From Chitinophagaceae bacterium (GTDB lineage Bacteria > Bacteroidota > Bacteroidia > Chitinophagales > Chitinophagaceae): a stretch of DNA of 64,000 nucleotides. Below, in pieces: positions 1 through 64,000 of the stretch (positions within the stretch are counted from its first letter, which is position 1; each line of letters begins with the position of its first letter). Under the pieces are notes generated by a model, which saw only the letters and a program-made list of their open reading frames with translations, had not been told where the DNA came from and did not search any database. The stretch lies in the NCBI GenBank assembly GCA_947450165.1, contig CANFUJ010000001.1, forward strand, positions 5,600-69,599. The letters run 5' to 3'. Made by a program: the position numbers and the translations under genes.

Positions 1-2783
1 TCCAAATAGCGAATTTCAATTTCAGCAATAATTAATTTTTTCTTCAAAATTTTTATAAAGTAATCTTTGATTGCTTCAAATTCTGGCCTCATATCAGGGT
101 TTTCAATCTCAAATGTAATTTCTTGTTGAAGCTCGTCAACAAATACCTGAAAGGAAACAAATGCATGTAGAAATTGAATTTTATTGAAAGGTACTTTCAT
201 GGTTTTTGATAACAGTCTTTCAATTGGCTTGTGTGATTTTTTCTCAATACGATTAGACATTTCATCATCAAAAGAAGGCTCAGATATAATGTGATTAATC
301 GGATTTCTTTTAAGCTCTACGGCATTCAATAAATGACCAGTATCAACAGAACGAAATTTAATTTTATCGATAATTAAAAATTGTAAGGAACTCTGTTTGT
401 GCGTATTTATTTTCGACTTAGCATGGTAATCTAAAATCTCTGTCATTAATTCACAACGCTCTTCATCATAATTTAAAACCCTTAATTTCCATTTAATTCC
501 CTCTTTAAATTTTTCTATGCCAATCGATAAATCTAAACAGCTTATCGGTAAAACAAAAGCTTCTGAATTTACAAAAACTACATTTTCATTAAACAACAAG
601 ATCAACTCATCGAATTTACTTATTTGCCCTACATTCATTAATTTTTTATAATGCAGGTTTCTTTGTCTGAATTGTTTTTCTAAATAGTCAATGTGAACGT
701 CTCTGTAATCATAAATAATGGGCGTAAATTCTGATCTCTGAACCCTTCCCATATATTGTATCAATTTGCCTTCAAAAGCAAACGGATATGCAAGTACTAA
801 ACATTCTAAATTATCCATGTCGCTTCCTTCGCCCAGGAATTGTCCGGTAGAAATCAAAATCTGGAATTGGCCTTCCTTAATTTGTTTGAATTTTATTTTT
901 CTTGTTGTTTCTGAATCTTCACCAGAAATCGTAATTACTTCGTAATTGGTTTTTAAATATTGATACAAGATATCAATGTGCGCCTTTCTTTCAGTAAGAA
1001 CTAAAATTTTCTTCCCCGTGTTTGCTTCTGTTTTAATATCATCAATAATAATTCTGTTTCTTTCAGAATCATGAATCAGTATTTGTGAAAGCATTTCGGT
1101 TTTATCTATCTTATAGTCAAATGGAACAAACAGGTCAGTTTCCCGAATTATTACAGATACTTTTTTTGACGAATTATTTTCAATTGGAAATTTCACTTCT
1201 TGAATAACTTCGCCAATATGAATGAAGATTAATTTTTCGTCATTATTCTTGCGAATAGGCGTAGCCGTTAAACCATACATAAAGTAGGTAGAAAAATTTT
1301 GAATTACTTGCCTAAAAGTTTTAGCCGGAACATGATGGCACTCGTCAATAATGATGATTCCAAAAGACTTGAATAGTTCGTTTTCTGCTTCTATTGAAGC
1401 AAGACTTTGTATCATAGCCACAGTGACATGTGTGCCTATTTTTTGCTGACCAGGTGATATTTTTCCAATAAAGGTTTCGGCAATGCCAAGAAAGGATTGG
1501 ATTCGTTCAATCCATTGATCAAACAATTGCTTCCGATGAACTATAATTAAGGCTGGTTGTTTTTTCTTAGTTATTATACTAAGCCCAATTATAGTTTTAC
1601 CCGAACCAGGTGGAGCAACAATAACTCCCATCTCTTTTTTATCGGTTATATCAACGGCTTCTTGTTGATACTTAAACAAAGAAGCTTTAAAAGAAAAATT
1701 AACTTCTGTAAGTTTCCTTCTTTCATCGATTAGTTGAAACTTAATTTTTTGCTCATTGCAGAAACGAATTAGCTTGCCTATAAATCCCTTAGGTAATAGA
1801 ATCAAACCTTCTTTTTCTTCCAGCATTTTGAAATAGTGTTCAAGGCCAAATGTATTTTTACCAAGCTTCTTTTTTATGATATATTCCGAATTAATAAAGT
1901 TGAGGCTTTCTCTTAAAAAAGAAATCAAATTCGATGCTAATTGATTTCTAGAAATTATTATCTGACTGTTTAGTACAATTTGAATTCCATTTTCTGTCGA
2001 TAAAGTTTCAACAGGAAATATTTTTTTATCATTAATTGAAATTTCAAGCCTATTAAATATCTCTTCTATATGTTCAATTTTAACGCGTTGTATTTTTTGT
2101 AAAAACGCCCATTGATTATCGAATGGTAAAAGATCTTTTGGGTCAATAAAACAAGAATTATTATTTTCTAATGCTTTTTGCTGAAGCGGTAAAGCAACTA
2201 AATTACCCAAGCCTTTTCCGGAATGGTAATCTTGATTCGGAAATAATCTGTCGTAATTAGCATTTTTATCAAATGGCGAAATGATACCACAGAATTCTAA
2301 AATATGCAGAACTATTTTTCTGCTTTTGTATGCAGGATAATTTGAATCAAAGAAAATCCAAACATGCCCGCCTTTGCCACTTCTGGAACGTTCAAGATAT
2401 GCAGGAATTTGAAATTGGTTGCATGCTTCAATGAAAGTCCTACATTCCTCAAACCAACTTCTTTTACTGGATAAGCTTTCATCAAAATCTGCAACAATAA
2501 ACCAAGAAGAATTATCTGCTAATAAAGGATACAAACCAACAACTTCTTTTCCGATGAGATGATTAATAATTCTCTGCTGCGAAAGTTGAGCAAACTGTTT
2601 ATTGGGAAAATCTTTTAATGTACCACCTCTTAATTTATGCTTTGCAAATTCATCCCAATTCAAATCGTATGCTGGCATATAACCAGCTTTGTTATCTTTT
2701 TCCCAACGAACTGCAAACACATCTTCTCTTCCTTTGAAAAGCGCTTGGAAAATTCTGATTTGTTCATTGGAAAAAATAGACAT
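1..2783 (-). CDS. AEP-type (TOTE-like) primase domain fused to SF2 DExH helicase; 3' end runs off the window
   Basis: Not in ORF track; translated by hand from ATG at 2783: MSIFSNEQIRIFQALFKGREDVFAVRW..., ADFD, ERSRSGKGGHVWIFF, DRLFPNQD..GNLVALPLQ, then Walker A VAPPGSGKT, DECHH, GLTATP. The same frame is open at position 1 (FIKILKKKLIIAEIEIRYL). Confidence 0.9.
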   Translation of the reverse strand, partial: MSIFSNEQIRIFQALFKGREDVFAVRWEKDNKAGYMPAYDLNWDEFAKHKLRGGTLKDFPNKQFAQLSQQRIINHLIGKEVVGLYPLLADNSSWFIVADFDESLSSKRSWFEECRTFIEACNQFQIPAYLERSRSGKGGHVWIFFDSNYPAYKSRKIVLHILEFCGIISPFDKNANYDRLFPNQDYHSGKGLGNLVALPLQQKALENNNSCFIDPKDLLPFDNQWAFLQKIQRVKIEHIEEIFNRLEISINDKKIFPVETLSTENGIQIVLNSQIIISRNQLASNLISFLRESLNFINSEYIIKKKLGKNTFGLEHYFKMLEEKEGLILLPKGFIGKLIRFCNEQKIKFQLIDERRKLTEVNFSFKASLFKYQQEAVDITDKKEMGVIVAPPGSGKTIIGLSIITKKKQPALIIVHRKQLFDQWIERIQSFLGIAETFIGKISPGQQKIGTHVTVAMIQSLASIEAENELFKSFGIIIIDECHHVPAKTFRQVIQNFSTYFMYGLTATPIRKNNDEKLIFIHIGEVIQEVKFPIENNSSKKVSVIIRETDLFVPFDYKIDKTEMLSQILIHDSERNRIIIDDIKTEANTGKKILVLTERKAHIDILYQYLKTNYEVITISGEDSETTRKIKFKQIKEGQFQILISTGQFLGEGSDMDNLECLVLAYPFAFEGKLIQYMGRVQRSEFTPIIYDYRDVHIDYLEKQFRQRNLHYKKLMNVGQISKFDELILLFNENVVFVNSEAFVLPISCLDLSIGIEKFKEGIKWKLRVLNYDEERCELMTEILDYHAKSKINTHKQSSLQFLIIDKIKFRSVDTGHLLNAVELKRNPINHIISEPSFDDEMSNRIEKKSHKPIERLLSKTMKVPFNKIQFLHAFVSFQVFVDELQQEITFEIENPDMRPEFEAIKDYFIKILKKKLIIAEIEIRYL

Positions 2784-2928
2784 GGTGTGATTTTTATAGA
2801 GAAGTTAAATTTCAAATCATTTTATAAAACTAACAAAATTTCACTTTTTCAATCAAATCCAAAAAATAAGATTGAGACCATATTTTTATATTGCTATCAA
2901 TAGCACTTAATCATACAAGTGTAACTTT

Positions 2929-3006
2929 TTACTTGATTTCACGAATTTCCAATTCGACTTCTTCAATATTTTGTTGTTGATATTCTTGCAACCATTCCTT
3001 TATCAC
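2929..3006 (-). pseudogene. 25-codon stub of an AbiEii-type (type IV TA) nucleotidyltransferase toxin
   Basis: GTG overlaps the antitoxin stop (GTGA). Reads MIKEWLQEYQQQNIEEVELEIREIK*, resembling the N-terminus of Bacteroidota AbiEii toxins (recalled, not searched). Confidence 0.65.
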
Positions 3007-3641
3007 AATTGACTAATTGTATTAATGAGCATTTCAAGACTTGATTTTTTCGGCGAAACAGCTAACCAATTTTTCATTTCTTCTATATTTAAGGACTTCA
3101 ATCGATCTTCAGAAATTCTTAAATTTTCCAGAAGAAAATCGCTGACTTGTTTTTTACTTCGAAGCAATATACCTGAAGTTAAAACCACTTTATCACAAAG
3201 TGCTTTTTCGGGAGAAGCCATCAAAATATGTTGCCTTTCAGTTAGTTTTATTTGTTGAATACCTAGAGAATAATAAGGTGATGGAAGATGAATGTAACTA
3301 TATCGTCCGAAGGATGTGTTATAAATTTTACTAAGTTTAGTTGTTACAGATGACACTTCGTAAATGTGTTCTTGTATCATACCCCAATAAGACATGGCTG
3401 ATTCAAGAGAAACATAACTTGGTCCCCAAATATGATTGGCCAACAAGAATGGTTCAGGTCCACGAACCAAAGAAGCTGGCCCTGGAACATATAAACCATT
3501 TTTTATCATCACTAAAATACCTTGCTTACCGAGTTCATTGATTTTGTCAAAAGGTCTTTTGTATTCTTTGAGCAATTCCAACAAAACTTGTTTGGTCAAT
3601 GGCACTTCAGAAAAAGGGATTAAAGCGGCTTTAAAGTCCAT
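3003..3641 (-). CDS. AbiEi-like type IV TA antitoxin / transcriptional regulator
   Basis: wHTH-like N-terminus (KRPFDKINELGKQGILVMIKNGLY), GPSYVSLESAMSYWGMI, ASPEKALCD. Start placed at MDFK. Confidence 0.75.
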   Translation of the reverse strand: MDFKAALIPFSEVPLTKQVLLELLKEYKRPFDKINELGKQGILVMIKNGLYVPGPASLVRGPEPFLLANHIWGPSYVSLESAMSYWGMIQEHIYEVSSVTTKLSKIYNTSFGRYSYIHLPSPYYSLGIQQIKLTERQHILMASPEKALCDKVVLTSGILLRSKKQVSDFLLENLRISEDRLKSLNIEEMKNWLAVSPKKSSLEMLINTISQL

Positions 3642-3886
3642 TTTATGTAAAATAATTACACTAATATCGGAAAAAATCCGATAAAACATCAAAAAAATTA
3701 CAATTATTTTAATGATTATTTTTTACAAATGGACAGAAATCTTAAAAATTATTGAACATGTGGGCTTCTTAATTGAGTTGTACCCAATTCGCGAGGAACA
3801 AAATAAAGAAGGTTCTTCCATCCTGTGAACCTAGTTTTTATTTGCTACCTAATTAATAAACACAAAAATCACACTATAATAAGATT

Positions 3887-3943
3887 TATGTTGTTTTATT
3901 ACATAAAAAGTATAAATTTGATAACAAAATCACATTATAATGT
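3887..3943 (+). promoter_or_regulatory. Promoter/operator region of the hip-like operon
   Basis: TAAATTTG (Bacteroidota -7 box TAnnTTTG) at 3913-3920. Inverted repeats TATGT-N9-ACATA (3887-3905) and ACATTATAATGT (3932-3943), the latter over the start codon. Confidence 0.45.
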
Positions 3944-4146
3944 TGGTTACGAAAATCGGACAAGCAATAAAAAACAGAAGAAAAGAGTTGAATATCACTC
4001 AACCACATTTGGCAGAACTCGCTCAAATAAGTGTTAATACGCTATATAAATTAGAGAGAGGTCAAGGCAATCCGTCTCTTGATATTTTAATAAAGCTGTC
4101 GGATGTTTTAGGAATGGAATTAAAATTGGAAGTGAAAAAGAATTAA
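3940..4146 (+). CDS. XRE-family HTH regulator (HipB-like)
   Basis: IKNRRKELNITQPHLAELAQISVNTLYKLERGQGNPSL is a classic cro/C1 HTH; first gene of the operon. Confidence 0.9.
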   Translation: MLVTKIGQAIKNRRKELNITQPHLAELAQISVNTLYKLERGQGNPSLDILIKLSDVLGMELKLEVKKN

Positions 4147-4150
4147 TTAA

Positions 4151-4471
4151 ATGAGAAAAGCAGCAATATATCGCAATGGTGTTTTGGCAGGAATACTAAC
4201 GGAAGAAAACAGACAACATTTTATTTTTAAGTATGATGATACTTATTTTCAAGATGCTAATCAACCTGCAATAAGTTTAACGCTTCCAAAAAATCAAAAA
4301 GAATACAGCAGTGAATTTTTATTTCCTTTTTTCTTTAACATGCTTAGTGAAGGCGTAAACCGAAAACTACAATGTACTCAATTAAGAATTGACGAAGCGG
4401 ATAATTTTGGTTTGCTTCTAGCAACTGCACAATTTGATACCATAGGCGCGATTACTGTAAAACCAATGTAA
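4151..4471 (+). CDS. HipA N-terminal-domain protein (HipS-like)
   Basis: AGILTEE..FKYDDTY..PAISLTLP..LFPFFFNMLSEG..GAITV; lies between the HTH and kinase genes. Confidence 0.85.
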   Translation: MRKAAIYRNGVLAGILTEENRQHFIFKYDDTYFQDANQPAISLTLPKNQKEYSSEFLFPFFFNMLSEGVNRKLQCTQLRIDEADNFGLLLATAQFDTIGAITVKPM

Positions 4472-4476
4472 GCGAA

Positions 4477-5484
4477 ATGAACATACAAGAATTAAAATAC
4501 TGTCCGGGAACTTTAGCAGAAGGCTTTACAACATATAGTCCTAGCTGTTTGCGAAATTTATTTAACGCTAAAAAGGTAAGTCATATATTGCCCTACGAAC
4601 AACCTCAGCAAAGCGAAGAGGTTACCGAGTTGTTTATGGAAAATCGCAAACGCATCTCCATTTCTGGTGTTCAGGAAAAATCAAGTCTGATACTTGAAAA
4701 AAATCATTTGCGGTTGACGAAAGAAGGAGAACAGGGAAATTATATTTTTAAACCGATACCCAGAGATTTAAAAAAGGTTGACCAAGTACCCGCAAACGAA
4801 CATTTGACCATGCAAATAGCTAAGCAGGTATATGGTTTACAAACGGCAGAAAATGCAATGATATTTTTCAAAAATGGAACGCCAGCATACATTACCAAAC
4901 GCTTTGATGTAAAGGAAGACGGACAAAAATGGGGCAAAGAAGATTTTGCAACATTGGCTGGAAAGTCAAAAGACAACGCTGGTCCAAATTTTAAATACGA
5001 ATACAGTTACGAAGAATTAGGACTGCTGATTCAAAAATATGTTGCTGCGTGGAAGGTGGAAATTGAAAAATATTTTTCATTGGTTGTTTTCAATTTTCTT
5101 TTTTCCAATGGAGATGCACACCTAAAAAATTTCTCGTTGCTTGAATCTACTAATGGCGATTATTTATTAAGTCCGGCTTATGATTTGGTGAATACAAGAT
5201 TACATGTTGATGATTCAGATTTTGCTTTAGACAAAGGTTTGTTTGTTGATGATTTTAAAAGTGAGCAATTCAAAAAGAGCCGTCATCCTTGTACGACTGA
5301 CTTTAAGGAATTTGCAAAAAGAATTGGCGTTGCACCAAATAGAGCCGAAAAATTATTACTACCATTCCAAGAGCGGCAACCATTTATGGCAACTTTAGTA
5401 AGTCGTTCATTTTTAAGCGAAGCCAATAAAAGAGGATATTTGATGATGTACAACAACAAACGAAATTGTTTAATTGGAGGTTGA
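4477..5484 (+). CDS. HipA-family Ser/Thr kinase toxin (HipT-like)
   Basis: SISGVQEK, NEHLTMQIA, YITKRFD, NGDAHLKNFS, LSPAYDLV. Confidence 0.9.
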   Translation: MNIQELKYCPGTLAEGFTTYSPSCLRNLFNAKKVSHILPYEQPQQSEEVTELFMENRKRISISGVQEKSSLILEKNHLRLTKEGEQGNYIFKPIPRDLKKVDQVPANEHLTMQIAKQVYGLQTAENAMIFFKNGTPAYITKRFDVKEDGQKWGKEDFATLAGKSKDNAGPNFKYEYSYEELGLLIQKYVAAWKVEIEKYFSLVVFNFLFSNGDAHLKNFSLLESTNGDYLLSPAYDLVNTRLHVDDSDFALDKGLFVDDFKSEQFKKSRHPCTTDFKEFAKRIGVAPNRAEKLLLPFQERQPFMATLVSRSFLSEANKRGYLMMYNNKRNCLIGG

Positions 5485-5639
5485 GGTGATTGTAACGCTA
5501 AAATTTAAAAGCATTATTTAAAAGTCCGTTTGCAAACATTTTATTTTTAAAGGGGGCAAAACATTAAGTAAAGGTTGGAAATTAATATCTTTATTATGAT
5601 TGATACAACTTTTTAAACAAAACTTTCATTCATAAAAAA

Positions 5640-8600
5640 ATGGAAAAAAAGCAAATCTTGTTACTTGTTTTTGTGTTTACATTTTCAATCCTCAAGGCTC
5701 AGAGCCCGGGCGGAGTTTCTACTAACCTAACGCTTTGGTTGAAGGCCAACACACAACCTACCAATCTTGTGTATAATGCTTCCAATCAAGTATCACAATG
5801 GAACAGCGAAACAGGAACATTCAGTGTAAGCCAGGCTAATGCTAGTCAGCAGCCTATTTTTGGAAGTATGAGTGCAGCCAATGCTGATTTCAATTTCAAT
5901 CCTTTTATACAATTCACGGCGGCCAATTCTACTGCTTTGGTCAATAGCGCCATCACGCCGAATCTTTTGGGCACAGCTGGAACCGTGATTTTGGCCACCA
6001 ACAAGAACGAACCTGCTGGCCAGGGATCCATGTTTACCTATCGTTCTAACTCTAATTACAGATATCAGATTAAACCAAGTTTTCGCGCACAAAACGGCGC
6101 CAATGGTATTGGCTCTAAATTTGAACTGAATGTGGCTTCAAATCCTAATTTGACAGGGACCGTTTTTAATTATACAGAATCTGATGCTTTTCTATTGTCT
6201 ATGTCTGGCACGGGTTTGAGTTCAAAGGCGCGTCGCAACGCCACTGATTGTGGACCTTCTACGGGGAACACCGGCACCTATTATCCTTCTGTGGGAGCAG
6301 GACTTTCCTTAGGTGCAAATGGGGGTACTTCTGAATATAATAACCATGCACTTGGAGAGGTGATTATTTACGATCGTACATTAACCGCTGCAGAACTTAA
6401 TCGCGTTGAATCTTATTTGGCCATTAAATATGGCGTCAGCTTTGATGAAATTCCAACTTCCCCAATCAAAAACAACTACTTGGCTTCTAACGGTACGGTT
6501 ATATGGGATAAAACCATCAATATCGGATATAACGAAAACATCACCGGTATTGGAAGAGATGATGCTTCAGCACTTTTACAAAAACAGTCGCATAGCGTGA
6601 ATACTAACTCACCTGTTTTTATTTTTAATGGATCTACCGCAGGTGTTTTTCCTGTAATGAATGATTCAAACAATACTTCATTTAATGCAGATGTATCTTT
6701 TCTGGTAGCAGGAGAAAATAAATTAACCACCTCGCTTGATCAATGTACCAATAACGGACATATTTCACGAATGGCGAGAACTTGGAAAGTGCAGAAAACG
6801 GGGAGTGTGGATTCTGTAACCATTGCTTTCCTGAAAGACTCACTACCAGCATGTACTCAATCTATTTTGCTTTCCGCAGATCCTAATTTTCCGGCTACTT
6901 CAACACAAGTCATTAAATTAATTACTGGAATAAAATATAAGTATGCCACAGTTCTTTTGAATAACGCAGATTATTTCAGTTTCGGATCGGATTCCATCCG
7001 CAAAATTATTTTTGATACAGTGAAAACTTGTTCTGGAACTGCTGTGAATTTATCGGTGAATCCAACACAATCATGTATGAGCTATGCCTGGTATGATGCA
7101 CCTAGCGGAGGTAATCTATTGGGTACAGGTGCAAGCTTTATTGTGACCAGTATTCAAAGCAATGACAGCAGCTTTTATCTTGAAACCAGTGGTCCAGGTA
7201 ATTGTATAGCTGGTGTTCGTTCTACTGCTACCATAATCAGAAAATTTGTATCCACACCAACAGCGGAAGGTGATAGTGTTTGTGCCGGACAATCAGCATT
7301 ATTGACTGTTGTCAATCCACAAACTGGTTTCGTGTATAACTGGTATGTTGTGCCGACCGGAGGAAGCATTGTGGCAACAGGTACCAGCATTAACACCACT
7401 AATATCAGCAACAACAGCATTTATTATCTTATAGCCGATAGTTTAGGTTGTAAAAGTATTCCTGTTTCAGTATCTGTTATCCTTTATAACACAGAAACAC
7501 CCAATGTAAACAATCCTGTATTTACTTGTGTAAATAATACTGCCAACCTACAAGTGCAAAACCCTGTAATAGGCTCTACTTACAATTGGTATAATGCCCC
7601 CAATGCTGGAACGTTATTAGGAACTGCTGTTAGCTATACTACTGGTTCTATAACTGCTCCTACTACCTATTATTTGGAAGCCATGAACAGCAATGGTTGT
7701 GCTGGGGTACGCGTTCCCGTTAGTGTTGATTTATTTCCTTCCCCTACCACACCCAATGTCATCACACCCGTGATTATTTGTGCAAACAACAGTACACAAG
7801 TACAGGTGCAGAATCCAACTACAGGATATAATTATAACTGGTACAATGCTTCAACCGGAGGAAATTTATTGGGAAGCGGAATAACATTTAGCACCGGAAA
7901 CATCAGCAGTAATAGTACATTTTATGTGGAAGCAGTAAGCGCAAATGGTTGTATTGGTTTAATACGCGGGGCAGTGAATGTGCAAATAAATCCTGTACCC
8001 GTAGCACCCACCACCAATGCACCTGTGAATGTTTGCAGTGGCGAAACAGCAAACCTTAGCGTTACCAATCCGAATGCATCTTATACGTATAATTGGTATA
8101 ATGCGTCGAGTGGTGGTACATTGCTGGCAACAGGAACCTCTTACACAACTAATGCGATTTCAGGGAATACTAATTTCTTTGTCACTGCTACCAATGCCAC
8201 AGGATGTGAAGGAGCACCCGCAACTTTATCAGTTCAACTCTGGCCATTGCTAACTACACCTGTTGTACAAGTAACCGATATTTCCATCAATTCACTCAGT
8301 TTTTCATGGGCCTCAGTATCTGGAGCTACTGGATATTTGGTATCAACAGACGGTATCAATTATGGTCCACCCAGTTCAGGAACCACTGGCACTATGCATG
8401 TAGTAACTGGACTTTCACCAGATACGTATGTAACATTGTTCGTGAAGGCCTTACATCCATTGGATTGCAGAATATCATTACCTGGGAGCACAACGGGCCA
8501 TACTTGGCTAGAGCAGACAGATGTATATGTGCCAGGAGCGTTTACACCTAATGGTGATGGGCTGAATGATGTGTTGCGTGTGTTAGGAACAAACATTCGC

Positions 8601-8789
8601 AGTGTTGATTTTTTAGTTTACAACCAATGGGGTCAGAAGATATTTGAGAGTCATAATCAGCGAAACGGCTGGAATGGAAAATACAAGTCTAAGGAACAGC
8701 CGGGCACGACTTATGTATATTATGTACGTGCTGTGCTGCTAGATGGAAAGGTGATTGTGAAAAAGGGGAATACGATATTGTTGAGGTAG
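5640..8789 (+). CDS. T9SS-secreted protein with five Ig-like repeats, FN3-like domain and gliding-motility-associated C-terminal (type B) domain
   Basis: Signal peptide; PGGVSTNLTLWLKA N-domain; five ~80-aa C..L.V.NP...YNWY..P.GG.LL.TG repeats; C-terminal VYVPGAFTPNGDGLND..IYNQWG..W.G..YVY. Confidence 0.9.
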   Translation: MEKKQILLLVFVFTFSILKAQSPGGVSTNLTLWLKANTQPTNLVYNASNQVSQWNSETGTFSVSQANASQQPIFGSMSAANADFNFNPFIQFTAANSTALVNSAITPNLLGTAGTVILATNKNEPAGQGSMFTYRSNSNYRYQIKPSFRAQNGANGIGSKFELNVASNPNLTGTVFNYTESDAFLLSMSGTGLSSKARRNATDCGPSTGNTGTYYPSVGAGLSLGANGGTSEYNNHALGEVIIYDRTLTAAELNRVESYLAIKYGVSFDEIPTSPIKNNYLASNGTVIWDKTINIGYNENITGIGRDDASALLQKQSHSVNTNSPVFIFNGSTAGVFPVMNDSNNTSFNADVSFLVAGENKLTTSLDQCTNNGHISRMARTWKVQKTGSVDSVTIAFLKDSLPACTQSILLSADPNFPATSTQVIKLITGIKYKYATVLLNNADYFSFGSDSIRKIIFDTVKTCSGTAVNLSVNPTQSCMSYAWYDAPSGGNLLGTGASFIVTSIQSNDSSFYLETSGPGNCIAGVRSTATIIRKFVSTPTAEGDSVCAGQSALLTVVNPQTGFVYNWYVVPTGGSIVATGTSINTTNISNNSIYYLIADSLGCKSIPVSVSVILYNTETPNVNNPVFTCVNNTANLQVQNPVIGSTYNWYNAPNAGTLLGTAVSYTTGSITAPTTYYLEAMNSNGCAGVRVPVSVDLFPSPTTPNVITPVIICANNSTQVQVQNPTTGYNYNWYNASTGGNLLGSGITFSTGNISSNSTFYVEAVSANGCIGLIRGAVNVQINPVPVAPTTNAPVNVCSGETANLSVTNPNASYTYNWYNASSGGTLLATGTSYTTNAISGNTNFFVTATNATGCEGAPATLSVQLWPLLTTPVVQVTDISINSLSFSWASVSGATGYLVSTDGINYGPPSSGTTGTMHVVTGLSPDTYVTLFVKALHPLDCRISLPGSTTGHTWLEQTDVYVPGAFTPNGDGLNDVLRVLGTNIRSVDFLVYNQWGQKIFESHNQRNGWNGKYKSKEQPGTTYVYYVRAVLLDGKVIVKKGNTILLR

Positions 8790-8952
8790 TGAAGGGAGAA
8801 ATTTATGCAGTTGAAATTTAATAACTAACGGAAATGAGTAGGTGGAATGATTTTAATACAAGTAAAAATACATTAAATCGTTAAGGTAAATCTTTGGGGG
8901 AGTGCTAAATTAAAACCTTAAAAAACGAACTGATAAAATCAAATTTTGATCT

Positions 8953-9465
8953 ATGGGACTATTTGACAAACAATTTGGAAACAAAAAGAAAAATATTTTT
9001 GATCAGATTTCAGAACTACTAACAGGAAAGGGGATAAAGTTTAACCGGCCACCTCATGACAATGCTTTATTTCAATTTGAGGCAAATGTTGATGAGAGAG
9101 TAATTCATTGTGTACTAGTGTGCGATATTAATGTTTCTCTTTTGACATTTGTAGCATACTTGCAAAATCCAATTCCTAAAGAAAAGTTTCCAGAGATTTT
9201 AGAATTTATAACAAGAATAAACAGAGATATTTGGTATGGTTCTTTTCAAATTAATTTTGAAGAAGATTCTATTGGTTATGTAAGGTGTAAAACAACTTTA
9301 CCAATTGACAATGCCATAGTTTCTTACGAACAGCTAGAAAGATTATGTTTTAATAACTTACTGCATGTAAATAATTATCAAAATGGTTTTTCAGAAATTC
9401 TTACTAAAAATGTTTCTCCAAAAAATGCTTTGGAAGAAATAAGATTGGCGATTAAACATCAGTAA
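8953..9465 (+). CDS. YbjN / T3SS-chaperone-like domain protein
   Basis: ILEFITRINRDIWYGSFQINFEED..G.VRCKT pattern; about 170 aa. Confidence 0.6.
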   Translation: MGLFDKQFGNKKKNIFDQISELLTGKGIKFNRPPHDNALFQFEANVDERVIHCVLVCDINVSLLTFVAYLQNPIPKEKFPEILEFITRINRDIWYGSFQINFEEDSIGYVRCKTTLPIDNAIVSYEQLERLCFNNLLHVNNYQNGFSEILTKNVSPKNALEEIRLAIKHQ

Positions 9466-9597
9466 TAATTGTAAATAGAAATACAATAAAAAAATTGGAA
9501 ATAAACGTATTAAAATAATAAACAAAAGAATCAATAAATCAATTTTAATTTATACGTTGACAAATTTTGAATATGACTTTAATAAAAATTCTTTGTT

Positions 9598-10395
9598 ATG
9601 ATTACAAAATTAAATAAACGAACTACTGTAGCTAATTTGGGGCTTTTAAACAATTTTAAATCAGAAATACAATGGGTACCAACAAAATATCAAACTAACC
9701 CGCTTTCTCACATAAATGGCGGATATGATGTTGTTATTGAATATCGTTCTAATAAAATATTGGGCTATAAAAGAATCAAGTCCCCTTCACTTTACATAAG
9801 CGCAATTTTTTATGAATTAATAAATATGGATAAAGAGGATTTTGAATGTTATGATGAACAAAAACAATTGTCTAAAATTAAAAATGAAATCAAGGCAATT
9901 TATGTAAGGAGTTCTACAGATGCAGATGAGCTTCCATTTCAGGTGATTTGGTACTTTAAATTTGCAAAAGTAGTTCCATGGGAAGTGCTTGAGAAATTTG
10001 ATGCAAAATCAAAAAAGACAAGCGAGATGACAATAATTAAAGATGATAATTTATTAAAACAACAAATACTCGAACAGCGTAAAACCATTAACAGTTTAAA
10101 TATTAAAATTGAATCACTTTTCCAAATTAACCTCAATGCAAATAATTCAATAAAAAAATTAAAGGAAAAAATTAATCACTTAAATATAAAAGTCAAGGAA
10201 AATGAAAGGGAATATGATGATTTGGTATTAATAAACAGAGATTGGGATAAGGCTTACAAAAAGCTTGAAAAGCAATTAAAAAATGAAATAAAGAATTTAA
10301 ATAACGTATTAAAAATCAAGGATAAAGAGTACAAAAAAGTAATATTAATTACTCACGAATGGGACAAAGCTTACAAAGCCCTTCAAAAAAAGTAA
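9598..10395 (+). CDS. Hypothetical protein with C-terminal coiled coil
   Basis: 265-aa ORF; K/E/L heptads and a repeated WDKAYK motif in the C-terminal third. Confidence 0.6.
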   Translation: MITKLNKRTTVANLGLLNNFKSEIQWVPTKYQTNPLSHINGGYDVVIEYRSNKILGYKRIKSPSLYISAIFYELINMDKEDFECYDEQKQLSKIKNEIKAIYVRSSTDADELPFQVIWYFKFAKVVPWEVLEKFDAKSKKTSEMTIIKDDNLLKQQILEQRKTINSLNIKIESLFQINLNANNSIKKLKEKINHLNIKVKENEREYDDLVLINRDWDKAYKKLEKQLKNEIKNLNNVLKIKDKEYKKVILITHEWDKAYKALQKK

Positions 10396-10516
10396 AAGGA
10401 AGTAAAAATTAACAGAAAAACATTGGCGACAGATTATTAATATTGGATTTTCGATATTTCATATAAACCCAAAATCAAGATTGTTATGGGGAACTATAAA
10501 ACGACAAATAAAAAAT

Positions 10517-11086
10517 ATGTATTTATTCTTTGACACAGAAACAACAGGTCTACCTAAAAATTGGAAAGCTCCTGTCACAGATTTAAACAATTGGCCAAGA
10601 CTTGTTCAATTAGCTTATTTGCTTTACGATTCCTCTGGAAATAAAATTGCTGGTGATGATTTTATTATTAAACCAGAAGGATTTAATATTCCAATTGATG
10701 CTTCATCAATTCACGGAATATCAACCGAAAAAGCAATAAGAGATGGACAGTCAATAAGTTTCGTTTTGCAACACTTTAATTTTCTAATTGGACAATCAAG
10801 TTATCTTGTTGCACATAATATGTCTTTTGACGAAAAAATTGTTGGTTCAGAGTTTTTAAGAAATGGAATGCAAAACAGTATTCAGATTAAAAACAAAATC
10901 TGCACAATGGAACGTACTACAAATTTTTGTGCAATAGATGGACCATATGGATACAAGTGGCCAAAACTTTCAGAATTACATAACAAACTTTTTGGTACAG
11001 GATTTGAAGAAGCTCATAATGCTGCGGTTGACATTAGTGCAACTGCAAAATGTTTTTGGGAATTAAAAAGACTTGGCAAAATATAG
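10517..11086 (+). CDS. DEDDh 3'-5' exonuclease (DnaQ/epsilon-like)
   Basis: FFDTETTG, VAHNMSFD, AHNAAVD motifs intact. Start placed at MYLFFD. Confidence 0.9.
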   Translation: MYLFFDTETTGLPKNWKAPVTDLNNWPRLVQLAYLLYDSSGNKIAGDDFIIKPEGFNIPIDASSIHGISTEKAIRDGQSISFVLQHFNFLIGQSSYLVAHNMSFDEKIVGSEFLRNGMQNSIQIKNKICTMERTTNFCAIDGPYGYKWPKLSELHNKLFGTGFEEAHNAAVDISATAKCFWELKRLGKI

Positions 11087-11171
11087 AATAATAAAAAAAC
11101 AGTTGGCTAAATACTAAAAGTATGTTCTGCTTAGAATATATTTTAATAGTAACTTTAAAAAATGCAATTTA

Positions 11172-12104
11172 TCATCTATTACAAACAAAAGTACTCACAT
11201 ACCCCGCTATGACTTCTCTCGATCTCAAAGCATAATGATCTGAGGGTATATTTACAAAAGTACATTTTTCCATGACCTCCAAAGCTTGATTTCGACTGTC
11301 TTCGGTATGTGAATTGGTAAATATATCATCATTAAAACCATGCAAGAATAAAACACGTTCAGCACATTTATTAAAAGCGATAGGTTCGCCTTTGTTCCAA
11401 ATTAATTTTTTAAAAATTGGATCTGTATTTTCTTTTATTTCATTAAGTTCTTCAATCATTTTATTCCATAATTCGGTAGTTAAACCAAATCTTTCACCAA
11501 ACGCATTATTTATGGCTTCAGGATTTATTTCAGAAAGATTCCAGGCCGACAATAATATAGTAAGCGACTCTAATTTTCTTTCAAGGTGTAATGCAGAACC
11601 AATAGCAGCAACTCCGCCCAAGGAGTATCCAAGAAGATGAAATTTTATATTTTCGGTAACATTAAGTCCAAACCTTGATGGATTATTTTCAATATCATTT
11701 ATTAGCTTCTTTACATCGCTTACCACTTGGGTGAAACCTCCATAGTATAAATATGTGCCACTTTCTGTCAGTCGGCTAATGGGAGCAAATTGATTATCGC
11801 CTGTAATATCTCTGCTTCTATTAAAATGAAAAGGAAGAGGTAACATTACGGATGTAATATTTTTTTCTTTTATAACCTTTTTTGCAATTGCTTCATATCG
11901 TTCAAGATGCCTTTCCATTTTTCTTTGATCACTTTCTACGCCCTCCAAAAATCCATTAATCATAATCAATATCTCATTACAATTTTTATTTTGATCTGCT
12001 TTCCAGATGGGAAGTTCAAAAATATTATTTCTTGAGAACTGAGTTTGAAGAAAATTATATTCAACGTGAGTTTCAAACGTTATTGTTTCAAAAGAAGTTG
12101 GCAT
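11172..12104 (-). CDS. Alpha/beta hydrolase
   Basis: Nucleophile elbow GYSLGG; LHGFNDD; late His (SDHY). Confidence 0.7.
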   Translation of the reverse strand: MPTSFETITFETHVEYNFLQTQFSRNNIFELPIWKADQNKNCNEILIMINGFLEGVESDQRKMERHLERYEAIAKKVIKEKNITSVMLPLPFHFNRSRDITGDNQFAPISRLTESGTYLYYGGFTQVVSDVKKLINDIENNPSRFGLNVTENIKFHLLGYSLGGVAAIGSALHLERKLESLTILLSAWNLSEINPEAINNAFGERFGLTTELWNKMIEELNEIKENTDPIFKKLIWNKGEPIAFNKCAERVLFLHGFNDDIFTNSHTEDSRNQALEVMEKCTFVNIPSDHYALRSREVIAGYVSTFVCNR

Positions 12105-12290
12105 TATATTTTTTTGTTGAAGGTATAAATTTGTTTATAACAGAAAAACTTTTTAAAATTGAAATTCTTTTTGGGATAAATCGCTTGACATGAAAATAGA
12201 TTATTGAAAAAATGGCAAAGTTATATTTGGCTTTTGTATCATAATAATCGTTTAAGTAATAACTTTAAAATTAAATTTAATAATTTAATT

Positions 12291-13235
12291 ATGGCCTATT
12301 ATTTCGCATATGGTTCAAATATGGATAAATATCAGATTGAAGAAAGATGTCCAAACAGAATAGAAATTGGCAAAGGTCTAATACCAAATAAAAAAATTGA
12401 TTTTACAAGAAAGTCAATTAATAGAAACTGTGGAGTAGCGGATATTGTTGATAGTCAGGGAGATGTTGTGTGGGGTATCATTTATGATATCACAGACGAA
12501 GACTTTATTTCTTTAGACAGGTTTGAGGGATATCCAAAATACTACACAAAGAAAATAATTAAATGCTATCAATTTGTAGATCCTAATCCATGGGGATTTA
12601 TTCCTGACGTTCCACTGCAAGAATACTACGAAGAATTATATAAAAATCCATTCAATTTCAAAGAAATTGATGCAGTGGTTTATGAAGTAATTGATAAATC
12701 TGCTTCAACAATTCAGCCGTCAATAGAATATTTAAATTTATTGCAGGGTGCAGCTGATGAAAATTTCTTCCCAATGGACTATCAAGAAAAATTAAATGCT
12801 TTTGGAGCTGAATTAAGAAAACAATTAAACTCACAAGCTCTTGATTTGTTTCTTGAGATTTCTGATTTAATAGCAATGCCTGATTTTAAAGAAAAAATAG
12901 AAAATACCCAAGAGTTTGGAGGTGCTGATTTAGTGATTACTGGAAGTTTAGAAAGGAAACAACAGTTGAATGAAAATTACCCACTTGATCTTGTTGTATT
13001 AACTCCTTTTTGGAAAGAATTAAGTTGGGTAGTGTCCCATATTTATTATTCAGAATCTACCAAATGGCTGTTTAATAGTTTTAACAAATATATTTACTTC
13101 AAGGAGTTTGGAGAAGCTGCAATTGAATATCAAAGTAAAATTCCAAATGATAAAGATCATATTGGAATTTGTAGAGCTGGTATTGCAAAAGCCTATTCTT
13201 TGTTGACAGAGGGATGGATTTTATTTGTTGATTAA
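12291..13235 (+). CDS. Gamma-glutamylcyclotransferase-like protein with C-terminal extension
   Basis: YFAYGSNM, GVADIV, VWGIIY, LDRFEGYP, PSIEYL. Start placed at MAYYF. Confidence 0.8.
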   Translation: MAYYFAYGSNMDKYQIEERCPNRIEIGKGLIPNKKIDFTRKSINRNCGVADIVDSQGDVVWGIIYDITDEDFISLDRFEGYPKYYTKKIIKCYQFVDPNPWGFIPDVPLQEYYEELYKNPFNFKEIDAVVYEVIDKSASTIQPSIEYLNLLQGAADENFFPMDYQEKLNAFGAELRKQLNSQALDLFLEISDLIAMPDFKEKIENTQEFGGADLVITGSLERKQQLNENYPLDLVVLTPFWKELSWVVSHIYYSESTKWLFNSFNKYIYFKEFGEAAIEYQSKIPNDKDHIGICRAGIAKAYSLLTEGWILFVD

Positions 13236-13245
13236 TTTGTCTTTT

Positions 13246-13935
13246 ATGAATTCTATAATTAAATCGAACTTAGAAAGTATTGAAATTTCACACGCTTTCG
13301 CGAGTAATTACAATCATGGTATTTCGAAAAAAGAAAATCGAGAATCATCTGTTCAATGGGATATGTTTGAACCTACTCGCTTTGTCTATGCATTTTTTGC
13401 TTTTAATATGCTGTACTCAATAGATTGGAAATCCAAACTTAAAATTGAAACTAAAACTTCTCAAAGAGTTTCTTCAAGAGTTACGGCAAATGATCAAATT
13501 AGTTCACTTGTTGAGTTTATAAATTATTACTCTCCATCTGCTTTTGAAGAATCATTAGTTAAATTGGATTCTAAAAGAGAAATGTATTCAGAAGTTTTTA
13601 AATTAAATTTGGATGAAAATATAAGTAAGACCAGTAGGATAATGAGAAACGAAACAATCGCATCCGCTTTTTTAATTTCCGCCTCAAAATTCTCTTCAAA
13701 AAATCAACTCGATTCAAAAGATCATTTCGTCATGTTAGAAATGAGCTATGCCGTTAGGAATAATTTATTTCACGGTAATAAAAGAGCTCATGAAATGAAG
13801 GAGAATGGACATCTCAAGCGTCTGATTCACTACGCAAATATCATTTTGGCAACGAATGACAGTTTCTTTGAAGTTATGAAGCAACATTTTGGTTATGACC
13901 GAGTGGAGAATTGGGAAGTTCAAGATAATGTTTAA
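13246..13935 (+). CDS. HEPN-like protein (putative RNase)
   Basis: RFVYAFFAFNMLY helix and YAVRNNLFHG (Rx4H). Confidence 0.65.
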   Translation: MNSIIKSNLESIEISHAFASNYNHGISKKENRESSVQWDMFEPTRFVYAFFAFNMLYSIDWKSKLKIETKTSQRVSSRVTANDQISSLVEFINYYSPSAFEESLVKLDSKREMYSEVFKLNLDENISKTSRIMRNETIASAFLISASKFSSKNQLDSKDHFVMLEMSYAVRNNLFHGNKRAHEMKENGHLKRLIHYANIILATNDSFFEVMKQHFGYDRVENWEVQDNV

Positions 13936-13973
13936 AAAAACTTAGGTACCACATTTAATATAATGATATAATT

Positions 13974-14543
13974 ATGGAAACATCTTTTAAGGTCGAAACT
14001 AAATATATTAACACAGTGCTTTTAGAATTCAAAAAACTGCAAAAGAAATTTTTTGAAACAGGTAATGCCAAAATTAGAGTCATGCCAGGAGGTATAGAAA
14101 TTTCTGGTCAAGGAATATACAAAACTATCCATGGTGAAACAGATGGATTAAGCGAGGTTTTTGTTTCTTTAAAATTATTGTATTCTTTTAGCTCATGTTG
14201 TAAGTTACCAACGATTTCGTATAAATTTCGTAATGGTGAATTAGAATGTGGTTCATCAGTATATTCTTTGCCAAGTATTAAGGTTGAAACATGGTACAAT
14301 TCACCTGATTTAGATTTAACAATTAATGCAGACGATTTTAGTATTTTAAGAGAAGCTTTATTAAAAGGAGATGAATATATGAAAAAGCACAATCTTGAAG
14401 AGAGAGTGAAAATAGCAAACACAAAATTGATTAAAAGCGTAAATGATGCGTATACTTCATTAAAAGCATTCAGAATCACAAAAAAAGAAATAGAGAATTT
14501 GATTATTGAGAAATTAAACTTGAAATTTAATAATTTAGATTAA
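13974..14543 (+). CDS. Hypothetical protein
   Basis: 189-aa ORF, ends 1 nt before the next ATG. Confidence 0.6.
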   Translation: METSFKVETKYINTVLLEFKKLQKKFFETGNAKIRVMPGGIEISGQGIYKTIHGETDGLSEVFVSLKLLYSFSSCCKLPTISYKFRNGELECGSSVYSLPSIKVETWYNSPDLDLTINADDFSILREALLKGDEYMKKHNLEERVKIANTKLIKSVNDAYTSLKAFRITKKEIENLIIEKLNLKFNNLD

Positions 14544-14544
14544 C

Positions 14545-16062
14545 ATGAATGATTTATATACAATAGCGAAACAAATTCATGATTTCGGTATTAATTTATT
14601 TAGTATTTCAGATAAAATTACTTACAAAAATTTCGATGCATCAAATATATTAAAATCTCCATGTCATTCTTGGGAGCAGTTAATAACAAATAGGCAAAGT
14701 CAAGATGATTTAAAAAAAATACCATGGAGTGATGCATGTGGAATTGGTATTGTATTAGGATATGGTAATTTAATGGCTATTGATTTTGATGGAGTTTTTG
14801 ATAAATTTCTTCCAAATAAAATTTGTAAATTTTTAGATTTACCTATTGATTATAATTGGATTATTGAATCGGGAAGTAAATGCGGTTTTCATATTATTTT
14901 AGAAGTCACAGATCTTGATAAAAAAAATAGTAATTATCATATTATTACTGATGGAGACTACGAATATTATTTTTTACCTTCTATGCCTAACGGAAAAATC
15001 GGATATTCTCCATTTGCATCATCAAGTGGAAATGCATATTATCCAAAAGAAAACAGTAATAGAGCTTTTAATAAAATGGAATTTTTGTGGCAAGCAAATT
15101 TAGTAATACCCCCTTCTTTGCACGTTACAGGGGAACGATATGAGTTTATAAATGGATTTCCTAAATATTCACCAAGACAAGTTTCAATAAAAAAATTAAT
15201 TCAATTAAAAGAAAACTATTGTTCATTTCAGCCAACAGAAATGAGTTATATTGACTCATTACAAGTTCATTATTTAAATATTGCAGGAGAGGATACATTA
15301 GATTACAACTATTCAATGTATCGGAAAGAAAATAATTTTTTATTTCATATTCAAATTTATAAAGTAGAAAATAAAAACCAATTACATTTAGTGCAATTAA
15401 GTTGGTATGTACTTGATAGTTCAAACAATGTTTTAAAAAGAAAAACATTTAATTATTTATCAAAAAATATTAAGTATCGTATTAAAAGCACTATAACATA
15501 TGAAAAAGCTTTAATTATTTCAACAAATCAACGAAGTGTTTTACATGAGTTTATTTATGATTTGAATCATAATCATGAAATAATTGCTTTCAACAATGAT
15601 GTTGTTGAATTTGTTAAAAAAGAAATATTAAGTGCTGGTCTTTTTAATGACTGCTTTGAAGATATTTCGACAAATGAAGATAATGTACAAATAACTTCAG
15701 ATAAAAAAATTGTATTAATTCAAGTTGAAAAAGAGTCAATTGAAAATATGTATTACAGTTGCAATAGTGAAAAAATAATTAGAAAATTAAATAGTTTAAA
15801 CAAACTACAGATGCTATTGTGTATATATTATTCAAAACTGGGAGTTCAATTTGAAGCTCCTATTTATGAATTTGATCCGGAAAAAAAAATAGAATACTTT
15901 GCTATCAATAATGGTGAGCCTACATTTAGATTAAACAATCAAAATGATAATTTTGAAATTAATTCTAAATATGAAGAATATGGAGGTGCTTATGGTTATG
16001 ATGATGATACTATAAATAGCGCTTTTGATGGGGATCCTGAAAATTATTGGAACATAGACTAA
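14545..16062 (+). CDS. Prim-Pol (bifunctional primase/polymerase) domain + degenerate DEDD-like domain
   Basis: KSPCHSW, GIGIVLGYGNLMAIDFDG, SGSKCGFHI, VIPPSLHVTGERYEF; LVQLSWYVLDSSNNVLK resembles the exonuclease at 10517. Confidence 0.75.
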   Translation: MNDLYTIAKQIHDFGINLFSISDKITYKNFDASNILKSPCHSWEQLITNRQSQDDLKKIPWSDACGIGIVLGYGNLMAIDFDGVFDKFLPNKICKFLDLPIDYNWIIESGSKCGFHIILEVTDLDKKNSNYHIITDGDYEYYFLPSMPNGKIGYSPFASSSGNAYYPKENSNRAFNKMEFLWQANLVIPPSLHVTGERYEFINGFPKYSPRQVSIKKLIQLKENYCSFQPTEMSYIDSLQVHYLNIAGEDTLDYNYSMYRKENNFLFHIQIYKVENKNQLHLVQLSWYVLDSSNNVLKRKTFNYLSKNIKYRIKSTITYEKALIISTNQRSVLHEFIYDLNHNHEIIAFNNDVVEFVKKEILSAGLFNDCFEDISTNEDNVQITSDKKIVLIQVEKESIENMYYSCNSEKIIRKLNSLNKLQMLLCIYYSKLGVQFEAPIYEFDPEKKIEYFAINNGEPTFRLNNQNDNFEINSKYEEYGGAYGYDDDTINSAFDGDPENYWNID

Positions 16063-16161
16063 TTTTCAATATTTTTAAATATAAGTATAGAAGTATTCTG
16101 CTAAAAATATTAGCTTTGTTAAGGTTTTTGCTATTTTTACTAATTAATTAAAATTTTAAAT

Positions 16162-16794
16162 ATGAGTCAATTGGATATTTTTGGTAATCCTGTTTATAGC
16201 AATACGGATTCATTTCCTATTGGCTTGACAAAAATTGAAAATGGAGAAATTCAATTTTATCCAAATTTTTTTCCAAAAAGCGAATCTGATATTTTATTAA
16301 AAGCGCTAAAGGATAATATTAAATGGAAGCAAGAGTCAATGAATATGTATGGAAGAAGAATTGATTTCCCAAGATTGACTGCTTGGTATGGAGAAAATGA
16401 TAAACCATATTCCTTCTCCGGGATTACACTTCAGCCTCTCGCTTGGAACCAAGAGATTCTTCAAATAAAAGAAAAAATAGAGCCACTGTCGGGAGTTGTT
16501 TTTAATAGTGTTTTGTTAAATTTATATAGAAGTGGTAATGATTCAATTTCATGGCATACTGATGCAGAAAAGGAGTTAGGTGATAATCCAATAATTGCTT
16601 CAGTGAATTTTGGTGCTACAAGAAAATTTCAGTTAAAACACATAAAGACAAAGGAAAAGTTAGAAATTGAACTAACTCATGGAAGTCTTTTAATAATGCA
16701 GGGAGAATTACAGCATTTTTGGCAACATCAAGTGCCAAAGACAAGTAAACCTGTAAATGAGAGAGTTAATCTGACATTTAGGGTGATTAAATGA
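16162..16794 (+). CDS. AlkB-family 2OG-Fe(II) dioxygenase (ALKBH2/3-like)
   Basis: PRLTAWYG, LLNLYRSGNDSISWHTD (HxD), WQHQVPK, RVNLTFR. Confidence 0.93.
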   Translation: MSQLDIFGNPVYSNTDSFPIGLTKIENGEIQFYPNFFPKSESDILLKALKDNIKWKQESMNMYGRRIDFPRLTAWYGENDKPYSFSGITLQPLAWNQEILQIKEKIEPLSGVVFNSVLLNLYRSGNDSISWHTDAEKELGDNPIIASVNFGATRKFQLKHIKTKEKLEIELTHGSLLIMQGELQHFWQHQVPKTSKPVNERVNLTFRVIK

Positions 16795-16923
16795 ATTTTA
16801 TATGAGCAGAAATATTAAATAAACAAGGTTAAATTATTTATTCAAATAAACTTGCAATTAACTAATCAATAGTAATCATATAATGTTAACCTAAATTTAT
16901 GAATTATAAAATGAAATAATATT

Positions 16924-17958
16924 ATGGCTTACTTTTTTAAACTACCTGCTATAACAGATTTAACAATAGCACAACAGGCTGCGCTTAATGAGCCAAATGC
17001 AATTGCAATTTCCGGAGGACCCGGCACTGGCAAAAGTGTTGTTTCATTATGGAGACATATACGAAACTATGGTACAGGTAGCAAAAAGAGTTTACTATTA
17101 ACATATACAAAAACATTGGAGACATACTTATCTGCTTCTGCAAAGTCAGAAAATGTTAATGCCGGAATTGCTGTTGACAGAACCTATTGGTGGACAACTT
17201 ACAATGCAAAAAGGTACGATGAAATCATCGTTGATGAAGCACAAGACGTAGAAGAAGGAAGATACACAACTATAAAGAATTACTCACGAGTCGTTTCTTA
17301 TGGTGCAGACGACCAACAAATCGTTTTTAGGAATAGGGCAACTACTCAGCAACAATTAGCTGTTATTTTTCCAAATAATCGTAACTATGTACTTGATGAA
17401 AACTTTAGGAATACTTATGAAATAATGCATTTTGTTAAAGCTTTATTTCCTAATAAAACTATCCCACAAAACACACTAAATAATTTGATTGAAGAAGATA
17501 GAAGAGGTAACAAGCCTATATTGCTTGTGTCAAATAATAATACATCAAAACAAACCAATGCTATAATTGGTATTATTAATAGATTTAAATCAGCAACACA
17601 CAATATTGCTATATTGGTGGCTCTTCAAGATGATGTTGATTCTTATACAAACTTAATTAGAAATGCCGGCATCCAATGTTCAAGCTTTAAATCAGATGAT
17701 GGAACCCTAGTGGAAATTAAGAACATTCATGTAACAACTTTTAAGTCTTCTAAAGGAACAGAGTTTGATACAGTAATTATTCCTGATTTTGAAAACATGA
17801 TTAATAACATTGCTAGATTAAGAGTAATTGACGAAAATGATTACTACGTTGCTATCACTAGAGCAAAAAGAAACTTATACTTGATTAGCAATTCAATACC
17901 AAATTTCCTTGTACGCTCAGAACAACAAAAAATAACTTACAATAAAGAAATATTATAA
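16924..17958 (+). CDS. Small SF1 (UvrD-like) helicase/ATPase
   Basis: GGPGTGKS, DEAQD, GADDQQ, NFRNT, TFKSSKGTEFD, YVAITRAK. Confidence 0.85.
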   Translation: MAYFFKLPAITDLTIAQQAALNEPNAIAISGGPGTGKSVVSLWRHIRNYGTGSKKSLLLTYTKTLETYLSASAKSENVNAGIAVDRTYWWTTYNAKRYDEIIVDEAQDVEEGRYTTIKNYSRVVSYGADDQQIVFRNRATTQQQLAVIFPNNRNYVLDENFRNTYEIMHFVKALFPNKTIPQNTLNNLIEEDRRGNKPILLVSNNNTSKQTNAIIGIINRFKSATHNIAILVALQDDVDSYTNLIRNAGIQCSSFKSDDGTLVEIKNIHVTTFKSSKGTEFDTVIIPDFENMINNIARLRVIDENDYYVAITRAKRNLYLISNSIPNFLVRSEQQKITYNKEIL

Positions 17959-19727
17959 TGGAAAATTTACTCTTCTTACCAATAAATTCAGGAAGTCTTG
18001 CTCACTATTTCAGCAAAGCCATTATTTTGCCTGCAAAATATTTTAAAAATAAGCCAGAGGATATTCAAAGTCGATTTGGAGATTCACTACTCTTTTCAAA
18101 AAGTAAGTGGGTGAAAAATTCTGATTGCTCAATTGAAGTTATTTTGACAAATACTGAAGTAGAGAACCTAAAAAAAGTATCAGATAATTTTTTACTTTAC
18201 AATAATCCTATTCCAGTTTCAAGAATAAAGTCTGTTTGCTTTTTAGACTCAAAACAAAAAGAAACAATAATTTGGAATATTAATAATGGTGCTGCATTTA
18301 TTCCAGAAAGTATCGTTTGTGTTGAAAAAAACAGAAATGAAGATTTGATTTCTGATGATGAAATTGAAAACTTAAATGAATATAAAACAACTTCCGAATT
18401 TTTAGATAAAATCAAAAGGTTTGATATCATACTTGGTGGTTTCGCATTTATGAGATTGGGGGGTAAATCATTTATGAATTATTCTAAAAATTATTTTTCT
18501 ACTTTATCTTATTTTAATAAGCTAATTGAAGAGCAAACACTAAAAGCGGAAAAAGAAAAAGGGTTGAAATTTAGTAATAAATATACAGGGCTTTTTTCTA
18601 CAAATGAAAGCGAATGGTCTAAGTGGCAACAATACATTTTCAAAAATATAGATTCACAGGAAGTTGAAAGTTTGGCTTTAAAAGAAGGAATTAAATTGGA
18701 AAAAGAATTTGGATTTCTTAAAATCGAATCAATTAACCCAAGTTCACATTTCTATGAACTTGCAATTTTAGCAACATATGGTGACAGGAAAGATAAGAGT
18801 GCCGATGACCTTGTAACTGACTTAGCAAATGGTACAATATATCCTGAAAAAGTTGAAGATGTATCAATTCTCTTTGGTCTGAATAATGGGTATTCAAAAC
18901 TCAGGAATAAATACAAAAGCCCGGAAAAAGATAATAATGTTAAATTCACTCTTGATTGTAAATTAGATTACTACATTATTGAAAGTATATATCAGTTCGT
19001 TTTTAATACTTCCAAGTCAAGCTATTCATTTGATTATATAGATAAATGGTTTCCGTCAACAAAATTGAAAGAAAATTTGAAAGGTTATGAAACTTATAAA
19101 ATACTAGATTCTGTAATTATTGTAAAAAAAAAACAAACCCATTTGGAGTTTTTTTTGGAAAATTATTCGGCAGAAATTTATTCAAAAATAGTTAAGTCAA
19201 TAAATCAGTGGCTACCTCCATTTGCTAAGAATGATGAAAAGGAAGCAACACATTTTTTTGAAAAACAATTGCGCAATCTATTTACTATTTCTGTTGAATT
19301 ACTTCAAAAAAGAATAGAAAACGAATGTGAAGAAATTTATAATTCACAAAAAGAAGATGTTGTTGAATTATATCAAAAGAAGATTGATAAATTATTAGCA
19401 GAAATTTCCAACCTAAATGAAGAAAATACAAATCTTAAAAAACAAATAAACTCATTACAAATTAAGGAATTACCAATTGAAACATTACAAAAAGTAGATG
19501 AGCCGTTTAAGGAGTTTATTCTTCAAAACGATCAGATAACTGTAATTGAAGATCCGCCAGCGGTGGAATTTGCAGATAATTATTCCTCGCTATCAATTAC
19601 TGATTTAAAAGACTTAGCAATTAAGAGAGGGATTTCTAAAATCTTACTTAAGGGTTATAAAAAGGAAAATAGGAATGAGCTTATTGCATTGATTAAGAAA
19701 ACCCCTAAACCCCCTAAATTTCTATGA
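17958..19727 (+). CDS. Hypothetical protein with coiled coil and C-terminal HeH/Rho-N-like motif
   Basis: TAATG overlap with the helicase gene; C-terminal LSITDLKDLAIKRGI..K..NELIALI. Confidence 0.65.
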   Translation: MENLLFLPINSGSLAHYFSKAIILPAKYFKNKPEDIQSRFGDSLLFSKSKWVKNSDCSIEVILTNTEVENLKKVSDNFLLYNNPIPVSRIKSVCFLDSKQKETIIWNINNGAAFIPESIVCVEKNRNEDLISDDEIENLNEYKTTSEFLDKIKRFDIILGGFAFMRLGGKSFMNYSKNYFSTLSYFNKLIEEQTLKAEKEKGLKFSNKYTGLFSTNESEWSKWQQYIFKNIDSQEVESLALKEGIKLEKEFGFLKIESINPSSHFYELAILATYGDRKDKSADDLVTDLANGTIYPEKVEDVSILFGLNNGYSKLRNKYKSPEKDNNVKFTLDCKLDYYIIESIYQFVFNTSKSSYSFDYIDKWFPSTKLKENLKGYETYKILDSVIIVKKKQTHLEFFLENYSAEIYSKIVKSINQWLPPFAKNDEKEATHFFEKQLRNLFTISVELLQKRIENECEEIYNSQKEDVVELYQKKIDKLLAEISNLNEENTNLKKQINSLQIKELPIETLQKVDEPFKEFILQNDQITVIEDPPAVEFADNYSSLSITDLKDLAIKRGISKILLKGYKKENRNELIALIKKTPKPPKFL

Positions 19728-21193
19728 TTGTATTTGAAGATTTACAAAATGCCTCTAGTGACGTAGCTTCATTACAAAATTATCTTTCAAATAATTTCGA
19801 AGAGGTTTATGATTTATTTGCTCACCAAAAACATGCCGACTTATTAGCAATAAGAGATAAGCTTAATCGATACATTCAGTTGAATCGCAATGTTATTTTA
19901 CAGCTTGACATAAATAATAAAACATATCTTGCTTTCATCTCATTATTACTTCATATTAGTGAAGAACTTAGCCTTTTAGCACCCTTTCGTTTTTTATATA
20001 CTCATTTACAAGTAAATGAGTATAATATAGGTGAAAGGCTAAAAGCAGCATCACTTTATCTTATTGGAGTAAGGACAGCTGATGATTACTTAAATCGATA
20101 TGAAGCAATTTATAAACATCTGCAACTTGCTTCTGATACTGAGGAAGATAATACAGATAGAGTTTTAATGACAATGGTGAATTATTATGCACAAGTAATT
20201 CATGATTTTGGTGAGTTTAATATTGATAAAGTTTTGGAATTAAGAGCTAAAATCGAAATGAGCCTTTCAGATTTTGAATTTTCTTTTTTGCATAACAAGC
20301 TAATTGAAGATTTATTATTAGTTCAATTTGATAATTTTAGTGATGCTTATTTAATTATTCATGGGCTCCTTGATTCATTTCTTGGACGTGATATTGTTAA
20401 GCCGATTTACAAGAGAGAATTTTTACTTGAAAAGGGAACTGAGTACTGTGACTTGTTAGCTGGAGTAGCAAAAAACTTTAAAGCTATAAGACAGATTTCA
20501 GTAAGAAAATACCAATTAATTAAATCAGCTTCTATTTATAATTCTTTAGGCAGAGGTGTTACAATACTGACTGAAGAAAATCAATTATACGCTTATATGT
20601 ATAGTTATGGTAACATGCACTATGAAAAACTTATTGAAGCATATAAGAAATTACCAAAAGTATTCTTCGAAAATAAAACGAATATCATTGATTGGGGCTG
20701 TGGTCAGTCAATGGCATCAATGGTATATTTTGATCACCTCAATCAAATCGGAATTGAGCAAGAAATAATCAACCTCACATTGATAGAGCCTTCAGAGGTA
20801 GCACTGAAGAGGGCATCATTGCATATTAGAAAATTTAGTCCGTTAACCGAAATACATACAATCAATAAAGATTTGGATGGTCTTGTAAACAATGATTTTA
20901 TTAATAACAAAACCCAAACCCACATACATTTATTCTCAAATATTCTCGACATAGACGAATTTTCTCTTTCCGCTTTATTGAAATTAGTTGAATCCAATTT
21001 TCGTGGTGAAAATTATTTTATTTGTGTAAGCCCATATATAAATGATACCCGTACAAGTCGATTAGATGCTTTTATGAACTTCTTTTCTAAAAAGAAAGAA
21101 TTTGTAAAAATCGAGACTATTGATAACCGATTTCCTGGAGAGTGGAAAGAAAAATGGACAAGAGTCGTTCGTGTTTTTAAAGTTAATTTATGA
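19724..21193 (+). CDS. Helical N-domain + class I SAM-dependent methyltransferase-like domain
   Basis: IIDWGCGQ (motif I), LTLIEPS, HLFSNILD; ATGA overlap with the upstream gene. Confidence 0.65.
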   Translation: MIVFEDLQNASSDVASLQNYLSNNFEEVYDLFAHQKHADLLAIRDKLNRYIQLNRNVILQLDINNKTYLAFISLLLHISEELSLLAPFRFLYTHLQVNEYNIGERLKAASLYLIGVRTADDYLNRYEAIYKHLQLASDTEEDNTDRVLMTMVNYYAQVIHDFGEFNIDKVLELRAKIEMSLSDFEFSFLHNKLIEDLLLVQFDNFSDAYLIIHGLLDSFLGRDIVKPIYKREFLLEKGTEYCDLLAGVAKNFKAIRQISVRKYQLIKSASIYNSLGRGVTILTEENQLYAYMYSYGNMHYEKLIEAYKKLPKVFFENKTNIIDWGCGQSMASMVYFDHLNQIGIEQEIINLTLIEPSEVALKRASLHIRKFSPLTEIHTINKDLDGLVNNDFINNKTQTHIHLFSNILDIDEFSLSALLKLVESNFRGENYFICVSPYINDTRTSRLDAFMNFFSKKKEFVKIETIDNRFPGEWKEKWTRVVRVFKVNL

Positions 21194-21399
21194 AAATGAA
21201 CCAAAATAAACTCAATATCGAATTTGTAACCCACATGGGATTTTATATACCAAAATCAGATGTGGAAGGATTTGATCCAGAAACATATTTTGATGGTCCT
21301 ATTGTTGATGAGAATGGTTTGTGTGATGATGAAACTTGTCAAAAACTTGGATATTGCAGATTAAAAAAAGAAGAGGTTGAGCTTGCTAACAATCAATAA
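21190..21399 (+). CDS. Small acidic Cys-containing hypothetical protein
   Basis: 69 aa; ATGA overlap with the upstream gene; CDDETC..GYC. Confidence 0.5.
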   Translation: MKMNQNKLNIEFVTHMGFYIPKSDVEGFDPETYFDGPIVDENGLCDDETCQKLGYCRLKKEEVELANNQ

Positions 21400-21693
21400 A
21401 AAGCGAATTTACCGGTTATTTCTCCATCCTCTCAAAACAACCATCTACAAGATTTTATTGTAGCTCTTGAAATTTATAAAGCCAATCTTTATCTATACCT
21501 TAATAATGACGTTGAGTATTTCCAGAATGGCATAAGATTAAGTGAAGCGGAAAGGGACTTATTAGATGCTTCACATAGAAAGGTTTTATCTGCACATAAT
21601 ATTGAAGTAGTTGAAATTATTGGGTGTTGGGAGGGAAAGTTTGAAAAGGCTGTTCAAAAAATAAATGAAATTTTGTTGTCAGCAATAAAATAA
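21400..21693 (+). pseudogene. C-terminal fragment of a NadR-like (AAA_28) kinase/ATPase, no start codon
   Basis: Open frame directly after the TAA at 21397-21399: ..ANLYLYLNNDVEYFQNGIRLSEAERDLLDASHRKVL..IEVVEIIGCWEGKFEKAVQKI*. Confidence 0.55.
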
Positions 21694-21839
21694 TAATAAA
21701 GAATTAAAATAATTTCTATAAATTAGATTTATTGTTCATTTAAACATAACAAACCATGAGAGAAATATTTTTCTCAACTATATCGATACTGTGAATGTTT
21801 ACAGACTCGTAAATAAACAAAGTACCCAAAATTGTTAAA

Positions 21840-22757
21840 ATGAAATATTCACCTCCGATACCAGAATATTGTGATGAAAATGGATTAAGTGCAAATCACA
21901 ATAAAAAATTCAATGATCTAAGAAAGTATTTTTACAATCATGAAAAAGAAGAAATTTGGCAATCTTATCCCAAATTTTATATCCCACCTGTTTATAATAA
22001 GATTTGTAGAAAAGAATTTGTTAAAACCGAAATTGAAAAACATAGCATTGAAAAAAATGCTATTAATACTAAAGGAATATCAGAATCATCGTTTATATCT
22101 AAAGTTGCAGAAAAGTTTAAAAAAGAATATTTAAATCATGCTGTTTTCCCAGGCAAAGGGGGGATGCCGATTGTGCCAGATATTTTATTACATAATGAAC
22201 ATCTCAACTTTTATTTAGATATTGAAATTGATGAACCATATGCTTGGACAAAAAATATTGAAACTCATTATGCTGGTTCTGATACAAATCGTGATTTTGA
22301 TATCCTTTATGCCAATTGGTTTATACTTCGTTTCACAGAAAGACAAATAGTTGAAAAACCAGAACAATGCATATTGCAAATAGAACACGCTTTAGTTGTA
22401 ATAAATAATATAGTTGATAAAAAAATGGAAACAGACTTTGAAAGAGACTCTTTAATAGAAGAGCCTGCTTGGTCAAAAAGCGATTGCACCAAAATGATGA
22501 TTAGCGATATAAGAAACGATTATCTCTCTTCATTTACATCGACAAGGAGTCAAATTTCAAAATCAATGTCAATTACCGATGGAGACTCATTACTAATTGA
22601 ACGTTGGTTTGCTATTCCAGAAATATGGAGAAAAGTAATTGTTGAATCCATTTTTAACGAACAATTTACCGAAGAATTTGAAATTAGAAAAAACAAGCAA
22701 AATACTTATTGTCACTTGATAAGTTTAATGTTTGGGGTGCAGAGTCTGTTTCAGTAG
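21840..22757 (+). CDS. PD-(D/E)xK / Vsr-DUF559-like nuclease-domain protein (5' part of a frameshifted gene)
   Basis: VPDILL..YLDIEIDEPY..THY..RD..W.ILRFTERQI. Confidence 0.65.
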   Translation: MKYSPPIPEYCDENGLSANHNKKFNDLRKYFYNHEKEEIWQSYPKFYIPPVYNKICRKEFVKTEIEKHSIEKNAINTKGISESSFISKVAEKFKKEYLNHAVFPGKGGMPIVPDILLHNEHLNFYLDIEIDEPYAWTKNIETHYAGSDTNRDFDILYANWFILRFTERQIVEKPEQCILQIEHALVVINNIVDKKMETDFERDSLIEEPAWSKSDCTKMMISDIRNDYLSSFTSTRSQISKSMSITDGDSLLIERWFAIPEIWRKVIVESIFNEQFTEEFEIRKNKQNTYCHLISLMFGVQSLFQ

Positions 22758-23191
22758 AAAGAAACCTAAATAAGATTTCTTTTCAATTAACCACTCTTGA
22801 AGGTTTAGATAAACTAAAATTTCTTTATCGAGTAAAGAATTTTAGTTTATCATATAATTTGATTGATGATATAACTCAACTTTCTAATTTTAATAGAATT
22901 GAGGCACTTACTCTTTGGAACAATCCTTTAATAGATATAAGTCCTATTTCCGAAATGAAAAACCTATATCATCTTAATCTAAGCAACACAAAAGTAGAGG
23001 ATATTTCATGCTTAAAGAACTTACGTGAGTTGAAAAATATATCATTAGATTCGACAAGAATTACTGACATTTCTAGTCTTTTTGAAATGAAAAACCCTAG
23101 CTCAATTTCTTTACAATTTAATAAACAAATTTGTAGAGAAGAAATTGGAAAGCTTAGAATTAAGTTCCCAAAAGCATGGATTCTCTATTAG
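22709..23191 (+). CDS. Internalin-like leucine-rich repeat region (3' part of a frameshifted gene)
   Basis: Repeats LSLSYNLIDDITQL, LTLWNNPLIDISPI, LNLSNTKVEDISCL, ISLDSTRITDISSL; -1 frame relative to the upstream ORF. Confidence 0.75.
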   Translation: MSLDKFNVWGAESVSVERNLNKISFQLTTLEGLDKLKFLYRVKNFSLSYNLIDDITQLSNFNRIEALTLWNNPLIDISPISEMKNLYHLNLSNTKVEDISCLKNLRELKNISLDSTRITDISSLFEMKNPSSISLQFNKQICREEIGKLRIKFPKAWILY

Positions 23192-23219
23192 TAGATTAAA
23201 AAATTTAGAAAAAAATCAC

Positions 23220-23789
23220 ATGAAAAATAATTATCCTTTCATCGTTATTGAAGGTACAGATGGTTCAGGCAAATCAACTTTATGCAATTGGATCTCTGAA
23301 ACTTTTGGATATAGAAAATATAAAAGTATTGGCGGCGCTTTTGCTAAAGTAAAAGATGAGTTTGATATTAATAAAGTATCGATAAAGGAGCGGTTTAGCT
23401 TTCTTTGCGGTGAAGCAATTAATAATGCTTTCATTGTTAAAAAAGAGCTTCAAAACGGCAATCCGATTATATTCGACAGATACTATTATTCAACACTTGT
23501 TTATTGTGAAAGCTTAGACCCCAAAGTTTCATCAGAGTATAAGTTTCTATTTGATGAATTACCCAAGCCTGATTTGGTGCTTTTTGTTCAAACAAATTTT
23601 GAAAATATGCTTAATAGAATTAATGAGAGAGGCAGTTTAACATTGATTGAAAAAAAATACTCGATTGAAGAGAATTTTAATGTTCTAATTTCTAATTACA
23701 TGAAATTTATCGATACAAACAAAAAAATAATTGATAATAATAATAGCATAGATTTCGCTAAAAAACAAATAATTGAAATTCTATCATGA
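23220..23789 (+). CDS. Thymidylate-kinase-like nucleotide kinase
   Basis: IVIEGTDGSGKST, FDRYYYST, PKPDLVLFV. Start placed at MKNNY. Confidence 0.85.
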   Translation: MKNNYPFIVIEGTDGSGKSTLCNWISETFGYRKYKSIGGAFAKVKDEFDINKVSIKERFSFLCGEAINNAFIVKKELQNGNPIIFDRYYYSTLVYCESLDPKVSSEYKFLFDELPKPDLVLFVQTNFENMLNRINERGSLTLIEKKYSIEENFNVLISNYMKFIDTNKKIIDNNNSIDFAKKQIIEILS

Positions 23790-24781
23790 GTAAACAATCA
23801 TCAAAAATTACAATTGATAGTTTTAAAAACATTGACAGCATTGATTTGTATGTTAACTACTTATGCGGCCTTAGATGTAATCATTGTTTTATAGGAGAAT
23901 TGTTAAATTCTAATGTAGAAATGCCATTAGAATTAGCAAAATCAATTGTTGATAAAAGTAAATCAAATGGTGTTAAATCAATCACACTACTTGGTGGGGA
24001 ACCTACACTTTATAGTCAAATAATTGATCTTATTAATCATATAGTAGAAAATGAAATAGTAATTCGAATTGTTACCAATGGACAAAAATCATATCAAAAG
24101 CTTATCTCTAATTTATCGAAAAAAATTTTGAGTAAACTGCACGTATGCTTCAGTATTGATGGCTCAACAGGAACTGTTCATGATTTCATTAGGGGGAAAG
24201 GTACATTCTTAAATCTTGTAAATAGTATTGAATTAACAAGGTCTAAAAATATTTTACATTCTGGTATAACTTCTATTTCAAAAGATAATTATTATGATGC
24301 TACATCAATTATAACACTTTGTTCTACTTACAAAATGGAATATTTAAATGTTCATTATGTCACAGACCGTGGATTTGCTAAAAAAGAAAAAGTATTAAGT
24401 GTTGAAGAATGGTTGAAACTATGCGAAATAATAGAAGGAAAAATTACTAATATTCCAATCCGAATAGAAAAAACATTTGTTCCTATTTCTGATCAAATTG
24501 CTTGTGAAGTAATAAATAAAAGGAATTTGATTGTAGACCCATTAGGAAAAATATATGGATGCACAATGTTTATGAACATAAAAAATTCTGAGTCTGCAAC
24601 ATGGTCAACAAATGGAATTGAAATAAATAATAAAACCAATAATGAGAATTGTATTTGTTCAAACACAGAAAAAGGATGCCCGGCTATGCATTTAATTAAT
24701 AAAGAAATAATTAATGAAGCTGGTTTTAAGGGTTTAAAAATAGATTGCATATTTAATAAGACAACAGTAGAAAAAAAATGA
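23786..24781 (+). CDS. Radical SAM protein with SPASM/Twitch-like Cys-rich C-terminus
   Basis: CGLRCNHC (CxxxCxxC), GGEP, VTNG, SIDG; C-terminal C..DPLGKIYGC..CIC..GC; ATGA overlap with the kinase gene. Confidence 0.9.
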   Translation: MSKQSSKITIDSFKNIDSIDLYVNYLCGLRCNHCFIGELLNSNVEMPLELAKSIVDKSKSNGVKSITLLGGEPTLYSQIIDLINHIVENEIVIRIVTNGQKSYQKLISNLSKKILSKLHVCFSIDGSTGTVHDFIRGKGTFLNLVNSIELTRSKNILHSGITSISKDNYYDATSIITLCSTYKMEYLNVHYVTDRGFAKKEKVLSVEEWLKLCEIIEGKITNIPIRIEKTFVPISDQIACEVINKRNLIVDPLGKIYGCTMFMNIKNSESATWSTNGIEINNKTNNENCICSNTEKGCPAMHLINKEIINEAGFKGLKIDCIFNKTTVEKK

Positions 24782-24989
24782 AATTCTCATTTATGACTAC
24801 AAGCTTTTAATTTTAATAGAATAGTTTATTGTTTTGGGAGGTATTGGGAATTATTATTTCTGATGTTTTAAAAATCCAGAATTTATTAATAAATTTAATA
24901 TAGAAGTAAATGACAAAAGCATAAAGCTGTCTGAAGTAATAGAAGAGAATGCAATAATTGATAAATTAATGGAAGAGGTTTTAAAATAA

Positions 24990-24997
24990 TAAATTTG
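24990..24997 (+). promoter_or_regulatory. Bacteroidota -7 promoter box upstream of the RT gene
   Basis: TAAATTTG about 60 nt before the RT start. Confidence 0.4.
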
Positions 24998-25057
24998 ACA
25001 AAAGAAAAAGAGACAGATTTTTCCACGCGTCACTAACACAATTACCATTGACAATTG

Positions 25058-26749
25058 ATGAAGGAACAGAATAAAATATATGAGAAGTATTTTTTACCAA
25101 ACAACCTTAGGCTTGCTTGGGAAAGAATGGTGCGTTCCAATGGGAATGACATAAAAGATTTTTTCGGAATAGAAATATATTCCGCAAATCTTGAAAAGAA
25201 TTTAATCCGACTTTCAGATGCAATTATTAATGGCGAGTACAAACCGCAAAGACCATTCAAGTATTACGAACCGAAAGCATCAAAAACTCACAGGACAAAA
25301 TCTGTTTTAAGCGTTGAAGATGCTTTAGTTTATCAGGCAATCGCAAACACAGTTGCGGCAGCCAATTACAAAAGATTAGAAGAAAATAACCGTTTTGTTT
25401 TCGGTAGTGTGTTACACCCCGAAGTTGAAAAAGGAATTGACTTGCTGAATGAAGTTGATGCTGACTTTTATTTCTTTGAATACTACATTCCGCTTTATAA
25501 CAAGTTTATCAATTCGGTTAACACAGAAGTCAGCAACACAAATATTCGTTTCAAACTTGAAACGGATATCACAGGTTTCTTTGATTGTATCCCCCACTCC
25601 AAACTTTTAATCACACTGAATAAATTTGGAGTTGAAGAAGAAATACTTGACTTGCTTAACGAATGCTTAAACATTTATTCAGGAACAAAAGAATCTGTAA
25701 CGCCAGGAGTTGGAATACCACAGGGACCAGCAGCTTCATTTTTTTTCGCAAATGTTTTTCTCTCAGACCTTGACTATGAAATAAGCCAAAAGGGTTACAC
25801 GTATTATCGCTATATGGATGACATACGCATCTATGAAGAAACAGAAGACGAACTCACAGAAGCATTAGTGATGATTGATAATTTTCTTAAGGGCAGAGCA
25901 TTGTCATTGAACACGAAAAAAACTTCTATTGAAGAAATAACAGACCGTAAAGCAGAAAAACTTCCATTGCTTACAGCATACGGAGAAGAAACAGATGAAT
26001 ATGAGATTAAAGTTTCCACCAGTGAAAAACAAAAACAGATTTACTTGACGGAGCAAAGCCCCGACAACGACCAAGAGAAAAAATATACAATCAAAACTAT
26101 TGAAGGTGCCGAATTGATTAACTACTGCAAAAAGGAAATTTCAGAAGTTGAAAAATATTTACTTGATAAATTTAAGGACATCACAAAGCTCAACTTCAAT
26201 CCAAGAATATTGGCAAACGATGAACACTTGAAAAAGGAAATCATTCACATTGCCTACCGTTGGAGAAGTTCAAACGCTATTCTCAAAAATCTTGACAAAC
26301 CAATTCTGAATAAAGACCTTATTGAGATATGGCTTTTTTGCGTTGAATATTTTTTTTGGAAAGCAAATCATTTTTGTTGGAATTTGAATCAGTATGATGC
26401 AAACGAATTTGTTACTCAAAAACTAAATGAAATCATTCCAAAGTTTAAAAGTTTTGAGTGGGTTCGTTATCAGATTTTGTCAAACATGGCAACTGTTCAA
26501 AATTTTAATTCTTCAGAGTTAAAAGAGATTTTTAGGAAGTCAAAAGAAGAACATTCAGGGCTTGTTCGAATTGGTTACTACATGATTTTATTGAAACATT
26601 TGCAACCTGACAATCAGCTTTTTGCTTCGCTTCGCCAAGCAATCAAAGACGACAAAGAACCATACATTAGAAATCGCTTGTCAAGTTATTTATCAAGAAA
26701 ATCTGTTAACGAAAAAGTTGACGAAATAAAATATTGGTTTGGCTTATGA
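25058..26749 (+). CDS. Reverse transcriptase with helical (HEAT-like) C-terminus; UG/Abi (DRT-like) class
   Basis: RTKSVLSVEDALVYQAI, ETDITGFFDCIPH, GIPQGPAASFFFANVFL, YYRYMDDIRI, LSLNTKKT. No maturase or HNH domain seen. Confidence 0.9.
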   Translation: MKEQNKIYEKYFLPNNLRLAWERMVRSNGNDIKDFFGIEIYSANLEKNLIRLSDAIINGEYKPQRPFKYYEPKASKTHRTKSVLSVEDALVYQAIANTVAAANYKRLEENNRFVFGSVLHPEVEKGIDLLNEVDADFYFFEYYIPLYNKFINSVNTEVSNTNIRFKLETDITGFFDCIPHSKLLITLNKFGVEEEILDLLNECLNIYSGTKESVTPGVGIPQGPAASFFFANVFLSDLDYEISQKGYTYYRYMDDIRIYEETEDELTEALVMIDNFLKGRALSLNTKKTSIEEITDRKAEKLPLLTAYGEETDEYEIKVSTSEKQKQIYLTEQSPDNDQEKKYTIKTIEGAELINYCKKEISEVEKYLLDKFKDITKLNFNPRILANDEHLKKEIIHIAYRWRSSNAILKNLDKPILNKDLIEIWLFCVEYFFWKANHFCWNLNQYDANEFVTQKLNEIIPKFKSFEWVRYQILSNMATVQNFNSSELKEIFRKSKEEHSGLVRIGYYMILLKHLQPDNQLFASLRQAIKDDKEPYIRNRLSSYLSRKSVNEKVDEIKYWFGL

Positions 26750-27387
26750 ACTTTAGAGAAATAGAAAAAATAGAAAACATAGTTGTTTCAAATGAAACTG
26801 CTGTAAGCAGCCATTTCCATTTGGAAATACTTGAGGATTATTTTGCAAAAGAAAAAAGAAAGTCAGGTGCAAAAGAAAACCCGTTTGACTATTTCTATGA
26901 AGATGTAATTTCATCTTCACTTAGTTTTAATTTCAAATCTGTTTTAGGCGAAGCTCAATTCAAAAACGCATCAGAAGATGCGTTGGCATGTTTAGAAATT
27001 TGTGTTGACTTTTCTAAACTTCCTATTTATTCAATTAACGGTTGGCTACAAAACGCTTTGAAGTTTATAGATCATTTAGTTTTGCATTACATTCAAGAAG
27101 TGCTTAAAGAAACTCCAATCATTTTAGGCGGGGAAGAAAAATCAAGATACATTCAAATAAAAATGAAGAAAGGTGAAATTTCAGATGCAGGTAATAAACT
27201 TGTTTACTTGTATGAATTAAGAAGCAAACAGCTTGAACACAGAACAAGAGTTTTTCCAGACGGAAGGCAAGAAATTATATCACCACCAAGAAAACTTATT
27301 AGAAAAGAAATTGCAAAATCCTTTCCTAATGTTATGAAAATTTTTTTAAGCACTTACAAAGGTATTTATCCGCAATTCAATATTTAA
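26746..27387 (+). CDS. RT-coupled helical protein, possibly HEPN-like
   Basis: ATGA overlap with the RT stop; LYELRSKQLEHR (Rx5H). Confidence 0.55.
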   Translation: MNFREIEKIENIVVSNETAVSSHFHLEILEDYFAKEKRKSGAKENPFDYFYEDVISSSLSFNFKSVLGEAQFKNASEDALACLEICVDFSKLPIYSINGWLQNALKFIDHLVLHYIQEVLKETPIILGGEEKSRYIQIKMKKGEISDAGNKLVYLYELRSKQLEHRTRVFPDGRQEIISPPRKLIRKEIAKSFPNVMKIFLSTYKGIYPQFNI

Positions 27388-27533
27388 TAAGAATTGCTTG
27401 GTGTGTGAGAGTAAAGTTGTGCGACTAAATAATAAAATAAATGAAACACAATCATCTAATACGCCACATTTAATATAACATAATTATTATGGAGACATTA
27501 TTTAACCACATTAAAAAATATAATAAAATTTAA

Positions 27534-29981
27534 ATGGCCAATATTACAATAGGCAATTTGCTTCCTTCAAGATTATCAAGTTCTGACTTGACTAATAACA
27601 CTTTTGTTGGAATAGATTTTGGAACATCAACGACAGTTGTTTCAATTGCTGAATACGAACAAAATAGTAAGAAAATGAATTCTTATTCAATTAAAATAGA
27701 TCAAGAACTTTCAAATGGCATAAAGCACACATCTGAAAAAATTCCAACTGTGATTGCTTATCTAAAGCCTATTGGAAAAAACAAAATAATTGTAGGTCAA
27801 GGGGCTGCTGACCTAAAACATGCTCATGCATTTAAAATTGGTAAAAATATTTGGTACTCTTTCAAGACTGCAATAGGTCAGGATAAGGGAGCTCTATATT
27901 ATGATTGTGATATTGAAAATGAAAACTTGAAAATTAGAAACCCAAGTGATGCTGTAAGTTTATTTTTTAGGTTTTTGAAATCAAAGATTGAAGAATTTGT
28001 TTTGAAAAATAATTTATCTGGTAATATTAAATACACTATTAGTATACCAGCTTCATTCGAAGCCAATCAACGAAGAGAATTAATTACAGCATTAGCTTCT
28101 AATGGTATTCAGTTAGCTAAGCAATCACTTATCGATGAGCCCAATGCAGCATTTTTGAGCTATATCGAACAATCCTTCATTGAAGGTAACCCACTGAAAG
28201 TTCCGGATCATAGAAATGTCAATACGCTTGTTTTCGATTTTGGAGCTGGAACATGTGATGTTTCAATTTTAGAAATAGGAAATGGAGTAAAAGGGTTATA
28301 CTCAAAAAATCTTTCAATATCAAAATACTATGAAATTGGTGGGGATGACATTGATAGATTTATTGCTCTGGAAATACTATTGCCTCAGTTTGCAAACCAA
28401 TGCGAATTAAAAATTAGTGATTTACGAAAAGGTGAAATAAAAAAAGATATTTTACCACTTCTTCTGAAGACAGCAGAGCAGTTAAAAATTATGATTTGTG
28501 AAAAAGTTGACCTGCAATTTAGCAGTAAACTTTTGCCAACACTTGCTTTGTCTAATGAAAAGGTTGAAGTTGGATATGAAATTGAAATTGAAGTACCTCG
28601 TTTAGGCAAATTTATTTACACCAATCCAAGTTTAAGCTTTTCTGATTTTCAAAGTGCAATGAAGATATTTTGCAATCAGAAACAAATAAGACCTCATTCA
28701 ATTTTTGATTTCGTTAAACCTTTTGAATCAATCTTCAATCCAGTTAAGACAGCTTTACACAAGGCAAAACTTCGAAATGAAGATATTGATTATGTATTGT
28801 TCATTGGAGGTAGTAGTAAAAATCCCTACATAAGAAATGCAATTAATCAATATTTTCCTGACTCCGAAATAATTGTTCCATCAGATCTTCAAACGCATGT
28901 TTCTAAGGGAGCAGCAATTCATTCTTTAATATTCAACGGTTTTGCTAAAAATTTAATTCAGCCAATAACAAGTGAACCAGTTTTGGTTCTGACAAAGCAA
29001 GGGTTAGTAACTCTTATTTCAGCAGGTACAGAAGTGCCAAGTGAAATAAATCGAATAGATGATTTAATAATTTCAGAAGATGGATTAGAACTTGTTGAAC
29101 TTCCAATATTCCTTGGCTCAATAGACAAAATGCTTTTTAATTTCAAAGTTTATAGACCACATAATAAAAAGTTCAAGAGAGGAGATATAGTTAAAGTAGC
29201 AGCAGAAATTAATTCAGATAAGATACTTAGCTTGAGATGTTATATTGATGAAAGCGAGATAATTTGTGAGCCCCTTTCACCTTTTTCTAATTCGGAAATG
29301 ACAACAAACGAGAGAGTTGTCGCGATAGCGGAGAAAAATTTTAATATTCAAGCAGAAAGGAATAATGGTGTTCCTACAAAAGAAGGATACGAAAGTCTAT
29401 ATAAGTCTTATAAAGACAATGGATTTAAGTTGCTCGCAGCTCAAACTCTTGAAGAGTTGAACGATAAATATCCAAGTTCGAGTATGTTGAATGAAATTGG
29501 GGTATTATATTCAATTGCCGGAGATAAAATAAAAGCCCTAGAATACTATGAGAAGGCTCATTCTGCAAATCCTGGAAATTCAACTATCGCTTTCAATTTA
29601 GCGATTGAATATAAGTACGAAGACAATGAAAAATTTGAAAATATGGTTGAAAAGGTGCTTCAAATGGAACCAGATGACCCTGAAGCACTTTTAGAGAAAG
29701 GCAGAATTTTGAATAAAAAGAGTAAGAATTCTGGTAATGAATTGATTGAAAAAGCTTTTAACAAATACAAGTTAAAGTTTGATAATAATCGACTACAAGA
29801 ATGGGAATTTAGTTGGTTTGAATCAACCGCAAATGAACTTGGCAAGTTTGATATGGCAAGGCTAATAAGAGAAAGTCAGCCAAAACAAAAAACAGATGGT
29901 TTATGGAATGACAAAAACCTTACTAGTAAAAGTAATTTTTTAGAACAACTTAAAATTGGTAACGATGGCTTGGATGATTAG
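27534..29981 (+). CDS. Divergent Hsp70-family ATPase with C-terminal TPR-like region
   Basis: GIDFGTS, IPASF, IDEPNAA, FDFGAGTCDVS, GGDDID, FIGGSSKNP, VSKGAA; C-terminal LNEIGVLYS..ALEYYEKA..P TPR pattern. Not housekeeping DnaK. Confidence 0.9.
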   Translation: MANITIGNLLPSRLSSSDLTNNTFVGIDFGTSTTVVSIAEYEQNSKKMNSYSIKIDQELSNGIKHTSEKIPTVIAYLKPIGKNKIIVGQGAADLKHAHAFKIGKNIWYSFKTAIGQDKGALYYDCDIENENLKIRNPSDAVSLFFRFLKSKIEEFVLKNNLSGNIKYTISIPASFEANQRRELITALASNGIQLAKQSLIDEPNAAFLSYIEQSFIEGNPLKVPDHRNVNTLVFDFGAGTCDVSILEIGNGVKGLYSKNLSISKYYEIGGDDIDRFIALEILLPQFANQCELKISDLRKGEIKKDILPLLLKTAEQLKIMICEKVDLQFSSKLLPTLALSNEKVEVGYEIEIEVPRLGKFIYTNPSLSFSDFQSAMKIFCNQKQIRPHSIFDFVKPFESIFNPVKTALHKAKLRNEDIDYVLFIGGSSKNPYIRNAINQYFPDSEIIVPSDLQTHVSKGAAIHSLIFNGFAKNLIQPITSEPVLVLTKQGLVTLISAGTEVPSEINRIDDLIISEDGLELVELPIFLGSIDKMLFNFKVYRPHNKKFKRGDIVKVAAEINSDKILSLRCYIDESEIICEPLSPFSNSEMTTNERVVAIAEKNFNIQAERNNGVPTKEGYESLYKSYKDNGFKLLAAQTLEELNDKYPSSSMLNEIGVLYSIAGDKIKALEYYEKAHSANPGNSTIAFNLAIEYKYEDNEKFENMVEKVLQMEPDDPEALLEKGRILNKKSKNSGNELIEKAFNKYKLKFDNNRLQEWEFSWFESTANELGKFDMARLIRESQPKQKTDGLWNDKNLTSKSNFLEQLKIGNDGLDD

Positions 29982-31164
29982 TGAAGAAAAATTAGATCCA
30001 AATCAAAAGGAAATATTTAAAAAACCTATTGATAAAAATCTATGGATTAAAGGATTTGCTGGTAGTGGAAAATCAGTTTTACTTATCCATAAGCTTCGTA
30101 AAATATTAAAAGATAATCCCAATGCGGATACCTGTGTGGTTGTATTTACCTGGTCTATGATTGACATGTTTAAAACAGGAATGAAAGAACTTAATTTACC
30201 TGATACAATTCCAGTAATTACTTATTTCAAATTCAAAGATTTGGGGTCCAATACTTATGACTACATTTTCTGTGACGAAGTACAAGACCTTCCAGAGAGC
30301 ATATTAGTTTTAATGAAGAATCGATTAAAGCATAAAGGAAAAATCATTGTCTCGGGTGATTCCAATCAATCGATATATGAATTAGCCCCAGGTCTTATGG
30401 AACCAACTGTAAATCCTGAAGACATTGGTAAAGTAATAGATGCGGAAGAAATCGTATTGAATTACGTTCATCGTGTAACAAGAACAATTATTAATGCAAT
30501 ACAAAAATTGCTGCCCAAAACAAATATATGGGCTGCTAACCGTGAGTTTACTCCGCCAGATAGAAGTATTGCGCTTTACAAATCATCAAAGCAAGAGGAT
30601 GAGGTAAAATATGTTTTTGAAGAAGCGTTAAAAGGCCCTAATTCCTCTGGAAGAGACAAAATGGAAACTAGTGTTATTTTACTTCCAAGACATGATGAAA
30701 TTGTAAATTTCATTCAATTACTACTTTTGCAAAAAGGGTGTACTTCCTGGACTGAAAAAAAAGATCGGTATGGAAAGAATCCGGACTATGATGACCTTAA
30801 CAGATACTTATCATCCAATAGTATCAAATTGCAATACGTTGGAAATGGGAAAGGAAGTTTACAAGATGCCGAGAGAAACAGACAAGTAATTATAATGACC
30901 TATCATAGTTCAAAGGGGCTTGATTTTGATAATGTTTTTTTACCTTTTTTATCTTGGGATCTCTCAATCAGTAAAACAAAATCTGATGTACTTTTAATGG
31001 TAGCTATGACAAGAAGTAAAAAGAATTTAACGATTACATATTCTGGCAACCATCATGCATTACTTGAGAAATTTATTAACGATGATGCAATTGTAACGCC
31101 TATAAGTGTGAATAGCAATAAGAGCAACCTTTCCAATCTGAATGACATAGAACTAGACTTTTAA
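29965..31164 (+). CDS. Small SF1 (UvrD-like) helicase/ATPase
   Basis: GFAGSGKS, DEVQD, GDSNQS, TYHSSKGLDFD, MVAMTRSK; overlaps the Hsp70 stop. Confidence 0.85.
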   Translation: MAWMISEEKLDPNQKEIFKKPIDKNLWIKGFAGSGKSVLLIHKLRKILKDNPNADTCVVVFTWSMIDMFKTGMKELNLPDTIPVITYFKFKDLGSNTYDYIFCDEVQDLPESILVLMKNRLKHKGKIIVSGDSNQSIYELAPGLMEPTVNPEDIGKVIDAEEIVLNYVHRVTRTIINAIQKLLPKTNIWAANREFTPPDRSIALYKSSKQEDEVKYVFEEALKGPNSSGRDKMETSVILLPRHDEIVNFIQLLLLQKGCTSWTEKKDRYGKNPDYDDLNRYLSSNSIKLQYVGNGKGSLQDAERNRQVIIMTYHSSKGLDFDNVFLPFLSWDLSISKTKSDVLLMVAMTRSKKNLTITYSGNHHALLEKFINDDAIVTPISVNSNKSNLSNLNDIELDF

Positions 31165-31166
31165 TT

Positions 31167-32783
31167 ATGAAAAAATATCTTGCAGTAATATCCAGTGAAC
31201 AGTTCGATACTCTATATCGTTTCGGGAAGTTATATCACCCGATATTCTTATCAACTGAAGATCAAGATGAAAAGTCTGTAATTGAAATATTCAATTCGTT
31301 TATTCAATTTGTTTATGATGAAAATTATTTGGTTTTAGAATATATAGTACCAGATGTTGAAGAGAAGCCGTTCCATCTTATTAAAATTGAAAATATTGAA
31401 AGAATATTTCCAATATCAAATGAATGTCGAGAGGCTCTTGTTTTAAAAAAATCATCAAAAATTAAATTTGAAAATCCATTCTTTTCAAATAGCGCTTATG
31501 AAAAGATAAACCATGAGTACTTTATTTCGGAGGCTATTGGTGGAAGTAGTATTCTTTTAAAAACATTCAAATATGAAAATGAATCTGTTCAATTATCAAG
31601 TGAGATAAAATCTGCCGTCTTAAAACTCAGAAAAGGTTTGAAAATTGGTAGATTAGATAATAAGGCTACAATAGTAGATTTTTGTTTTTTGTATGTTTAT
31701 GAAGCTTATTATCCCCTGAATATAATAGGATATATGATTCGGACTGCGGAAATATTTACCAGATATAAACTTGCAGAGAAAAATGTGCAATATTCTCCTG
31801 ATATACTTGAAAAGAGAGATATATATCAAATGTTGATTGAGTTGAATTCCAAGCAAACCGCAATTAATTTTGACAAACTCTTAGATGAGCTCACAATAGA
31901 TTCTAGAGCTACCAATTTCACTTCAAATCTAATTGTAGATAATTTAAAATACTATATTGTTATACTGTTATTTTTGAAGACAGTTGATGAATTTAATGAA
32001 AACGGTGGGACGCTTGATAAAACAAACCTAAATAAAATAATTGAAAACTATCATTCAGTTTATAGCGAAGAATGTAAGATGCTTTTGACATGGCTAGGTT
32101 CCTATTTGGGTTATGGAAATTGTTATGATTTTTGCTATAATAAGTTGAATCTGAAAATTTTTACTACTTACAAGAGTATTGATTTAGTTGAAAGCAAAAC
32201 AGCAGAAATAATCAATTCAGAAATACATTTAATTGGATCTACAGAAGCTAATCAAATGTCTGAGATTAGTTCAAATGAAAATGCAATAAATAATAAAGTT
32301 GAAGATGCCTCAGAAATTTCAAATTCAATTGATGACGATATAAATAATGAATTAGATGGCAAGGCAGAAATTATATCTCCAGTAATAGAAGAGAAATTGA
32401 ATAATTCAATGTTTGAGATTATTTCAAATGAAAATGCAATAAATAATAAAGTTGAAGATGCCTCAGAAATTTCAAATTCAATCGATGATGTCAATTTAAA
32501 TAATGAATTAGATGGCAAGGCAGAAATTATATCGCCGGTAAATAACAAAGGATTGCCTCTTGAATTTTTGCCATTAGATCAGTTAAAATTAGAGAAAGCT
32601 GGATTTACTTATGTGAAAAAAATTTGGCTTGAATCAATGAAATTGAACCAAAGTAATGATGAGCAAGTGAATCATTTTATTTCAATAATTGAAAAAGAGT
32701 TAACTATTTCAAAAAAACAAAAACAAAAAATAAAATTTGAAGAATTTGAAAGAATAAAAAGTTTTTTACTTATCAATAACTAA
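31167..32783 (+). CDS. Hypothetical protein with internal 51-aa duplication
   Basis: 538-aa ORF starting 2 nt after the helicase stop. Confidence 0.7.
   Translation: MKKYLAVISSEQFDTLYRFGKLYHPIFLSTEDQDEKSVIEIFNSFIQFVYDENYLVLEYIVPDVEEKPFHLIKIENIERIFPISNECREALVLKKSSKIKFENPFFSNSAYEKINHEYFISEAIGGSSILLKTFKYENESVQLSSEIKSAVLKLRKGLKIGRLDNKATIVDFCFLYVYEAYYPLNIIGYMIRTAEIFTRYKLAEKNVQYSPDILEKRDIYQMLIELNSKQTAINFDKLLDELTIDSRATNFTSNLIVDNLKYYIVILLFLKTVDEFNENGGTLDKTNLNKIIENYHSVYSEECKMLLTWLGSYLGYGNCYDFCYNKLNLKIFTTYKSIDLVESKTAEIINSEIHLIGSTEANQMSEISSNENAINNKVEDASEISNSIDDDINNELDGKAEIISPVIEEKLNNSMFEIISNENAINNKVEDASEISNSIDDVNLNNELDGKAEIISPVNNKGLPLEFLPLDQLKLEKAGFTYVKKIWLESMKLNQSNDEQVNHFISIIEKELTISKKQKQKIKFEEFERIKSFLLINN
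32262..32541 (+). repeat. In-frame tandem duplication (period about 153 nt)
   Basis: SNENAINNKVEDASEISNSIDD..NNELDGKAEIISPV occurs twice, near-identical at DNA level. Confidence 0.9.
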
Positions 32784-33332
32784 TAATAAGATTATCTTAT
32801 TGACCTAAAAAACCGGGTAAACTCGCTTTTTTTATCATTTTTAAACTGAAGCGGATAATCTTGCGATATCAAGCTTAAACCGGTTATTTCACCCCCCCCA
32901 GCCTCTATTTACTTTTTATTCCTGTAGCTGATTTGTACCTCGCCCCTAAAAGCCTTTACTGGTAATGGAGTTCATTAAGACAGACTTCCACAATCCCATT
33001 TATTTGTAAATGCTTCATATGGCATAAAGAAATCGTGTTTTTTCAAGAATGAATGAAATGAGTTTGGAAGGAGAAATCATTGCAATATCAGATTTTGAGA
33101 TAATCGTCAAACTTTCAAAAGGAGATTTATTTATTGACTTAAAATCTGATAATTTCATAAAGAATATTGTATTTGATTCTTTTGAACAAAACTATATTGT
33201 CAATTCGGGAAAGTGAAGAGGATGCGAAAGAAATAAAATATTATTTTATTATCTTTATTATAACTCATAAAACTGTAAATGTAATACCATAAAAAACCTT
33301 GAATATTTTTAACTAGGAATAAACAATTCTCC

Positions 33333-34748
33333 ATGATTGACAACAATCTTCTCAAAACATATGCTAACCATTTTTATAAATTAGGACTCAATGTAACTTG
33401 TATTTCAAATGAAAGAAATCAATGGAATTTATTAGACAATAACTTATTTAAATCTCCTTGTCACGAATGGATAAGTTTACAATCATATAGACAAACTGAA
33501 GAAGAGTTAATTTCATATAATTGGGAAAAAGCAATTGGAATAGGAACAGTTTTAGGACATAATAATTTAATGGCACTTGATATAGATGGGTGCGTAGAGG
33601 ATGATTTTATAAAGTTAATTTGCGATATAATTGGACTCAATTACAATTATGATTGGATAATTAAATCAGGGAGTGGATGCGGTTTTCACATATTATTTAG
33701 GTGCAATGATGTTCAAATTAATAAAGAAGAAATAGAAAAAGAATTAGCTCTTAAACAATGGCTTCATGTTGATGATTTCGGTTATTCAGAGGTTAATGCG
33801 TATTATCCTAATTGGGAAGAACAGACTTATACTTTTGAGAATTTATCGAGTGAAACTTACACACTATATGACAAAACAATTTTAAAAAAACATTTCAATG
33901 ACAATTTTCTTTTAGCTGACCTTTTTCAAAAGATAGAATTTAGATGGAAAGGTCATTCTGTTTTACCTATTTCTTTACATCAGTCTGGCCTTACATACAA
34001 TTTTGTTAACGGCATACCTAAATCCTCACCATCTGAGATTTCATTTAGTTCACTTCAAAAATTAAAACAATTAATATGCGCTAAAAAGGCTGATTTTAGT
34101 GGGAATGAACCAAAAACAATTATGCACGCATATGAAGACAGTATTTCTAACGCCCCCAATTTTAAAGGATGGAATAACTATTTGACATATGAAATATTGA
34201 CTAACGATGCTACTTTGGATTTCAATAGAGAAATTGATGATAGTTTTAATTTATCTAGGCTTTTACAGATTTCTTGGCTAATTGTTGACATATATTCTAA
34301 CGTAATTAAAAAAGAAAGTTATATTATTAAACCTATAAACTTTGAAATAAGTTCAGATAGTGTTTTATTAAATGGAATAACAAAAGAAAAAGCTATTATA
34401 CTTGGAGAAGATTTAAAGGTAGTATTAGATAAATTTCTAAATGACTTAAACAATTGCCCTTTATTAGTTTGTTACAATTATAATTATAACTCTAAAGTAA
34501 TTCTATCTGAAATGAAAAAATCTGGATTAAATCAAAATCTATATCAAAACAAAAGACACATTTCATTGATAAATCATTTTGATTTAAATGATGGTGAAAA
34601 TCACATAGTATCCTTTAATGAATTGTATAATTTGCATTTTGATAAAGAATTAAATTTCATACAAAATGCCGGTTTTATTGCTAACGTTTCTAAAATTATT
34701 TTTTCAAAAAGTTTTTTGTATGATGAATTACCCAAAAGATATCTATAA
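33333..34748 (+). CDS. Prim-Pol domain + degenerate DEDD exonuclease domain (paralog of 14545)
   Basis: KSPCHEW, GIGTVLGHNNLMALDIDG, SGSGCGFHI, VLPISLHQSG; LLQISWLIVD..YIIKP..NGITKEKA aligns to the exonuclease at 10517. Confidence 0.8.
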   Translation: MIDNNLLKTYANHFYKLGLNVTCISNERNQWNLLDNNLFKSPCHEWISLQSYRQTEEELISYNWEKAIGIGTVLGHNNLMALDIDGCVEDDFIKLICDIIGLNYNYDWIIKSGSGCGFHILFRCNDVQINKEEIEKELALKQWLHVDDFGYSEVNAYYPNWEEQTYTFENLSSETYTLYDKTILKKHFNDNFLLADLFQKIEFRWKGHSVLPISLHQSGLTYNFVNGIPKSSPSEISFSSLQKLKQLICAKKADFSGNEPKTIMHAYEDSISNAPNFKGWNNYLTYEILTNDATLDFNREIDDSFNLSRLLQISWLIVDIYSNVIKKESYIIKPINFEISSDSVLLNGITKEKAIILGEDLKVVLDKFLNDLNNCPLLVCYNYNYNSKVILSEMKKSGLNQNLYQNKRHISLINHFDLNDGENHIVSFNELYNLHFDKELNFIQNAGFIANVSKIIFSKSFLYDELPKRYL

Positions 34749-34782
34749 ATATCAATAGAGTTTATAATAACATTTTGCACAT

Positions 34783-36225
34783 TTGCCAGACCCAATCCAA
34801 CATATCAAATTATCCGAGCTGAATAAGCAAATTCAAGCAGTTGTAGTAAGCAACTTCAATGAATTAGCACTTTGGGTAATTGCAGATATTACAAACCATA
34901 GTTTCAAAGAAAAAACCAATTACCATTATTTTGATTTAGTCGAGAAATCAGAAAACTCTAATGAATTGGTTGCAAAGATTTCTGGAAAAGCATGGGGAAC
35001 TGGTGCAACTAAAATCCGTGAATTTGAAAAAATCACAGGACAAAAATTCACGAATAACATTAATGTACTCGCTAAAGTCAAAGTAAATTATCACATTGTA
35101 TTTGGATTGTCTTTAGATATTTTAGAAGTAGACGCAAACTTTACAATTGGTGTATTAGAGCAACAAAGGCAAGCCACACTTTCTAGTTTAGTTGAAAATA
35201 ATCCCGAAGTAATTTCTAAGGTTGGTGATAGATATGTTACAAGAAATGCTAAGCTTTCGCTTCCAATGATTATCCAACGCATTGCAGTAGTGTCATCTAA
35301 AACATCAGCCGGTAACGAAGATTTTAAACACACGCTTTTAAACAATCCTTATAATTATAAATTTGAAATAGACGATTACCACACTGTCGTTCAAAATGAT
35401 GCAAATGCGCAACAATTTCTCGATCGTTTAATTGATGTTTTTAAATCGGGTATTCCTTATGATGTTGTTGTAATTAATCGAGGTGGCGGAGCTCAAACAG
35501 ATTTTTTAATATTTGACAACTATAAAATTGGGTTAGCTGTTGCTCGTTTTCCAATTCCAATTATTACAGGCATCGGTCATCAAAAAAACGAGACCATCAC
35601 CGATTTGATGGCGCATACACAAACAAAGACGCCTACCAAAGCTGCCGAATTTATTATAACCCATAATAAACTTTTTGAAGATTCAATTTTGGGCTTTCAA
35701 AAAAAAATACTGATAAAGTCTCAACAAACATTTTCGTCTAACTATCAAAAACTTACTATACTTAAAACATCAATTGTAAATAAGTCGAGAACATTTATTA
35801 ACGACTATAAAGACGATCTCGTAATCAACAATCAAATTGTAGTTAATAAAACAAAGACACTTCTGTTTAAAAGTAAAAATGCTTTATCTTTTATAGCATC
35901 TACTTTAATATCAAAACCTAAAGTAATTACTGGAAACAAGTTAAACGACTTAGCAAACAAAATAAGTAATATTCATACCTTTAAAACTAGTTATTTAAGA
36001 AGTCAAAGGGCGTATTTGGGGCATTACGTTTCAGTTATTAATTTAATGTCGCCGGCGAATATTTTAAAAAAAGGATTTGCAATAATTAAACATAATGGAG
36101 AAATTACAAGCAATCCCGATATGCTTACTCCTGGCTCAGAAATGGAAGTAATCTTATTGGACAAATCAATAAAATCAACAGTAAAATCAAAATCAACGTA
36201 TAATGGAAAAGAATTTAACATATGA
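34783..36225 (+). CDS. xseA: Exodeoxyribonuclease VII large subunit (divergent)
   Basis: OB fold (WVIADI..HYYFDL), RIAVVSS..AG..DF, VINRGGG, TGIGHQ..DL.AH..KTPTKAA, LKKGFAI; TTG start. Confidence 0.9.
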   Translation: MPDPIQHIKLSELNKQIQAVVVSNFNELALWVIADITNHSFKEKTNYHYFDLVEKSENSNELVAKISGKAWGTGATKIREFEKITGQKFTNNINVLAKVKVNYHIVFGLSLDILEVDANFTIGVLEQQRQATLSSLVENNPEVISKVGDRYVTRNAKLSLPMIIQRIAVVSSKTSAGNEDFKHTLLNNPYNYKFEIDDYHTVVQNDANAQQFLDRLIDVFKSGIPYDVVVINRGGGAQTDFLIFDNYKIGLAVARFPIPIITGIGHQKNETITDLMAHTQTKTPTKAAEFIITHNKLFEDSILGFQKKILIKSQQTFSSNYQKLTILKTSIVNKSRTFINDYKDDLVINNQIVVNKTKTLLFKSKNALSFIASTLISKPKVITGNKLNDLANKISNIHTFKTSYLRSQRAYLGHYVSVINLMSPANILKKGFAIIKHNGEITSNPDMLTPGSEMEVILLDKSIKSTVKSKSTYNGKEFNI

Positions 36226-36409
36226 AGCAGCGTATAACGAGTTAGCGCTTATTGCAAAAGAAATTGAAAATGAAACTGTATCGGTGGATGTATTAGCTCA
36301 GAAAGTTAAGAGGGCATCAGAATTAATTACTTTTTGTCAAACAAAGTTAAAAAATACGGAAGCCGAGGTAAATAAAATAATCACTCAAATGGAGGAGACG
36401 AAAAGTTAA
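36203..36409 (+). CDS. xseB: Exodeoxyribonuclease VII small subunit
   Basis: TYEAAYNEL..I..EIEN..VSVD.L...VKRASELI..C..KL; overlaps the xseA end. Confidence 0.9.
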   Translation: MEKNLTYEAAYNELALIAKEIENETVSVDVLAQKVKRASELITFCQTKLKNTEAEVNKIITQMEETKS

Positions 36410-36610
36410 AAATTTACAGTTATAGATGCTCCGAATCTATGACATTCACAGGAAATTATTCGAGAATTCATATTGACCTAATCATCGAAAAAAACGAAAA
36501 CAGAAAAGTGTTGGATATTCATGAATGATTGTTTTTTTTACCGTTGAAGAAAAAACAACAAATCATCAAAACAGGGTAAATTTTGCCAGAAATAAAGCAA
36601 AAACCAATTC

Positions 36611-36730
36611 ATTTTCCAGAATTTTCCGGATTATTCCAGAAAAAATATTGAAACAATCCCAAAACAATAAAAATTTCACTTTTACTGATACGCCGAATCT
36701 GCTAATTATTCCGGATTATTCCGGAATAAT
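36611..36730. repeat. Clustered imperfect 10-bp repeats (T/A)TTTCC(A/G)GA / TTATTCCGGA
   Basis: attttccaga-attttccgga-ttattccaga (36611-36640) and attattccgg-attattccgg-aataat (about 36705-36730, partly palindromic). Confidence 0.5.
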
Positions 36731-36937
36731 CCTCAAAATTCAGTTACACTATTAAAATGCCACGACTCATTTCATTTCTCTTTTCTTAAAAAATCATCGA
36801 AAATTTTTTCCATTCCTCCAATAGATTGCGGTCTTCTCCTATACCTTCACGAATATCAAATAATATCGAATTATACGATTATATAAAACTTAGTTTTTGT
36901 AGATTGTGAATCGATTAATTATTATCCATAAACTTAT

Positions 36938-37267
36938 ATGTCCGATATAAAAACAATAACAGAAGCACTCACCAATTTTCGTAACGAACGCGATTGGGAG
37001 CAATTTCATAATCCCAAAGATTTAGCGCTCGCCATCAATGTTGAGGCCGGAGAATTGCTTGAATTATTTCTCTGGAAAAATGCAGCAGAGGCCAATAAAG
37101 AAAAAATAAAAGAAGAACTAGCTGACGTTTTCGCATATGCATTTTTACTTGCCGATAAATTCCAATTTGATGTGAAAGAAATCATCCTCGACAAAATACA
37201 AAAGAACGCCGAAAAATATCCAGTAGAAAAAGCAAAGGGTACCGCAAAAAAATACAACGAGCTATGA
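36938..37267 (+). CDS. MazG-like nucleotide pyrophosphohydrolase
   Basis: ERDWEQFHNPKDLALAINVEAGELLE..EELADV..KNAEKYP. Confidence 0.9.
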   Translation: MSDIKTITEALTNFRNERDWEQFHNPKDLALAINVEAGELLELFLWKNAAEANKEKIKEELADVFAYAFLLADKFQFDVKEIILDKIQKNAEKYPVEKAKGTAKKYNEL

Positions 37268-39120
37268 TTGTATATAACGCCACAAAGACTGATTTTTTAA
37301 ATGATGTGCTTACCAATGAGATAGAGAACATCGTTTTGAAAAATGTAAAATTGAAACTGAACCGAGGTGTGGGTATAGCCGAAATACGTTCTTGGGCATC
37401 TTCATTAAGTTACATGGACCGAATCATGCAAGATGCAATGATACCTAATGATTGTGGTATTGCGATTGAATACCAGATTCCTCAAACTGGGAAAAGAATA
37501 GATTTTATCATTTCCGGACAAAACGAAGACAGCAAAGATTCTGTAATACTGATAGAATTAAAACAATGGTCCGAGGCCAAATTAACCAGCAAGGATTCTA
37601 TTGTAGAAACTTTTGTAGGCGGAAGAATTGGAGAACATACACATCCATCTTATCAGGCATGGTCATACGCAACATTATTGCAAGGGTTTAATGAGGTAGT
37701 TTATAAAGAGAATATTCAATTGCATCCTTGTGCTTATTTACACAACTATGCAGAAGATGGTGTAATACGAAATGAGTTTTATGCCGAGTACATCAATAAA
37801 GCACCGGTATTTCTGAAAAACGATGCCATTAAGTTTCGTGAATTTATTAAAAAGCATGTGCGGTATGGAGATAGGAGCAATATTTTGTATCGCATTGAAA
37901 ATGGAAAAATAAAACCATCCAAAATGCTTGCCGACAGCATTACCAAGATGATAAAAGGCAACCAGGAATTTGTGATGATTGACGATCAGAAAGTGGTTTA
38001 TGAAAATGCAATTGCTCTTGCTAAACATGCAAGTGAAACAAATAAACAGGTATTGATTGTGAAAGGCGGCCCCGGAACTGGGAAATCTGTGGTGGCAATT
38101 AATTTATTGGTGGAATTAACCAAGCTCGGTTTGCTTACACAATATGTTTCTAAAAATGCAGCGCCTCGTGCGGTGTATGAAGCCCGACTAACGGGAAGCG
38201 TTAAAGCAACTGAGATAAGAAATATGTTCCGAGGTTCGGGTGCGTTTATTGGTTCGCCTACCAATGAATACGATGCATTGATTGTAGATGAAGCACATCG
38301 CTTAAACAGATTCAGCGGACTGTATGGTAACCAAGGAGAAAACCAGATTAAAGAAATTATTCACGCCTCCAAATTTTCTATTTTCTTTTTAGATGAAGAC
38401 CAAAGGGTAACCTTAAAAGACATTGGCCAAAAAGAAGAAATCATTAAATGGGCGCATTTATCCAATGCAAGTATTACTGAACTGGAATTGAATTCACAAT
38501 TTCGTTGTAATGGTTCTGATGGTTATCTGGCCTGGCTTGATAATACATTACAAATCAGAGAAACGGTTAATCAGGATTTATCAGGAGTAGATTATGATTT
38601 CAGGGTATTGGATAATCCTGCAGAACTCAGAGAATTAATTATTGAAAAAAATAACATCAACAACAGAGCACGAATCGTTGCCGGATACTGTTGGAAATGG
38701 CCCAGTAAAAAAGATTTCAATGCCTACGATATTGAATTTCCGGATTACGATTTCCGGATGAAATGGAACCTTACCGAAGATGGCAGTACTTGGATTATCA
38801 GTCCTAAATCTGTAAATGAAGTGGGCTGTATCCATACCTGTCAGGGACTTGAGGTGGATTACATTGGCGTAATCATTGGTGATGATTTAATTGTAAGAAA
38901 TGGCATAGTAATAACTGATGCTTCCAAAAGAGCGAGTTCGGATAATTCTGTAAAGGGGTATAAAAAAATGATGAAAGAAAATCCGGAGGAAGCTAAAGAG
39001 CAACTTGATTTGATTATAAAGAATACATATAGAACGCTTATGACGAGAGGAATGAAGGGTTGTTATGTGTATTGTGTGGATGAGGAGACGAGGGAGTATT
39101 TTAAAAATGCAATTAAATAA
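37264..39120 (+). CDS. DUF2075 protein (PD-(D/E)xK-like N-domain + SF1-like helicase)
   Basis: RIDFII..IELKQW, GGPGTGKS, VDEAH, SQFRC, TCQGLE, YRTLMTRG; ATGA overlap with the MazG-like gene. Confidence 0.85.
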   Translation: MIVYNATKTDFLNDVLTNEIENIVLKNVKLKLNRGVGIAEIRSWASSLSYMDRIMQDAMIPNDCGIAIEYQIPQTGKRIDFIISGQNEDSKDSVILIELKQWSEAKLTSKDSIVETFVGGRIGEHTHPSYQAWSYATLLQGFNEVVYKENIQLHPCAYLHNYAEDGVIRNEFYAEYINKAPVFLKNDAIKFREFIKKHVRYGDRSNILYRIENGKIKPSKMLADSITKMIKGNQEFVMIDDQKVVYENAIALAKHASETNKQVLIVKGGPGTGKSVVAINLLVELTKLGLLTQYVSKNAAPRAVYEARLTGSVKATEIRNMFRGSGAFIGSPTNEYDALIVDEAHRLNRFSGLYGNQGENQIKEIIHASKFSIFFLDEDQRVTLKDIGQKEEIIKWAHLSNASITELELNSQFRCNGSDGYLAWLDNTLQIRETVNQDLSGVDYDFRVLDNPAELRELIIEKNNINNRARIVAGYCWKWPSKKDFNAYDIEFPDYDFRMKWNLTEDGSTWIISPKSVNEVGCIHTCQGLEVDYIGVIIGDDLIVRNGIVITDASKRASSDNSVKGYKKMMKENPEEAKEQLDLIIKNTYRTLMTRGMKGCYVYCVDEETREYFKNAIK

Positions 39121-39122
39121 AA

Positions 39123-40178
39123 ATGCACCAACTCCCCAACGATAAAAATTTACCCATAGAAAAGCTAGCGGCTTGTTTTAACAGCACTTCCGCTACTTAT
39201 AAATTCTATTGGCTATTGTCAATCGTTGATGCTTTGGAATCAAGAATAAAATCGGAGTCAACAATGATTCCCAAAAAAGAATTGTTTGCAAGAATGATAA
39301 GCAACGCTTGGTACACCGTAAATTATTTTCATGTTTCATTTGGTGTACAGGATAAATTACAAACCGCGATTGAAGCCATAAAAATTTCAGAAGGACTTAC
39401 CATTGATGCCAATAAAAATGACATCATAAAGAAATTATTGAACACAGAAAACAACATTACAAAAAGAGAACTTGTTCAGTTTAATAATAATGTACCACAT
39501 TGGTTTTTGAGCCCCTGGTTTCCTGGAGAAGATAAAGCTTCAATCTATAAAAAATCAAATCAATCTCCATTTTATTGTCCTTATGCCTTGCATACTGATT
39601 TTATAAATGTAGATATATTATGGGCGAATTATTTTTTGTTGAATGCAGCTTTCATCAGAGATTTTTGTTACTGGAATCTGTCATTGTTTTTACAAGCCAA
39701 AAATCCCAATGTGCCAGACATTCCCAACAAATTAATAAAACCCGCATCAAGAAATAACCTCACCAAACAAAGAAAGTTTTGGAATATTGTAATAGATGAA
39801 TTGGGAACTGTAAATTGTATCTACACAAAAAGAGCATTGATGAAGGGCGATTTTGCTGTTGAACATTTTGTACCCTATAATTTTGTGTCGCATGATTTAA
39901 TGTGGAATTTAATACCAGCAGATAAATCATTCAATAGCAGTAAAAGTGATAAGCTGCCATCAATGCAAAAATATTTTGATTCCTTTTTTAATTTGCAAGA
40001 AACCGCAATAAAAATTGTAATTGAAAAAGAACCAAGAAATAAATCACTCGAAGATTATTTAACCATTTTGCATGAACTGAATAATTTGGAAACAGACAGT
40101 ACGAAAAATAAATTCAGAGATACAATACAACCATTAATTACAATTGCCGCCAACAACGGTTTTGAATATTTAAAATAA
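39123..40178 (+). CDS. HNH endonuclease-domain protein
   Basis: ATYKFYWLLSI N-domain; CIY..EHFVP..WNLIP..NSSKSD. Confidence 0.8.
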   Translation: MHQLPNDKNLPIEKLAACFNSTSATYKFYWLLSIVDALESRIKSESTMIPKKELFARMISNAWYTVNYFHVSFGVQDKLQTAIEAIKISEGLTIDANKNDIIKKLLNTENNITKRELVQFNNNVPHWFLSPWFPGEDKASIYKKSNQSPFYCPYALHTDFINVDILWANYFLLNAAFIRDFCYWNLSLFLQAKNPNVPDIPNKLIKPASRNNLTKQRKFWNIVIDELGTVNCIYTKRALMKGDFAVEHFVPYNFVSHDLMWNLIPADKSFNSSKSDKLPSMQKYFDSFFNLQETAIKIVIEKEPRNKSLEDYLTILHELNNLETDSTKNKFRDTIQPLITIAANNGFEYLK

Positions 40179-40555
40179 TGAACGAAAATAAACCTTGCCC
40201 TTTCTGTAATGTAGAAAGAGAAAAAATATTGGAAACAGAATTGTCATTTGCTATTTATGACGGCTTTCCGGTAAATGAAGGACATGCATTGATTATTCCA
40301 AAAAGGCACACTGCCAATTATTTTGATTTGTCAATAGATGAGCAGAAAAATTGTATAGAATTATTAAATCGTGTTAAAGGAATTTTACAAGAAAAATATA
40401 ATCCTGCTGGTTTCAATGTGGGTATTAATATTAATGAAGCCGCTGGGCAAACGGTGCCTCATGTACATATACATTTGATACCGAGGTATGAGGGGGATGT
40501 TGAAGAGCCAAGAGGTGGTGTGAGGGGTGTGGTGCCAGGGAGGAGGAATTATTAA
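40178..40555 (+). CDS. HIT family nucleotide hydrolase
   Basis: CPFC, HALIIPKRH, GQTVPHVHIHLIPR (HxHxH). Confidence 0.92.
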   Translation: MNENKPCPFCNVEREKILETELSFAIYDGFPVNEGHALIIPKRHTANYFDLSIDEQKNCIELLNRVKGILQEKYNPAGFNVGININEAAGQTVPHVHIHLIPRYEGDVEEPRGGVRGVVPGRRNY

Positions 40556-40777
40556 AGTCAATTTTATGTCTTTTGTTCGTTCAAAAGATATAGGAAGCTA
40601 TAATATGAACCGAATTGTTGTATATAAATGTCAGTTTCATTCTGGCTGTGTAGACATTTTTTTGCTGAAAAATATTATCAAGCCAGATGAAACAGAAAAC
40701 CTCAAATAGATTGAGGAGTAATTGTGTATTTTTGAATAATATCAAAATCAATCCTAATCCTAAAATGAAATATATTA

Positions 40778-41986
40778 ATGAATAAGAAATTTACTTTTAT
40801 AGATTTATTTGCGGGTTGCGGTGGTTTGTCCGAAGGGTTTTATAAACAAGGGTTTCAAGGATTAACTCATGTAGAAATTGATCATTATGCATGTGAAAGT
40901 CTTCGTACAAGAATGGAATCTTATGGCTATTCTAAAGAGCAAATAAGTGTATTGGAGAAGGACATTACAGATATAGATATAATTGAAAAAATTGCTTCTG
41001 AAATAAAAAATGCAGAAGTAGATATTTTAATCGGTGGCCCCCCATGCCAAAGTTTTTCTTCTCTCGGCAGAGCAAAAGATGAAAATAAAATGCAAAATGA
41101 TCCCAGAAATTTTCTTTTTGAGAGTTATGAAAAAATATTAAACCATTTCTTACCCAAAATATTTGTATTTGAGAATGTCACTGGATTATTAACAGCAACT
41201 CTAGGGAACAAAAAAACAATTAATGTTATTTTAAGCAGATTAAGTAAAAACTATAAATTAATTAAAGAGCCACAAAAAATGGTACTTAATTCTTGTGATT
41301 ATGGTGTGCCTCAAATTAGAAAAAGGGTAATATTAATTGGAGTTCGGAAAGATATTAAAATAGATCCTGAACAAATTTATAATGGAATAATAAAAACTCA
41401 CTACAATCCAGAATCAACAGAAAAAGAGAAACTTAATAAAGAAAAATATGTTTCAGTAAGAGATGCTATTTCAGATCTTCCTTCAATTAAGCCTGGGGAG
41501 GGGAAAAAACAAATGAGGCATAAAATAAAATCGTGGAACAATTATTTATTAGAAATAAGGTCAAAAAATCAAAATATAATTTTTGATCATGTAGCAAGAA
41601 CCCATAATGATTTAGATCAAAAAAGGTATTATGAGATGAGTAAAAACAAATGGACCTTCACTCAGTTGCTTGAGAAAAAACCTTCACTAAACCATAATAA
41701 ACAGAGAGTCTTCAACAATAGTTATGTTGTTCAGTTTTGGGATAAACCTGCAAGAACAATTATTGCACACTTGTATAAGGATGGGAATCAATTTATACAT
41801 CCTGATCACACTCAACACAGAACAATAACACCAAGAGAAGCAGCTCGATTACAGTCTTTTCCAGATGATTTTGTTTTTGAAGGATCTAGGACTCAACAAT
41901 TTAAGCAAATTGGTAATGCTGTCCCTCCTTTAATGGCACAAGCAATTGCCAAATCAATAAAAAAAAACTTAAACAAATCTAAATAA
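40778..41986 (+). CDS. dcm: DNA cytosine-5 methyltransferase (M1)
   Basis: DLFAGCGG, GGPPCQSFS, FENV, QIRKRV, TPREAARLQSFPD, QIGNAVPP. Confidence 0.95.
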   Translation: MNKKFTFIDLFAGCGGLSEGFYKQGFQGLTHVEIDHYACESLRTRMESYGYSKEQISVLEKDITDIDIIEKIASEIKNAEVDILIGGPPCQSFSSLGRAKDENKMQNDPRNFLFESYEKILNHFLPKIFVFENVTGLLTATLGNKKTINVILSRLSKNYKLIKEPQKMVLNSCDYGVPQIRKRVILIGVRKDIKIDPEQIYNGIIKTHYNPESTEKEKLNKEKYVSVRDAISDLPSIKPGEGKKQMRHKIKSWNNYLLEIRSKNQNIIFDHVARTHNDLDQKRYYEMSKNKWTFTQLLEKKPSLNHNKQRVFNNSYVVQFWDKPARTIIAHLYKDGNQFIHPDHTQHRTITPREAARLQSFPDDFVFEGSRTQQFKQIGNAVPPLMAQAIAKSIKKNLNKSK

Positions 41987-43510
41987 ATGATTTTTAAGCC
42001 AGTAGAAAAAATAATTACTACAAAAGAAATTAATTTCTTGATCGAGAAACTGGCTTTATATTCTCGGCTTGCTCATTTAATTGCATCAAAAAATTCATTA
42101 CAAATTGATGTAGGAGTATATTCTGAAGTAGATGACAGTATAATTCAAGAATTAATAAAAATCGGGGTAATATTAAACCGAAATGGTATTGCTAAGTTAG
42201 AAAAGAAATTAGGCTCAGAATTTTATCATGAGGTTTTAAGTTCAGTTAATTTCTGTATAAAAAATCGAGATAAAATTGGCAATAATTTAGATAAATTAAA
42301 TAACTGTGAAAGAGTCAAGTTGCAGAAAAAAAACGCAAAAAATAAGGCGCCTAAATTAATTGATTTTTTTTGTGGTGCCGGAGGTCTAAGTTTAGGTTTT
42401 GTACAAGAGGGATTTACTATTGACCTTGCTAATGATTACGAAGATGTTTGTATTGAAACATATAAATATAATCACCCTGAAATACCAGAGAATAGGATTA
42501 TACACGGTGATATAAGAAAAATAGTAGATCACATTGATGATTTTGTAGATCAAGAAATCGATGTTGTTGTTGGTGGTCCTCCATGCCAGGGTTTTAGTTC
42601 TGCTAATAAACAAAGAATAATAGATGATCCCAGGAATGAACTTTACAAATATTATATAAAAGCAGTTGAAAAAATAGCTCCAAAGTTTGTTGTAATGGAA
42701 AATGTAAAAGGAATGCTACCATATGCAGATCAAGTCGTTGGCGATTATAAAAATATTAAAGCGAAAAAAAAAGGAAAAACTTACAAATATGAAACAGCAT
42801 TTAAAGTTCTTGTTTCTGATAACTTTGGAGTTGCTCAAAAAAGACAAAGGCTTATCTTCTTGGCAATTAGAAATGATTTAGTAAAAGAAAAGAAATTAAC
42901 CCCTGAAAAATTATTTAATGAGATTGACAAGATTGCTTCAAAATCCAAAAGATATGTATTAGCCGACGCAATCGCATTCATTAAACCATTGGAAGCGCCT
43001 CGTGTAAAAAATCTAACAGATACTGATGATGAACTAACGGGAAAAAAGGTGGATATCAATAATTATAAGGGAAATGAAAACCAATATTTAAAATTGATAA
43101 ATGAAAATAGAATTATTCCTTTCGTTTTAAACCACAAAGCAAGATATGCTAATGACATTAATTATGAAATTTACAGAAAATTAGAACAAGGGGATGATGG
43201 AACAAATGAGAAAATAAAAGAAATAATGCCATATGCTCACCGCAATCATTTGTTTAAAGATAAATATTATAAGTTAATCGCCGACAAGCCTTGCAGAACA
43301 ATTACTGCTCATTTAAAAATGGATTGTCATTCTCATATACATCCGACACAAGTTAGAAGCATTACACCAAGAGAGGCTGCAAGGATACAATCTTTTCCTG
43401 ACGATTATTTGTTTCTTGGCGCTTATTTAAAAACTTATATGCAAATTGGTAATGCCGTTCCACCGATAATGGCAAGGGCAATTGCTCAAGCTATAAAAAA
43501 TAACATTTGA
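41987..43510 (+). CDS. dcm: DNA cytosine-5 methyltransferase (M2) with N-terminal extension
   Basis: DFFCGAGG, GGPPCQGFS, MENV, QKRQR, TPREAARIQSFPD, QIGNAVPP. Confidence 0.95.
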   Translation: MIFKPVEKIITTKEINFLIEKLALYSRLAHLIASKNSLQIDVGVYSEVDDSIIQELIKIGVILNRNGIAKLEKKLGSEFYHEVLSSVNFCIKNRDKIGNNLDKLNNCERVKLQKKNAKNKAPKLIDFFCGAGGLSLGFVQEGFTIDLANDYEDVCIETYKYNHPEIPENRIIHGDIRKIVDHIDDFVDQEIDVVVGGPPCQGFSSANKQRIIDDPRNELYKYYIKAVEKIAPKFVVMENVKGMLPYADQVVGDYKNIKAKKKGKTYKYETAFKVLVSDNFGVAQKRQRLIFLAIRNDLVKEKKLTPEKLFNEIDKIASKSKRYVLADAIAFIKPLEAPRVKNLTDTDDELTGKKVDINNYKGNENQYLKLINENRIIPFVLNHKARYANDINYEIYRKLEQGDDGTNEKIKEIMPYAHRNHLFKDKYYKLIADKPCRTITAHLKMDCHSHIHPTQVRSITPREAARIQSFPDDYLFLGAYLKTYMQIGNAVPPIMARAIAQAIKNNI

Positions 43511-43540
43511 TGGAAATAATACAAGCAATAAAATAATATA

Positions 43541-44206
43541 ATGATCATTCAACAATTTATAAAGAGACTTAACAAAGTAGACACTCAACAAACTAATACA
43601 AAAGAAAGATATCTTCGAATCCCACCTAAAGCAATGCCGGATTTGATCTTTCCAAACCTGAACGGAAATGATATAGCCTTTTTTGATCGAAACTCGGGCG
43701 AAATAAAAAACCTGAAATTTAGTATTGTTCCAAATAATGAAAGGCGAATTGCCTTATCGAGTTACTTTAAAAAAGATGAAGTGTTGCCAGGAGATGAAAT
43801 ACTGCTTGAAAGAAGAGAATCTGGTTCAACTATAGATTATTATATTGATTTGAACATAAAAGAACATAGTCTTGTCTTTGAAAAAAAAGATTCTGATTTT
43901 GAGTGCATTAATTATAAAAGATTTTTGAATTTACTCAACACAAGCTCTTTTGTCGGCAATATAATTTTAAATGGCAATACACATAATTTGGAAATAACTG
44001 AAATACTTGAAAAAAGAATTTCTGTTGCAGATACTTCTAATAAACAAGGATATGAGTATAGATTTTATAGAATTCTAATTGATAATAGAAACATAAATGA
44101 AGATTATATAGATAAGACATTATTAGAAATTATTTTAACCAATAATGGGAATTATCTCAACAAGTTATCAGATTATGAATGGCAAAGACATGAATATGTT
44201 TTTTAG
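43541..44206 (+). CDS. Hypothetical protein, possible B3/EcoRII-N-like DNA-binding module
   Basis: IKRLNKVDT..T..RYLRIP..LPGDEILLERR; sits between the MTases and the McrB-like gene. Confidence 0.4.
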   Translation: MIIQQFIKRLNKVDTQQTNTKERYLRIPPKAMPDLIFPNLNGNDIAFFDRNSGEIKNLKFSIVPNNERRIALSSYFKKDEVLPGDEILLERRESGSTIDYYIDLNIKEHSLVFEKKDSDFECINYKRFLNLLNTSSFVGNIILNGNTHNLEITEILEKRISVADTSNKQGYEYRFYRILIDNRNINEDYIDKTLLEIILTNNGNYLNKLSDYEWQRHEYVF

Positions 44207-44246
44207 AAATTAACACAAATAATTTTAACACAAAACCATTTTTGTA

Positions 44247-46751
44247 ATGACACAAACAGAGAGTAAAAAGCTTAAAAGTATTTTTTTAAGGATTGGAACA
44301 GAAACATATGTTCAATTATTTGAACGATTCAAAAAAGTGTGTGAAAATAATATAAAACTTGAGCTTCAGCAATCAAAAGACTTATGCATTGAAGAAAGAA
44401 TAAAAAAGCACAATATTAATAATATAAATGACCAACAAAAGCAGGATTTGTTATCTGTAATTAATTTACTAAAAGACGAACAATATAGGTTCACAAAAAA
44501 TGATATTCCTCTGCTCGACAATTTTACAGCACGGATTGATTATTTATTAAAAGGTACTTCTCCAAGAGGCAAAGGGATGGCTGATCAAATAAATAATGTC
44601 AAGGACGGAGCAATTTTTAATAATGACGTACTGCATATCGATACTTTATTCAATGAATTTAAGATTGCTGAAAACTGGACAGAATTTGAAAAAAACACCA
44701 CAATACCTTCTTCTTTCTTTGATAGAAACTTTAAATGGAAATTAGTTTATGTTTTTTCAAATTGTAAAAATTGTCAGCAAAAAGATAAATACCCACTATA
44801 TTATGCTGCTTGGCAAGTTATTGCGGATTGGTGTTTTGATATTCCTTATGGTGACTATGACTCTTTTTGCAAACATTATAATGACATTTCTTTTTTACCT
44901 GAACCTAAACTGTTATATTTCAACATTTACTATGATTGCATAAGACTATCACTTAGAACAGACAATGAGTATATTGAATTTTTATCTTCTTTTGATCAAA
45001 ATAAAAAAATGAAAATTATGAGAGAAATAAGAGAAAATGAAGAACGGAATCCAGATGAAAATTATTTTCTTGAACAAGAAAGTAATCATAATGGTATAAA
45101 CACCATTCATTATAATTATTCACACTTCATAATTGAAATTAATTCTTTGTCAAATGTTTTTTCAATTGTAGAATCTGGTAGTGAAATTAGGTATAAGATT
45201 ATCATTCCTGGTAATCCTTTGTCAATACCAGAAATGAAATCAGGCGATAAAATACTTGTGGTAGTCAAAGATAAAATCACCTATAATTTAATAGTAGAAA
45301 ATACGGATTCAGAAGGCTCATTGGTTTTAAGAAAAGTATTTGAAATTGATCGCTCTGCTCATTATTCATTCGCAGAACAAGCAAAGATTTATAAAATTGG
45401 TAAAGAAGAATACGATAATATTTGTTCACTGTTGTTTTTCGATTTTTTTAATAAGCAAAATTCAAAAGAATCTTCAAAAAACATTGATTTAGGCAATTTA
45501 AAAGAAAAATTTGCAAATTGGCTTTTTGATAAGCGCAGGTACACGAGAGTTTATAAAAATAACATAGAAATCTTAAAAGAAAAACTCAATGAATATGAAA
45601 TTGCATATAATAATGACTTTGGCATTTTAATATTTGACTATCCTAATACTTCCATAGAATCAATTATTAATGCACTTGAAGCAAATAAAATAGATGATAC
45701 TGGTGAAATAGGTGATTTAAATAAAAGAACAGTTGGTAATGGTTCTGTTAAAGCGATATTAGGATCTAAGAATTATATAGAATTTCTAAAAGATTTATTA
45801 TTAAAATCAAAAATATCTATTTCAAAATCACCCAAAACCACTCCAGTAAATAAAATATATTTCGGAGCGCCTGGCACTGGTAAATCGTATCAAATAACCC
45901 AAGACTTAAAAGATATAGATTTAATCTTCCAGAAGCGAGTAACTTTTCATCCCGAATATGATTATGCATCATTTGTTGGAGGTTATAAGCCAATAACAGA
46001 TAATGATGGGAATATCAAGTATGAATTTGTACCACAAATATTTACAAATATATATGTTGAAGCATGTAATGATCCAGATCATCAGTACTATTTGATAATT
46101 GAAGAAATAAATAGAGGAAATTGCGCAGAGATATTTGGGGAGCTATTCCAATTGCTGGATAGGGATAAAAACTATAAAATAACGCCATCTAATGAAGTGA
46201 TTAATTACTTAAGTAATAATATCTCAAATTCGGAATATTTTAAAGATAATAAAATGTTATTGCCCGATAATTTAAGTATACTATCAACAATGAATACATC
46301 GGACCAGTCATTATTTCCAATGGACAGTGCATTTAAGCGCAGATGGGAATGGGAATACATTCCAATTAACTATAGCAAAGATGAGTCTATTAATAAGTCA
46401 GCTAATTATACTATTATCGTTGATTCTACAATAAGAGTAAATTGGATTGATTTCATAAAGAAGATCAATTTTAAAATTCAAGAAAACCAAAATTTAGGAA
46501 TGGATAAATGTATAGGAAACTACTTTATTAAGCCTAGTGAAAGCGGTGAAATAGGGTTAGGTAATTTTATTCACAAAGTAATTTTTTATCTATGGAATGA
46601 TGTTTTTAAAGATGAAACTAAAGACTCAATCTTTAAAGATAAAATAAGTTATCAAAGTTTCTTTCCAATACCAACAGAGGGATTAAAATTAGTTACCTCA
46701 ATTTTTAAAGATTTAAATCTGCTTGAACCAAACAAAACAGAAGAAGAATAA
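44247..46751 (+). CDS. McrB-like AAA+ GTPase restriction subunit with long N-terminal region
   Basis: FGAPGTGKS, VTFHPEYDY..FVGGYKP, IIEEINRGN, MNTSD, AFKRRW. Confidence 0.9.
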   Translation: MTQTESKKLKSIFLRIGTETYVQLFERFKKVCENNIKLELQQSKDLCIEERIKKHNINNINDQQKQDLLSVINLLKDEQYRFTKNDIPLLDNFTARIDYLLKGTSPRGKGMADQINNVKDGAIFNNDVLHIDTLFNEFKIAENWTEFEKNTTIPSSFFDRNFKWKLVYVFSNCKNCQQKDKYPLYYAAWQVIADWCFDIPYGDYDSFCKHYNDISFLPEPKLLYFNIYYDCIRLSLRTDNEYIEFLSSFDQNKKMKIMREIRENEERNPDENYFLEQESNHNGINTIHYNYSHFIIEINSLSNVFSIVESGSEIRYKIIIPGNPLSIPEMKSGDKILVVVKDKITYNLIVENTDSEGSLVLRKVFEIDRSAHYSFAEQAKIYKIGKEEYDNICSLLFFDFFNKQNSKESSKNIDLGNLKEKFANWLFDKRRYTRVYKNNIEILKEKLNEYEIAYNNDFGILIFDYPNTSIESIINALEANKIDDTGEIGDLNKRTVGNGSVKAILGSKNYIEFLKDLLLKSKISISKSPKTTPVNKIYFGAPGTGKSYQITQDLKDIDLIFQKRVTFHPEYDYASFVGGYKPITDNDGNIKYEFVPQIFTNIYVEACNDPDHQYYLIIEEINRGNCAEIFGELFQLLDRDKNYKITPSNEVINYLSNNISNSEYFKDNKMLLPDNLSILSTMNTSDQSLFPMDSAFKRRWEWEYIPINYSKDESINKSANYTIIVDSTIRVNWIDFIKKINFKIQENQNLGMDKCIGNYFIKPSESGEIGLGNFIHKVIFYLWNDVFKDETKDSIFKDKISYQSFFPIPTEGLKLVTSIFKDLNLLEPNKTEEE

Positions 46752-46772
46752 AAGAGTAAGGAATAATTTAGT

Positions 46773-48710
46773 ATGAGAATATTAATTGAAGGTCAGAGTT
46801 ATTTTGTTGAAGAGCTAAAGACTATTTTTAACGACCCTATGTTTTATACACAAAAGGGAGACTCTGCTATTATTAATTCTGTAGGTTATTATTATTCTAT
46901 AGAAAAAAAAGAAGTAGTTTATATGCTACCTAAGGTATTTCTTGCACCTGAAGATTTAAATAATAATGAAAACGAGATTAAATGTCTCTGGGAAAACAAA
47001 AAAACGGTTTTCAAAAATCATGATGGAAGAGCAATCAATCTTAAAGAATTATTTTATTTAGATAAATTACAAGGGTCGTTTAAACATGATGTTAAATATG
47101 AGTGGATCAGGCATATTACCATTAGTTTTTACAATAGTTTAATTGAATTTAAAAAAAGAAATTCCATTACTTCCATATTAAATACCGGAATAATCAACGA
47201 GTTAAATACAAATCTTGGTGATGATGAATATACTTATTTAGATTTGGTACTTAGTTTTACGAATTTTTATAAAAAAAACAAATCAATAATTCTTTTTAAA
47301 AACATCGAACATAAGATTAATCAAGCAAAGAAACCCAAATGGGAAAAAACCATTCGAAAATCTGTTCCTGTAATTGATAAAAAAAACCACCCTATTTATT
47401 TTCAAATTAGAAATAAAAAATCAATTATAAATATTGAAGAGGATTTGATCGTTTATTTTTTCTCAATACTAAATCATTTTAAAGAGGAAAACAATCTTAA
47501 TATTTCAATTGATAAAAGTTATTCCATTATCAAAGGAGAAGAGTTTAAAAAACTACAAGCATATGGACTATCAAAACTAAGAAAGATAAAATACAAATAT
47601 TTTTCTGATACAACGAAAAGAATGTATAAGTTATGTGAATTATATTTTGATGCTACAGATACTTCAAGTGTAAAAAAAAGAAGTGAAGAGTTTTTGAGTT
47701 TTAAAAAATATAACATTGTTTTCGAAGACATGGTTGATAAACTGCTTACAGAAGAAAATAAAATAGAAGCTTATGATAGAAAAATAAGTAAAGATGAAAT
47801 AAGCATCGAAAAACTAAAAAACAACGATGATGGAAAAATAATCGATCATTTGTTTGAACATGAAGGACTGATTGACACCTCAAATATATTTTACATTGGT
47901 GATTCGAAGTATTATAAACCAGGTAATATTGCCGATAAGCTATCAATCTTTAAACAGTATACTTATGCAAAAAATATCATTCAATACAATATCAACTTAT
48001 TTAATAATTCCCCCAAAATTTATAATCAAAACAAGTTAAATTATCGGGATGAAATAACAGAAGGGTATAATATTTTCCCAAATTTTTTGCTCTATGGTTT
48101 TATTGACAATCATGAAAATTTTCATGATATTTTACTTAATCCAATATCTAAAGATTTAGATGAATGCATAAAACACTCTTTTCATTGGAAAGACAGATTG
48201 TTTGATAGAGATTCACTTTTTATTTGTCAATACAAAATCAATTATTTGTTTGTTTTAAATGCATATACAGAAAAGAGTGATTTGTCATTGACTGAATATA
48301 GGCGAAGTATTAAAGAAATATTTAGAAATAAGTTTATTGAATATTTCGAATCAGAGAATATTTCTAAGTTTAGATTTTATAAATTAGAAATGGGAATGAC
48401 TGATTTAATAAAATTTGTTAATGACAATTTTAGAATTCTAAATGGCAAATGCATTAAATTAAATGACAACAGCCTCTTGATAGCAATTCACAATGAAGAA
48501 AAAAAAGAAGAAGTAGAAGTCGAAAAGAATGGTATAGGATCTGTAACTGACTTGTTAGGAAATACAGCCATTTTACATGAATATAAAATAAAAAAAGAAG
48601 TTTTCAGTTTTAATAGCTTTAAGGCCAAACAATTCTCAATATATGGTTCAGAAAGAGAAGTGGTATTAAATATTGCTGCAGAAGAAAATATTATTTTTAA
48701 AAAAGGATAA
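46773..48710 (+). CDS. LlaJI-family / McrC-like restriction endonuclease subunit
   Basis: INSVGYY..LPKVF, FEDMVDKL, KIIDH..YIGDSKYY (PD-(D/E)xK), KQYTYA. Confidence 0.85.
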   Translation: MRILIEGQSYFVEELKTIFNDPMFYTQKGDSAIINSVGYYYSIEKKEVVYMLPKVFLAPEDLNNNENEIKCLWENKKTVFKNHDGRAINLKELFYLDKLQGSFKHDVKYEWIRHITISFYNSLIEFKKRNSITSILNTGIINELNTNLGDDEYTYLDLVLSFTNFYKKNKSIILFKNIEHKINQAKKPKWEKTIRKSVPVIDKKNHPIYFQIRNKKSIINIEEDLIVYFFSILNHFKEENNLNISIDKSYSIIKGEEFKKLQAYGLSKLRKIKYKYFSDTTKRMYKLCELYFDATDTSSVKKRSEEFLSFKKYNIVFEDMVDKLLTEENKIEAYDRKISKDEISIEKLKNNDDGKIIDHLFEHEGLIDTSNIFYIGDSKYYKPGNIADKLSIFKQYTYAKNIIQYNINLFNNSPKIYNQNKLNYRDEITEGYNIFPNFLLYGFIDNHENFHDILLNPISKDLDECIKHSFHWKDRLFDRDSLFICQYKINYLFVLNAYTEKSDLSLTEYRRSIKEIFRNKFIEYFESENISKFRFYKLEMGMTDLIKFVNDNFRILNGKCIKLNDNSLLIAIHNEEKKEEVEVEKNGIGSVTDLLGNTAILHEYKIKKEVFSFNSFKAKQFSIYGSEREVVLNIAAEENIIFKKG

Positions 48711-48720
48711 TTTAATTAAT

Positions 48721-49362
48721 CTACCCCACCACCGGATAATAAATCTCACCCCAATCTTCCTCCCAATGCTCCATCATAATATCAATAATAATTGGGATAA
48801 AGAGCTTGAGAATATTACAGGCATCCCTTACTTGCGCACGATTCACTTTGCTTTTATAAGTGGCGCCGCCGTGCATGATTTGGTTGCGAAGGGTGTACAA
48901 TCTATCGAGAACAACTTCAATTAATTTATCCACTTCAATTTTTGATAGAAAGCGTTGTGCATCTTCATTGGATTTATCAAACAGTTTTTTCCAGTTTACA
49001 TTTTCGCCACGCTGCGCATCCCAGAAAGGTTTGTAAATAAATTCGTTTTGGATAATGAGCCGCACCGGTCCGGAGAATTTTTGCCACAACAAATTATAGA
49101 AACGCTTCTCATGATCATGACTCACTAATTTTGAAATAAAATCATTGAACTGCTTTCTTTCCGTCAAATCATTTTCAGATTTTTCATCAATGGCATAACA
49201 GGCATTATAAGAAACCCAAAGTGCAATAAATTGCAAATCAAGATTGGTGGTGTTTTCCTCCGCACACTTCAGCCAGCTAATAGCACGGTGAAGACGCACG
49301 GTCAGGGTTTCCGGCATGTCTTTATGTGACTTGAGTTTTCTTTTTAAATCTGAGGATGACAT
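48721..49362 (-). CDS. HEPN-domain protein
   Basis: RLHRAISWL, FIALWVSYNACY, LYTLRNQIMHGG (Rx4H). Confidence 0.8.
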   Translation of the reverse strand: MSSSDLKRKLKSHKDMPETLTVRLHRAISWLKCAEENTTNLDLQFIALWVSYNACYAIDEKSENDLTERKQFNDFISKLVSHDHEKRFYNLLWQKFSGPVRLIIQNEFIYKPFWDAQRGENVNWKKLFDKSNEDAQRFLSKIEVDKLIEVVLDRLYTLRNQIMHGGATYKSKVNRAQVRDACNILKLFIPIIIDIMMEHWEEDWGEIYYPVVG

Positions 49363-49410
49363 TAAATATTGTTTTTTAAGAAAATCTAAGATACTTAATA
49401 GTTTTTTCCA

Positions 49411-49650
49411 AAAAAGGTTAACTTTAAATACAACATACTTTATTTATGAAATTCGGATTCCGCGTACCAAACCTCAATAAACGCATAGCAGCAAGAACAT
49501 CTCTAAAAAGATACGTTCGTCAGAATCTAGGATTCAAAGCGCCGAGAGGTTGGGGCTGGGTAACCAATCCTAAGAAGGCTTTGTACAACAGAGTATACAA
49601 TCGGACAACTTCGGGATGTATGGTGGCAATAATGATGATTTTAGGAATCT
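49411..49650 (+). repeat. Direct repeat copy 1 (leader plus most of a small gene); copy 2 at about 51587-51826
   Basis: aactttaaa(t/a)acaacatactttatttatgaaattcgg... is shared; offset 2176 nt. Confidence 0.9.
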
Positions 49651-49691
49651 TAGGTTGTTTTATATTGGTTTTAAATTTACTTTTAGGTTAA
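49446..49691 (+). CDS. Small basic membrane-anchored protein (copy 1)
   Basis: MKFGFRVPNLNKRIAARTSLKRYVRQNLGFKAPRGWGWVTNPKKALYNRVYNRTT followed by a TM helix. Confidence 0.75.
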   Translation: MKFGFRVPNLNKRIAARTSLKRYVRQNLGFKAPRGWGWVTNPKKALYNRVYNRTTSGCMVAIMMILGILGCFILVLNLLLG

Positions 49692-50023
49692 TTAGTCGTT
49701 GGAAAATTCAAATCACCCCTTGTGCAATGTTTTTCAAATTCCCTTACCCCCTCATTAATGACGGAATGCCTTATTTTACTGACGATGTGTCGGTAAAATA
49801 ATCTGACAAAATAGCAGGAAAAATTAATTTTTATTTTTTTGAAAATTTTTCCGCATTTTTCTATAAGCCACTAAAAGCATTGTTATTGCTCAAACACAAG
49901 CCTGTGTTGTATTTTAATGCAATAGACCAATTTTGAAATTCTCTTTTTCAATCATCCAAGCCTGAAATTAAAAATTTTGGCATCGGTACACTTATTGACC
50001 TCATTCTTTAAAAATAATATACC

Positions 50024-50320
50024 ATGTTAAACTATTGTAATATACAGACTTATCCAGAATTGGTAGATGTTCTCAAACACATTGATGAACGAGTAGCAGC
50101 TGCATCATGCCCACCAGAACATGACATCTGGGATAACAAGAAGCTTTGTGCAGAATTGAGTATATCAGTAAGAACAGCAGCTTACTTGCGCTCAAAAAAG
50201 CTATTGCCTTATCATAAAATAGAAGGTTTAATCTTCTACTTGAAATCTGATGTGCTTGATATGCTTAAAAAAAACCGCATTGAGTCTATTGGCAATAAAG
50301 TAAGAATTAAAACAAAATAA
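50024..50320 (+). CDS. HTH_17/excisionase-like DNA-binding protein
   Basis: WDNKKLCAELSISVRTAAYLRSKKLLPYHKIEGLIFYLKSDV. Confidence 0.8.
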   Translation: MLNYCNIQTYPELVDVLKHIDERVAAASCPPEHDIWDNKKLCAELSISVRTAAYLRSKKLLPYHKIEGLIFYLKSDVLDMLKKNRIESIGNKVRIKTK

Positions 50321-50336
50321 AACAAAATAAAAAAAA

Positions 50337-50663
50337 ATGAAAAACAATCCTAATCACGGCAATCGCCTGCGTCCACCAGCAGAAGCTTATGAAATTAAGA
50401 AAAAAAGGTCCAGAGATCGTTATGCAGCAACTCAACTAAAAAGTAATTCTTTTTGGTTGCATAATAAAATTCTTAGGAATCTGGCAAATCTCTATGGCCT
50501 TGACACAGAAATACCTTATGTGGAATTTATTAGCCCTGGATTTGACTTTAAAAAATTCAAATCAAAAAATGTTTTACGTGGACACACTGTTTTCATGTAT
50601 GACAATTACGGCATCTATTTTTTATCAAATAAAAACCTTTGCATATGCAAAATCAACATTTAA
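50337..50663 (+). CDS. Hypothetical protein
   Basis: 108-aa ORF in the same operon as the HTH gene. Confidence 0.55.
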   Translation: MKNNPNHGNRLRPPAEAYEIKKKRSRDRYAATQLKSNSFWLHNKILRNLANLYGLDTEIPYVEFISPGFDFKKFKSKNVLRGHTVFMYDNYGIYFLSNKNLCICKINI

Positions 50664-50905
50664 TGGAAGGGCTTGAGGAATTGTTTCAATTAAGCTATCC
50701 GGAATTATCACCACCAACTTTAGTAAGTGCTGGAACATCATCTCCAATTGAAAATACGAGTGTTGTTACCACCTCTGCTTCAAGTGGAAATTTACTACTC
50801 AAATTTATTGTCGTAGGTGGCGTGATTTTTTTGGTTTACTGTTTGGCAAACAATTATAACAAAGTGAATAAACAGGAACTTAATAACAAACGTTTTAAGT
50901 ATTAA
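50639..50905 (+). CDS. Hypothetical single-TM protein
   Basis: LLLKFIVVGGVIFLVYCLA hydrophobic segment. Confidence 0.45.
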   Translation: MHMQNQHLMEGLEELFQLSYPELSPPTLVSAGTSSPIENTSVVTTSASSGNLLLKFIVVGGVIFLVYCLANNYNKVNKQELNNKRFKY

Positions 50906-50949
50906 TAATGCATTCATAATCATTTTTTTCATAAATAAAATAAAACAAA

Positions 50950-51414
50950 ATGAATCAGTTAAAATTAGCGATTTATGCTATATATTTAGATATAGAGCAT
51001 ATATCGAAAAACCATATTGCACAAGCACTTCTTTTGCATAACACAGATAATGATATGCTTGTTTGCGAAATTCATATAGGTAGATTGATTACAAGATTTA
51101 CACCTTCTCAGGATTTTTTCTTAGAGGATGTGTTATGGAAATTGAATAACTATTGTCAGTTTTCGGATGTTCAGCTTGAAAATGAAGTACATTATCCGGA
51201 TCCTCCATTTATTGAAGATGAATTGGGTCATGATTTTTGTATGTCTGCTAGAAAATTTGTTCATCATCGTCTGATCGAATCTCGCATTTTTTTTCATGTA
51301 ATCAACTGGTCGTTTACAAGAGTAGAAGAAAAAGTAAAGAATCTAAGTAACCTTGGTGTAAATATTGAAGCCATTGATTTAATATATTCAAAAAGATATT
51401 CAAAAAGACGCTAG
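50950..51414 (+). CDS. Hypothetical protein
   Basis: 154-aa ORF followed by a strong terminator. Confidence 0.55.
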   Translation: MNQLKLAIYAIYLDIEHISKNHIAQALLLHNTDNDMLVCEIHIGRLITRFTPSQDFFLEDVLWKLNNYCQFSDVQLENEVHYPDPPFIEDELGHDFCMSARKFVHHRLIESRIFFHVINWSFTRVEEKVKNLSNLGVNIEAIDLIYSKRYSKRR

Positions 51415-51436
51415 TTTAGGTGTTATTTTATTTCAG

Positions 51437-51487
51437 AAGTAAACCAGTTGTCTATACTTATGGTATAAGGCAACTGGTTTACTTTTT
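51437..51487 (+). terminator. Rho-independent terminator
   Basis: aagtaaaccagttg...caactggtttactt 14-bp perfect stem, extended by tatac/gtata, then a T tract. Confidence 0.8.
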
Positions 51488-51621
51488 AACTAATTTACTG
51501 CAGCAGCATTTATTGAAAATAATTGTGTTGAATAATCTACGAAGCCAATTTTTCGCCTTGGTTACAAATGGATAGAATAATCATTCAAAAAGTTTAACTT
51601 TAAAAACAACATACTTTATTT

Positions 51622-51879
51622 ATGAAATTCGGGTTCCGCATACCAAACCTCAACAAACGCATAGCAGCAAGAACATCTTTAAAAAGATATGTTCGGCAAA
51701 ACTTGGGTTTCAAAGCACCGAGAGGATGGGGCTGGGTAACCAATCCGAAAAAGGCTTTGTACAATCGAGTATACAATAGAACAACATCGGGATGCATGGT
51801 GGTACTAATGATATTGCTGGGGTTTTTGAGTTGCGCTGTAATTGTTGTAACTATTTTAATTGATCATTTAAAAAAATAA
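51622..51879 (+). CDS. Small basic membrane-anchored protein (copy 2)
   Basis: First about 60 aa nearly identical to 49446..49691; the TM tail differs. Confidence 0.75.
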   Translation: MKFGFRIPNLNKRIAARTSLKRYVRQNLGFKAPRGWGWVTNPKKALYNRVYNRTTSGCMVVLMILLGFLSCAVIVVTILIDHLKK

Positions 51880-51887
51880 TTATTTAT

Positions 51888-52481
51888 ATGTGCAAAGTAT
51901 CGGATAAACTATTGTTATGCACCTGCAAAGCAGAAAATGTCGACAGTCTTAAAAACTATTGGGTTTTATATAGACGCAATAAAAATAAAGATATGATGAT
52001 AATGGGGTCGATGATAATGCCTTATGCTCCCGAAGAAAATATCGAAAAATATAATGAGGATGCGCTGTTGAGATTAATGAATACGCCTTCTACATTTGAT
52101 GTTGAATTAAATCCAAATGCTGGCGACAGAATTCAATTACATTTTACAATCAATGAAGAACAATTCATGAATTATGGATTTGAATATAAAAGTTCGAAAT
52201 GGGTTTTGAAGGAATACAATCAGTTTGGATGGGATGAAAAATATGATGAAAGTAAACATGGAAAAATTGTAAATGCGCTAGAATCAAAAACTCAAAATAG
52301 CACCAGAAAATACGATCTTACAACTTCTACTGAAAGTGTACTTGATGAAAAAGAAAAACGTCTCATGGAATTAATTAATAGGAATGCCCCAAAAACAGAG
52401 GCAGAAAAAGCGTTGATAAAACAAATAGAAGAAATTGAAAAAAAAGGATACATTATTGATATCCCTTCATCTGGATTTTGA
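51888..52481 (+). CDS. Hypothetical protein
   Basis: 197-aa ORF, N-terminal CKV..LCTC. Confidence 0.55.
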   Translation: MCKVSDKLLLCTCKAENVDSLKNYWVLYRRNKNKDMMIMGSMIMPYAPEENIEKYNEDALLRLMNTPSTFDVELNPNAGDRIQLHFTINEEQFMNYGFEYKSSKWVLKEYNQFGWDEKYDESKHGKIVNALESKTQNSTRKYDLTTSTESVLDEKEKRLMELINRNAPKTEAEKALIKQIEEIEKKGYIIDIPSSGF

Positions 52482-52628
52482 TGGTCTTGTTATTATCAGT
52501 TTATGCAAGCATTTATTTGACCTGTTATCCAAATTAATCCGAATTTAGTTAGTGTACTATCTGATTTCATTAAAAAATAGATAGTGGATTGAGATTCTCC
52601 AGCAGCGCAAAAGATTCAATATGCGAAT

Positions 52629-52654
52629 TATTCACCGCAAAAATGCGGTGAATA
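52629..52654. terminator. Perfect hairpin between convergent genes
   Basis: tattcaccgca-aaaa-tgcggtgaata, 11-bp stem. Confidence 0.55.
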
Positions 52655-52839
52655 TGGAGTTTTTTCGCCGCAAAAAAACGTATTTTCTTCAGTTTCTAAT
52701 TATTTTATGAAACTTTCCAATTTGGTTTTGTGTCATTATTGAAATAGTTAACTTTCTTAACAATCAATGACGCTATAAACAAAAATATAACTCTTAACAA
52801 GTGTTTCTATTTGATACTTGATATTTGAAAAACATGATA

Positions 52840-53436
52840 TCATAGCATTAATTTCACTTGTTCAGATAATTTGAAGTATTCCTTGAAACAGGAAAAAGTT
52901 ATGTTAGCATCCTCAAGAGCATTGTGATAATTACCATCTCGTTCAATCTTAAACATTTCAGATACACTCTTTAAACTCATCGACTTAGGTCTTTTAATTC
53001 CGTTGTTATCGAATATTTTATAGAAAACAAATGAAATAGTCAATAAGTCAATCAATTTGGATGAGAAAGGCCATGGTAAATTTAAATCGCTATATTTAAA
53101 TTTAAGAAAGTTAATATCATTAATTACGCTTTGGCCACACAAAATAATATCATACAAATTATCGTTTTGCTTTCTTTTTAAATTCTTTCTCAACCAATTT
53201 TCAAGATCTTCAAATACATCATAAGCAGATGGTGCTTCTTCCAAGTCGTACAAAGAAATACCATGTATTTCTTCTGAACATTTCGAAATTGTTTCGGGGT
53301 TATCAGGGTACACTAAACTTTCAAATTCTGAAATCTTTTTCCAGTTTTCATCAGCTAGTACTGCTCCAATCTGAATTATATCATGATAATCGGATTCGGA
53401 CCCTGTCATTTCTAAGTCAAAAATCAAGTATGGCAT
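52840..53436 (-). CDS. DEDDh 3'-5' exonuclease
   Basis: IFDLEMTG, CGQSVINDINFL, YHNALEDA. Confidence 0.9.
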   Translation of the reverse strand: MPYLIFDLEMTGSESDYHDIIQIGAVLADENWKKISEFESLVYPDNPETISKCSEEIHGISLYDLEEAPSAYDVFEDLENWLRKNLKRKQNDNLYDIILCGQSVINDINFLKFKYSDLNLPWPFSSKLIDLLTISFVFYKIFDNNGIKRPKSMSLKSVSEMFKIERDGNYHNALEDANITFSCFKEYFKLSEQVKLML

Positions 53437-53499
53437 ATTATGTATTTTAAATTACCACTATCTCCGTATCTTCTTTCGTCTCTCCAACCAAAATAATCA

Positions 53500-53600
53500 T
53501 CTAAACGAAATCCCGAAATCCATCTTCCTCAAATATAATAATTCCCCTTCTCATCACCCTTCCGTAAATGCAGTAGTTGATAAACGCTTATGTTTTAAAC
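53500..53600 (-). repeat. Imperfect ~90-bp repeat, copy 1 (copy 2 at 57764-57854), containing a TATATTTG -7 box on the minus strand
   Basis: caaatataataa.ttcccc.tctcat.ac.cttccgtaa...cag.a.ttgataaacg..tat.ttt.aaac present in both copies. Confidence 0.8.
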
Positions 53601-53683
53601 AAAACTGAATAAAACTAACTATAAATCCTCCTAATTATTTTTTGAGCGTTGGCTGCTGTCTTTTTCTTCAGATCAGCAATTTG

Positions 53684-54712
53684 TCAATTTACATTTTTAA
53701 TAAATTTCACTAATCCTGTAAAATAAGTCTGTTGGTCATCATAAAAACAACAATGACTACCATTTGTACAGAGTAAAAATTCTCCATTGGGTATTTGTTT
53801 ACTCATCCATTCCATATAATTGGGGTCCATTGTGTCAAAGGTTGCACCAATTACAAGTGTTGGAACTTTTATGTTTTTTAATTCCTTGCTAATGTCCCAA
53901 TTCGCCAATTTTCCCGAAACGCCAAATTCACTTGGTCCTTGCATGTTGACATAGAGTTCGTTATTTAACTTTCCGAACATTCTGTTGATGGGTTCTGGCC
54001 ATTCTGCTAACCGTAAAACGTGTTTTGCATAAAAATTAGGCAATAACAATTCCATGTATTTTGGATTTTGGAAATCGCCTTTTTTCTCTATTTCTCGTAC
54101 CGTATCTAAAACAGCAGGAGGCATTTGTTTTGCTAAAACTTCATTTGCGTATTTTCCATATTCAGGGCAGCTTGCCATCATGTTAGAAATAACTAACCCT
54201 TTAATATTGTCTTGATATTTAAGGGCATATTGCATGGCAAGAATGCCACCCCAGGAATGTCCATACAAGAAGAAATTACTTTTATCCAAATTCAACGCTT
54301 TACGAACTTGTTCTACTTCTTCAACATATCGTGGCAGGTCATACAAAGACGTGTCTTTTGGATTGTCTGAATTGCCACAAGCAAGTTGGTCGTAATAGAT
54401 AAATTCTATGCCTTCTTTTGGTAAAAAACTTTCAAAACATTCGTAACCATCGTGTGATCCGCCTGGTCCACCGTGCAAAATTAAAACTTTCATGGATGGG
54501 TTATTTCCAATACGCTTAGTCCACACATTAAACGTTCCTTTTGGCGTGGTGATGGGAATAACTTTAATTCCTCCTGTTTGTACACCACTGTCTAAGTTTG
54601 AAAAGTATGATGATGCTTTTTCTGATGAAGCGTTATCATTTTTGTTTGTACAAGAATGAAGTGTTAACAATGCTGTCAACGAAAGGAATAAGTAAAAAAT
54701 ATTTTTTTTCAT
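53684..54712 (-). CDS. Proline iminopeptidase-family hydrolase, lipoprotein
   Basis: Lipobox LHSC; LHGGPGG, YDQL..G.SD, GHSWGG, TFDTM, GSH. Confidence 0.9.
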   Translation of the reverse strand: MKKNIFYLFLSLTALLTLHSCTNKNDNASSEKASSYFSNLDSGVQTGGIKVIPITTPKGTFNVWTKRIGNNPSMKVLILHGGPGGSHDGYECFESFLPKEGIEFIYYDQLACGNSDNPKDTSLYDLPRYVEEVEQVRKALNLDKSNFFLYGHSWGGILAMQYALKYQDNIKGLVISNMMASCPEYGKYANEVLAKQMPPAVLDTVREIEKKGDFQNPKYMELLLPNFYAKHVLRLAEWPEPINRMFGKLNNELYVNMQGPSEFGVSGKLANWDISKELKNIKVPTLVIGATFDTMDPNYMEWMSKQIPNGEFLLCTNGSHCCFYDDQQTYFTGLVKFIKNVN

Positions 54713-54749
54713 TTTATTGATTTGAAGTGGTTGATAGTTTTGATGTCAG

Positions 54750-54845
54750 ATAAGGTTGCAACAAACGATTTGTGTGCATGTAATCGTAACCCTGTGTTAC
54801 ATCTTCTGCAAGGTTATAGCACTTGCAAGCTGGTATAGGCTGCCA
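54750..54845 (-). other. Degenerate attC-like site ending the cassette array
   Basis: After the stop: GCAGCCTATACCAGC...TGCTATAACC. CTATAAC is complementary to this cassette's GTTATAG start, but R' is unclear. Confidence 0.4.
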
Positions 54846-54849
54846 TATT

Positions 54850-55341
54850 TTATCCTACTACATTTATACAATCAATGTTTGGATTGTATTGAATTTCCAA
54901 ATCATTGTTTTTCCATTTAGCTTTACAACTTTTCAATCTGTCACTTCCACCTTGGTTATAATAATAGCTAAGAAAATTTTCAATTAAATCTTCTACTAGC
55001 ACTATTTCTCCATCTTTTATGTCTTTGGGAATAACATATGCTGCCTCTTTCGGAAATTCAAATTTGTAATATTCATAGGTCCAATCCTGAACAACTTCAA
55101 AATCTTCCGAATAACCTCTTTCATCTCTGAAGTCGTATATTTTGAATTTCTTTCCAGACTTTTTATTTTTCATTATGCAGTATTTGCCTTTCACAGTTGA
55201 AAATGGCTCAACATTTTTGAAAATCAGATTAGCCCCTTTGGCTATTGCATTATCAATACTTTTTTGACCACGTAATGTCTCAATCTTTCTAAGATTATCA
55301 ATTCCGCTTTTCTTGCTTTTCCAAAAATTCCAAAATGCCAT
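54850..55341 (-). CDS. Hypothetical protein (cassette 4, ORF b)
   Basis: 163-aa ORF; starts 1 nt after the upstream stop. Confidence 0.6.
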   Translation of the reverse strand: MAFWNFWKSKKSGIDNLRKIETLRGQKSIDNAIAKGANLIFKNVEPFSTVKGKYCIMKNKKSGKKFKIYDFRDERGYSEDFEVVQDWTYEYYKFEFPKEAAYVIPKDIKDGEIVLVEDLIENFLSYYYNQGGSDRLKSCKAKWKNNDLEIQYNPNIDCINVVG

Positions 55342-55342
55342 A

Positions 55343-55585
55343 TCAGATTCTTTTTGCGTTAATTTTTAAACAAGTTTCTGGTCTCTTATTCAATAGAAAC
55401 ACAACCTCATCATCAGATAAAAATTCAATATTCAGAACAGATTTATTGCAATGGATACAATTCCTCTCAATGTCATTCTTTCCCGGCATTATATTCCCCC
55501 ATTCAACATCTCTTGGACATTGCATTTTCTTGACAAATTCTCCTTTGTCTGTATAAAGCTCTTTTGTGTCAACTTTGTATTGCAT
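55343..55585 (-). CDS. Small Cys-containing hypothetical protein (cassette 4, ORF a)
   Basis: 80 aa; QCP..W..M..RNCIHC..C; starts about 20 nt after a GTT core. Confidence 0.6.
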   Translation of the reverse strand: MQYKVDTKELYTDKGEFVKKMQCPRDVEWGNIMPGKNDIERNCIHCNKSVLNIEFLSDDEVVFLLNKRPETCLKINAKRI

Positions 55586-55604
55586 TTAGCTTTTGTCTTT
55601 TGTT

Positions 55605-55742
55605 TAACTATAACTGTTCGCAGCTAACCGAAGGGAGGTAGTTTTACTGCAAAGCCTGATTTCAAAAACTAATGTTTGATTAATCACAAAACTGTCTTTG
55701 TAATTCAAAACCTTGCCTTTTGGGTAGGTGCTGTTATAGCCA
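55605..55742 (-). other. attC-like site (long type)
   Basis: Minus strand: GGCTATAAC-AGCACCTACCCAAAAGG...CCTTCGGTTAGCTGCGAACA-GTTATAG; imperfect inverted repeat right after the gene. Confidence 0.75.
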
Positions 55743-55768
55743 GTATATTTATAATTCATGTCTTCCAC

Positions 55769-56281
55769 TTACTTTAATAGCAGGAATAATAACAGAAAAA
55801 TTACAATTCCTAAAATTAGATATAATACAATTTTATTATTGGACCCTTTTTCATATCTTGAATAAATGTGATTTAAAAAAATATCTATTGTTGGTTCCTC
55901 CTCAAAATTGCCATGATTTAAATGTGTTCCTAATTCTGGAGTGGAACCAATCATATATCTATCATTGCCATTTTCTGATGGGTTTGATTTTTCAAGTGTA
56001 TAGTATTTCGTAATTTTTCTTTTAAAATCAAAGAACAATAAACCAAATTTAGCTTCTGTCATTTTTAATGGTTCAGGAAAAATGTACATCCCTACAGATT
56101 TTGTTTTTGAAAGAATTTTATGCTCAATTATCAAATCATCAGAACTAAAATCATTTTCTTCTTTACTTAGGATTTCTTTTATAAATATTTCATCTAACAA
56201 TTTAACTTGTTTGATTTTGCCTTTTTTGAATTCATCTATTAAGTAAGGGATTAACCTGTATGCAAGATCGTAACGTCTCAT
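55769..56281 (-). CDS. Hypothetical protein with C-terminal TM helix (cassette 3)
   Basis: 170 aa, bounded by attC-like sites. Confidence 0.65.
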   Translation of the reverse strand: MRRYDLAYRLIPYLIDEFKKGKIKQVKLLDEIFIKEILSKEENDFSSDDLIIEHKILSKTKSVGMYIFPEPLKMTEAKFGLLFFDFKRKITKYYTLEKSNPSENGNDRYMIGSTPELGTHLNHGNFEEEPTIDIFLNHIYSRYEKGSNNKIVLYLILGIVIFLLLFLLLK

Positions 56282-56302
56282 TTTATATCATTTTGTGTAT
56301 AT

Positions 56303-56384
56303 TAACTATAACGGTTTGCGTGTAAGCGATGTGCCTTGTGTTGCGCCCAGGCAAGGCAATATTGCTTACACGTTGTTAGTTGTA
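56303..56384 (-). other. attC-like site
   Basis: Minus strand: TACAACTAAC-AACGTGTAAGC-AATATTGCCTTGCC...GGCACATC-GCTTACACGC-AAACC-GTTATAG. Confidence 0.85.
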
Positions 56385-56385
56385 G

Positions 56386-57132
56386 TTATTTCTTGTAGCA
56401 TATTATTTTATCAGCGTGTTTAATTTTCAATTCGTTAAGTGGTCGTGTTACATTTAAATTATCTTTTTTCAATATGATTCCATTTTTTGTGTTGAAAAGA
56501 ATCCATTCTTCACCATACGAAAATTGATTTACTTCATTCGTAATCAGTCCGTATATATAGTCAAGAAAATTTTGAAAGGCAGGAAATATGTTTGTTTTTA
56601 TTGAGATTCTTGAATAAGGCAAGGATAAAAATCCATCAAAATATATTGTTATGATATTCATCTCATTGTACCAAATATTGTCTTCTTTTGGAATAAATTC
56701 AATTAGCTTTTCATCGTATTCAACATCGAGTATTGAATGCCATTCTAAAAGACAATCACTATTAGATTCTAGGCCATATTTTGTATTACTAAAAGCATTT
56801 CGTATTTCACCCGTCAAATGATATGCTTGTAATCGTTTTTTCAAAATAGGTTTAATTGAATCATCTACAAATGAAGGTCTACAATTAAGCCACCAACTTA
56901 TATAGTCTCTTTTGCACGAAACATTTCTTTTAGGAAACTCAATCAAATTGATTACATCTTGTAAATCGTTATGCCAATCGTCTGACCAATATAATGGATT
57001 ATATCCCTCGCTTATTGAATAACAAATTTGTTCTATGTCTTGGTCGTCATATGGGAATAAGTTTTTTGTTATAAAAACACTCGAAGAATCCGAGGTTTGA
57101 ATAATTAAAAGTTCATTTTCTTTTCTTTTCAT
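56386..57132 (-). CDS. Hypothetical protein (cassette 2)
   Basis: 248 aa; the stop abuts attC and the start lies 14 nt after the previous core. Confidence 0.7.
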   Translation of the reverse strand: MKRKENELLIIQTSDSSSVFITKNLFPYDDQDIEQICYSISEGYNPLYWSDDWHNDLQDVINLIEFPKRNVSCKRDYISWWLNCRPSFVDDSIKPILKKRLQAYHLTGEIRNAFSNTKYGLESNSDCLLEWHSILDVEYDEKLIEFIPKEDNIWYNEMNIITIYFDGFLSLPYSRISIKTNIFPAFQNFLDYIYGLITNEVNQFSYGEEWILFNTKNGIILKKDNLNVTRPLNELKIKHADKIICYKK

Positions 57133-57145
57133 CGTGATTTATAAT

Positions 57146-57229
57146 TACAACTAACGTTTTGCGTGTAGGCGATGTTGCCTTGTGTTGCGCCTGCGGCAAG
57201 GCAATATTGCTTACACGCTGTTATGAGTA
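57146..57229 (-). other. attC-like site
   Basis: Minus strand: TACTCATAAC-AGCGTGTAAGC-AATATTGCCTTGCC...GGCAACATC-GCCTACACGC-AAAAC-GTTAGTTG; near-identical to the 56303 site. Confidence 0.85.
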
Positions 57230-57235
57230 GGTAGA

Positions 57236-57685
57236 TTAGAATTCATTATTCAAGATTGGTAAACAATTATTTTGATTTAAATAATGTCGTAATGAAATTG
57301 ATTCAATGTATGCGGGTGGGTTGTTTAGATTTGAATAAATTACCAAAAATATTAATGAATCGAATGTGTTCTCGGTCATGACATTCTGGAAATATAAATA
57401 GCTATTATTATAAGTTCCTCTTGGTGCTTTAAGGCGTCCATTAAGATTTTGATTTTTAAATGTACCATCATTTTGAATTGTTCCACCTTTACCAATATAC
57501 AATATCTGATGATTGTCTGAATTGCATATTGCATAAATACCATAATTCATTTGAACATGAAGGTTGATTAAATTGTCATAGTATTGTTTACCATCATTTG
57601 CATTCATATTGGCTAATTGAATAGTAAATTGATTACTTCCATTAGCCAAAGGGGTTGTCAGGTTTAAAAGCTCATTTATTGTCAT
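57236..57685 (-). CDS. GIY-YIG-like nuclease (cassette 1)
   Basis: YGIYAI..ILYIGKGG..LNGRL..IES. Confidence 0.7.
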   Translation of the reverse strand: MTINELLNLTTPLANGSNQFTIQLANMNANDGKQYYDNLINLHVQMNYGIYAICNSDNHQILYIGKGGTIQNDGTFKNQNLNGRLKAPRGTYNNSYLYFQNVMTENTFDSLIFLVIYSNLNNPPAYIESISLRHYLNQNNCLPILNNEF

Positions 57686-57705
57686 ATATTTGTTACTTTA
57701 TTACT

Positions 57706-57740
57706 TACTCATAACTCGCTTATACCCGAAATTTCCATCG
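57706..57740 (-). other. Leading GTT core (attI-like or truncated attC)
   Basis: ...GGGTATAAGCGA-GTTATGAGTA; the last 10 nt are the exact complement of cassette 1 R'' (TACTCATAAC). Confidence 0.5.
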
Positions 57741-57763
57741 TCTATCCATCCAATAATAGTTCT

Positions 57764-57854
57764 CTAAGCGAGATCCCCTCCCCCAAATATAATAAATTCC
57801 CCCTCTCATTACGCTTCCGTAACACAGCAATTGATAAACGTGTATTTTTTAAAC
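57764..57854 (-). promoter_or_regulatory. Repeat copy 2; candidate Pc-like promoter for the cassette array
   Basis: TTATTATATTTG (TAnnTTTG) on the minus strand, about 70 nt upstream of the first cassette core. Confidence 0.5.
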
Positions 57855-58039
57855 CCATATTTTGCAGCTGAAATCTATTAAAAGAAAAAAATGCTTCTAA
57901 TACAAGCGTTTGCATGATTTTTTGATCTTATCATATGTCAATATGTTCGCGACCAAAAAATCGGCTCAACCTTTATTGCCTTTTTTCTTTTCATCACGAT
58001 TCCAACTGCAAAATCCGGGTTATTCAAAACCGAAAAACA

Positions 58040-59266
58040 CTAACTATACATCCCCATAATCGTACTCATCTCCTTCTTCACCTTCGAACCCGTTATTTTC
58101 GCATATTCTTGAGTATGTTTAATCGTACTATGGCCAAGCATCTTACTCACGGTTTCGAGAGAGATACCATTGCTTAAAGTAATGGTGGTAGCAAAAGTGT
58201 GACGACCCAAGTGCATAAATATTTTCCTATCAATATTCGCCAGCAATGCAACCTCTTTCAACTTACCATTAAGCTTAGAGTTGTATGGAACCTTCCAGCG
58301 GAAATTTCTAAAATCAGCGTCTATGGAATATTTCAATAAGATTTTTTCAGCGGTTGGTAACAACGGTATCAAACTCATGATTTCCGTTTTGTAACGAGCT
58401 TTATGAATAAACTTGCTTCCATCCTGGTCGATGTTGATATGTCCTTTCTTGAGTTCTTTGATATCCGAATAAGCCAGACCGGTATAGCAAGCAAATAAAA
58501 ATAAATCACGGGCGAGTTCTAAATCTGGTTTTAGATCGGACACCTTCTCCATTTGTTCTAATTCTTCTATGGAAAGATATTCTCTGTTCACTGGCTTTCT
58601 TTTAAAATGAATCGAATCAAAAGGGTTCTTTTGGATTACACCCGATTCAATGGCTATTTTTAAAACAGTTCTTAGCACACTTAATAAAGAGGTAACCGAG
58701 TTTTGACCATTCTGTTTTTCTTTACGCAGAAAGTTGCTGAATTTGTTGATGAAGTCTACATCAATTCCACTAACGGGATAGTTTTTAAAATTCCTACTGC
58801 TCATCAGAAACTCTTCAAGATATCGTTTAACTCTTTTGTACTTATAAAAAGTAGTACCCTGCATATCAATATCAACGGACTCTTCCAGCTCTTTTATTTT
58901 TATATCCATGTATTCCATCACGGACTGGGGTGCTGGTTCTTTCCCTTTGATACAATCGATAAGCTCGTTGACGCTAAATGGTTTTTTACTTTCCTTTAGT
59001 TCACGGTAGCGCTCTTTGGATTTTTCTCTGATGAGTACCAGTTCTTCATTGATAGCAATGGCCTCATCATTAACTGGGTCAACCATGTTTTTTTCCGAGA
59101 TCCAGTAATCAGCATGGCAAGAAAGACCTGTTACGATGTCTTTTCTGGTTTTGTGATAATTTACCCGCATTACAATAGGATGTTCTCCATTTTCATAGGC
59201 AAATGTTCTTCTAAGATGGAAATGGATGCTGAATTCAGCCGATTCCATTAGATTGTTTCTTCTCAT
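58040..59266 (-). CDS. Tyrosine integrase (Bacteroidota ICE/mobilizable-transposon type: Arm-binding + SAM-like + catalytic)
   Basis: RDLFLFACYTGLAYSDI, RYKT, HLGRHTFAT, MLGH, TQEYA. Confidence 0.95.
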   Translation of the reverse strand: MRRNNLMESAEFSIHFHLRRTFAYENGEHPIVMRVNYHKTRKDIVTGLSCHADYWISEKNMVDPVNDEAIAINEELVLIREKSKERYRELKESKKPFSVNELIDCIKGKEPAPQSVMEYMDIKIKELEESVDIDMQGTTFYKYKRVKRYLEEFLMSSRNFKNYPVSGIDVDFINKFSNFLRKEKQNGQNSVTSLLSVLRTVLKIAIESGVIQKNPFDSIHFKRKPVNREYLSIEELEQMEKVSDLKPDLELARDLFLFACYTGLAYSDIKELKKGHINIDQDGSKFIHKARYKTEIMSLIPLLPTAEKILLKYSIDADFRNFRWKVPYNSKLNGKLKEVALLANIDRKIFMHLGRHTFATTITLSNGISLETVSKMLGHSTIKHTQEYAKITGSKVKKEMSTIMGMYS

Positions 59267-59454
59267 TTTATAAAATTTAAGGTTTAAAAGTGCATAAAAT
59301 TTCGTTTCGATTTTGGTGCAAAACGAAGCAATTCAATGCGTAAAAAACGAGAAAGAAGAAGTGTGAGTTACGTGATTTTCTGTTGCAAGTATGTTGCCAA
59401 ATTAGGGCAACATTGAGGCGACTTATGCACGTATATGCATTTTAAAAATGTAAA

Positions 59455-59495
59455 AAGGCCTGAAAAACAGCTATTTGCACGTTTTTGCAGGCCTT
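59455..59495. terminator. Hairpin next to the att site
   Basis: aaggcctg-aaaaac...gttttt-g-caggcctt. Confidence 0.55.
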
Positions 59496-59496
59496 C

Positions 59497-59524
59497 TGGT
59501 GGTGTGGGCCGTCAATGGACCGGC
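59497..59524 (-). other. Degenerate tRNA 3' end (T-arm + acceptor strand + CCA); candidate att junction
   Basis: Minus strand: GCCGG-TCCATTG-ACGGC-CCACACC-A-CCA, the exact 5-7-5/7/1/3 tRNA geometry, with a mutated T-loop and one stem mismatch. Confidence 0.6.
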
Positions 59525-59631
59525 AATAATAAAACAATATAATACAATGCTTTTCAAGTAGTTATAATTATTTTTAAGAAAATAATACCATAAAATTAGA
59601 GTACAATGTACTCTATTCGGTATATTTGAGT

Positions 59632-61155
59632 ATGAGTTTATATTTTTCACTTCACAAAAGAGGAGGAGTTAATCATTCAAAAAACTCCGAGATTCCTATA
59701 AGGTTAAACTACTATTATAAAGGTCATAAAATAGGGTTCTCAACCGATGTCTCTGTTAAACAAAAGGATTGGAATGAGGGTGATTCTAATAATCCCGTCA
59801 AAACAACTGATGAAAACCATGTATCTAAAAACAGTACTTTAAGAGGATTAAAAAGAGATGTAGAGAAAGAGATAGATTTAATTCGTGTCGGTGAAAAAGA
59901 ACCCTTAACCAAAACGGTTAAAGATAGATTTTCAAATAGGAAATTAAGAGAAGTAAAAGAGGTTAATTACGAATATCCGGTAGTTGAGGTTTTTCGGAAA
60001 TACTTAAAGGATGTTATTGAAAATAGTACCAATCAATTTTCAATTAATCATGTACGTTCATATAGAAGTACATCTAAACACATATTTACTATTCTGAAAA
60101 ATATATTTGATGATAGGTTGTATTTTGACCAGATAGATGGGGATGTAATGAATGAATTCATCAGTTATGGGATAAGAAAAAAACTATCTAATTCCACAAT
60201 TCAAAAATTCATCGGACACTTCAGAACATTTTTTAACTGGAGTAAAGAAAAGGGGTATCATAATAATGTATCAGTAAAATTTTATAGTAAGAAAATAAAA
60301 GATGATTTATCTGAAAAAGATGTTGTTTACCTGTATAGAAACGAAGTGAAAAAATTATTTGAATTGGATGAAATTAACTATTCTAATCCTGAACATAAAA
60401 AACATAGTACTGAATACTTAGTTGATTTTCTTAAAGACAATGAAAAAAGAATTTATACCAATCTTGAATTTTGTCGTGATTTACTTTTGTTTGAATGTGG
60501 GTTAGGAACTCGTTATGGTGATACAATAAAACTAAAGGTGGAACACTTTGATTTTACTCGGAAAGAGTTCAAAATATATATGGAAAAAACCAATAGAACT
60601 GTTCGTGTTCCCATTAATGAAATGACCGATAAAATTTTTAGAAAGTACTCAAAGGATAAAACTAAAGATGATTATATTTTCCCAAAGACACTAAATGGGA
60701 ATTTTTATCCAAATCAAAAATTCAATAATCACATTAAGTTAATTGGAGAATTGTGTAATCTCAATAGATTGATTCATCGTCCATTGAGAAGTGGAAAAAA
60801 CATCATTGGAGATACGGATAAATCAAAACGACTATATGAAGTAATATCATCCCATGTAGGAAGAAGAACTTTTATAAAGGAAGGGATTATCAATAAAATT
60901 GAACCTTATGTGATAATGTCTATGGTTGGACATAGGTCTTTAAGAGTTTTTGAAAGATACTTCAGTATGAATGATGAGGACAGAAAAGTTTCATCTACAT
61001 TGTTTGGTTTTGTATCAGAAAACCCTAAGGTCCAAACATCTCAAAATATCGATGTTAGAAATAGATTAATAGAAATTAAAAGTCTCTTTGATGAAGGATT
61101 GATTGATGAGGATGTTTATAAAGAAAAGGAGAAAGAGATTTTGAAACTATTATAG
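59632..61155 (+). CDS. Tyrosine integrase with C-terminal SHOCT-like tail; no alanine
   Basis: RDLLLFECGLGTRYGD, MEKT, SSHVGRRTF, VGH, FERY; tail RLIEIKSLFDEGLIDEDVYKEKEKEIL. Confidence 0.92.
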   Translation: MSLYFSLHKRGGVNHSKNSEIPIRLNYYYKGHKIGFSTDVSVKQKDWNEGDSNNPVKTTDENHVSKNSTLRGLKRDVEKEIDLIRVGEKEPLTKTVKDRFSNRKLREVKEVNYEYPVVEVFRKYLKDVIENSTNQFSINHVRSYRSTSKHIFTILKNIFDDRLYFDQIDGDVMNEFISYGIRKKLSNSTIQKFIGHFRTFFNWSKEKGYHNNVSVKFYSKKIKDDLSEKDVVYLYRNEVKKLFELDEINYSNPEHKKHSTEYLVDFLKDNEKRIYTNLEFCRDLLLFECGLGTRYGDTIKLKVEHFDFTRKEFKIYMEKTNRTVRVPINEMTDKIFRKYSKDKTKDDYIFPKTLNGNFYPNQKFNNHIKLIGELCNLNRLIHRPLRSGKNIIGDTDKSKRLYEVISSHVGRRTFIKEGIINKIEPYVIMSMVGHRSLRVFERYFSMNDEDRKVSSTLFGFVSENPKVQTSQNIDVRNRLIEIKSLFDEGLIDEDVYKEKEKEILKLL

Positions 61156-61253
61156 TTTACTAATTACAAAATGAGTTTTTTATCAATGTTTTCAATTAAA
61201 TTATTATTTTTAAATTGTAATAAAATTTCGAATTTATTTCTATTGAATCACCA

Positions 61254-61748
61254 ATGTTAAAAAAGTCTTTATTTATGAAATATATAATTATCTTTTTTTT
61301 AATTGTTTCTCCAATTATAACTTTTGGTCAATTGAAATATGTCGATTTGGTTTTTATATATAAATCAAATACCGAAAATTGTGACATTTACCTTTCAAAG
61401 AAAAAATTTCAATTTTTTAAAAAAGAAGACAATTCTACTACATGGTCAGAAGAAAGAAATGAAATAAATGATAGGGCTGTCAGATTTATTGCCAAATATT
61501 GTCCTGAAAGAAACTGTGGTTTTTGGTACCAAACAGGAAATCAAAGGGAATACAACTCAATAAAAAATGAATTTAAAAGTAATGGATATAAATTAATTTA
61601 TGATCCATCAGACAAGGAGTATGAAAATAAATTTGGGGGAATACAATCAACTTATTCCAATGGAGTTAACAAAGCCCAATTCACCTCATCTTTAAGTGAT
61701 GATAATCGAAACATTTATACAATATCAATGTCTAGTAGAATAAACTAA
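61254..61748 (+). CDS. Secreted hypothetical protein
   Basis: Signal-peptide-like MKYIIIFFLIVSPIITFGQ. Confidence 0.6.
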   Translation: MLKKSLFMKYIIIFFLIVSPIITFGQLKYVDLVFIYKSNTENCDIYLSKKKFQFFKKEDNSTTWSEERNEINDRAVRFIAKYCPERNCGFWYQTGNQREYNSIKNEFKSNGYKLIYDPSDKEYENKFGGIQSTYSNGVNKAQFTSSLSDDNRNIYTISMSSRIN

Positions 61749-61765
61749 TTTATTCAAATAATGTT

Positions 61766-62335
61766 TCACATCAACTCATCAAAACTCTGATAAATATCCT
61801 TAATCTCTTCTTTGGATATTCCTAAATATGTTCTCGTTATTGAGGTTGAACTGTGGTTTAGTATAGAGGAGAGTTTAATCAGATACTCGTCAGAATGACC
61901 ATTGTTTTCCCAAATAAAACGACTTCCACTTTTACGGAGTGAGTGTGTCGAGATATGTTTGTTTTTGATTCTTTCATTTTTCCCACCCTCCTTTAATAGT
62001 AGGTTGGTATGTTGAAGAGTATATCTGAACATAAAACCATCTTTATTAGTAGTTTTTAGTTCATTGAAGGTGTTTTCTATAGATTCTCTCAATGACCTAC
62101 CAATAGTTATTTCCCTCCTTTTATTCGTTTTCTGTTCGTTTAGAACCAAAACATCTTTTCCCAATACATCAACCCATTTGATACGACTTAAATCAGAAAA
62201 ACGGAGTAATGTTTTCACACCGAACTCAATCAATAAACTCATTGAATAGTTTTTCTCTTTACGGAAGTAACGAGATAATCTCAATATCTCATCAGTAGTT
62301 AAATAATCAGAGGTTTTGTAGTTTGTTGTTGTCAT
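61766..62335 (-). CDS. Small tyrosine recombinase/resolvase (catalytic domain only); no alanine
   Basis: LLRFSDL, EQKTNKRR, THSLRKS, LNHSS, TRTYLG. Confidence 0.9.
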   Translation of the reverse strand: MTTTNYKTSDYLTTDEILRLSRYFRKEKNYSMSLLIEFGVKTLLRFSDLSRIKWVDVLGKDVLVLNEQKTNKRREITIGRSLRESIENTFNELKTTNKDGFMFRYTLQHTNLLLKEGGKNERIKNKHISTHSLRKSGSRFIWENNGHSDEYLIKLSSILNHSSTSITRTYLGISKEEIKDIYQSFDELM

Positions 62336-62813
62336 TTTAAATTCACTTTTATTTGATACCACGAATGTATCAGGATGTTCATTAGTAGCAAAATATTCTC
62401 ATAAAAGAATATCAAAAAAGTTAAAGAATTTATATCGTGTTGAAAGTCAATGACTCCTGATTTTATATTCGTTATTGATATAAACGAATATTTTCTTTTT
62501 GTAAAAAAAGTTGGTAAAAAGTGTTCGTTTGGGTTTTGAATCTTATATATATAGTTGGAAGTGGTGGTAGAATACTTCTAAAATATAAACTACTAAACTT
62601 TCAGTAAACTCTGATTGGATCGTGTAAAGTAAATCCCATCGGTTAACCTCAATCTTTGTAAGTTTCTAGTGATGTTAATACCCCCAGTTGAATTATTAAT
62701 CGTTCGGTCGGTATATGCAATAGGATACATTAATTCAAAATAAACTTACTGAGGGGGTGATAATACCTCTGAAGATTATTAATAAAACCAATACTTATAA
62801 TAAAACAACCACT

Positions 62814-63014
62814 ATGATACAATTTGAAACACTAATCGGAATTGAGGAATTAAGTAAAGAGATAGGGTTAAACAAATACACTATTTACAAGAAAATGAGA
62901 GAGAATAAATTTCCTAAAGGAATTAAAGTAAACGGAAAGAGAATGTTCAAACCTGATATGATATTAAATTATTACAAAGAATTAGGAATATCTGTAAAAC
63001 TCACAAATAATTAA
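62814..63014 (+). CDS. AlpA/excisionase-like HTH protein; no alanine
   Basis: LIGIEELSKEIGLNKYTIYKKMRENKFPKGIKVNGKRMF. Confidence 0.8.
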   Translation: MIQFETLIGIEELSKEIGLNKYTIYKKMRENKFPKGIKVNGKRMFKPDMILNYYKELGISVKLTNN

Positions 63015-63113
63015 ATTGATACAGATTATCAAGGTAATTATGACACACCAGTAATGATAAGTTTGTTATTCTTTTACAATGGTATATTTTAATACAGATT
63101 GGATTTTGACAGA

Positions 63114-63380
63114 CTAATCTTCATCAGAAGTATAGTCCATTATATAATCATCCATTTCAGAATTGTCTTTTTGGATTACACCATTGAAAGCAAGTTCAAG
63201 AGCTTCTTTTGCCATATCCATTCTTCTTTCTCTCAATAGTTCTGATAACATAATCAATCGAGTGAAATAACCCTTTGTTTCTTCAGTAAGTTCATCTGAT
63301 TTCATTCCTTCAAAGAATGATTCAAAAGTTTCATTGAAATTATTTTCAATTCCCCATGTTGTTAGTTTCGGTAGTTTCAT
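63114..63380 (-). CDS. Small acidic hypothetical protein
   Basis: 88-aa ORF overlapping the upstream HTH gene. Confidence 0.5.
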   Translation of the reverse strand: MKLPKLTTWGIENNFNETFESFFEGMKSDELTEETKGYFTRLIMLSELLRERRMDMAKEALELAFNGVIQKDNSEMDDYIMDYTSDED

Positions 63381-63606
63381 TTGTTTCTCCTTCTATTTTA
63401 TATCCTTGTTTTATTAAAAAATTTATAACCTCTTCTTTGGTGTAAAGTTGTTTACTACCTGAGACATTAAACCCATTCAGGTATCCTTTTCTTTTATAGT
63501 AGTAAATCATTTCTCTTGTGATTCCCAAATCGTTGGCTAATCCAGTAGCATCGTAGAGGTTATTTATATCCTCATACTTAACCCGCTTTTCAGTTTCTAC
63601 AATCAT
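63346..63606 (-). CDS. MerR/HTH_17-like DNA-binding protein
   Basis: LYDATGLANDLGITREMIYYYKRKGYL..SKQLYTKEEV. Confidence 0.75.
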   Translation of the reverse strand: MIVETEKRVKYEDINNLYDATGLANDLGITREMIYYYKRKGYLNGFNVSGSKQLYTKEEVINFLIKQGYKIEGETNETTETNNMGN

Positions 63607-64000
63607 TGTATCATTTACAATAAATATTCAGTTTTTGAGAAAAAATTACTTTTCCTCAAAAAGATTACGATTTGTATAGAGTGAAAATTGGGAGGGAAAT
63701 GTGAAGTAGTCCGACAAGTAAATTTGGGACCGGCAAATAATCCGATTACATGAAATTTAGTATGAAGTAGAAATTAAAAAAATTAAATTCCCAATAAGTC
63801 CCATCTATTAAGAAACTCTTTATTTATATCCTTAAATTTTCTCATCGTACTATCATTATGTTTTTGTCCGTTTTTTCCAGGAGTAGATAACCACTTCTTA
63901 TGTCCAGCTGAAATTTGATTTGAAACAACTTTACTCGGTACAATATAATATTCAGGTAGGTTATCTTCTGATATTAGATTTACAAAAACATAAACAATAT

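Follow-up and report, generated by a model that had tools for sequence, protein, structure and literature searches.

A conserved cassette of an Hsp70-TPR ATPase, a minimal UvrD-like helicase and a fast-evolving third protein as a candidate defence system in Chitinophagaceae

Gene content and organization of the locus

The window, by which we mean the whole stretch of 64,000 nucleotides of Chitinophagaceae bacterium DNA that was analysed (GCA_947450165.1 CANFUJ010000001.1:5600-69599), carries three co-directional open reading frames, here called A, B and C, which lie where an earlier note on this DNA had placed them (Table 1). The note had B overlapping A, and the overlap stands at 17 nt, counted from ATG 29965, while the start of B had to be corrected: the mechanical ORF opens at TTG 29956, but the homologues of B share the N-terminus MAWMI, and ATG 29965 was therefore taken as the start. 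Gene C begins 2 nt past the stop codon of B. A sigma-70 and terminator scan, the models of which do not cover Bacteroidota promoters, gave results no better than those from shuffled sequences.

Table 1. Positions of the genes, protein domains and other features of the cassette, counted from the first letter of the window
Feature	Coordinates	Strand	Basis
AT-rich spacer 5' of A, presumed cassette promoter region	27388..27533	+	sequence read
Gene A, Hsp70-family ATPase with C-terminal TPR domain, 815 aa	27534..29981	+	Pfam, AF2, Foldseek
A, nucleotide-binding domain (NBD), aa 1-470; phosphate-1, phosphate-2 and adenosine motifs intact	27534..28943	+	
A, interdomain linker and beta-sandwich substrate-binding-like domain, aa 471-585	28944..29288	+	
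A, connecting helix and TPR repeats, aa 586-785, at the position of the Hsp70 helical lid	29289..29888	+	
Gene B, minimal UvrD-like SF1 helicase, 399 aa from ATG 29965	29965..31164	+	Pfam, PADLOC, PDB alignments
B, C-terminal tail IELDF-COOH, proposed docking peptide	31147..31161	+	family motif
Gene C, fast-evolving protein with no family match, 538 aa	31167..32783	+	database searches, loci survey
C, conserved N-terminal region, aa 1-335: small alpha/beta part, then all-helical	31167..32171	+	
C, variable polar/acidic linker, aa 336-460	32172..32546	+	TRF, family alignment
C, small C-terminal three-helix domain, aa 461-538, possibly winged-helix-like	32547..32783	+	AF2

Domain architecture of A, B and C

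The protein A had been described as a divergent Hsp70 ATPase with intact nucleotide-binding motifs and a TPR tail in place of the normal lid, and the profile searches agreed with both parts of this description. Pfam assigned A to HSP70 (E 1.1e-24) and to several TPR families (about 1e-4), and NCBIfam matched DnaK/HscA at about 1e-24 with scores far under the equivalog cut-offs (TIGR02350, 85.9 bits against 822.55; HscA, 71.7 against 708.55), together with TPR proteins over the TPR region (2.5e-7 to 1.8e-5). In phmmer searches the alignments with DnaK reached DnaK residue ~445, and the repeats aligned with designed consensus TPR proteins (E 6e-21). The AF2 model (pLDDT 74) placed the NBD at residues 1-470, a beta-sandwich at 475-581 and helical repeats, built as helix pairs, at 616-781; the best Foldseek matches of this model were full-length DnaK, BiP and Ssb (E 1e-25), with a TMt of 0.62-0.67 against NBD plus SBDbeta structures (6eof, 0.67). 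On the modelled structure A is a true Hsp70 fold that keeps the NBD, the linker and the substrate-binding beta domain and in which the TPR repeats replace the helical lid. The retained beta domain is absent from the earlier note; it is substrate-binding-like, and peptide binding by it is a prediction.

More than 120 full-length relatives of A, of about 808 aa, were found. In the alignment of 59 sequences, D28, G30, T31, K111, E202, D235, G237, G239, T240 and G425-G426-S427 were invariant (59/59); K111 and E202 are the catalytic Lys and Glu, and the motifs are spelled D28-F-G-T-S-T (phosphate-1), D235-F-G-A-G-T240 (phosphate-2) and G425-G-S (adenosine). The interdomain linker of A, QPITSEP (aa 476-482), follows a P-I-T/V-x-E pattern conserved across the family, with P477, I478 and E481 invariant. 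The median pairwise identity was 48% for the NBD, 47% for the linker and beta-sandwich and 36% for the TPR region, which is thus less conserved than the remainder of the protein. Since all of its ATPase motif residues are invariant in the 59 triads, A is predicted to be an active ATPase and a catalytically competent Hsp70.

The minimal SF1 helicase named in the earlier note was recovered in B, with Pfam matches to UvrD_C, UvrD-helicase and AAA_19. The PDB alignments of B with UvrD and PcrA were confined to the RecA-core motifs, indicating that B lacks most of the 1B and 2B subdomains. The SF1 motifs I, II, III, V and VI were invariant in all 59 homologues, and because the ATPase motif residues of B do not vary among the 59 triads, B too is predicted to be an active ATPase; we take it as a putatively competent UvrD-like helicase devoid of accessory domains.

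A conserved C-terminal tail of B, of the form aromatic-[D/G]-Phe-COOH, was newly recognised in this analysis. The family motif, [FWYIL]-[D/G/V]-[F/I]-COOH preceded by a polar linker, fits 50 of the 57 unique B proteins (88%), and F is the last residue in 48 of the 57. It is retained in extra paralogues and in distant plasmid versions of the cassette, where A and B are the sole constant partners, and it persists at A identities of 26-32%, at which the third protein is unrecognisable. The unrelated helicase at 16924 of the window does not carry the motif. A conserved acidic-hydrophobic C-terminal peptide on B and a TPR domain on A make a TPR-clamp-type pairing, with putative physical binding, and judging from the family motif and from analogy the tail is probably a docking peptide for A.

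Gene C was found as the 538-aa protein of no recognised family that had been reported 2 nt after the helicase; no match was obtained in Pfam, NCBIfam, PADLOC or the PDB. Its family comprises 194 clusters at 50% identity, all of 400-650 aa. In the family alignments only Y176 was invariant, the other conserved positions being mostly aromatic or Gly, and no conserved catalytic-looking site was observed, nor did profile searches and alignment conservation reveal an initiator (HUH/Rep), partition or relaxase motif; C is apparently non-enzymatic. The linker carries a recent 153-nt tandem duplication (32255-32541, 1.9 copies, 92% matches by TRF), and across the family it ranges from 15 to 139 aa and is net acidic in 39 of 57 members. 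The AF2 model of C, made from a 6-sequence alignment, was poor (overall pLDDT 54), with values of 70-88 only at residues 112-320 and below 30 in the linker; the C-terminal helices at 477-491, 497-513 and 524-535 reached 74-89. Foldseek retrieved nothing for this model in the PDB or BFVD. The C-terminal domain gave isolated, weak matches in single members (DUF3320, 1.9e-8; MarR and MCM3 WH, 0.046), and it is possibly winged-helix-like in the model. In two distant plasmid versions C is replaced by an unrecognisable protein. Because non-homologous proteins take its place there, C seems better described as a changeable subunit for specificity or as an adaptor than as a constant effector; its fast divergence, the differing linker lengths and the duplication also speak for a variable subunit.

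Conservation and mobility of the cassette

The earlier note had set a neighbourhood survey as the test of whether the three genes co-occur elsewhere, and they do. Of the 63 related loci whose downstream DNA was long enough, 61 kept the order A-B-C and the common strand, with coupled spacing of a few nt or overlaps, and C followed B in 61/63. A divergent solo A (L083) and, at one locus, a truncated A (L080) also occur, and we count them against the defence reading. The hosts are mostly Bacteroidota, with further loci in Firmicutes, Campylobacterota, Desulfobacterota and Verrucomicrobiota and on plasmids. A and B diverge in step (median pairwise identity 44% and 43%) and C much faster (19%), and the pairwise-identity matrices correlate, with Spearman values of 0.89 for A-B and 0.79 for A-C. 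It is clear from these data that A-B-C is a conserved, co-inherited unit.

The cassette is present in at least 136 species-representative genomes of several phyla, the patterns used having picked out 136 of 185,579 representatives. In Hymenobacter sp. 102 it is present both on the chromosome and on a plasmid (L039, L040), and two further plasmids bear it, on one of which IS6 and IS256 flank it; it also occurs at chromosomal sites free of any obvious mobile element. The close relative L087, the A of which is 85% identical, sits in a different island, and the DNA similarity between the window and this relative is confined to 27596-32173. A-B-C is thus self-contained and horizontally mobile, and travels between unrelated contexts. 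A search of 50,697 phage records gave no match to the cassette.

Genomic context

The placement of the operon inside a defence island, as the earlier note had it, is borne out by the gene content of the window. RT_UG19 and RTas1465 (DRT) lie directly upstream of the cassette, and the window also encodes a pVip-like radical-SAM gene with a kinase, a 2CompART/ARG gene with a helicase, a Schlafen-type helicase with HNH, C5 methylases and an AAA_5 restriction-like gene, the last located 14 kb from the cassette in a separate methylase cluster. At the other loci the 123 nearest neighbours include PDC-S68, mad2, Type I MTases, MkoA/MkoC, Hhe, RecD-like proteins, integrases and transposases. The flanks vary from locus to locus and known defence genes are frequent in raw counts; the genes next to the cassette belong chiefly to defence and not to replication or conjugation.

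Some relatives carry accessory genes: a J-domain-like and DUF4145 protein, a TerB-like fourth gene, or an overlapping ClpB-like gene, which in one locus lies upstream. A DUF4145 (HEPN-like) protein is encoded after C at two loci from Campylobacterota. The J-like segment is marginal, being detected by a local J-domain profile in L062 and L074 only and falling under the Pfam cut-off, and in the cassette of the window Pfam and NCBIfam revealed neither a J-domain protein nor GrpE. We count the J-domain-like, TerB-like and ClpB-like neighbours, as a sign of chaperone logic in some relatives, for the defence reading.

Proposed function and alternatives

The cassette has been confirmed, is passed between defence islands as a unit and has no match among named anti-phage systems, and we therefore regard it as a strong candidate for a new chaperone-based form of immunity. 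The earlier note had read the operon as chaperone-gated defence, with the Hsp70/TPR protein sensing or refolding a target and the helicase and third protein as effector. The data support this reading in part: the conserved, mobile unit among defence genes is borne out, whereas the division of roles is a conjecture. The most likely reading, to which we give about an even chance, is that A-B-C is a so far undescribed system of defence against phages or mobile genetic elements, with an ATP switch of the Hsp70 type at its centre. B would be tethered to A through its C-terminal tail, which, by its sequence and by analogy, may dock in the TPR groove of A in an EEVD-like manner or in the cleft of the beta-sandwich, and the ATP-driven open/closed cycle of A would keep the helicase inactive before infection. 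C would act as the variable specificity or adaptor subunit, presenting a phage cue or binding nucleic acid via its C-terminal helical domain. Once the cue is engaged, the Hsp70 cycle would release B or load it onto invader nucleic acid. There B could break up replication or transcription complexes or consume ATP, and the infection would be halted either directly or through abortive infection. This stopping step is guesswork, because searches of A, B and C with Pfam, NCBIfam and PADLOC revealed no domain recognisable as an effector, be it a nuclease, a toxin, a pore or another kind. We further suggest, tentatively, that the dedicated Hsp70 may itself be the core immune switch, its client-binding cycle sensing infection and licensing the TPR-held helicase, with C as a phage-specific receptor or decoy client; if true, this would be the first immune system with a dedicated Hsp70 as its core switch.

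An RNA-directed surveillance role, in which A binds aberrant or viral RNA or ribosomes, B unwinds RNA and C serves as adaptor or effector, would still be defence, though its target would differ and A would not be working as a chaperone. Its model is the CoCoNuT type III-B/III-C set of CnuD (Hsp70 NBD/SBD with HEAT repeats), CnuH (SF1 helicase) and CnuE (downstream effector), a comparable set of Hsp70, SF1 helicase and downstream wHTH-effector that is predicted to act jointly on RNA (PMC11090510). The DUF4145 proteins that follow C in two Campylobacterota loci are consistent with such a role. However, an McrB-like GTPase or McrC is neither in the cassette nor recurrent in its flanks, the ATPase residues of A are invariant whereas CnuD is described with degenerate Walker A-like motifs, B fits the UvrD/PcrA type and not the UPF1-type AAA_11/AAA_12 models, and the three core proteins showed no RNase domain, so that we consider this role unlikely.

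DnaK assists some plasmid and phage initiators, and the cassette might likewise serve mobile elements, riding on islands, plasmids and IS-flanked segments, whether as a module for addiction or stability, as an anti-defence device or as a helper in replication or transfer. Its presence on plasmids and beside integrases and transposases would fit, as would the small helical domain of C, which in the model could bind DNA. Yet the 50,697 phage records hold no copy, the immediate neighbours are chiefly defence rather than replication or conjugation genes, chromosomal copies occur with no obvious element, and C shows no HUH/Rep initiator, partition or relaxase motif, which together make such service decidedly unlikely.

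A housekeeping or stress module, in which the chaperone-helicase pair clears protein-nucleic-acid roadblocks or aggregates, such as stalled replication or transcription complexes, and has no part in conflict, appears very improbable. It could draw on an established activity, as UvrD, Rep and PcrA strip proteins from DNA, on the full Hsp70 architecture retained by A and on the overlapping ClpB-like gene upstream of one locus; but the patchy spread (136 of 185,579 species representatives by the patterns used) suggests horizontal transfer across phyla, the genomic context is varied and rich in defence genes, and the third protein evolves very quickly and gives way to others in distant versions, behaviour typical of genes in conflict rather than in housekeeping. 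That three unrelated genes lie side by side by chance is refuted by the 63-locus survey and has next to no probability, as order and spacing are the same in 61/63 loci across phyla and the divergence of A, B and C is correlated.

Relation to known systems

The defence cassette proposed here has no named equivalent: the earlier note knew of no system of this composition, and likewise no model in PADLOC v2.0.0 describes the triad and no paper describing it was found in the literature searched. PADLOC matched A only to PDC-M61B (E 0.014 over 27 residues), gave no match for the C of the window and returned stray matches in single members among 57 C-family proteins. With canonical DnaK-DnaJ-GrpE, A shares the NBD, the hydrophobic linker, SBDbeta and the invariant catalytic residues, but the core cassette has no J-protein or GrpE. 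A was rejected as a canonical DnaK/HscA chaperone, the lid being replaced by TPR repeats and the equivalog cut-offs being missed (85.9 against 822.55 bits).

Gabija consists of GajA, an OLD-family nuclease, and GajB, a UvrD-like helicase, and shares with the cassette the compact defence operon in which such a helicase is joined by a second ATPase. B matched many GajB models in PADLOC (best 7.2e-19), in two or three short stretches over the shared SF1 motifs only, and also the DRT-associated RTasHel, AbiO and Nhi helicase models; by its sequence, the likeness of B to GajB is generic UvrD-clade similarity. GajB models span 500-650 aa, whereas B has 399 aa and matches over the core motifs only, and the partner in Gabija is an OLD ATPase-TOPRIM nuclease, whereas here it is an Hsp70 and there is no nuclease. 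Gabija was rejected, A and C having no GajA or OLD matches in PADLOC or Pfam.

The CoCoNuT type III-B/III-C systems resemble the cassette in an Hsp70-like NBD and SBD with helical repeats, an SF1 helicase, a variable downstream protein and location in defence islands. They are, however, defined by CnuB, an McrB-type NxD GTPase with a coiled coil, and by CnuC, an McrC protein with an N-terminal DUF2357 region, both absent from the cassette; CnuH is UPF1-like with OB or coiled-coil inserts, whereas B is of the minimal UvrD type; and CnuD, compared with A by its published description, has HEAT instead of TPR repeats and reportedly degenerate (Walker A-like) ATPase motifs, which are intact in A. 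A CoCoNuT of type II/III was rejected, as no AAA_5/McrB or DUF2357 gene occurs in the cassette or in the 25 commonest families of the 123 flanking proteins, and so was B as a UPF1-like CnuH, which has a large helical/OB insertion, the 399 aa of B matching the UvrD/PcrA/Rep families and not AAA_11/AAA_12.

GTPase-centric conflict systems with HSP70 and tubulin components, mainly actinobacterial and firmicute, were described by Kaur et al. 2020 (PMC7159879). There too the proposal is that an ATPase of the Hsp70 family works as an NTP-dependent switch or in assembly, and TPR or DnaJ fusions at times lie close by (PMC7159879), but these systems have no SF1 helicase, and the cassette has no GTPase, tubulin, GrpE or FNIII-repeat protein. 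A system of this type was rejected, no GTPase or tubulin families being found in the cassette or among its recurrent neighbours. STAND/Avs-type sensors, which join an NTPase, a TPR sensor and an effector, follow a similar logic of an NTP switch fused to TPR repeats; their NTPase is a STAND P-loop, whereas that of A has the actin/Hsp70 fold, and the cassette has no fused effector.

A precedent for a chaperone network mediating phage sensing is bNACHT25, which reportedly guards a chaperone via DnaJ (PMC12169576). The chaperone there is borrowed from the host, whereas the cassette encodes its own. In eukaryotes, the EEVD tail of Hsp70 or Hsp90 docks on the TPR clamp of Hop or CHIP. The cassette likewise has a short acidic-aromatic C-terminal peptide and a TPR domain, but with the polarity reversed, the TPR being on the Hsp70 (A) and the tail on the partner helicase (B). 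If the proposed docking is true, the cassette would be a prokaryotic, reversed-polarity counterpart of the eukaryotic Hsp70-TPR co-chaperone wiring, with an EEVD-like tail on the helicase.

An Hsp70-type ATPase with TPR repeats

The three same-strand open reading frames that the earlier note had delineated at 27534-32783 were borne out, with gene C beginning 2 nt past the stop of gene B. The first, gene A, matched the Pfam HSP70 family (E 1.1e-24) and several TPR families, and it was matched at E ~1e-24 by the NCBIfam DnaK and HscA models, yet far under their equivalog cut-offs (86 vs 822 bits). An AlphaFold2 model was built from 20 family members (pLDDT 74); in it, a nucleotide-binding domain (NBD, residues 1-470) is followed by a beta-sandwich (475-581), and a connecting helix then leads to some five helix pairs at 616-781. 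The top Foldseek matches of this model were full-length DnaK, BiP and Ssb (E 1e-25), and it superposed on structures containing the NBD and the beta-sandwich substrate-binding domain (SBDbeta), e.g. 6eof (TMt 0.67). In a phmmer search, residues 648-730 were aligned with designed consensus TPR proteins. On the strength of these profile matches, the modelled layout and the Foldseek and phmmer results, A is a genuine Hsp70 which keeps the interdomain linker and SBDbeta and carries TPR repeats in the position of the helical lid. The TPR tail in place of the lid had been noticed before; the retained SBDbeta is a refinement.

The nucleotide-binding motifs, previously described as intact, were found to be so, since the catalytic residues D28, G30, T31, K111, E202, D235, G237, G239, T240 and GGS425-427 were all invariant across 59 A-B-C triads. 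Within A, the NBD and SBDbeta were equally conserved (48 and 47% median pairwise identity), and the TPR region was less so (36%).

A minimal helicase with a conserved C-terminal tail

Gene B contains every SF1 motif (GSGKS, DEVQD, GDSNQS, TYHSSKGLDFD and VAMTRS). Its alignment to UvrD and PcrA was limited to the RecA-core motifs, and the positions of the UvrD 1B and 2B subdomains are filled by about 50 and 80 residues. The description of a minimal SF1 helicase overlapping A therefore stood, and B is of UvrD type. As a refinement, since the N-terminus of B homologues reads MAWMI(R/S)E..LDP, the start was moved from TTG 29956 to ATG 29965, so that B comprises 399 aa and overlaps A by 17 nt. Motifs I, II, III and VI were invariant in the 59 triads, and so were K320 and D323 of motif V (numbered on the 402-aa ORF from TTG 29956), the other positions of this motif being near-invariant. 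Such invariance of all checked catalytic residues in A and B indicates that both ATPases are probably kept active.

At its extreme C-terminus, B carries what appears from the alignments to be a newly recognised feature, [FWYIL]-[D/G/V]-[F/I]-COOH preceded by an S/T/N-rich stretch. The pattern (NNFDF, IDLGF, NPWGF, EPLIVF; IELDF in the window) fitted 50 of 57 unique sequences, with Phe as the last residue in 48 of the 57. The distant versions on plasmids retain it (DDELFF, SIDDLF), and so do additional B paralogues: in two loci, a second B-like helicase with its own aromatic tail lies between A and B. The minimal helicase at 16924-17958, which is unrelated, lacks the tail motif. Docking peptides classically take the form of a short, conserved stretch of acidic and aromatic residues at the very C-terminus. 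Because the tail has this form, A and B are the sole constant partners throughout the family, and A offers two candidate sites for binding a peptide (the groove of the TPR and the cleft of the Hsp70 beta-sandwich), we infer that the tail may tether B onto A.

A fast-evolving third protein

The C protein of the window gave no match in Pfam, NCBIfam, PADLOC or, by sequence-profile search, the PDB, and no family was identified when 57 members of the C family were scanned against Pfam, NCBIfam and PADLOC. Repeating the homologue search with a profile added nothing to the 6 proteins already found; the AlphaFold2 model made from these 6 sequences was poor, and Foldseek found nothing under E 0.4 for it in the PDB and BFVD. 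An exhaustive HMMER search yielded 194 clusters at 50% identity, all of one size class, with no bridge to any other family.

C falls into three parts. About 335 aa at the N-terminus form a conserved region; a polar and mostly acidic linker follows, 15-139 aa long in the family, and the protein ends in a small domain of three helices. Conserved positions of the N-terminal region are mostly aromatic or glycine, and Y176 is the only invariant one. An enzyme with a fixed catalytic site was considered and rejected, since the conservation scan returned aromatic and Gly positions only and the R178/D192 pair of most members becomes Y/R in the clade of the window; judged by its alignment, C seems to hold nothing resembling a fixed active site. 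A tandem duplication lies within the acidic linker. Its second copy is missing from the close homologue P0122, which indicates that the linker changes in length over short evolutionary times.

Several proposed relationships of C were discarded as well. No relation to the 489-aa protein of the 16924-21193 unit was detected by hhalign, and the C-terminal domain showed no similarity to the DUF3320 tails of neighbouring PDC-S68-like helicases. Remote homology to the third proteins of the plasmid versions was unsupported (nothing by hmmsearch; hhalign E 0.08 and 0.55).

Conservation and mobility of the cassette

The neighbourhoods of three A homologues each contained the same type of triad. One genome per GTDB species was then scanned by pattern, giving 136 relatives; 80 of these loci were fetched and searched with locally built HMMs for the three proteins, and the 63 loci with at least 3 kb downstream of A were counted. 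In 61 of the 63, A-B-C occurred co-directionally and in unchanged order, which establishes the co-occurrence elsewhere that the earlier note had proposed to look for and excludes chance adjacency of the three genes. Typical gaps were 1-30 nt for A-B and 2-12 nt for B-C, or short overlaps, and median lengths were 809, 390 and 488 aa. Of the two exceptions, one was a truncated A and the other a divergent A standing alone in a Desulfobacterales MAG. Pairwise-identity matrices were correlated (Spearman 0.89 for A-B, 0.79 for A-C and 0.74 for B-C), indicating that the three genes are inherited together. A and B diverge at an equal pace (median identity 44 and 43%), against 19% for C, which diverges far faster.

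More than 120 full-length A clusters at 90% identity were present among the matches listed. Hosts are mostly Bacteroidota (Flavobacteriia, Cytophagia, Chitinophagia, gut and rumen Bacteroidales), and many gut, rumen, soil and freshwater members carry the cassette. It was also found in MAGs of Lachnospiraceae, Roseburia, Pseudobutyrivibrio, Bifidobacteriaceae, Campylobacterota, Desulfobacterota, Ignavibacteriota, Rhodothermales, Verrucomicrobiota and Gracilibacteria, some of these assignments being possibly binning errors. In Hymenobacter sp. 102, the chromosome and a plasmid carry one cassette each (L039, L040). PLSDB contained two distant versions, on Antarctobacter pSMS3-3 (flanked by IS6 and IS256) and Persicobacter pPP6, with clear homologues of A and B and a third protein without detectable relation to C. 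Zero matches were obtained in the phage records searched. A relative with an 85% identical A sits after a C5-methylase/SNF2/HATPase/HNH cluster, and its DNA similarity to the window is confined to 27596-32173; with such different surroundings, the cassette itself is the unit of transfer.

Genomic context

Location in a defence island was confirmed by DRT, pVip-like, Schlafen-type/HNH, methylase and AAA_5 genes within the window. The UG19-class reverse transcriptase (E 4.7e-123) overlaps a 217-aa RTas1465-type partner (E 1.6e-45). In the 16924-21193 unit, the helicase is 21% identical to B, the second gene encodes an ADP-ribosyltransferase-glycohydrolase, the third has no family match, and PADLOC has no model for the last two. 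Promoter and terminator scans and Rfam gave nothing informative on the cassette, and sequencing runs containing the locus are of metagenomic DNA only.

Features of the window and of related loci (L-numbers denote fetched loci carrying relatives of A)
Position or locus	Feature	Remark
16924-21193	Minimal UvrD-like helicase (344 aa), 2CompART/2CompARG protein (589 aa), 489-aa protein	May be a second three-gene unit
22709-24781	LRR protein, thymidylate-kinase-like gene (PADLOC VakA / PDC-M51B), radical-SAM gene (pVip models)	Consecutive; looks like prokaryotic viperin and its kinase
25055-27387	RT_UG19 and RTas1465 DRT-type pair	Directly upstream of cassette
27534-29981 (+)	A, Hsp70-type ATPase	815 aa
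29965-31164 (+)	B, SF1 helicase
31167-32783 (+)	C	538 aa
32255-32541	Tandem duplication in C	153 nt, 1.9 copies, 92% matches
32784-33332	Non-coding gap after C, 550 nt	C8 run near 32894; 55-codon ORF ~33049-33216; no Rfam match, no terminator-like site on + strand
33333-36225	Prim-Pol-like protein (weak match, E 1.9e-4), then exonuclease VII large-subunit homologue (E 7.5e-55)	The latter may be housekeeping xseA or an island member
36938-40555	MazG-like gene, Schlafen-group-3/DUF2075 helicase, HNH gene, HIT gene
40778-48710	Two C5 DNA methylases, 221-aa unknown, 834-aa AAA_5 protein (PADLOC REase_II models), 645-aa unknown
L034:9321-10568; L074:4390-5646	Second B-like helicase	415 aa; 418 aa
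L026, L049, L060, L065, L068	PDC-S68 upstream of A, same strand	Ends 20-1000 nt before A
L028, L034, L041, L043-L047, L051, L054, L061, L063, L067	TerB-like fourth gene directly after C	13 genome-scan loci; ~110-135 aa
L089:7966-8343	TerB-like gene after C
L062:11970-14819; L074:8469-10436	Large protein overlapping end of C	Campylobacterota
L089:1-2385 (also L090)	ClpB-like AAA+ disaggregase gene	Overlaps A start by 4 nt; one metagenomic lineage

In other loci, 123 nearest neighbours of the cassette were scanned against PADLOC and Pfam; as raw counts, the PADLOC matches included PDC-S68, mad2, Type I methylases, MkoA/MkoC, Hhe and RecD-like proteins, and the Pfam matches included integrase and transposase families. 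PDC-S68 may be a recurrent partner; in this protein of 1230-1660 aa, a Upf1-like helicase is joined to an MTES_1575/DUF559 nuclease. The TerB-like gene, absent from the window, occurs mostly in gut and rumen Bacteroidales, with one MAG labelled Roseburia. The large Campylobacterota protein has a J-domain-like segment (HPD; ...CHPDIV...) with a DnaJ match under the Pfam cut-off and a PDB DnaJ-like match at E 0.011, and in L062 a DUF4145 (HEPN-like) domain is found at its C-terminus as well; this protein could combine a co-chaperone with an effector. With two marginal cases only, J-domains were rejected as a general partner. The TerB-like, J-domain-like plus DUF4145 and ClpB-like genes of relatives are weak side evidence for a chaperone logic.

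Proposed mode of action and alternatives

The cassette is co-inherited, mobile and found within defence islands, and it combines two predicted active ATPases, an Hsp70 with TPR repeats, a tail motif and a hyper-variable C. In the working model, A and B would form a complex via the B tail and the helicase would be gated by the Hsp70 ATP cycle, with specificity supplied by C, which would either present a phage cue or serve as an adaptor to nucleic acid. Upon activation, invader nucleic acid or protein-DNA complexes might become targets of the helicase, or the helicase might burn ATP, and infection would be halted in this way. The chaperone-gated defence proposed earlier is partly supported: a conserved mobile unit among defence genes argues for it, and against it stands that no effector domain was recognisable in A-B-C, the C model being poor and without a Foldseek match. 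For our best overall reading, an Hsp70-gated helicase defence cassette with a variable C, the chances appear evenly balanced; that the triad is a functional, mobile, conflict-associated three-gene unit is highly probable.

Among the alternatives, RNA-directed surveillance in the manner of CoCoNuT CnuD/CnuH/CnuE is unlikely, a function in service of mobile elements is quite improbable, and a specialised housekeeping role in removing roadblocks is very improbable.

If the cassette does protect against phages, the Hsp70 fold would join STAND, AAA+, ABC, dynamin and SMC among NTP-driven immune switches, and a compact, widespread system would be at hand for studying the chaperone cycle as a signalling device. 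Its testable parts are two ATPases with invariant catalytic residues and a four-residue tail expected to make or break the predicted complex; the fast-evolving C may map phage specificity. Because PADLOC v2 models do not detect the cassette, it may be under-represented in inventories of Bacteroidota defences, which is relevant to phage work in gut and environmental strains.

Comparison with known systems

A canonical DnaK system was rejected, as lid, J-protein and GrpE are absent and scores fall far under the cut-offs. The cassette is not Gabija either, since the OLD nuclease is absent and the similarity of B to GajB is generic, and identification with the GTPase-HSP70-tubulin conflict system (PMC7159879) was likewise rejected. 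The nearest described counterpart is the type III CoCoNuT accessory set (PMC11090510), in which an Hsp70 NBD/SBD protein bearing HEAT repeats is accompanied by an SF1 helicase and, downstream, by an effector that varies. However, the defining McrB-type GTPase and McrC are missing from the cassette, and the CoCoNuT helicase is of UPF1 type whereas B is of UvrD type. The ATPase motifs of CnuD are reported as degenerate (PMC11090510), and those of A are intact. Phage sensing through chaperones has a loose precedent in bNACHT25, which is reported to use the host DnaJ (PMC12169576). Neither A nor C has a model in PADLOC v2.0.0, and the triad is undescribed in the papers found by full-text literature search, in line with the earlier statement that no named system has this composition. 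Judged against PADLOC v2.0.0 and the literature searched, the cassette has no name as yet and is a widespread candidate for a defence system of novel composition.

What the first reader, a model, noticed from the sequence alone, without database searches (positions are those of the whole stretch)
54750..57860. Integron-like gene-cassette array with attC sites and no recognisable intI
Seen: four minus-strand units, each ORF set followed by an imperfect inverted repeat running TAAC...GTT. Each cassette's own 5' end complements its own R'': GTTATGAGTA/TACTCATAAC (10/10), GTTAGTTGTA/TACAACTAAC (10/10), GTTATAG/CTATAAC (7/7). This is the pattern expected for cassettes that circularise and integrate at G|TT (established integron biology). 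Two attC sites are near-identical, one is a longer type and one is decayed. Cargo includes a GIY-YIG nuclease. Inference: a CALIN-type array served by an intI elsewhere, or captured by the island. The only recombinase next to it is a co-oriented ICE-type integrase, so a non-IntI recombinase could be involved.
Basis: partly seen in the sequence, partly recalled or inferred. Interest (0 to 1): 0.75.

Follow-up and report, generated by a model that had tools for sequence, protein, structure and literature searches.

The report
Integron-like cassette array, non-IntI type
This stretch is a real array of four mobile gene cassettes separated by folded-DNA recombination sites, and it belongs to a large, apparently undescribed integron-like system of freshwater Bacteroidota whose recombinase lacks the domain that defines integron integrases.

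Summary
Window 54756-57730 holds four minus-strand cassettes. Each ends in an imperfect-palindrome site bounded by TAAC...GTTA. At the upstream end is a fifth site (d), which is an attI-like junction and not a decayed attC.

Each cassette's 5' end is the reverse complement of the box before its own hairpin. The same rule holds for 60 of 107 hairpin copies in other genomes.

The b/c hairpin is nearly identical in more than 119 loci of many freshwater Bacteroidota families, and similarity stops exactly at TAAC and GTTA. Lake metagenomes carry the window's first cassette joined to other hairpins, with the break at ..CTCATAAC|. They also carry other cassette combinations.

No canonical IntI was found in the window or in about 200 related loci. 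Complete arrays are instead headed by a recombinase related to IntI and archaeal XerA. It has 16 residues where VchIntIA has 60, so the I2 region is missing. A conserved junction, TATAAAyrA|GTTA, follows it; site d matches.

The window has no such recombinase, so its array is CALIN-like. The neighbouring ICE-type integrase is probably unrelated, and the GIY-YIG call is unsupported. I found no published description. Interest is high.

The parts
57705..57730 (-). Site d, the attI-like junction at the upstream end of the array. Read on the minus strand it is ...CGGGTATAAGCGA|GTTATGAGTAA. Only the GTTA... half behaves like a cassette box; there is no hairpin of the b/c or long type.
   Evidence: It matches the conserved junction (C)ATATAAAyrA|GTTA-NNN-GCAA found 60-140 nt after the stop of the IntI/XerA-like recombinase in at least 33 of 69 loci. 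It also matches L206 (GGGGTATAAGTAA|GTTATGTGG) and L111, L052, L028, L054, L070 and L080. Metagenome contigs carrying the first cassette diverge exactly after 57715/57716.
57155..57714 (-). Cassette 1: ORF 57685-57236 (149 aa, function unknown) plus its site c.
   Evidence: The 5' end TTATGAGTAAG is complementary to its own R'' CTACTCATAAC. The same cassette, 96-98% identical, lies in metagenomes X5 and X7 behind other hairpins, and is absent from X1. A 54% homologue carries the same boxes in L210-L214.
57145..57230 (-). Site c: an intact attC-like hairpin of the canonical 75-nt family (TAAC 57152-57155, GTTA 57220-57223).
   Evidence: nhmmer 93 bits. The + strand folds at -21.9 kcal/mol against -15.6 for the - strand. 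With its own 5' end restored the values are -30.5 (z -8.7) against -19.1. Depth is 1217x in X1 against about 8x for the flanks.
56312..57154 (-). Cassette 2: ORF 57132-56386 (248 aa, function unknown) plus its site b.
   Evidence: The 5' end TTAGTTGTAA matches its own R'' CTACAACTAAC. It is present at 100% identity in X1 and X6 contigs that break at the hairpins.
56302..56385 (-). Site b: a slightly diverged copy of the canonical hairpin (TAAC 56309-56312, GTTA 56375-56378).
   Evidence: nhmmer 70.7 bits. Fold -20.7 against -17.3 kcal/mol. The restored form gives -25.3 against -20.5.
55614..56311 (-). Cassette 3: ORF 56281-55769 (170 aa, C-terminal hydrophobic segment, function unknown) plus its site a.
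   Evidence: The 5' end TTATAGTTAA matches its own R'' GGCTATAAC over 7/7.
55604..55743 (-). Site a: a long-type (about 126 nt) attC-like site, somewhat degenerate (TAAC 55611-55614, GTTA 55733-55736).
   Evidence: It is about 80% like the commonest long family, TAACAGCACCTACCCAAAAGGCGGGG...GGGTAGCTGCAAAACGTTA. The same type occurs in L028, L054 and L070. Depth is 366x in X1. Fold is -18.9 (+) against -13.8 (-) kcal/mol.
54766..55613 (-). Cassette 4: two ORFs, 55585-55343 (80 aa) and 55341-54850 (163 aa), plus decayed site e.
   Evidence: The same two-gene cassette (71-72% aa identity) occurs in L054 and L036. There it is followed by an intact canonical hairpin and has the same box triplet (GTTATAGG/CCTATAAC). 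In L054 it is the second cassette of an array headed by the recombinase.
54756..54842 (-). Site e: a decayed copy of the canonical hairpin, the last site of the array, abutting the upstream region of the proline iminopeptidase gene (53684-54712).
   Evidence: nhmmer 22.5 bits, E 3.8e-5, model positions 4-85. It no longer folds better than shuffles. A variant of its loop is present in X1 (joint 54798->54839).

Best explanation
Window 54756-57730 is a recombinase-less (CALIN-like) array of four mobile gene cassettes. It belongs to an integron-like system that is widespread in freshwater Bacteroidota.

A cassette is one or a few co-oriented ORFs followed within about 10 nt by an imperfect-palindrome site. 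On the coding strand the site reads [GC-NNN-TAAC]-A-stem...stem-(RRAAC)-[GTTA-NNN-GC].

Crossover is at G|TT of the 3' box. A cassette therefore carries TTA-NNN-GC at its 5' end. When it is excised as a circle, this end rejoins its own site and pairs with the 5' box, giving a 9-15 bp R box.

In complete elements the array starts at an attI-like junction (TATAAAyrA|GTTA) 60-140 nt downstream of a co-oriented tyrosine recombinase. This enzyme is related to IntI and archaeal XerA but lacks the IntI-specific I2 insertion.

In the window that gene is missing. The array keeps the attI-like end (d). Its sites decay with distance from d: c is intact, b is slightly diverged, a is degenerate and e is decayed. 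The array can therefore move cassettes only if the recombinase is supplied from elsewhere in the genome.

Shown here: the anatomy of the sites, their sharp boundaries, the box rule, independent occurrence of the cassettes, the junction positions, the linkage of recombinase to attI-like site to array, and the absence of I2.

Inferred: that this recombinase catalyses the reaction, that the substrate is the folded strand complementary to the ORFs, that circular intermediates exist, and that the enzyme is supplied in trans here.
For: - Site family: the exact 20-mer of b/c occurs in more than 119 loci of Crocinitomicaceae, Chitinophagaceae, Flavobacteriales, Saprospiraceae and others. Similarity ends exactly at TAAC and GTTA, while the loop varies.
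- Polarity: 92 of 105 hairpins have a co-oriented ORF ending a median of 8.5 nt away.
- Box rule: 60 of 107 copies have the reverse complement of their box 0.35-6.3 kb upstream, most within 2 kb. Perfect chains run over 3-4 cassettes in L149 and L206.
- Strict geometry (TAAC + 1 nt + stem ... stem + 5 nt + GTT): 176 sites on the array strand, against 10 on the opposite strand and 11 in shuffles.
- Covariation: 28 stem families with unrelated sequences keep their pairing. Mismatches are A.C/C.A 44 against G.T/T.G 11 on the coding strand, so the complementary strand pairs better. For c the fold is -21.9 against -15.6 kcal/mol, and -30.5 against -19.1 with the R box restored.
- Mobility of the window's own cassettes: ORF149 sits behind other hairpins in X5 and X7, with the break at 57715/57716. 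X1 has cassettes 2 and 4 but not cassette 1. The o80+o163 cassette is in L054 and L036.
- Recombinase: it sits next to the attI-like end in L111, L052, L028, L054, L070, L080, L100 and L053, and the attI-like junction follows it in at least 33 of 69 loci fetched by the protein itself.
- The identical recombinase lies in conserved chromosomal contexts with different downstream cassettes, such as ParDE, Fic, an abhydrolase and secreted proteins.
- Recombinase class: NF040815 scores about 226 bits (cut-off 220). TIGR02249 scores about 210 bits, below its cut-off of 265, in two pieces. Against VchIntIA 2A3V, 16 residues replace 60.
- There is no such gene and no IntI in the 64-kb window.
Against: - No experiment and no read-level evidence of circles or empty sites; Logan contigs only show alternative junctions.
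- The source genome outside the window could not be searched, so a canonical intI elsewhere is not excluded.
- Strand bias is not universal. By minimum free energy the complementary strand is more stable in 29 clusters and the coding strand in 14, out of 55.
- A homologous cassette has the same boxes but a different hairpin class. A single crossover point at R' does not explain this.
- The window's boxes (GTAA/TTAA) deviate from the GCAA consensus. Three of its four sites are diverged, so the array may be a fossil.
- IntegronFinder's attC model could not be run, so these sites may already be scored as attC by existing tools.
Confidence: 0.8

Rival explanations
1. It is an ordinary integron CALIN. 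The sites are classical attC sites, and a canonical IntI (with the I2 domain) encoded elsewhere in the genome moves the cassettes.
For: The AAC/GTT boxes, the G|TT junctions, the ORF-then-site polarity, the variable loop and TA cassettes such as ParDE are all classical integron traits. The rest of the source genome is unseen.
Against: None of the roughly 200 fetched loci shows a canonical IntI. Every recombinase next to an attI-like end is the I2-less type. The sites have a 4-5 nt bulge on the arm opposite to where classical extrahelical bases lie (my recollection of MacDonald 2006 and Bouvier 2009), and they have no single-base bulges in the L box. IntegronFinder 2.0 found almost no integrons in Bacteroidetes (PMC9024848).
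Confidence: 0.1
2. The same elements and the same recombinase are involved, but the enzyme works Xer-like on duplex DNA, with a classical two-strand exchange as in dif/IMEX or pdif modules. The hairpin would be incidental, or a binding platform.
For: The recombinase lacks the I2 helix, which is held to have enabled single-strand recombination (PMC7790495 abstract). Its best structural relatives are XerA enzymes that act on duplex dif. The attI-like junction resembles a duplex core.
Against: Stems covary across 28 unrelated families while geometry is fixed, which points to selection on pairing rather than on sequence. The R''/5'-end complementarity is maintained in each cassette. Mismatches are biased 4:1 so that one strand folds better. 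Sites are directly oriented, 48-180 nt palindromes, not alternating 28-bp dif-like sites.
Confidence: 0.12
3. The co-oriented Arm-DNA-bind_5 (ICE/CTnDOT-type) integrase at 58040-59266 is the cassette recombinase of this array.
For: It lies 310 nt from site d, on the same strand. Related integrases (about 30% identity) lie near attI-like ends in L044 and L061, and beside the recombinase in L173.
Against: It is absent from nearly all other arrays, and its orientation differs between loci. A 172-nt MITE-like insertion separates it from d in the window but not in X1. Arm-domain tyrosine recombinases are markers of ICE and phage integration (PMC8138268). TIGR02249 scores 33.6 bits against a cut-off of 265.
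Confidence: 0.04
4. The cassettes are not mobile. The hairpins are REP-like repeats or terminators that spread on their own, and the complementary flanks are chance.
For: A single 10/10 match is not rare in an AT-rich 64-kb window: 3 observed against 1.8 expected. The hairpins are very high-copy in metagenomes.
Against: The matches sit exactly at hairpin ends, and the rule repeats in 60 of 107 copies elsewhere. The same ORF, boxes and hairpin occur next to different neighbours, with breaks exactly at TAAC|. There are no target-site duplications, no T-run after the hairpin and no Rfam family.
Confidence: 0.01

Closest known systems
Integrons (sedentary chromosomal integrons, and CALIN arrays as defined by IntegronFinder)
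   Same: - A tyrosine recombinase gene is followed by an attI-like junction and an array of co-oriented, mostly single-ORF cassettes.
- Each cassette ends in an imperfect palindrome with AAC...GTT boxes and a variable loop.
- Crossover is at G|TT.
- The cassette's 5' end is complementary to its own R''.
- Site families are homogeneous within lineages.
- Cargo includes TA, RM and defence-type genes.
- Downstream content varies behind a conserved recombinase.
- From memory, the attI-like core ..ATATAAACAAG|TTAGG.. resembles the class 1 attI1 core ..CTAAAACAAAG|TTAGGC.
   Different: - The recombinase lacks the IntI-specific insertion (I2 helix region): 16 aa where VchIntIA has 60.
- It scores below the integron-integrase cut-off.
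- It is transcribed in the same direction as the cassettes in most loci.
- The sites have a 4-5 nt bulge next to the R box, on the arm opposite the classical extrahelical bases, and A.C mismatches instead of single extrahelical bases.
- One 75-nt site is nearly invariant across several families of Bacteroidota, a phylum in which IntegronFinder reported almost no integrons.
Archaeal XerA / bacterial XerCD with dif, and Xer-dependent modules (IMEX, Acinetobacter pdif modules)
   Same: The recombinase architecture is Xer-like (SAM-like N domain plus catalytic domain, no arm-binding domain, no I2). Its best solved relatives are XerA 5HXY and 4A8E. Gene modules are bounded by recombination sites.
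   Different: Xer sites are 28-bp duplex cores and pdif modules are flanked by inverted sites. Here the sites are direct, 48-180 nt structured palindromes with covarying stems. Arrays start at a dedicated junction next to the recombinase. The same recombinase occurs in two different chromosomal contexts, so it is not the housekeeping dimer-resolution system.
'Integron-like subgroup' of simple tyrosine recombinases (Smyshlyaev et al. 2021, PMC8138268)
   Same: [quoted passage not shown] The present recombinases probably fall there.
   Different: In the text I read, no recombination sites, cassettes or function were assigned to the insertion-less members.

Membership tests
Integron (sensu IntI + attI + attC cassettes) | An IntI tyrosine recombinase carrying the IntI-specific additional domain around patch III (I2 helix), stated to be necessary for integron recombination (Messier & Roy 2001, as cited in PMC9668308) | tested here: not met
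   The window has no IntI. In related complete arrays the recombinase matches TIGR02249 in two pieces at about 210 bits, below the cut-off of 265. It aligns to VchIntIA 4-185 and 246-318, with 16 residues in place of 60.
Integron (sensu IntI + attI + attC cassettes) | An attI insertion site next to the integrase gene, at the head of the array | tested here: met
   A conserved junction TATAAAyrA|GTTA-NNN-GCAA lies 60-140 nt after the recombinase stop in at least 33 of 69 loci. The first cassette's R'' matches it in L149, L164, L156, L128, L138 and L206. Window site d fits the junction but has no recombinase beside it.
Integron (sensu IntI + attI + attC cassettes) | attC sites: imperfect inverted repeats with R''(..AAC)/R'(GTT..) and L''/L' boxes and a variable terminal structure, with recombination at G|TT | tested here: met
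   Boundaries at TAAC/GTTA in more than 119 copies. Loop variants are present. The junction is pinned to 57715/57716. The box rule holds in 60 of 107 copies.
Integron (sensu IntI + attI + attC cassettes) | A folded bottom strand with two or three single extrahelical bases on the R''-L'' arm and an unpaired central spacer (classical geometry, recalled from MacDonald 2006 and Bouvier 2009) | tested here: not met
   The folds show a 4-5 nt bulge (GKTTT) on the 5' arm of the strand complementary to the ORFs, 0-1 nt opposite it, and three G.T wobbles instead of bulged bases. This spacer geometry (1 nt versus 5 nt) is conserved across site families.
Integron (sensu IntI + attI + attC cassettes) | Hits to the IntegronFinder attC covariance model | not testable with these tools
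   The model is not available here. Rfam has no matching family.
[quoted passage not shown] | Two or more attC sites in an array with no integron integrase nearby | tested here: met
   There are four attC-like sites plus an attI-like end, and no IntI or IntI-like gene in 64 kb. This counts only if the sites are accepted as attC.
Xer/dif modules (IMEX, pdif) | 28-bp dif-like cores with XerC and XerD arms; modules flanked by inversely oriented sites | tested here: not met
   Sites are 48-180 nt and all in one orientation: 176 on one strand against 10 on the other. Stems covary.
REP/BIME or MITE-type repeats | Self-contained repeat inserted with target-site duplication or a conserved GTAG-type head; flanks are continuous host sequence | tested here: not met
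   There are no direct repeats at the hairpin flanks. The flanks belong to exchangeable cassettes.

The most novel reading that the evidence does not exclude
Freshwater and other Bacteroidota carry a large, so far undescribed class of integron-like platforms. An IntI-related recombinase without the I2 helix captures and shuffles cassettes through structured hairpin sites, using a bulge-and-wobble geometry instead of extrahelical bases. This would be either a surviving pre-I2 stage of integron evolution or an independent solution to single-strand, structure-specific recombination. The window's array is a recombinase-less offshoot of it.
Probability: 0.55. Interest if true: 0.9.

Novelty: new variant of a known kind. 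Interest (0 to 1): 0.8.

Why it matters
Integrons are defined by IntI and its extra domain, and acquisition of the I2 helix is held to be the step that allowed recombination of folded single strands (PMC7790495, PMC4792948). A natural, abundant system with integron architecture, structured sites and G|TT junctions but an I2-less recombinase makes that evolutionary question directly testable.

It would also extend cassette-based gene exchange to Bacteroidota, a phylum reported as nearly integron-free (PMC9024848; bioRxiv 2024.07.02.601686).

It would explain why contigs of freshwater Bacteroidota MAGs break at these loci. It would also give a new handle, a nearly invariant 75-nt site, for cassette-targeted PCR and for mining accessory, defence and TA genes in lakes and rivers.

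For this window specifically, it shows that the 3-kb stretch next to a roughly 45-kb defence island is exchangeable cargo and not core genome.

Tried and rejected
- Exact-protein look-ups of the window integrase and the 248-aa ORF found nothing on record.
- Rfam search of the region gave only chance miRNA-type hits.
- No tRNA gene lies in the window as an integration target.
- tblastn of eight IntI/XerA-like recombinases against the window found only weak hits to the three known integrases.
- Pfam, NCBIfam and PADLOC on the five cargo ORFs gave nothing, even at E<=10.
- The AlphaFold model of ORF149 (pLDDT 92) has no significant PDB match under Foldseek. The weak PD-T4-3 endonuclease hits at E 0.4-0.8 are not evidence.
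- A first automated chain-walker was too strict and returned only 14 sites. I replaced it with a fixed-geometry scan with strand and shuffle controls.
- Candidates defined by end motifs alone contained many false positives. Their pairing was bimodal, and I used only the well-paired mode.
- The ORF6N gene upstream of the recombinase is not a general component: 2 of 74 loci.
- The hairpin is not phage-borne: 0 hits in IMG/VR.
- Seven literature searches and seven papers read gave no description of such arrays in Bacteroidota.
- Considered and rejected: terminators (no T-run), MITEs with target-site duplications, IS200/IS605-type ends (no HUH transposase), and pdif-type modules.

Full report
**What is in the window**

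Between the proline iminopeptidase gene (53684-54712, minus strand; TIGR01250) and an Arm-DNA-bind_5 type integrase (58040-59266, minus strand) lie five minus-strand ORFs: 149, 248, 170, 80 and 163 aa. None has a Pfam, NCBIfam or PADLOC match, even at permissive thresholds.

The ORFs are separated by imperfect palindromes that start with TAAC and end with GTTA on the + strand:
- c: 57145-57230
- b: 56302-56385
- a: 55604-55743
- e: 54756-54842, which I recognised only with a profile (nhmmer 22.5 bits, E 4e-5, full length)

A fifth site, d (57705-57730), has only the TAAC half.

Sites b and c share an exact 23-mer.

Two caveats apply. The symmetry cannot give orientation. A bare 10/10 match is also not rare in this AT-rich window: 3 observed against 1.8 expected. 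The weight comes from position and replication.

**The hairpin is a sharply bounded, widespread element**

The 20-mer GGCAAGGCAATATTGCTTAC occurs in more than 119 loci of the species-representative genome collection. Almost all are freshwater Bacteroidota MAGs of several families. It occurs in no IMG/VR viral contig.

Aligned copies are nearly identical from TAAC to GTTA and unrelated outside. The loop comes in several variants.

In 92 of 105 copies an ORF on the strand opposite to the displayed hairpin ends a median of 8.5 nt from the GTTA side. The unit is therefore an ORF followed by its site.

Right-hand flanks (the ORF) recur with the hairpin, while left-hand flanks differ. This places the exchange point at the TAAC side of the + strand, which is G|TT at the 3' end of the site on the coding strand.

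**The cassette rule is general**

In 60 of 107 copies the box GTTA-NNN-GC.. has its reverse complement (..GC-N'N'N'-TAAC) 0.35-6.3 kb further on, most within 2 kb. Independent two-copy loci (L109, L039, L040, L045) show 9-10 bp of perfect complementarity.

A fixed-geometry definition on the coding strand (TAAC, 1 nt, at least 9/10 stem..., stem, 5 nt, GTT) finds 176 sites on the array strand. It finds 10 on the opposite strand and 11 in shuffled sequence. The sites fall into two size classes, about 70 nt and about 125 nt. Site a belongs to the commonest long family.

**The window's own cassettes are mobile**

In lake and river metagenomes the hairpins are high-copy (c: 1217x in X1 against about 8x for the flanks; a: 366x). 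Contigs diverge exactly at 57152 and at 57222-57224.

Cassette 1 (ORF149) occurs at 96-98% identity in X5 and X7. It matches up to 57715/57716 (..CTCATAAC|) and then runs into other hairpins instead of d.

X1 carries the iminopeptidase gene (pip), site e and cassette 4, and also cassette 2, but not cassette 1.

The two-gene cassette 4 recurs at 71-72% aa identity in L054 and L036 with an intact canonical hairpin and the same box triplet.

A 54% homologue of ORF149 keeps the same boxes and leader in L210-L214.

Gene order is therefore not fixed, and the junction is where an integron model predicts it.

**Which recombinase**

No IntI is present in the window.

In the hairpin-derived loci, eight carry a tyrosine recombinase of one family at the upstream end of the array. 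It passes NF040815 ('site-specific tyrosine recombinase/integron integrase', about 226 bits, cut-off 220). It matches the integron-integrase model TIGR02249 only in two pieces (about 210 bits, cut-off 265).

Against solved structures it is closest to archaeal XerA. It aligns to VchIntIA residues 4-185 and 246-318, with 16 residues in place of 60. The I2 region is therefore absent.

I then searched from the protein side. This gave 550 relatives in metagenomes, of which 80 loci were kept. At least 33 of 69 loci with enough sequence show a conserved junction, (C)ATATAAAyrA|GTTA-NNN-GCAA, 60-140 nt after the stop codon. It is often preceded by a short palindrome.

From that junction the box rule leads to the first site, and on through three or four cassettes, in L149 and L206.

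The identical recombinase protein lies behind the same housekeeping genes in several samples, but with different downstream genes: ParDE, Fic, an abhydrolase and secreted proteins. Many contigs end a few hundred bases after it.

Window site d, read on the minus strand, is CGGGTATAAGCGA|GTTATGAGTAA. It matches this junction (L206: GGGGTATAAGTAA|GTTATGTGG). So d is the attI-like head of the array, and the recombinase gene is missing here.

**Structure and strand**

The + strand, complementary to the ORFs, folds better than the coding strand:
- c: -21.9 against -15.6 kcal/mol
- b: -20.7 against -17.3
- a: -18.9 against -13.8

With each cassette's own 5' end restored, as in a circle, site c gives -30.5 kcal/mol (z -8.7). 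It forms a 15-bp R box, a 4-nt bulge and a 23-bp stem, against -19.1 for the coding strand.

The difference is due to three conserved G.T wobbles, which are A.C mismatches on the other strand.

Across 28 stem families with unrelated sequences, pairing is kept. The mismatches are A.C/C.A 44 against G.T/T.G 11 on the coding strand. By minimum free energy the bias is less uniform: 29 clusters against 14, out of 55.

I take this as moderate evidence that the folded strand complementary to the ORFs is the substrate, as in integrons. The geometry differs, however. There is a 4-5 nt bulge beside the R box, on the arm opposite to where classical extrahelical bases lie (that comparison rests on my memory of MacDonald 2006 and Bouvier 2009).

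**Comparison with what is known**

The system works like an integron. It fails the defining membership test, which is the IntI additional domain, said to be necessary for integron recombination (PMC9668308 citing Messier & Roy 2001).

IntegronFinder 2.0 reported only In0 and one complete integron (Salinibacter) in Bacteroidetes (PMC9024848). A 2024 preprint lists Bacteroidota among clades found without integrons.

Smyshlyaev et al. noted an 'integron-like subgroup' of recombinases in which the insertion is not fully conserved, without assigning sites or cassettes (PMC8138268).

Seven full-text searches found no description of these arrays. This is absence of evidence in the held library, not proof of novelty.

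**The neighbouring integrase and the surroundings**

The 58040 integrase is of the ICE/CTnDOT type. Relatives about 30% identical lie near three other arrays, in different orientations. In the window a 172-nt MITE-like insertion, absent from X1, separates it from d. I consider it unrelated to cassette movement (probability about 0.04).

The array sits at the end of a roughly 45-kb defence and conflict island.

**Verdict**

The integron-like reading is right in mechanism, but the system is not an integron sensu stricto. The window's array is a recombinase-less member with a decay gradient away from the attI-like end (c 93 bits, b 71 bits, a about 80% identical to the long-family consensus, e 22 bits). 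The broader family it reveals is the interesting result.

Noticed in passing
window 57854-58025: A 172-nt segment bounded by inverted repeats (57852-57875 / 57998-58021) is missing from a lake-metagenome contig that otherwise matches. It has 30-90x depth in other runs against about 5x for the flanks. It looks like a MITE-like insertion between site d and the integrase.
   Followed up: partly
window ~4000-49400: One long defence/conflict island: HipA kinase, SF1 helicases, a two-component ADP-ribosyltransferase/glycohydrolase protein, a radical SAM enzyme, a reverse transcriptase, an Hsp70-like protein with TPR, a UvrD-like helicase, PrimPol, ExoVII large subunit, MazG, a Schlafen-type helicase, HNH, HIT, two C5 cytosine methylases and an AAA_5 (McrB-like) protein.
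   Followed up: partly
window 58040-62362: Three tyrosine recombinase genes lie in a row beside the array. Two are of the Arm-DNA-bind_5 type, in opposite orientations. The third is a short 198-aa catalytic-domain-only protein, followed by small HTH-like ORFs. This suggests stacked integrative elements. No tRNA gene is in the window.
   Followed up: partly
L210-L214 (ORF at L210:169-621) versus window 57155-57714: A 54% identical homologue of ORF149 keeps the same cassette boxes and leader but is followed by a long-type hairpin instead of the short canonical one. A single crossover at R' does not explain such a hairpin swap. X1 contigs with a hairpin directly followed by another hairpin may be related.
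   Followed up: no
L122, L136, L153, L149 and others; left flanks of many hairpins in L001-L119: A conserved motif TAAAAGACGAC(A) lies 10-20 nt after the GTTA-NNN-GCAA box, at the 5' end of many cassettes and after the attI-like junction. It could be part of the site, a leader or an accessory-protein site. It is only weakly present in the window (after site a).
   Followed up: no
L052, L200-L209 (e.g. L206:7840-8352): An ORF6N-domain (PF10543) gene sits 7 nt upstream of the recombinase in one sublineage. It is found in only 2 of 74 metagenome loci, so it is not a general component.
   Followed up: yes
L007, L009, L012, L013, L056, L063; L003: Complete hairpins occur on short contigs binned as Sphingomonadales, Staskawiczbacteria, Clostridiaceae, Chlorobium sp. 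KB01 and Comamonadaceae. This is either mis-binning or transfer. The isolate Flavobacterium aurantiibacter TH167 also carries one and could serve as a culturable host.
   Followed up: no
window 57236-57685 (ORF149): This is a small protein family of 22 homologues, all annotated hypothetical. Invariant residues follow the pattern G49, Y51, Y63, G65, K66, R84, R89, E128 and N146. The model is confident (pLDDT 92) but no solved fold matches it, so it may be a divergent GIY-YIG-like or a new fold.
   Followed up: partly

Follow-up and report, generated by a model that had tools for sequence, protein, structure and literature searches.

Integrative islands of Bacteroidota purged of the dinucleotide GC and, with it, of alanine

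What can strip a single dinucleotide, and with it an amino acid, from a stretch of bacterial DNA? The question is raised by the right end of the window, by which we mean the whole 64,000 nucleotides of Chitinophagaceae DNA analyzed here. Between the GC at 59549 and the one at 61476 there is a gap of 1927 bp, and 59551-61475 contains no GC and 25 CG; elsewhere in the window the longest GC-free gap is 306 bp. For this 1.9-kb stretch the base composition predicts about 34 GC, so that finding none corresponds to a Poisson P of about 1e-15. Over 59551-64000 (4450 bp) there are 13 GC, with an observed/expected ratio (o/e) of 0.14 and none in the first 1925 bp; the remaining 59.5 kb have an o/e of 1.23, each 1-kb bin containing 11-48 GC. 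The integrase, a 198-aa recombinase and an AlpA/HTH_17 ORF are devoid of alanine, and the three Cys codons of the integrase are all TGT; in the adjacent integrase (58040-59266) there are 17 Ala, and TGC is used. The hand counts of an earlier note on this DNA proved right, as did its description of both integrases and of the motif replacements in the first. It had also argued that low G+C is an insufficient cause, and that the depletion acts on the dinucleotide in DNA strongly enough to delete alanine, and this holds: at the rates of host genes, the 2331 nt of the three ORFs lacking Ala should contain 37 GC in codon positions 1-2, 16 in positions 2-3 and another 18 across the junctions between codons, and none is observed. 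The 34 non-alanine GC expected in the window ORFs are thereby missing as well.

An independent lake metagenome contains one 1332-bp contig spanning 59499-60813, and the same architecture is seen again in >35 loci from isolates, single-cell genomes and MAGs. The window island is therefore not an assembly chimera, a possibility that the earlier note had taken care to name. As also claimed there, the occurrence of GC switches sharply at a displaced tRNA gene 3'-end remnant bordering the island (59499-59549, minus strand), which is host-derived, retains GC and holds the last one at 59549. Reverse-complemented, its sequence, GTGGTGTGGGCCG..., gives a tRNA acceptor/CCA end, ...CGGCCCACACCA; ARAGORN and Rfam called no tRNA in the window, this segment included. 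The motif is common to the related islands L035 and L036, directly upstream of their integrases, and the segment lies where complete relatives have their attL remnant; metagenome unitigs end at 59497-59499. Judged by these resemblances, it is likely the attL of the window island.

The GpC-purged integrative island occupies 59551-64000 and runs past the window end, as indicated by the GC counts and by synteny with L035, L038 and L039. The tyrosine integrase (59632-61155, plus strand), with neither Ala nor GC, has 507 aa, or 509 aa if begun at the TTG at 59626. The cargo slot held by hsdR-hsdS-hsdM in relatives (compared with L035) is occupied here by a 164-aa ORF with a hydrophobic N-terminus (61254-61748, plus strand; 3 GC), for which no family match was obtained. 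The 198-aa ORF (61766-62362, minus strand), also free of Ala and GC, had been called resolvase-like; it is instead a small tyrosine recombinase consisting of the catalytic domain only (PF00589, E = 1.3e-14), and a core gene with counterparts in L035, L038 and L039 (189 aa). A divergent promoter region (62363-62810) follows, with two GC, at 62388 and 62717. An alignment shows the former to be conserved with L035 (TAGCAAAATAtTCTCAT; L035 position 18720), and ahead of the small recombinase the minus strand there reads TAnnTTTG+C, which resembles what we take to be the -7 box of Bacteroidota. The AlpA/HTH_17 excisionase-like protein (62811-63014, plus strand; PF05930, PF12728) has 67 aa if started at the ATG common to L035, whose orthologue starts MIQFETLIGIEELSKEIGLNKYTIYKK, and 85 aa if started at the GTG at 62757. 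Two small overlapping ORFs of 88 and 86 aa (63114-63606, minus strand), the second HTH-like in appearance, precede the C-terminal end of a translated ORF that continues beyond the window (63818-64000, minus strand). This right part is less strict: the 164-, 88- and 86-aa ORFs have 3, 3 and 2 Ala (8 in total) and contain 9 of the 13 residual GC, 6 of which lie in 63114-63606. With 2.9 GC/kb the window island is relaxed overall, and no methyltransferase gene was seen within the 4.4 kb covered.

The integrase contains Arm-DNA-bind_5, SAM_5 and catalytic domains (Pfam) and a C-terminal SHOCT-like helix pair. Residues R294, K319, R411, H434 and Y443 are invariant in the family and H408 nearly so, and the AlphaFold model (pLDDT 80.6) matches XerA, Tn1549 Int, XerH, lambda Int and Cre in Foldseek. 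Domain set, catalytic residues and a tRNA 3'-end att are shared with the ordinary tRNA-targeting integrases of Bacteroidota, including the one at 58040-59266. However, integrases of the GpC-free clade have about 100 additional aa and the SHOCT-like tail, and a bit-score gap divides them from these ordinary 410-aa relatives, which have 3-8% Ala. The comparison of homologues that had been proposed gave a clade-wide result, both in GpC depletion and in alanine, which is missing from nearly all integrase relatives down to 28% identity. The islands marked by the clade integrate at tRNA genes and occur in Flavobacteriia, Cytophagia, Saprospiria and Bacteroidia, and the window end is one member of a large and widespread island clade of aquatic Bacteroidota. 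Long residence in a host, as once suggested, does not agree with this spread over four classes, nor with host flanks in which GpC is always normal or high (o/e about 1.2).

Strict islands have no GC across 5.7-15.2 kb: 11.7 kb in L013 and L015, 11.8 kb in L032, 6.5 kb in L025, 5.7 kb in L019 and 15.2 kb in L037, from an isolate of Aquirufa antheringensis. Host DNA beside them has 15-50 GC per 500 bp, and the purge extends over the island in full, as far as the att sites; L035 retains two GC, both intergenic. Since GC is absent from the DNA, every protein of the strict islands is without alanine, including those of complete type I R-M systems (HsdR, 980 aa); alanine is likewise absent from 109 of the 120 best HsdM clusters. 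The core comprises a 500-550-aa tyrosine integrase, a small Tyr or Ser recombinase, an HTH_17 excisionase-like protein and a small Rep-like protein, and the cargo consists mainly of defence genes, chiefly type I R-M and also AbiH. The att direct repeats, of 16 nt in L037 and 24 nt in L019, are identical to the 3' ends of tRNA-Lys and of a tRNA, respectively, and the targets include tRNA-Met, Phe, Arg, Gln, Lys and Pro. Judging from these repeats, the GpC-free islands are evidently real mobile elements; no relaxase or oriT was recognised in them, and no excision junction was found in metagenome contigs.

The ban targets the GC dinucleotide itself, in DNA, and not protein or mRNA alone. The divergent intergenic regions of the islands have 1 GC where 59 are expected, and GC is lost in each of the 16 NGCN contexts (o/e 0.01). 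In addition, all seven G/C-containing 4-bp palindromes without GC rank within the eight most under-represented 4-mers of the islands: GATC (0.13), CTAG (0.30), CCGG (0.48) and ACGT (0.54) and, more weakly, CATG (0.59), TCGA (0.67) and GTAC (0.72). AT-only palindromes have an o/e of 0.91-0.98, and the host flanks 0.72-1.02. This co-avoidance is a classical restriction footprint.

The ban can be relaxed and even reversed. The 14 islands with a ParB_N + N6_N4_Mtase gene, which adjoins the integrase at the island end, have 2.2-5.0 GC/kb, and the 16 islands without it 0-0.3 GC/kb. Motif IV of the ParB-fused enzyme reads FTSPPY throughout the 120 clusters, so that the enzyme is predicted to methylate cytosine at N4; the GC o/e of an element with a C5-methylase fusion is 0.18. 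An own cytosine methyltransferase thus seems to relieve lineages partly of the ban, but the link could instead stem from the enzyme's own need for two alanines. It should be noted that this association comprises about four independent lineages and is confounded with host lineage; two of the relaxed islands come from one MAG, and so do two of the strict ones. Alanine comes back repeatedly, in several lineages, at the same conserved Ser columns. An Ignavibacteriaceae chromosome has a fixed hsdMSR, 77% identical to the Ala-free clade, in which the GC o/e has been regained to 0.8 and Ala is only 1.6-2.7%. This R-M system is a descendant of an island system, in which the ban reversed once its context was lost.

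To explain these observations, we propose an extreme avoidance of target sites, directed against a nuclease- or deaminase-like agent that would attack GpC in DNA under transfer unless the GpC is modified, and we give this reading about an even chance. Strong and long-lasting purifying selection would act on island DNA against 5'-GC-3' itself. The recipient cell, or something met in transfer, would attack the cytosine of GpC in incoming DNA where it is unmodified; only GpC-free copies would then establish reliably in any host, regardless of its methylation pattern, and carriers of a cytosine methyltransferase would be partly relieved. Escape from a defence, which the earlier note had put forward, is indeed the best fit to palindrome co-avoidance, methyltransferase-linked relaxation and chromosomal regain of GC. 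Neither the islands nor the host flanks yielded a nuclease, deaminase or methyltransferase specific for GpC, and the GpC-specific defence is therefore the part that we infer. Conservation of a few single GC, such as the one at 62388, implies that the agent tolerates isolated sites or is not absolute. Our search of the full-text literature found no description of GpC-free, alanine-free islands; no known system explains so extreme a ban, and its likeliest cause would be an undiscovered agent attacking GC in incoming DNA.

A GpC-specific cytosine deaminase, either a defence or a toxin, whose substrate is dsDNA or the single strand being transferred, could instead turn GC into GT or AC at each passage; mutation would then be the main cause of the ban, as it is in RIP or APOBEC editing, and protein drift from alanine would come after it. 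In favour, AC and GT make up most of the states that alternate with GC in the relaxed clade (16 of 25); ParB-fused methyltransferases are reported to act on entering single strands, and deamination might plausibly be hampered by N4-methylation. The long-term amino-acid pattern would be compatible, since Val and Thr would in time be re-optimised by selection. However, former alanine columns are now S15, K9, E8, P6, T6, C5, N5, D4, V4, I4 and others, not Val/Thr only; no pseudogenisation is seen in these conserved proteins, with their invariant catalytic residues; GC in the relaxed clade is a derived, rare state that persists for a while; recently swapped hsdS segments of L038 retain Ala and GC, with no Val/Thr shift; and the parallel avoidance of GATC, CTAG, CCGG, ACGT and CATG is left unexplained. 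A purely mutational origin, also raised earlier, is accordingly disfavoured, and we consider a deaminase of this kind unlikely. A dinucleotide-specific agent would be dispensable if a very promiscuous element had accumulated avoidance of many ordinary GC-containing sites (AGCT, GGCC, TGCA, GCGC, CGCG, GCNGC, type I/III sites and others). Ordinary 4-bp palindromes are clearly avoided, and by enumeration GC lies within 5 of 16 4-bp and 23 of 64 6-bp palindromes; but CG lies in as many, and its o/e is reduced only to 0.50. The loss of all 16 NGCN is far stronger than that of any real 4-mer site, of which GATC is the best, the residual GC of relaxed islands is not biased away from palindromes (TGCA 1.02, AGCT 0.75), and losing an amino acid is a cost out of proportion to the gain. 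Hence this explanation appears rather improbable.

Doubtful to a similar degree is self-immunity through an absent target, in which the islands would outlast an activity destroying GC-containing DNA in the same cell (from a helper element, an infecting phage that breaks down the DNA of its host, or the island itself), the survivors continuing to express their defence genes or escaping. The dominance of defence cargo and a ban spanning the entire island agree with it, and the short-site cutters of chloroviruses are a precedent; nevertheless, the core contains no conserved candidate nuclease, no relatives of the integrase or the ParB-methyltransferase were found in IMG/VR or INPHARED, and neither ordinary-palindrome avoidance nor the methyltransferase link is accounted for. 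Transcripts might also have been selected to resist a GC-cutting endoribonuclease (a toxin or a phage shut-off RNase), and the intergenic position of both GC of L035 is in line with this. Since GC reads the same on both strands, the coding strand does not tell an effect on RNA from one on DNA; but the purged divergent promoter regions are partly untranscribable from either gene, the co-avoided words are DNA palindromes and a DNA methyltransferase correlates with relaxation, which makes an RNA-level cause very improbable. The absence of alanine could finally point to a protein-level constraint (alanine or tRNA-Ala avoidance) or to an artefact (chimera, sequencing error at modified bases, synthetic DNA), and the window by itself could not exclude a chimera. 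However, GC is equally missing outside alanine codons and genes; Cys, Ser and Gly, whose tRNAs contain GC in the anticodon, remain in use through TGT, AGT and GGT; the replacements are no fixed misreading (motif I DPCCGTGG; integrase RRTFI); and unitigs, like the other sources, present the same state in several studies. The codon-position, non-coding and multi-study data refute this possibility, whose probability we put close to nil.

The avoidance that we propose has relatives among known systems. Staphylococcal phage K lacks GATC and Bacillus phages lack GGCC, as a result of restriction-site avoidance. In phages, plasmids and other mobile elements, as in the islands, short G/C palindromes are under-represented against Markov expectation, more strongly in mobile DNA than in the host, and some words are wholly lost. 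Unlike them, the islands shun a 2-bp step in every context, for which no cognate enzyme is known; their ban spans a whole exchanging gene pool and deep divergence, and costs one of 20 amino acids, four further codons and 1/16 of codon junctions. In chloroviruses, which degrade host DNA with 2-4-bp cutters, M.CviPI is a GpC methyltransferase and R.CviJI recognises RGCY, relaxed to RGCN/YGCY. A GpC-like specificity is thus biochemically possible and usable for wholesale DNA destruction, but these are enzymes of eukaryotic algal viruses, and the island methyltransferase comes from another family (beta-class N6_N4, SPPY). We know of no GpC-specific nuclease, deaminase or methyltransferase in bacteria; the described GpC/RGCY enzymes are all from chloroviruses.

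The orphan methyltransferases M.EcoGIX and M.BceJIV of conjugative plasmids, fused to ParB, are reportedly anti-restriction enzymes acting on the entering single strand. They have the same ParB_N + N6_N4_Mtase architecture as the island enzyme, but are m6A enzymes (DPPY-type), whereas FTSPPY predicts the N4-cytosine type. Presence of the island enzyme also goes with weaker site avoidance. Transcripts resistant to toxins, such as ACA-less genes against MazF or those lacking GCU against MqsR, follow the same logic of immunity through a missing target word; there, 3-nt words are lost from few mRNAs, while the islands purge untranscribed DNA too. Lastly, in ZAP-driven CpG depletion of vertebrate RNA viruses, and in the mutational footprints of APOBEC and RIP, a host factor stamps a dinucleotide signature on a genetic parasite, as we suppose for the islands. 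Those cases result in partial depletion (o/e about 0.2-0.6) or destructive hypermutation, whereas the islands reach an o/e of 0.00-0.01 with fully functional, conserved genes.

The stretch from 59550 to 61475 of the window presented a gap of 1927 bp free of the dinucleotide 5'-GC-3' (GpC, here GC), the longest gap elsewhere in the window being 306 bp. Over 59551-64000 there were 13 GC (observed/expected, o/e, 0.14), whereas the other 59.5 kb showed an o/e of 1.23, with 11-48 GC per 1-kb bin; CG (o/e 0.69-0.74), GG and CC persisted in the GC-poor segment. These counts bear out an earlier note on this DNA, in which the lack of GC from 59551 to 61475, the 13 sites up to 64000 and the retention of CG, GG and CC had been claimed from reading alone. 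The translations likewise agreed with its description of alanine-free proteins: no Ala was found in the integrase (59626/59632-61155), in the 198-aa recombinase (61766-62362, minus strand) or in the AlpA/HTH_17 ORF, and the three Cys codons of the integrase are all TGT, while the ordinary integrase next to it (58040-59266) contains 17 Ala and has TGC codons. If host-gene rates applied to the three ORFs without Ala, alanine codons would account for 37 GC, codon positions 2-3 for 16 and codon junctions for 18. None was observed in any of the three classes and, therefore, the ban falls on the DNA word and not on the amino acid. Two other readings of that note had to be changed. The 198-aa protein, presented as resolvase-like, is instead a tyrosine recombinase reduced to the catalytic domain, and a target restricted to RGCY, one of the options it named, is unsupported, since the residual GC show only AT-rich flanks, without a spared sub-motif such as YGCR.

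The integrase of this island was confidently predicted to be a tyrosine recombinase (phage integrase). It matches PF00589, the tyrosine recombinase catalytic domain (E = 5.7e-13), and keeps the R-K-H-R-H-Y set, with R294, K319, R411, H434 and Y443 invariant and H408 nearly so among 26 relatives. The AlphaFold model (pLDDT 80.6, above 90 in the catalytic domain) has a two-domain, C-shaped clamp fold, and Foldseek related it with probability 1.00 to XerA, Tn1549 Int, XerH, IntI, lambda Int and Cre. A displaced tRNA remnant at 59499-59549, the likely attL, precedes the integrase, and its motif GTGGTGTGGG(G/C)CG is common to the window and to two of the compared loci (L035 and L036). The orientation is that of the island of an Aquirufa antheringensis isolate (L037), tRNA remnant and then integrase, and an intact tRNA is expected beyond 64000. 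The window shows the left remnant alone, the right end of the island lying beyond 64000, and neither ARAGORN nor Rfam called a tRNA within the window. Lake-metagenome contigs over 56000-64000 confirmed the presence of the island and its left junction; metagenome unitigs break at 59497-59499, and neither a clean empty site nor a circle junction could be read from those contigs. Neither the genome contigs nor the metagenome contigs searched contained a 52-nt pattern taken from the end of the window, so that the right end of the island was not recovered, and the exact-protein look-up of the integrase gave no match.

The window carries a small version of the island, in which a 164-aa ORF occupies the slot of hsdR-hsdS-DUF5655-hsdM in L035, a relative with a type I restriction-modification (R-M) system. 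The integrases of the two are 81% identical, and one non-coding GC is kept in both (62388 in the window, 18720 in L035) within TAGCAAAATA(T/A)TCTCAT. This conservation indicates that isolated GC sites can be tolerated. Read on the minus strand, the site resembles the -7 promoter box of Bacteroidota (TAnnTTTG, here with C as the next base), and would be that of the small recombinase.

On the other side of the remnant, 53000-59266 is a second island-like segment, with minus-strand ORFs without family match, which ends in the 408-aa ordinary integrase adjoining the same tRNA remnant. Together with the GC-free island, it suggests that two elements, one GC-normal and one GC-free, have occupied a single att site in tandem. 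Two stretches of the segment, 57068-57334 and 57869-58135, are short multi-copy sequences, either an intergenic repeat or the end of a small mobile element: in four lake-metagenome runs their word depths were 24-1700, mostly 300-1700 and lowest for 57869-58135 in runs X1-X3, against about 5-15 around them, with many differing loose ends at 57150/57223 and 58021. Further upstream, 12200-48710 is a long plus-strand run with normal GpC, dense in defence-type genes. It encodes a 2CompART/2CompARG ADP-ribosyltransferase-glycohydrolase (17958-19727), a DRT-type reverse transcriptase RT_UG19 (25055-26749), an Hsp70-like protein of 815 aa (27534-29981), a GajB/UvrD-like helicase (29956-31164), a Schlafen-group-3 helicase (37264-39120), a C5 cytosine methylase (41987-43510) and an AAA_5/REase_II protein of 834 aa, a McrB-like restriction subunit (44247-46751), followed by a 645-aa partner, all on the plus strand. 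The last three (41987-48710) resemble an LlaJI/McrBC-like R-M system. Relatives of the AAA_5 restriction subunit in genomes form a common Bacteroidota family that shares only the C-terminal ATPase, with no visible link to island-bearing genomes.

Alanine loss and GC depletion proved to be clade-wide, a point that the earlier note had put forward for checking. Integrase homologues down to 28% identity are nearly all devoid of Ala, while more distant, ordinary Bacteroidota integrases of 410-440 aa have 3-7%. In an exhaustive profile search the clade stood apart as about 40 clusters at 50% identity, scoring at least 233 bits, around half of them with 0 Ala and the remainder with 0.2-3.4%. In almost all of 34 loci drawn from species-representative genomes, GC dropped from 15-50 to 0-5 per 500 bp exactly upstream of the integrase. 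The hosts of these loci include Flavobacteriaceae MAGs and single-cell genomes, Algoriphagus, Saprospiraceae and two cultured carriers, Maribacter sp. Asnod1-A12 and Draconibacterium sediminis JN14CK-3; Aquirufa antheringensis (assembly GCA_054558795.1) is a further cultured carrier. Not a single GC was present over 11.7 kb in L013 and L015, over 11.8 kb in L032, or in the complete islands L019 (5.7 kb), L025 (6.5 kb) and L037 (15.2 kb). The islands occupy tRNA gene 3' ends (Met, Phe, Arg, Gln, Lys, Pro); the ends of L019 are a perfect 24-nt direct repeat of the tRNA-Phe end, and those of L037 a 16-nt direct repeat of the tRNA-Lys end. In both GC-free islands of one MAG (contig JAGYKX010000007.1; L019 10001-11553 and L032 185-1791) the integrase is split into two ORFs, which reflects either inactivation or an assembly frameshift error. 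A phage satellite or prophage was discarded as the nature of these elements, since complete islands have no structural genes and no relatives of the integrase, nor of the methyltransferase described below, were found in IMG/VR, and only distant ones in INPHARED (integrase at most 27% identity).

Clustering of the island ORFs defined a core in which the integrase was counted in 31 loci, an HTH_17 excisionase-like protein in 13 and a serine recombinase in 8, the last having a small tyrosine recombinase as its alternative; a protein of 133-169 aa that weakly matches Rep (REP_ORF2-G2P) also belongs to it. The cargo is mostly defence: L025 carries AbiH, and L015, L035, L037, L038 and L039 each carry a complete type I R-M system. 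This R-M and AbiH cargo is Ala-free, including HsdR of 980-989 aa, with the exception of the hsdS of L038 (11707-13020), which has 4 Ala and holds the only four GC of that 13.4-kb island; this suggests a recent swap of the target-recognition domain with a GC-normal hsdS. Overall, Ala amounts to 0.02% of island proteins versus 6.0% in host flanks, the shortfall being filled mainly by Lys, Glu, Arg and Ser. Ala is entirely missing from 109 of the best 120 HsdM clusters, which were formed at 90% and show 77-100% identity. PLSDB contained no plasmid with the Ala-free HsdM; the nearest ordinary HsdM on plasmids is only about 50% identical and has 4.8-7.4% Ala. Since HsdM is nearly the same across islands whose integrases are about 34% identical, modules are exchanged inside a GC-free pool.

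Islands differ in the stringency of the ban. A gene of about 455 aa combining ParB_N and N6_N4_Mtase domains is present in 16 loci, directly after the integrase in 15 (in L009 it is distal, on the opposite strand). Islands with this ParB-methyltransferase have 2.2-5.0 GC/kb (relaxed islands), and those without it 0-0.3 GC/kb (strict islands). The integrase gene has no GC in 15/15 islands lacking the methyltransferase and at least one in 15/16 islands carrying it, an apparent link that comprises only about four independent lineages and in which host lineage is confounded with the methyltransferase. It should also be noted that the enzyme itself keeps two conserved alanines. The island of the window, at 2.9 GC/kb, is within the range of the relaxed islands, and a cytosine methyltransferase is accordingly predicted beyond 64000. 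Its motif IV is FTSPPY in all of the best 120 clusters; taking SPP[YF] rather than [DN]PP[YF] as the criterion, this is the signature of N4-cytosine enzymes and predicts N4-cytosine methylation. PDB sequence matches are a mixture of m6A and m4C enzymes. Each of these 120 clusters has 1-5 alanines, located at the VANQ and HPAPFP motifs in the sequences read. The P0354 cluster and relatives, to which such ParB-SPPY methyltransferases belong, reach a very high abundance in marine metagenomes, with 1036 members in a single 90% cluster. A further locus of the same R-M lineage, L044 (IMG/VR UViG_3300020169_001442), has a GC o/e of 0.18 over 15 kb. Adjoining its hsdMSR, a 662-aa protein (2805-4793) fuses an Asn-synthase/QueC-like PP-loop domain to a C5-cytosine DNA methylase, and may be a cytosine hypermodification enzyme. 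L044 shows no avoidance of GATC.

In an Ignavibacteriaceae MAG (GCA_014879635.1; L040), an hsdMSR operon (3466-9442) 77% identical to the Ala-free clade lies in ordinary chromosomal context, adjoining ATP synthase and without an integrase. In this operon GC has recovered to an o/e of 0.8, with Ala still at only 1.6-2.7%; judging from sequence, it is a fossil of Ala-free ancestry that would date when the constraint was lost. Where a few HsdM lineages have regained Ala, the same highly conserved Ser columns are hit repeatedly (9/20 columns, some in 4-8 lineages); the ban is therefore costly and is reversed once lifted.

Regarding the nature of the constraint, protein-level causes and artefacts were excluded by the codon-class counts, the intergenic counts and the lake-metagenome contigs. 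An anticodon nuclease was discarded because TGT, AGT and GGT codons, read by tRNAs with GC-containing anticodons, are in use, and the depletion of GNC (0.46) is no separate signal, being a consequence of banning GGC and GCC. Strict islands provided ten divergent intergenic regions, 3.3 kb in all, with 1 GC where 59 were expected. These regions lie partly upstream of both promoters, yet they are purged, so that a target in mRNA alone is insufficient; mRNA made toxin-resistant by lack of targets was rejected on the same count, as avoidance is not confined to transcribed sequence, and a GC-specific RNase as the agent seems to us very improbable. Deaminase hypermutation of the APOBEC, DddA or RIP-like kind was also rejected, since the ORFs are intact and conserved and the Ala columns of ordinary HsdM have turned into 17 different residues: Ser in 15, Lys in 9, Glu in 8, Pro and Thr in 6 each, Cys and Asn in 5 each, Asp, Val and Ile in 4 each, among others. 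Motif I of the Ala-free HsdM reads DPCCGTGG, and in a relaxed clade GC is a rare, derived state beside AC or GT. From such comparisons the constraint appears to be selection with protein adaptation and not raw hypermutation, and a GpC-specific deaminase acting at each transfer is an unlikely explanation.

The islands also carry a restriction footprint, in which the cumulative avoidance of many ordinary restriction sites finds some ground too. Measured against a maximal-order Markov expectation over 89 kb of strict-island DNA, the seven 4-bp palindromes that contain G/C without GC rank among the eight most under-represented 4-mers (o/e: GATC 0.13, CTAG 0.30, CCGG 0.48, ACGT 0.54, CATG 0.59, TCGA 0.67, GTAC 0.72); CCNGG has 0.44, and the AT-only AATT, ATAT, TATA and TTAA, at 0.91-0.98, are not avoided. 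Host flanks range over 0.72-1.02. For GC itself, however, the o/e in strict islands is 0.00-0.01 in all 16 NGCN contexts, and the residual GC of relaxed islands shows no bias against palindromic contexts (TGCA 1.02, AGCT 0.75). The target is, therefore, the dinucleotide and not the sum of AGCT, GGCC, TGCA, GCGC and CGCG, and we regard the cumulative explanation as improbable. The same low probability is assigned to self-immunity, where the island would escape a GC-directed nuclease encoded by a helper or a phage. Target avoidance under horizontal transfer is the most economical reading, and we give it about an even chance of being correct. Something in recipient cells would act on unmodified cytosine in the GpC of incoming DNA, and only GpC-free island copies would be safe in every recipient; an own cytosine methyltransferase would bring partial relief from the ban, and loss of mobility would remove the pressure. 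We propose, more tentatively, that aquatic Bacteroidota, their phages or conjugative elements possess a widespread, undescribed activity on bare GpC in unmodified incoming DNA (a 2-bp immune nuclease, glycosylase or deaminase, plus the matching cytosine modification), to which a whole mobile gene pool may have responded with GpC-free DNA and a natural 19-amino-acid proteome, its Ala-free members ranging from integrases, recombinases and AbiH to entire type I R-M systems whose motor nucleases have 980 aa. Every explanation surviving the tests requires an activity so far undescribed.

The ban points to a selective agent that recognises 2 bp, of a kind undescribed in bacteria; such an enzyme, or the methyltransferase protecting from it, would represent a novel mechanism of immunity and also be of practical use as a reagent. 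The islands are also a natural experiment in protein evolution, with hundreds of conserved, evidently functional 19-amino-acid proteins (integrases, recombinases, HsdM, HsdS, 980-aa HsdR) in which Ser and other residues substitute for Ala, as in DPCCGTGG of HsdM, and with the reversal documented. In practice, GC-free runs of at least 1 kb are a trivial compositional marker for mobile defence islands in genomes and metagenomes, and the cultured carriers make the question directly testable.

Full-text literature searches turned up neither mobile elements free of GpC nor proteins free of alanine. As a loose lead only, GpsC phosphorothioate dinucleotides have been described in gut DNA, and dnd genes in Bacteroidetes (PMC7464106). 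With restriction-site avoidance the islands share the under-representation of palindromes, which is stronger than in host flanks. Site avoidance is an established principle, and the known GpC-type enzymes, M.CviPI and R.CviJI, are chlorovirus enzymes; we know of no bacterial enzyme with GpC specificity. To our knowledge, what sets these islands apart from known cases is a ban on a 2-bp word in all contexts, maintained throughout a pool of genes that are exchanged and that spans several classes of one phylum, with an amino acid as the price.
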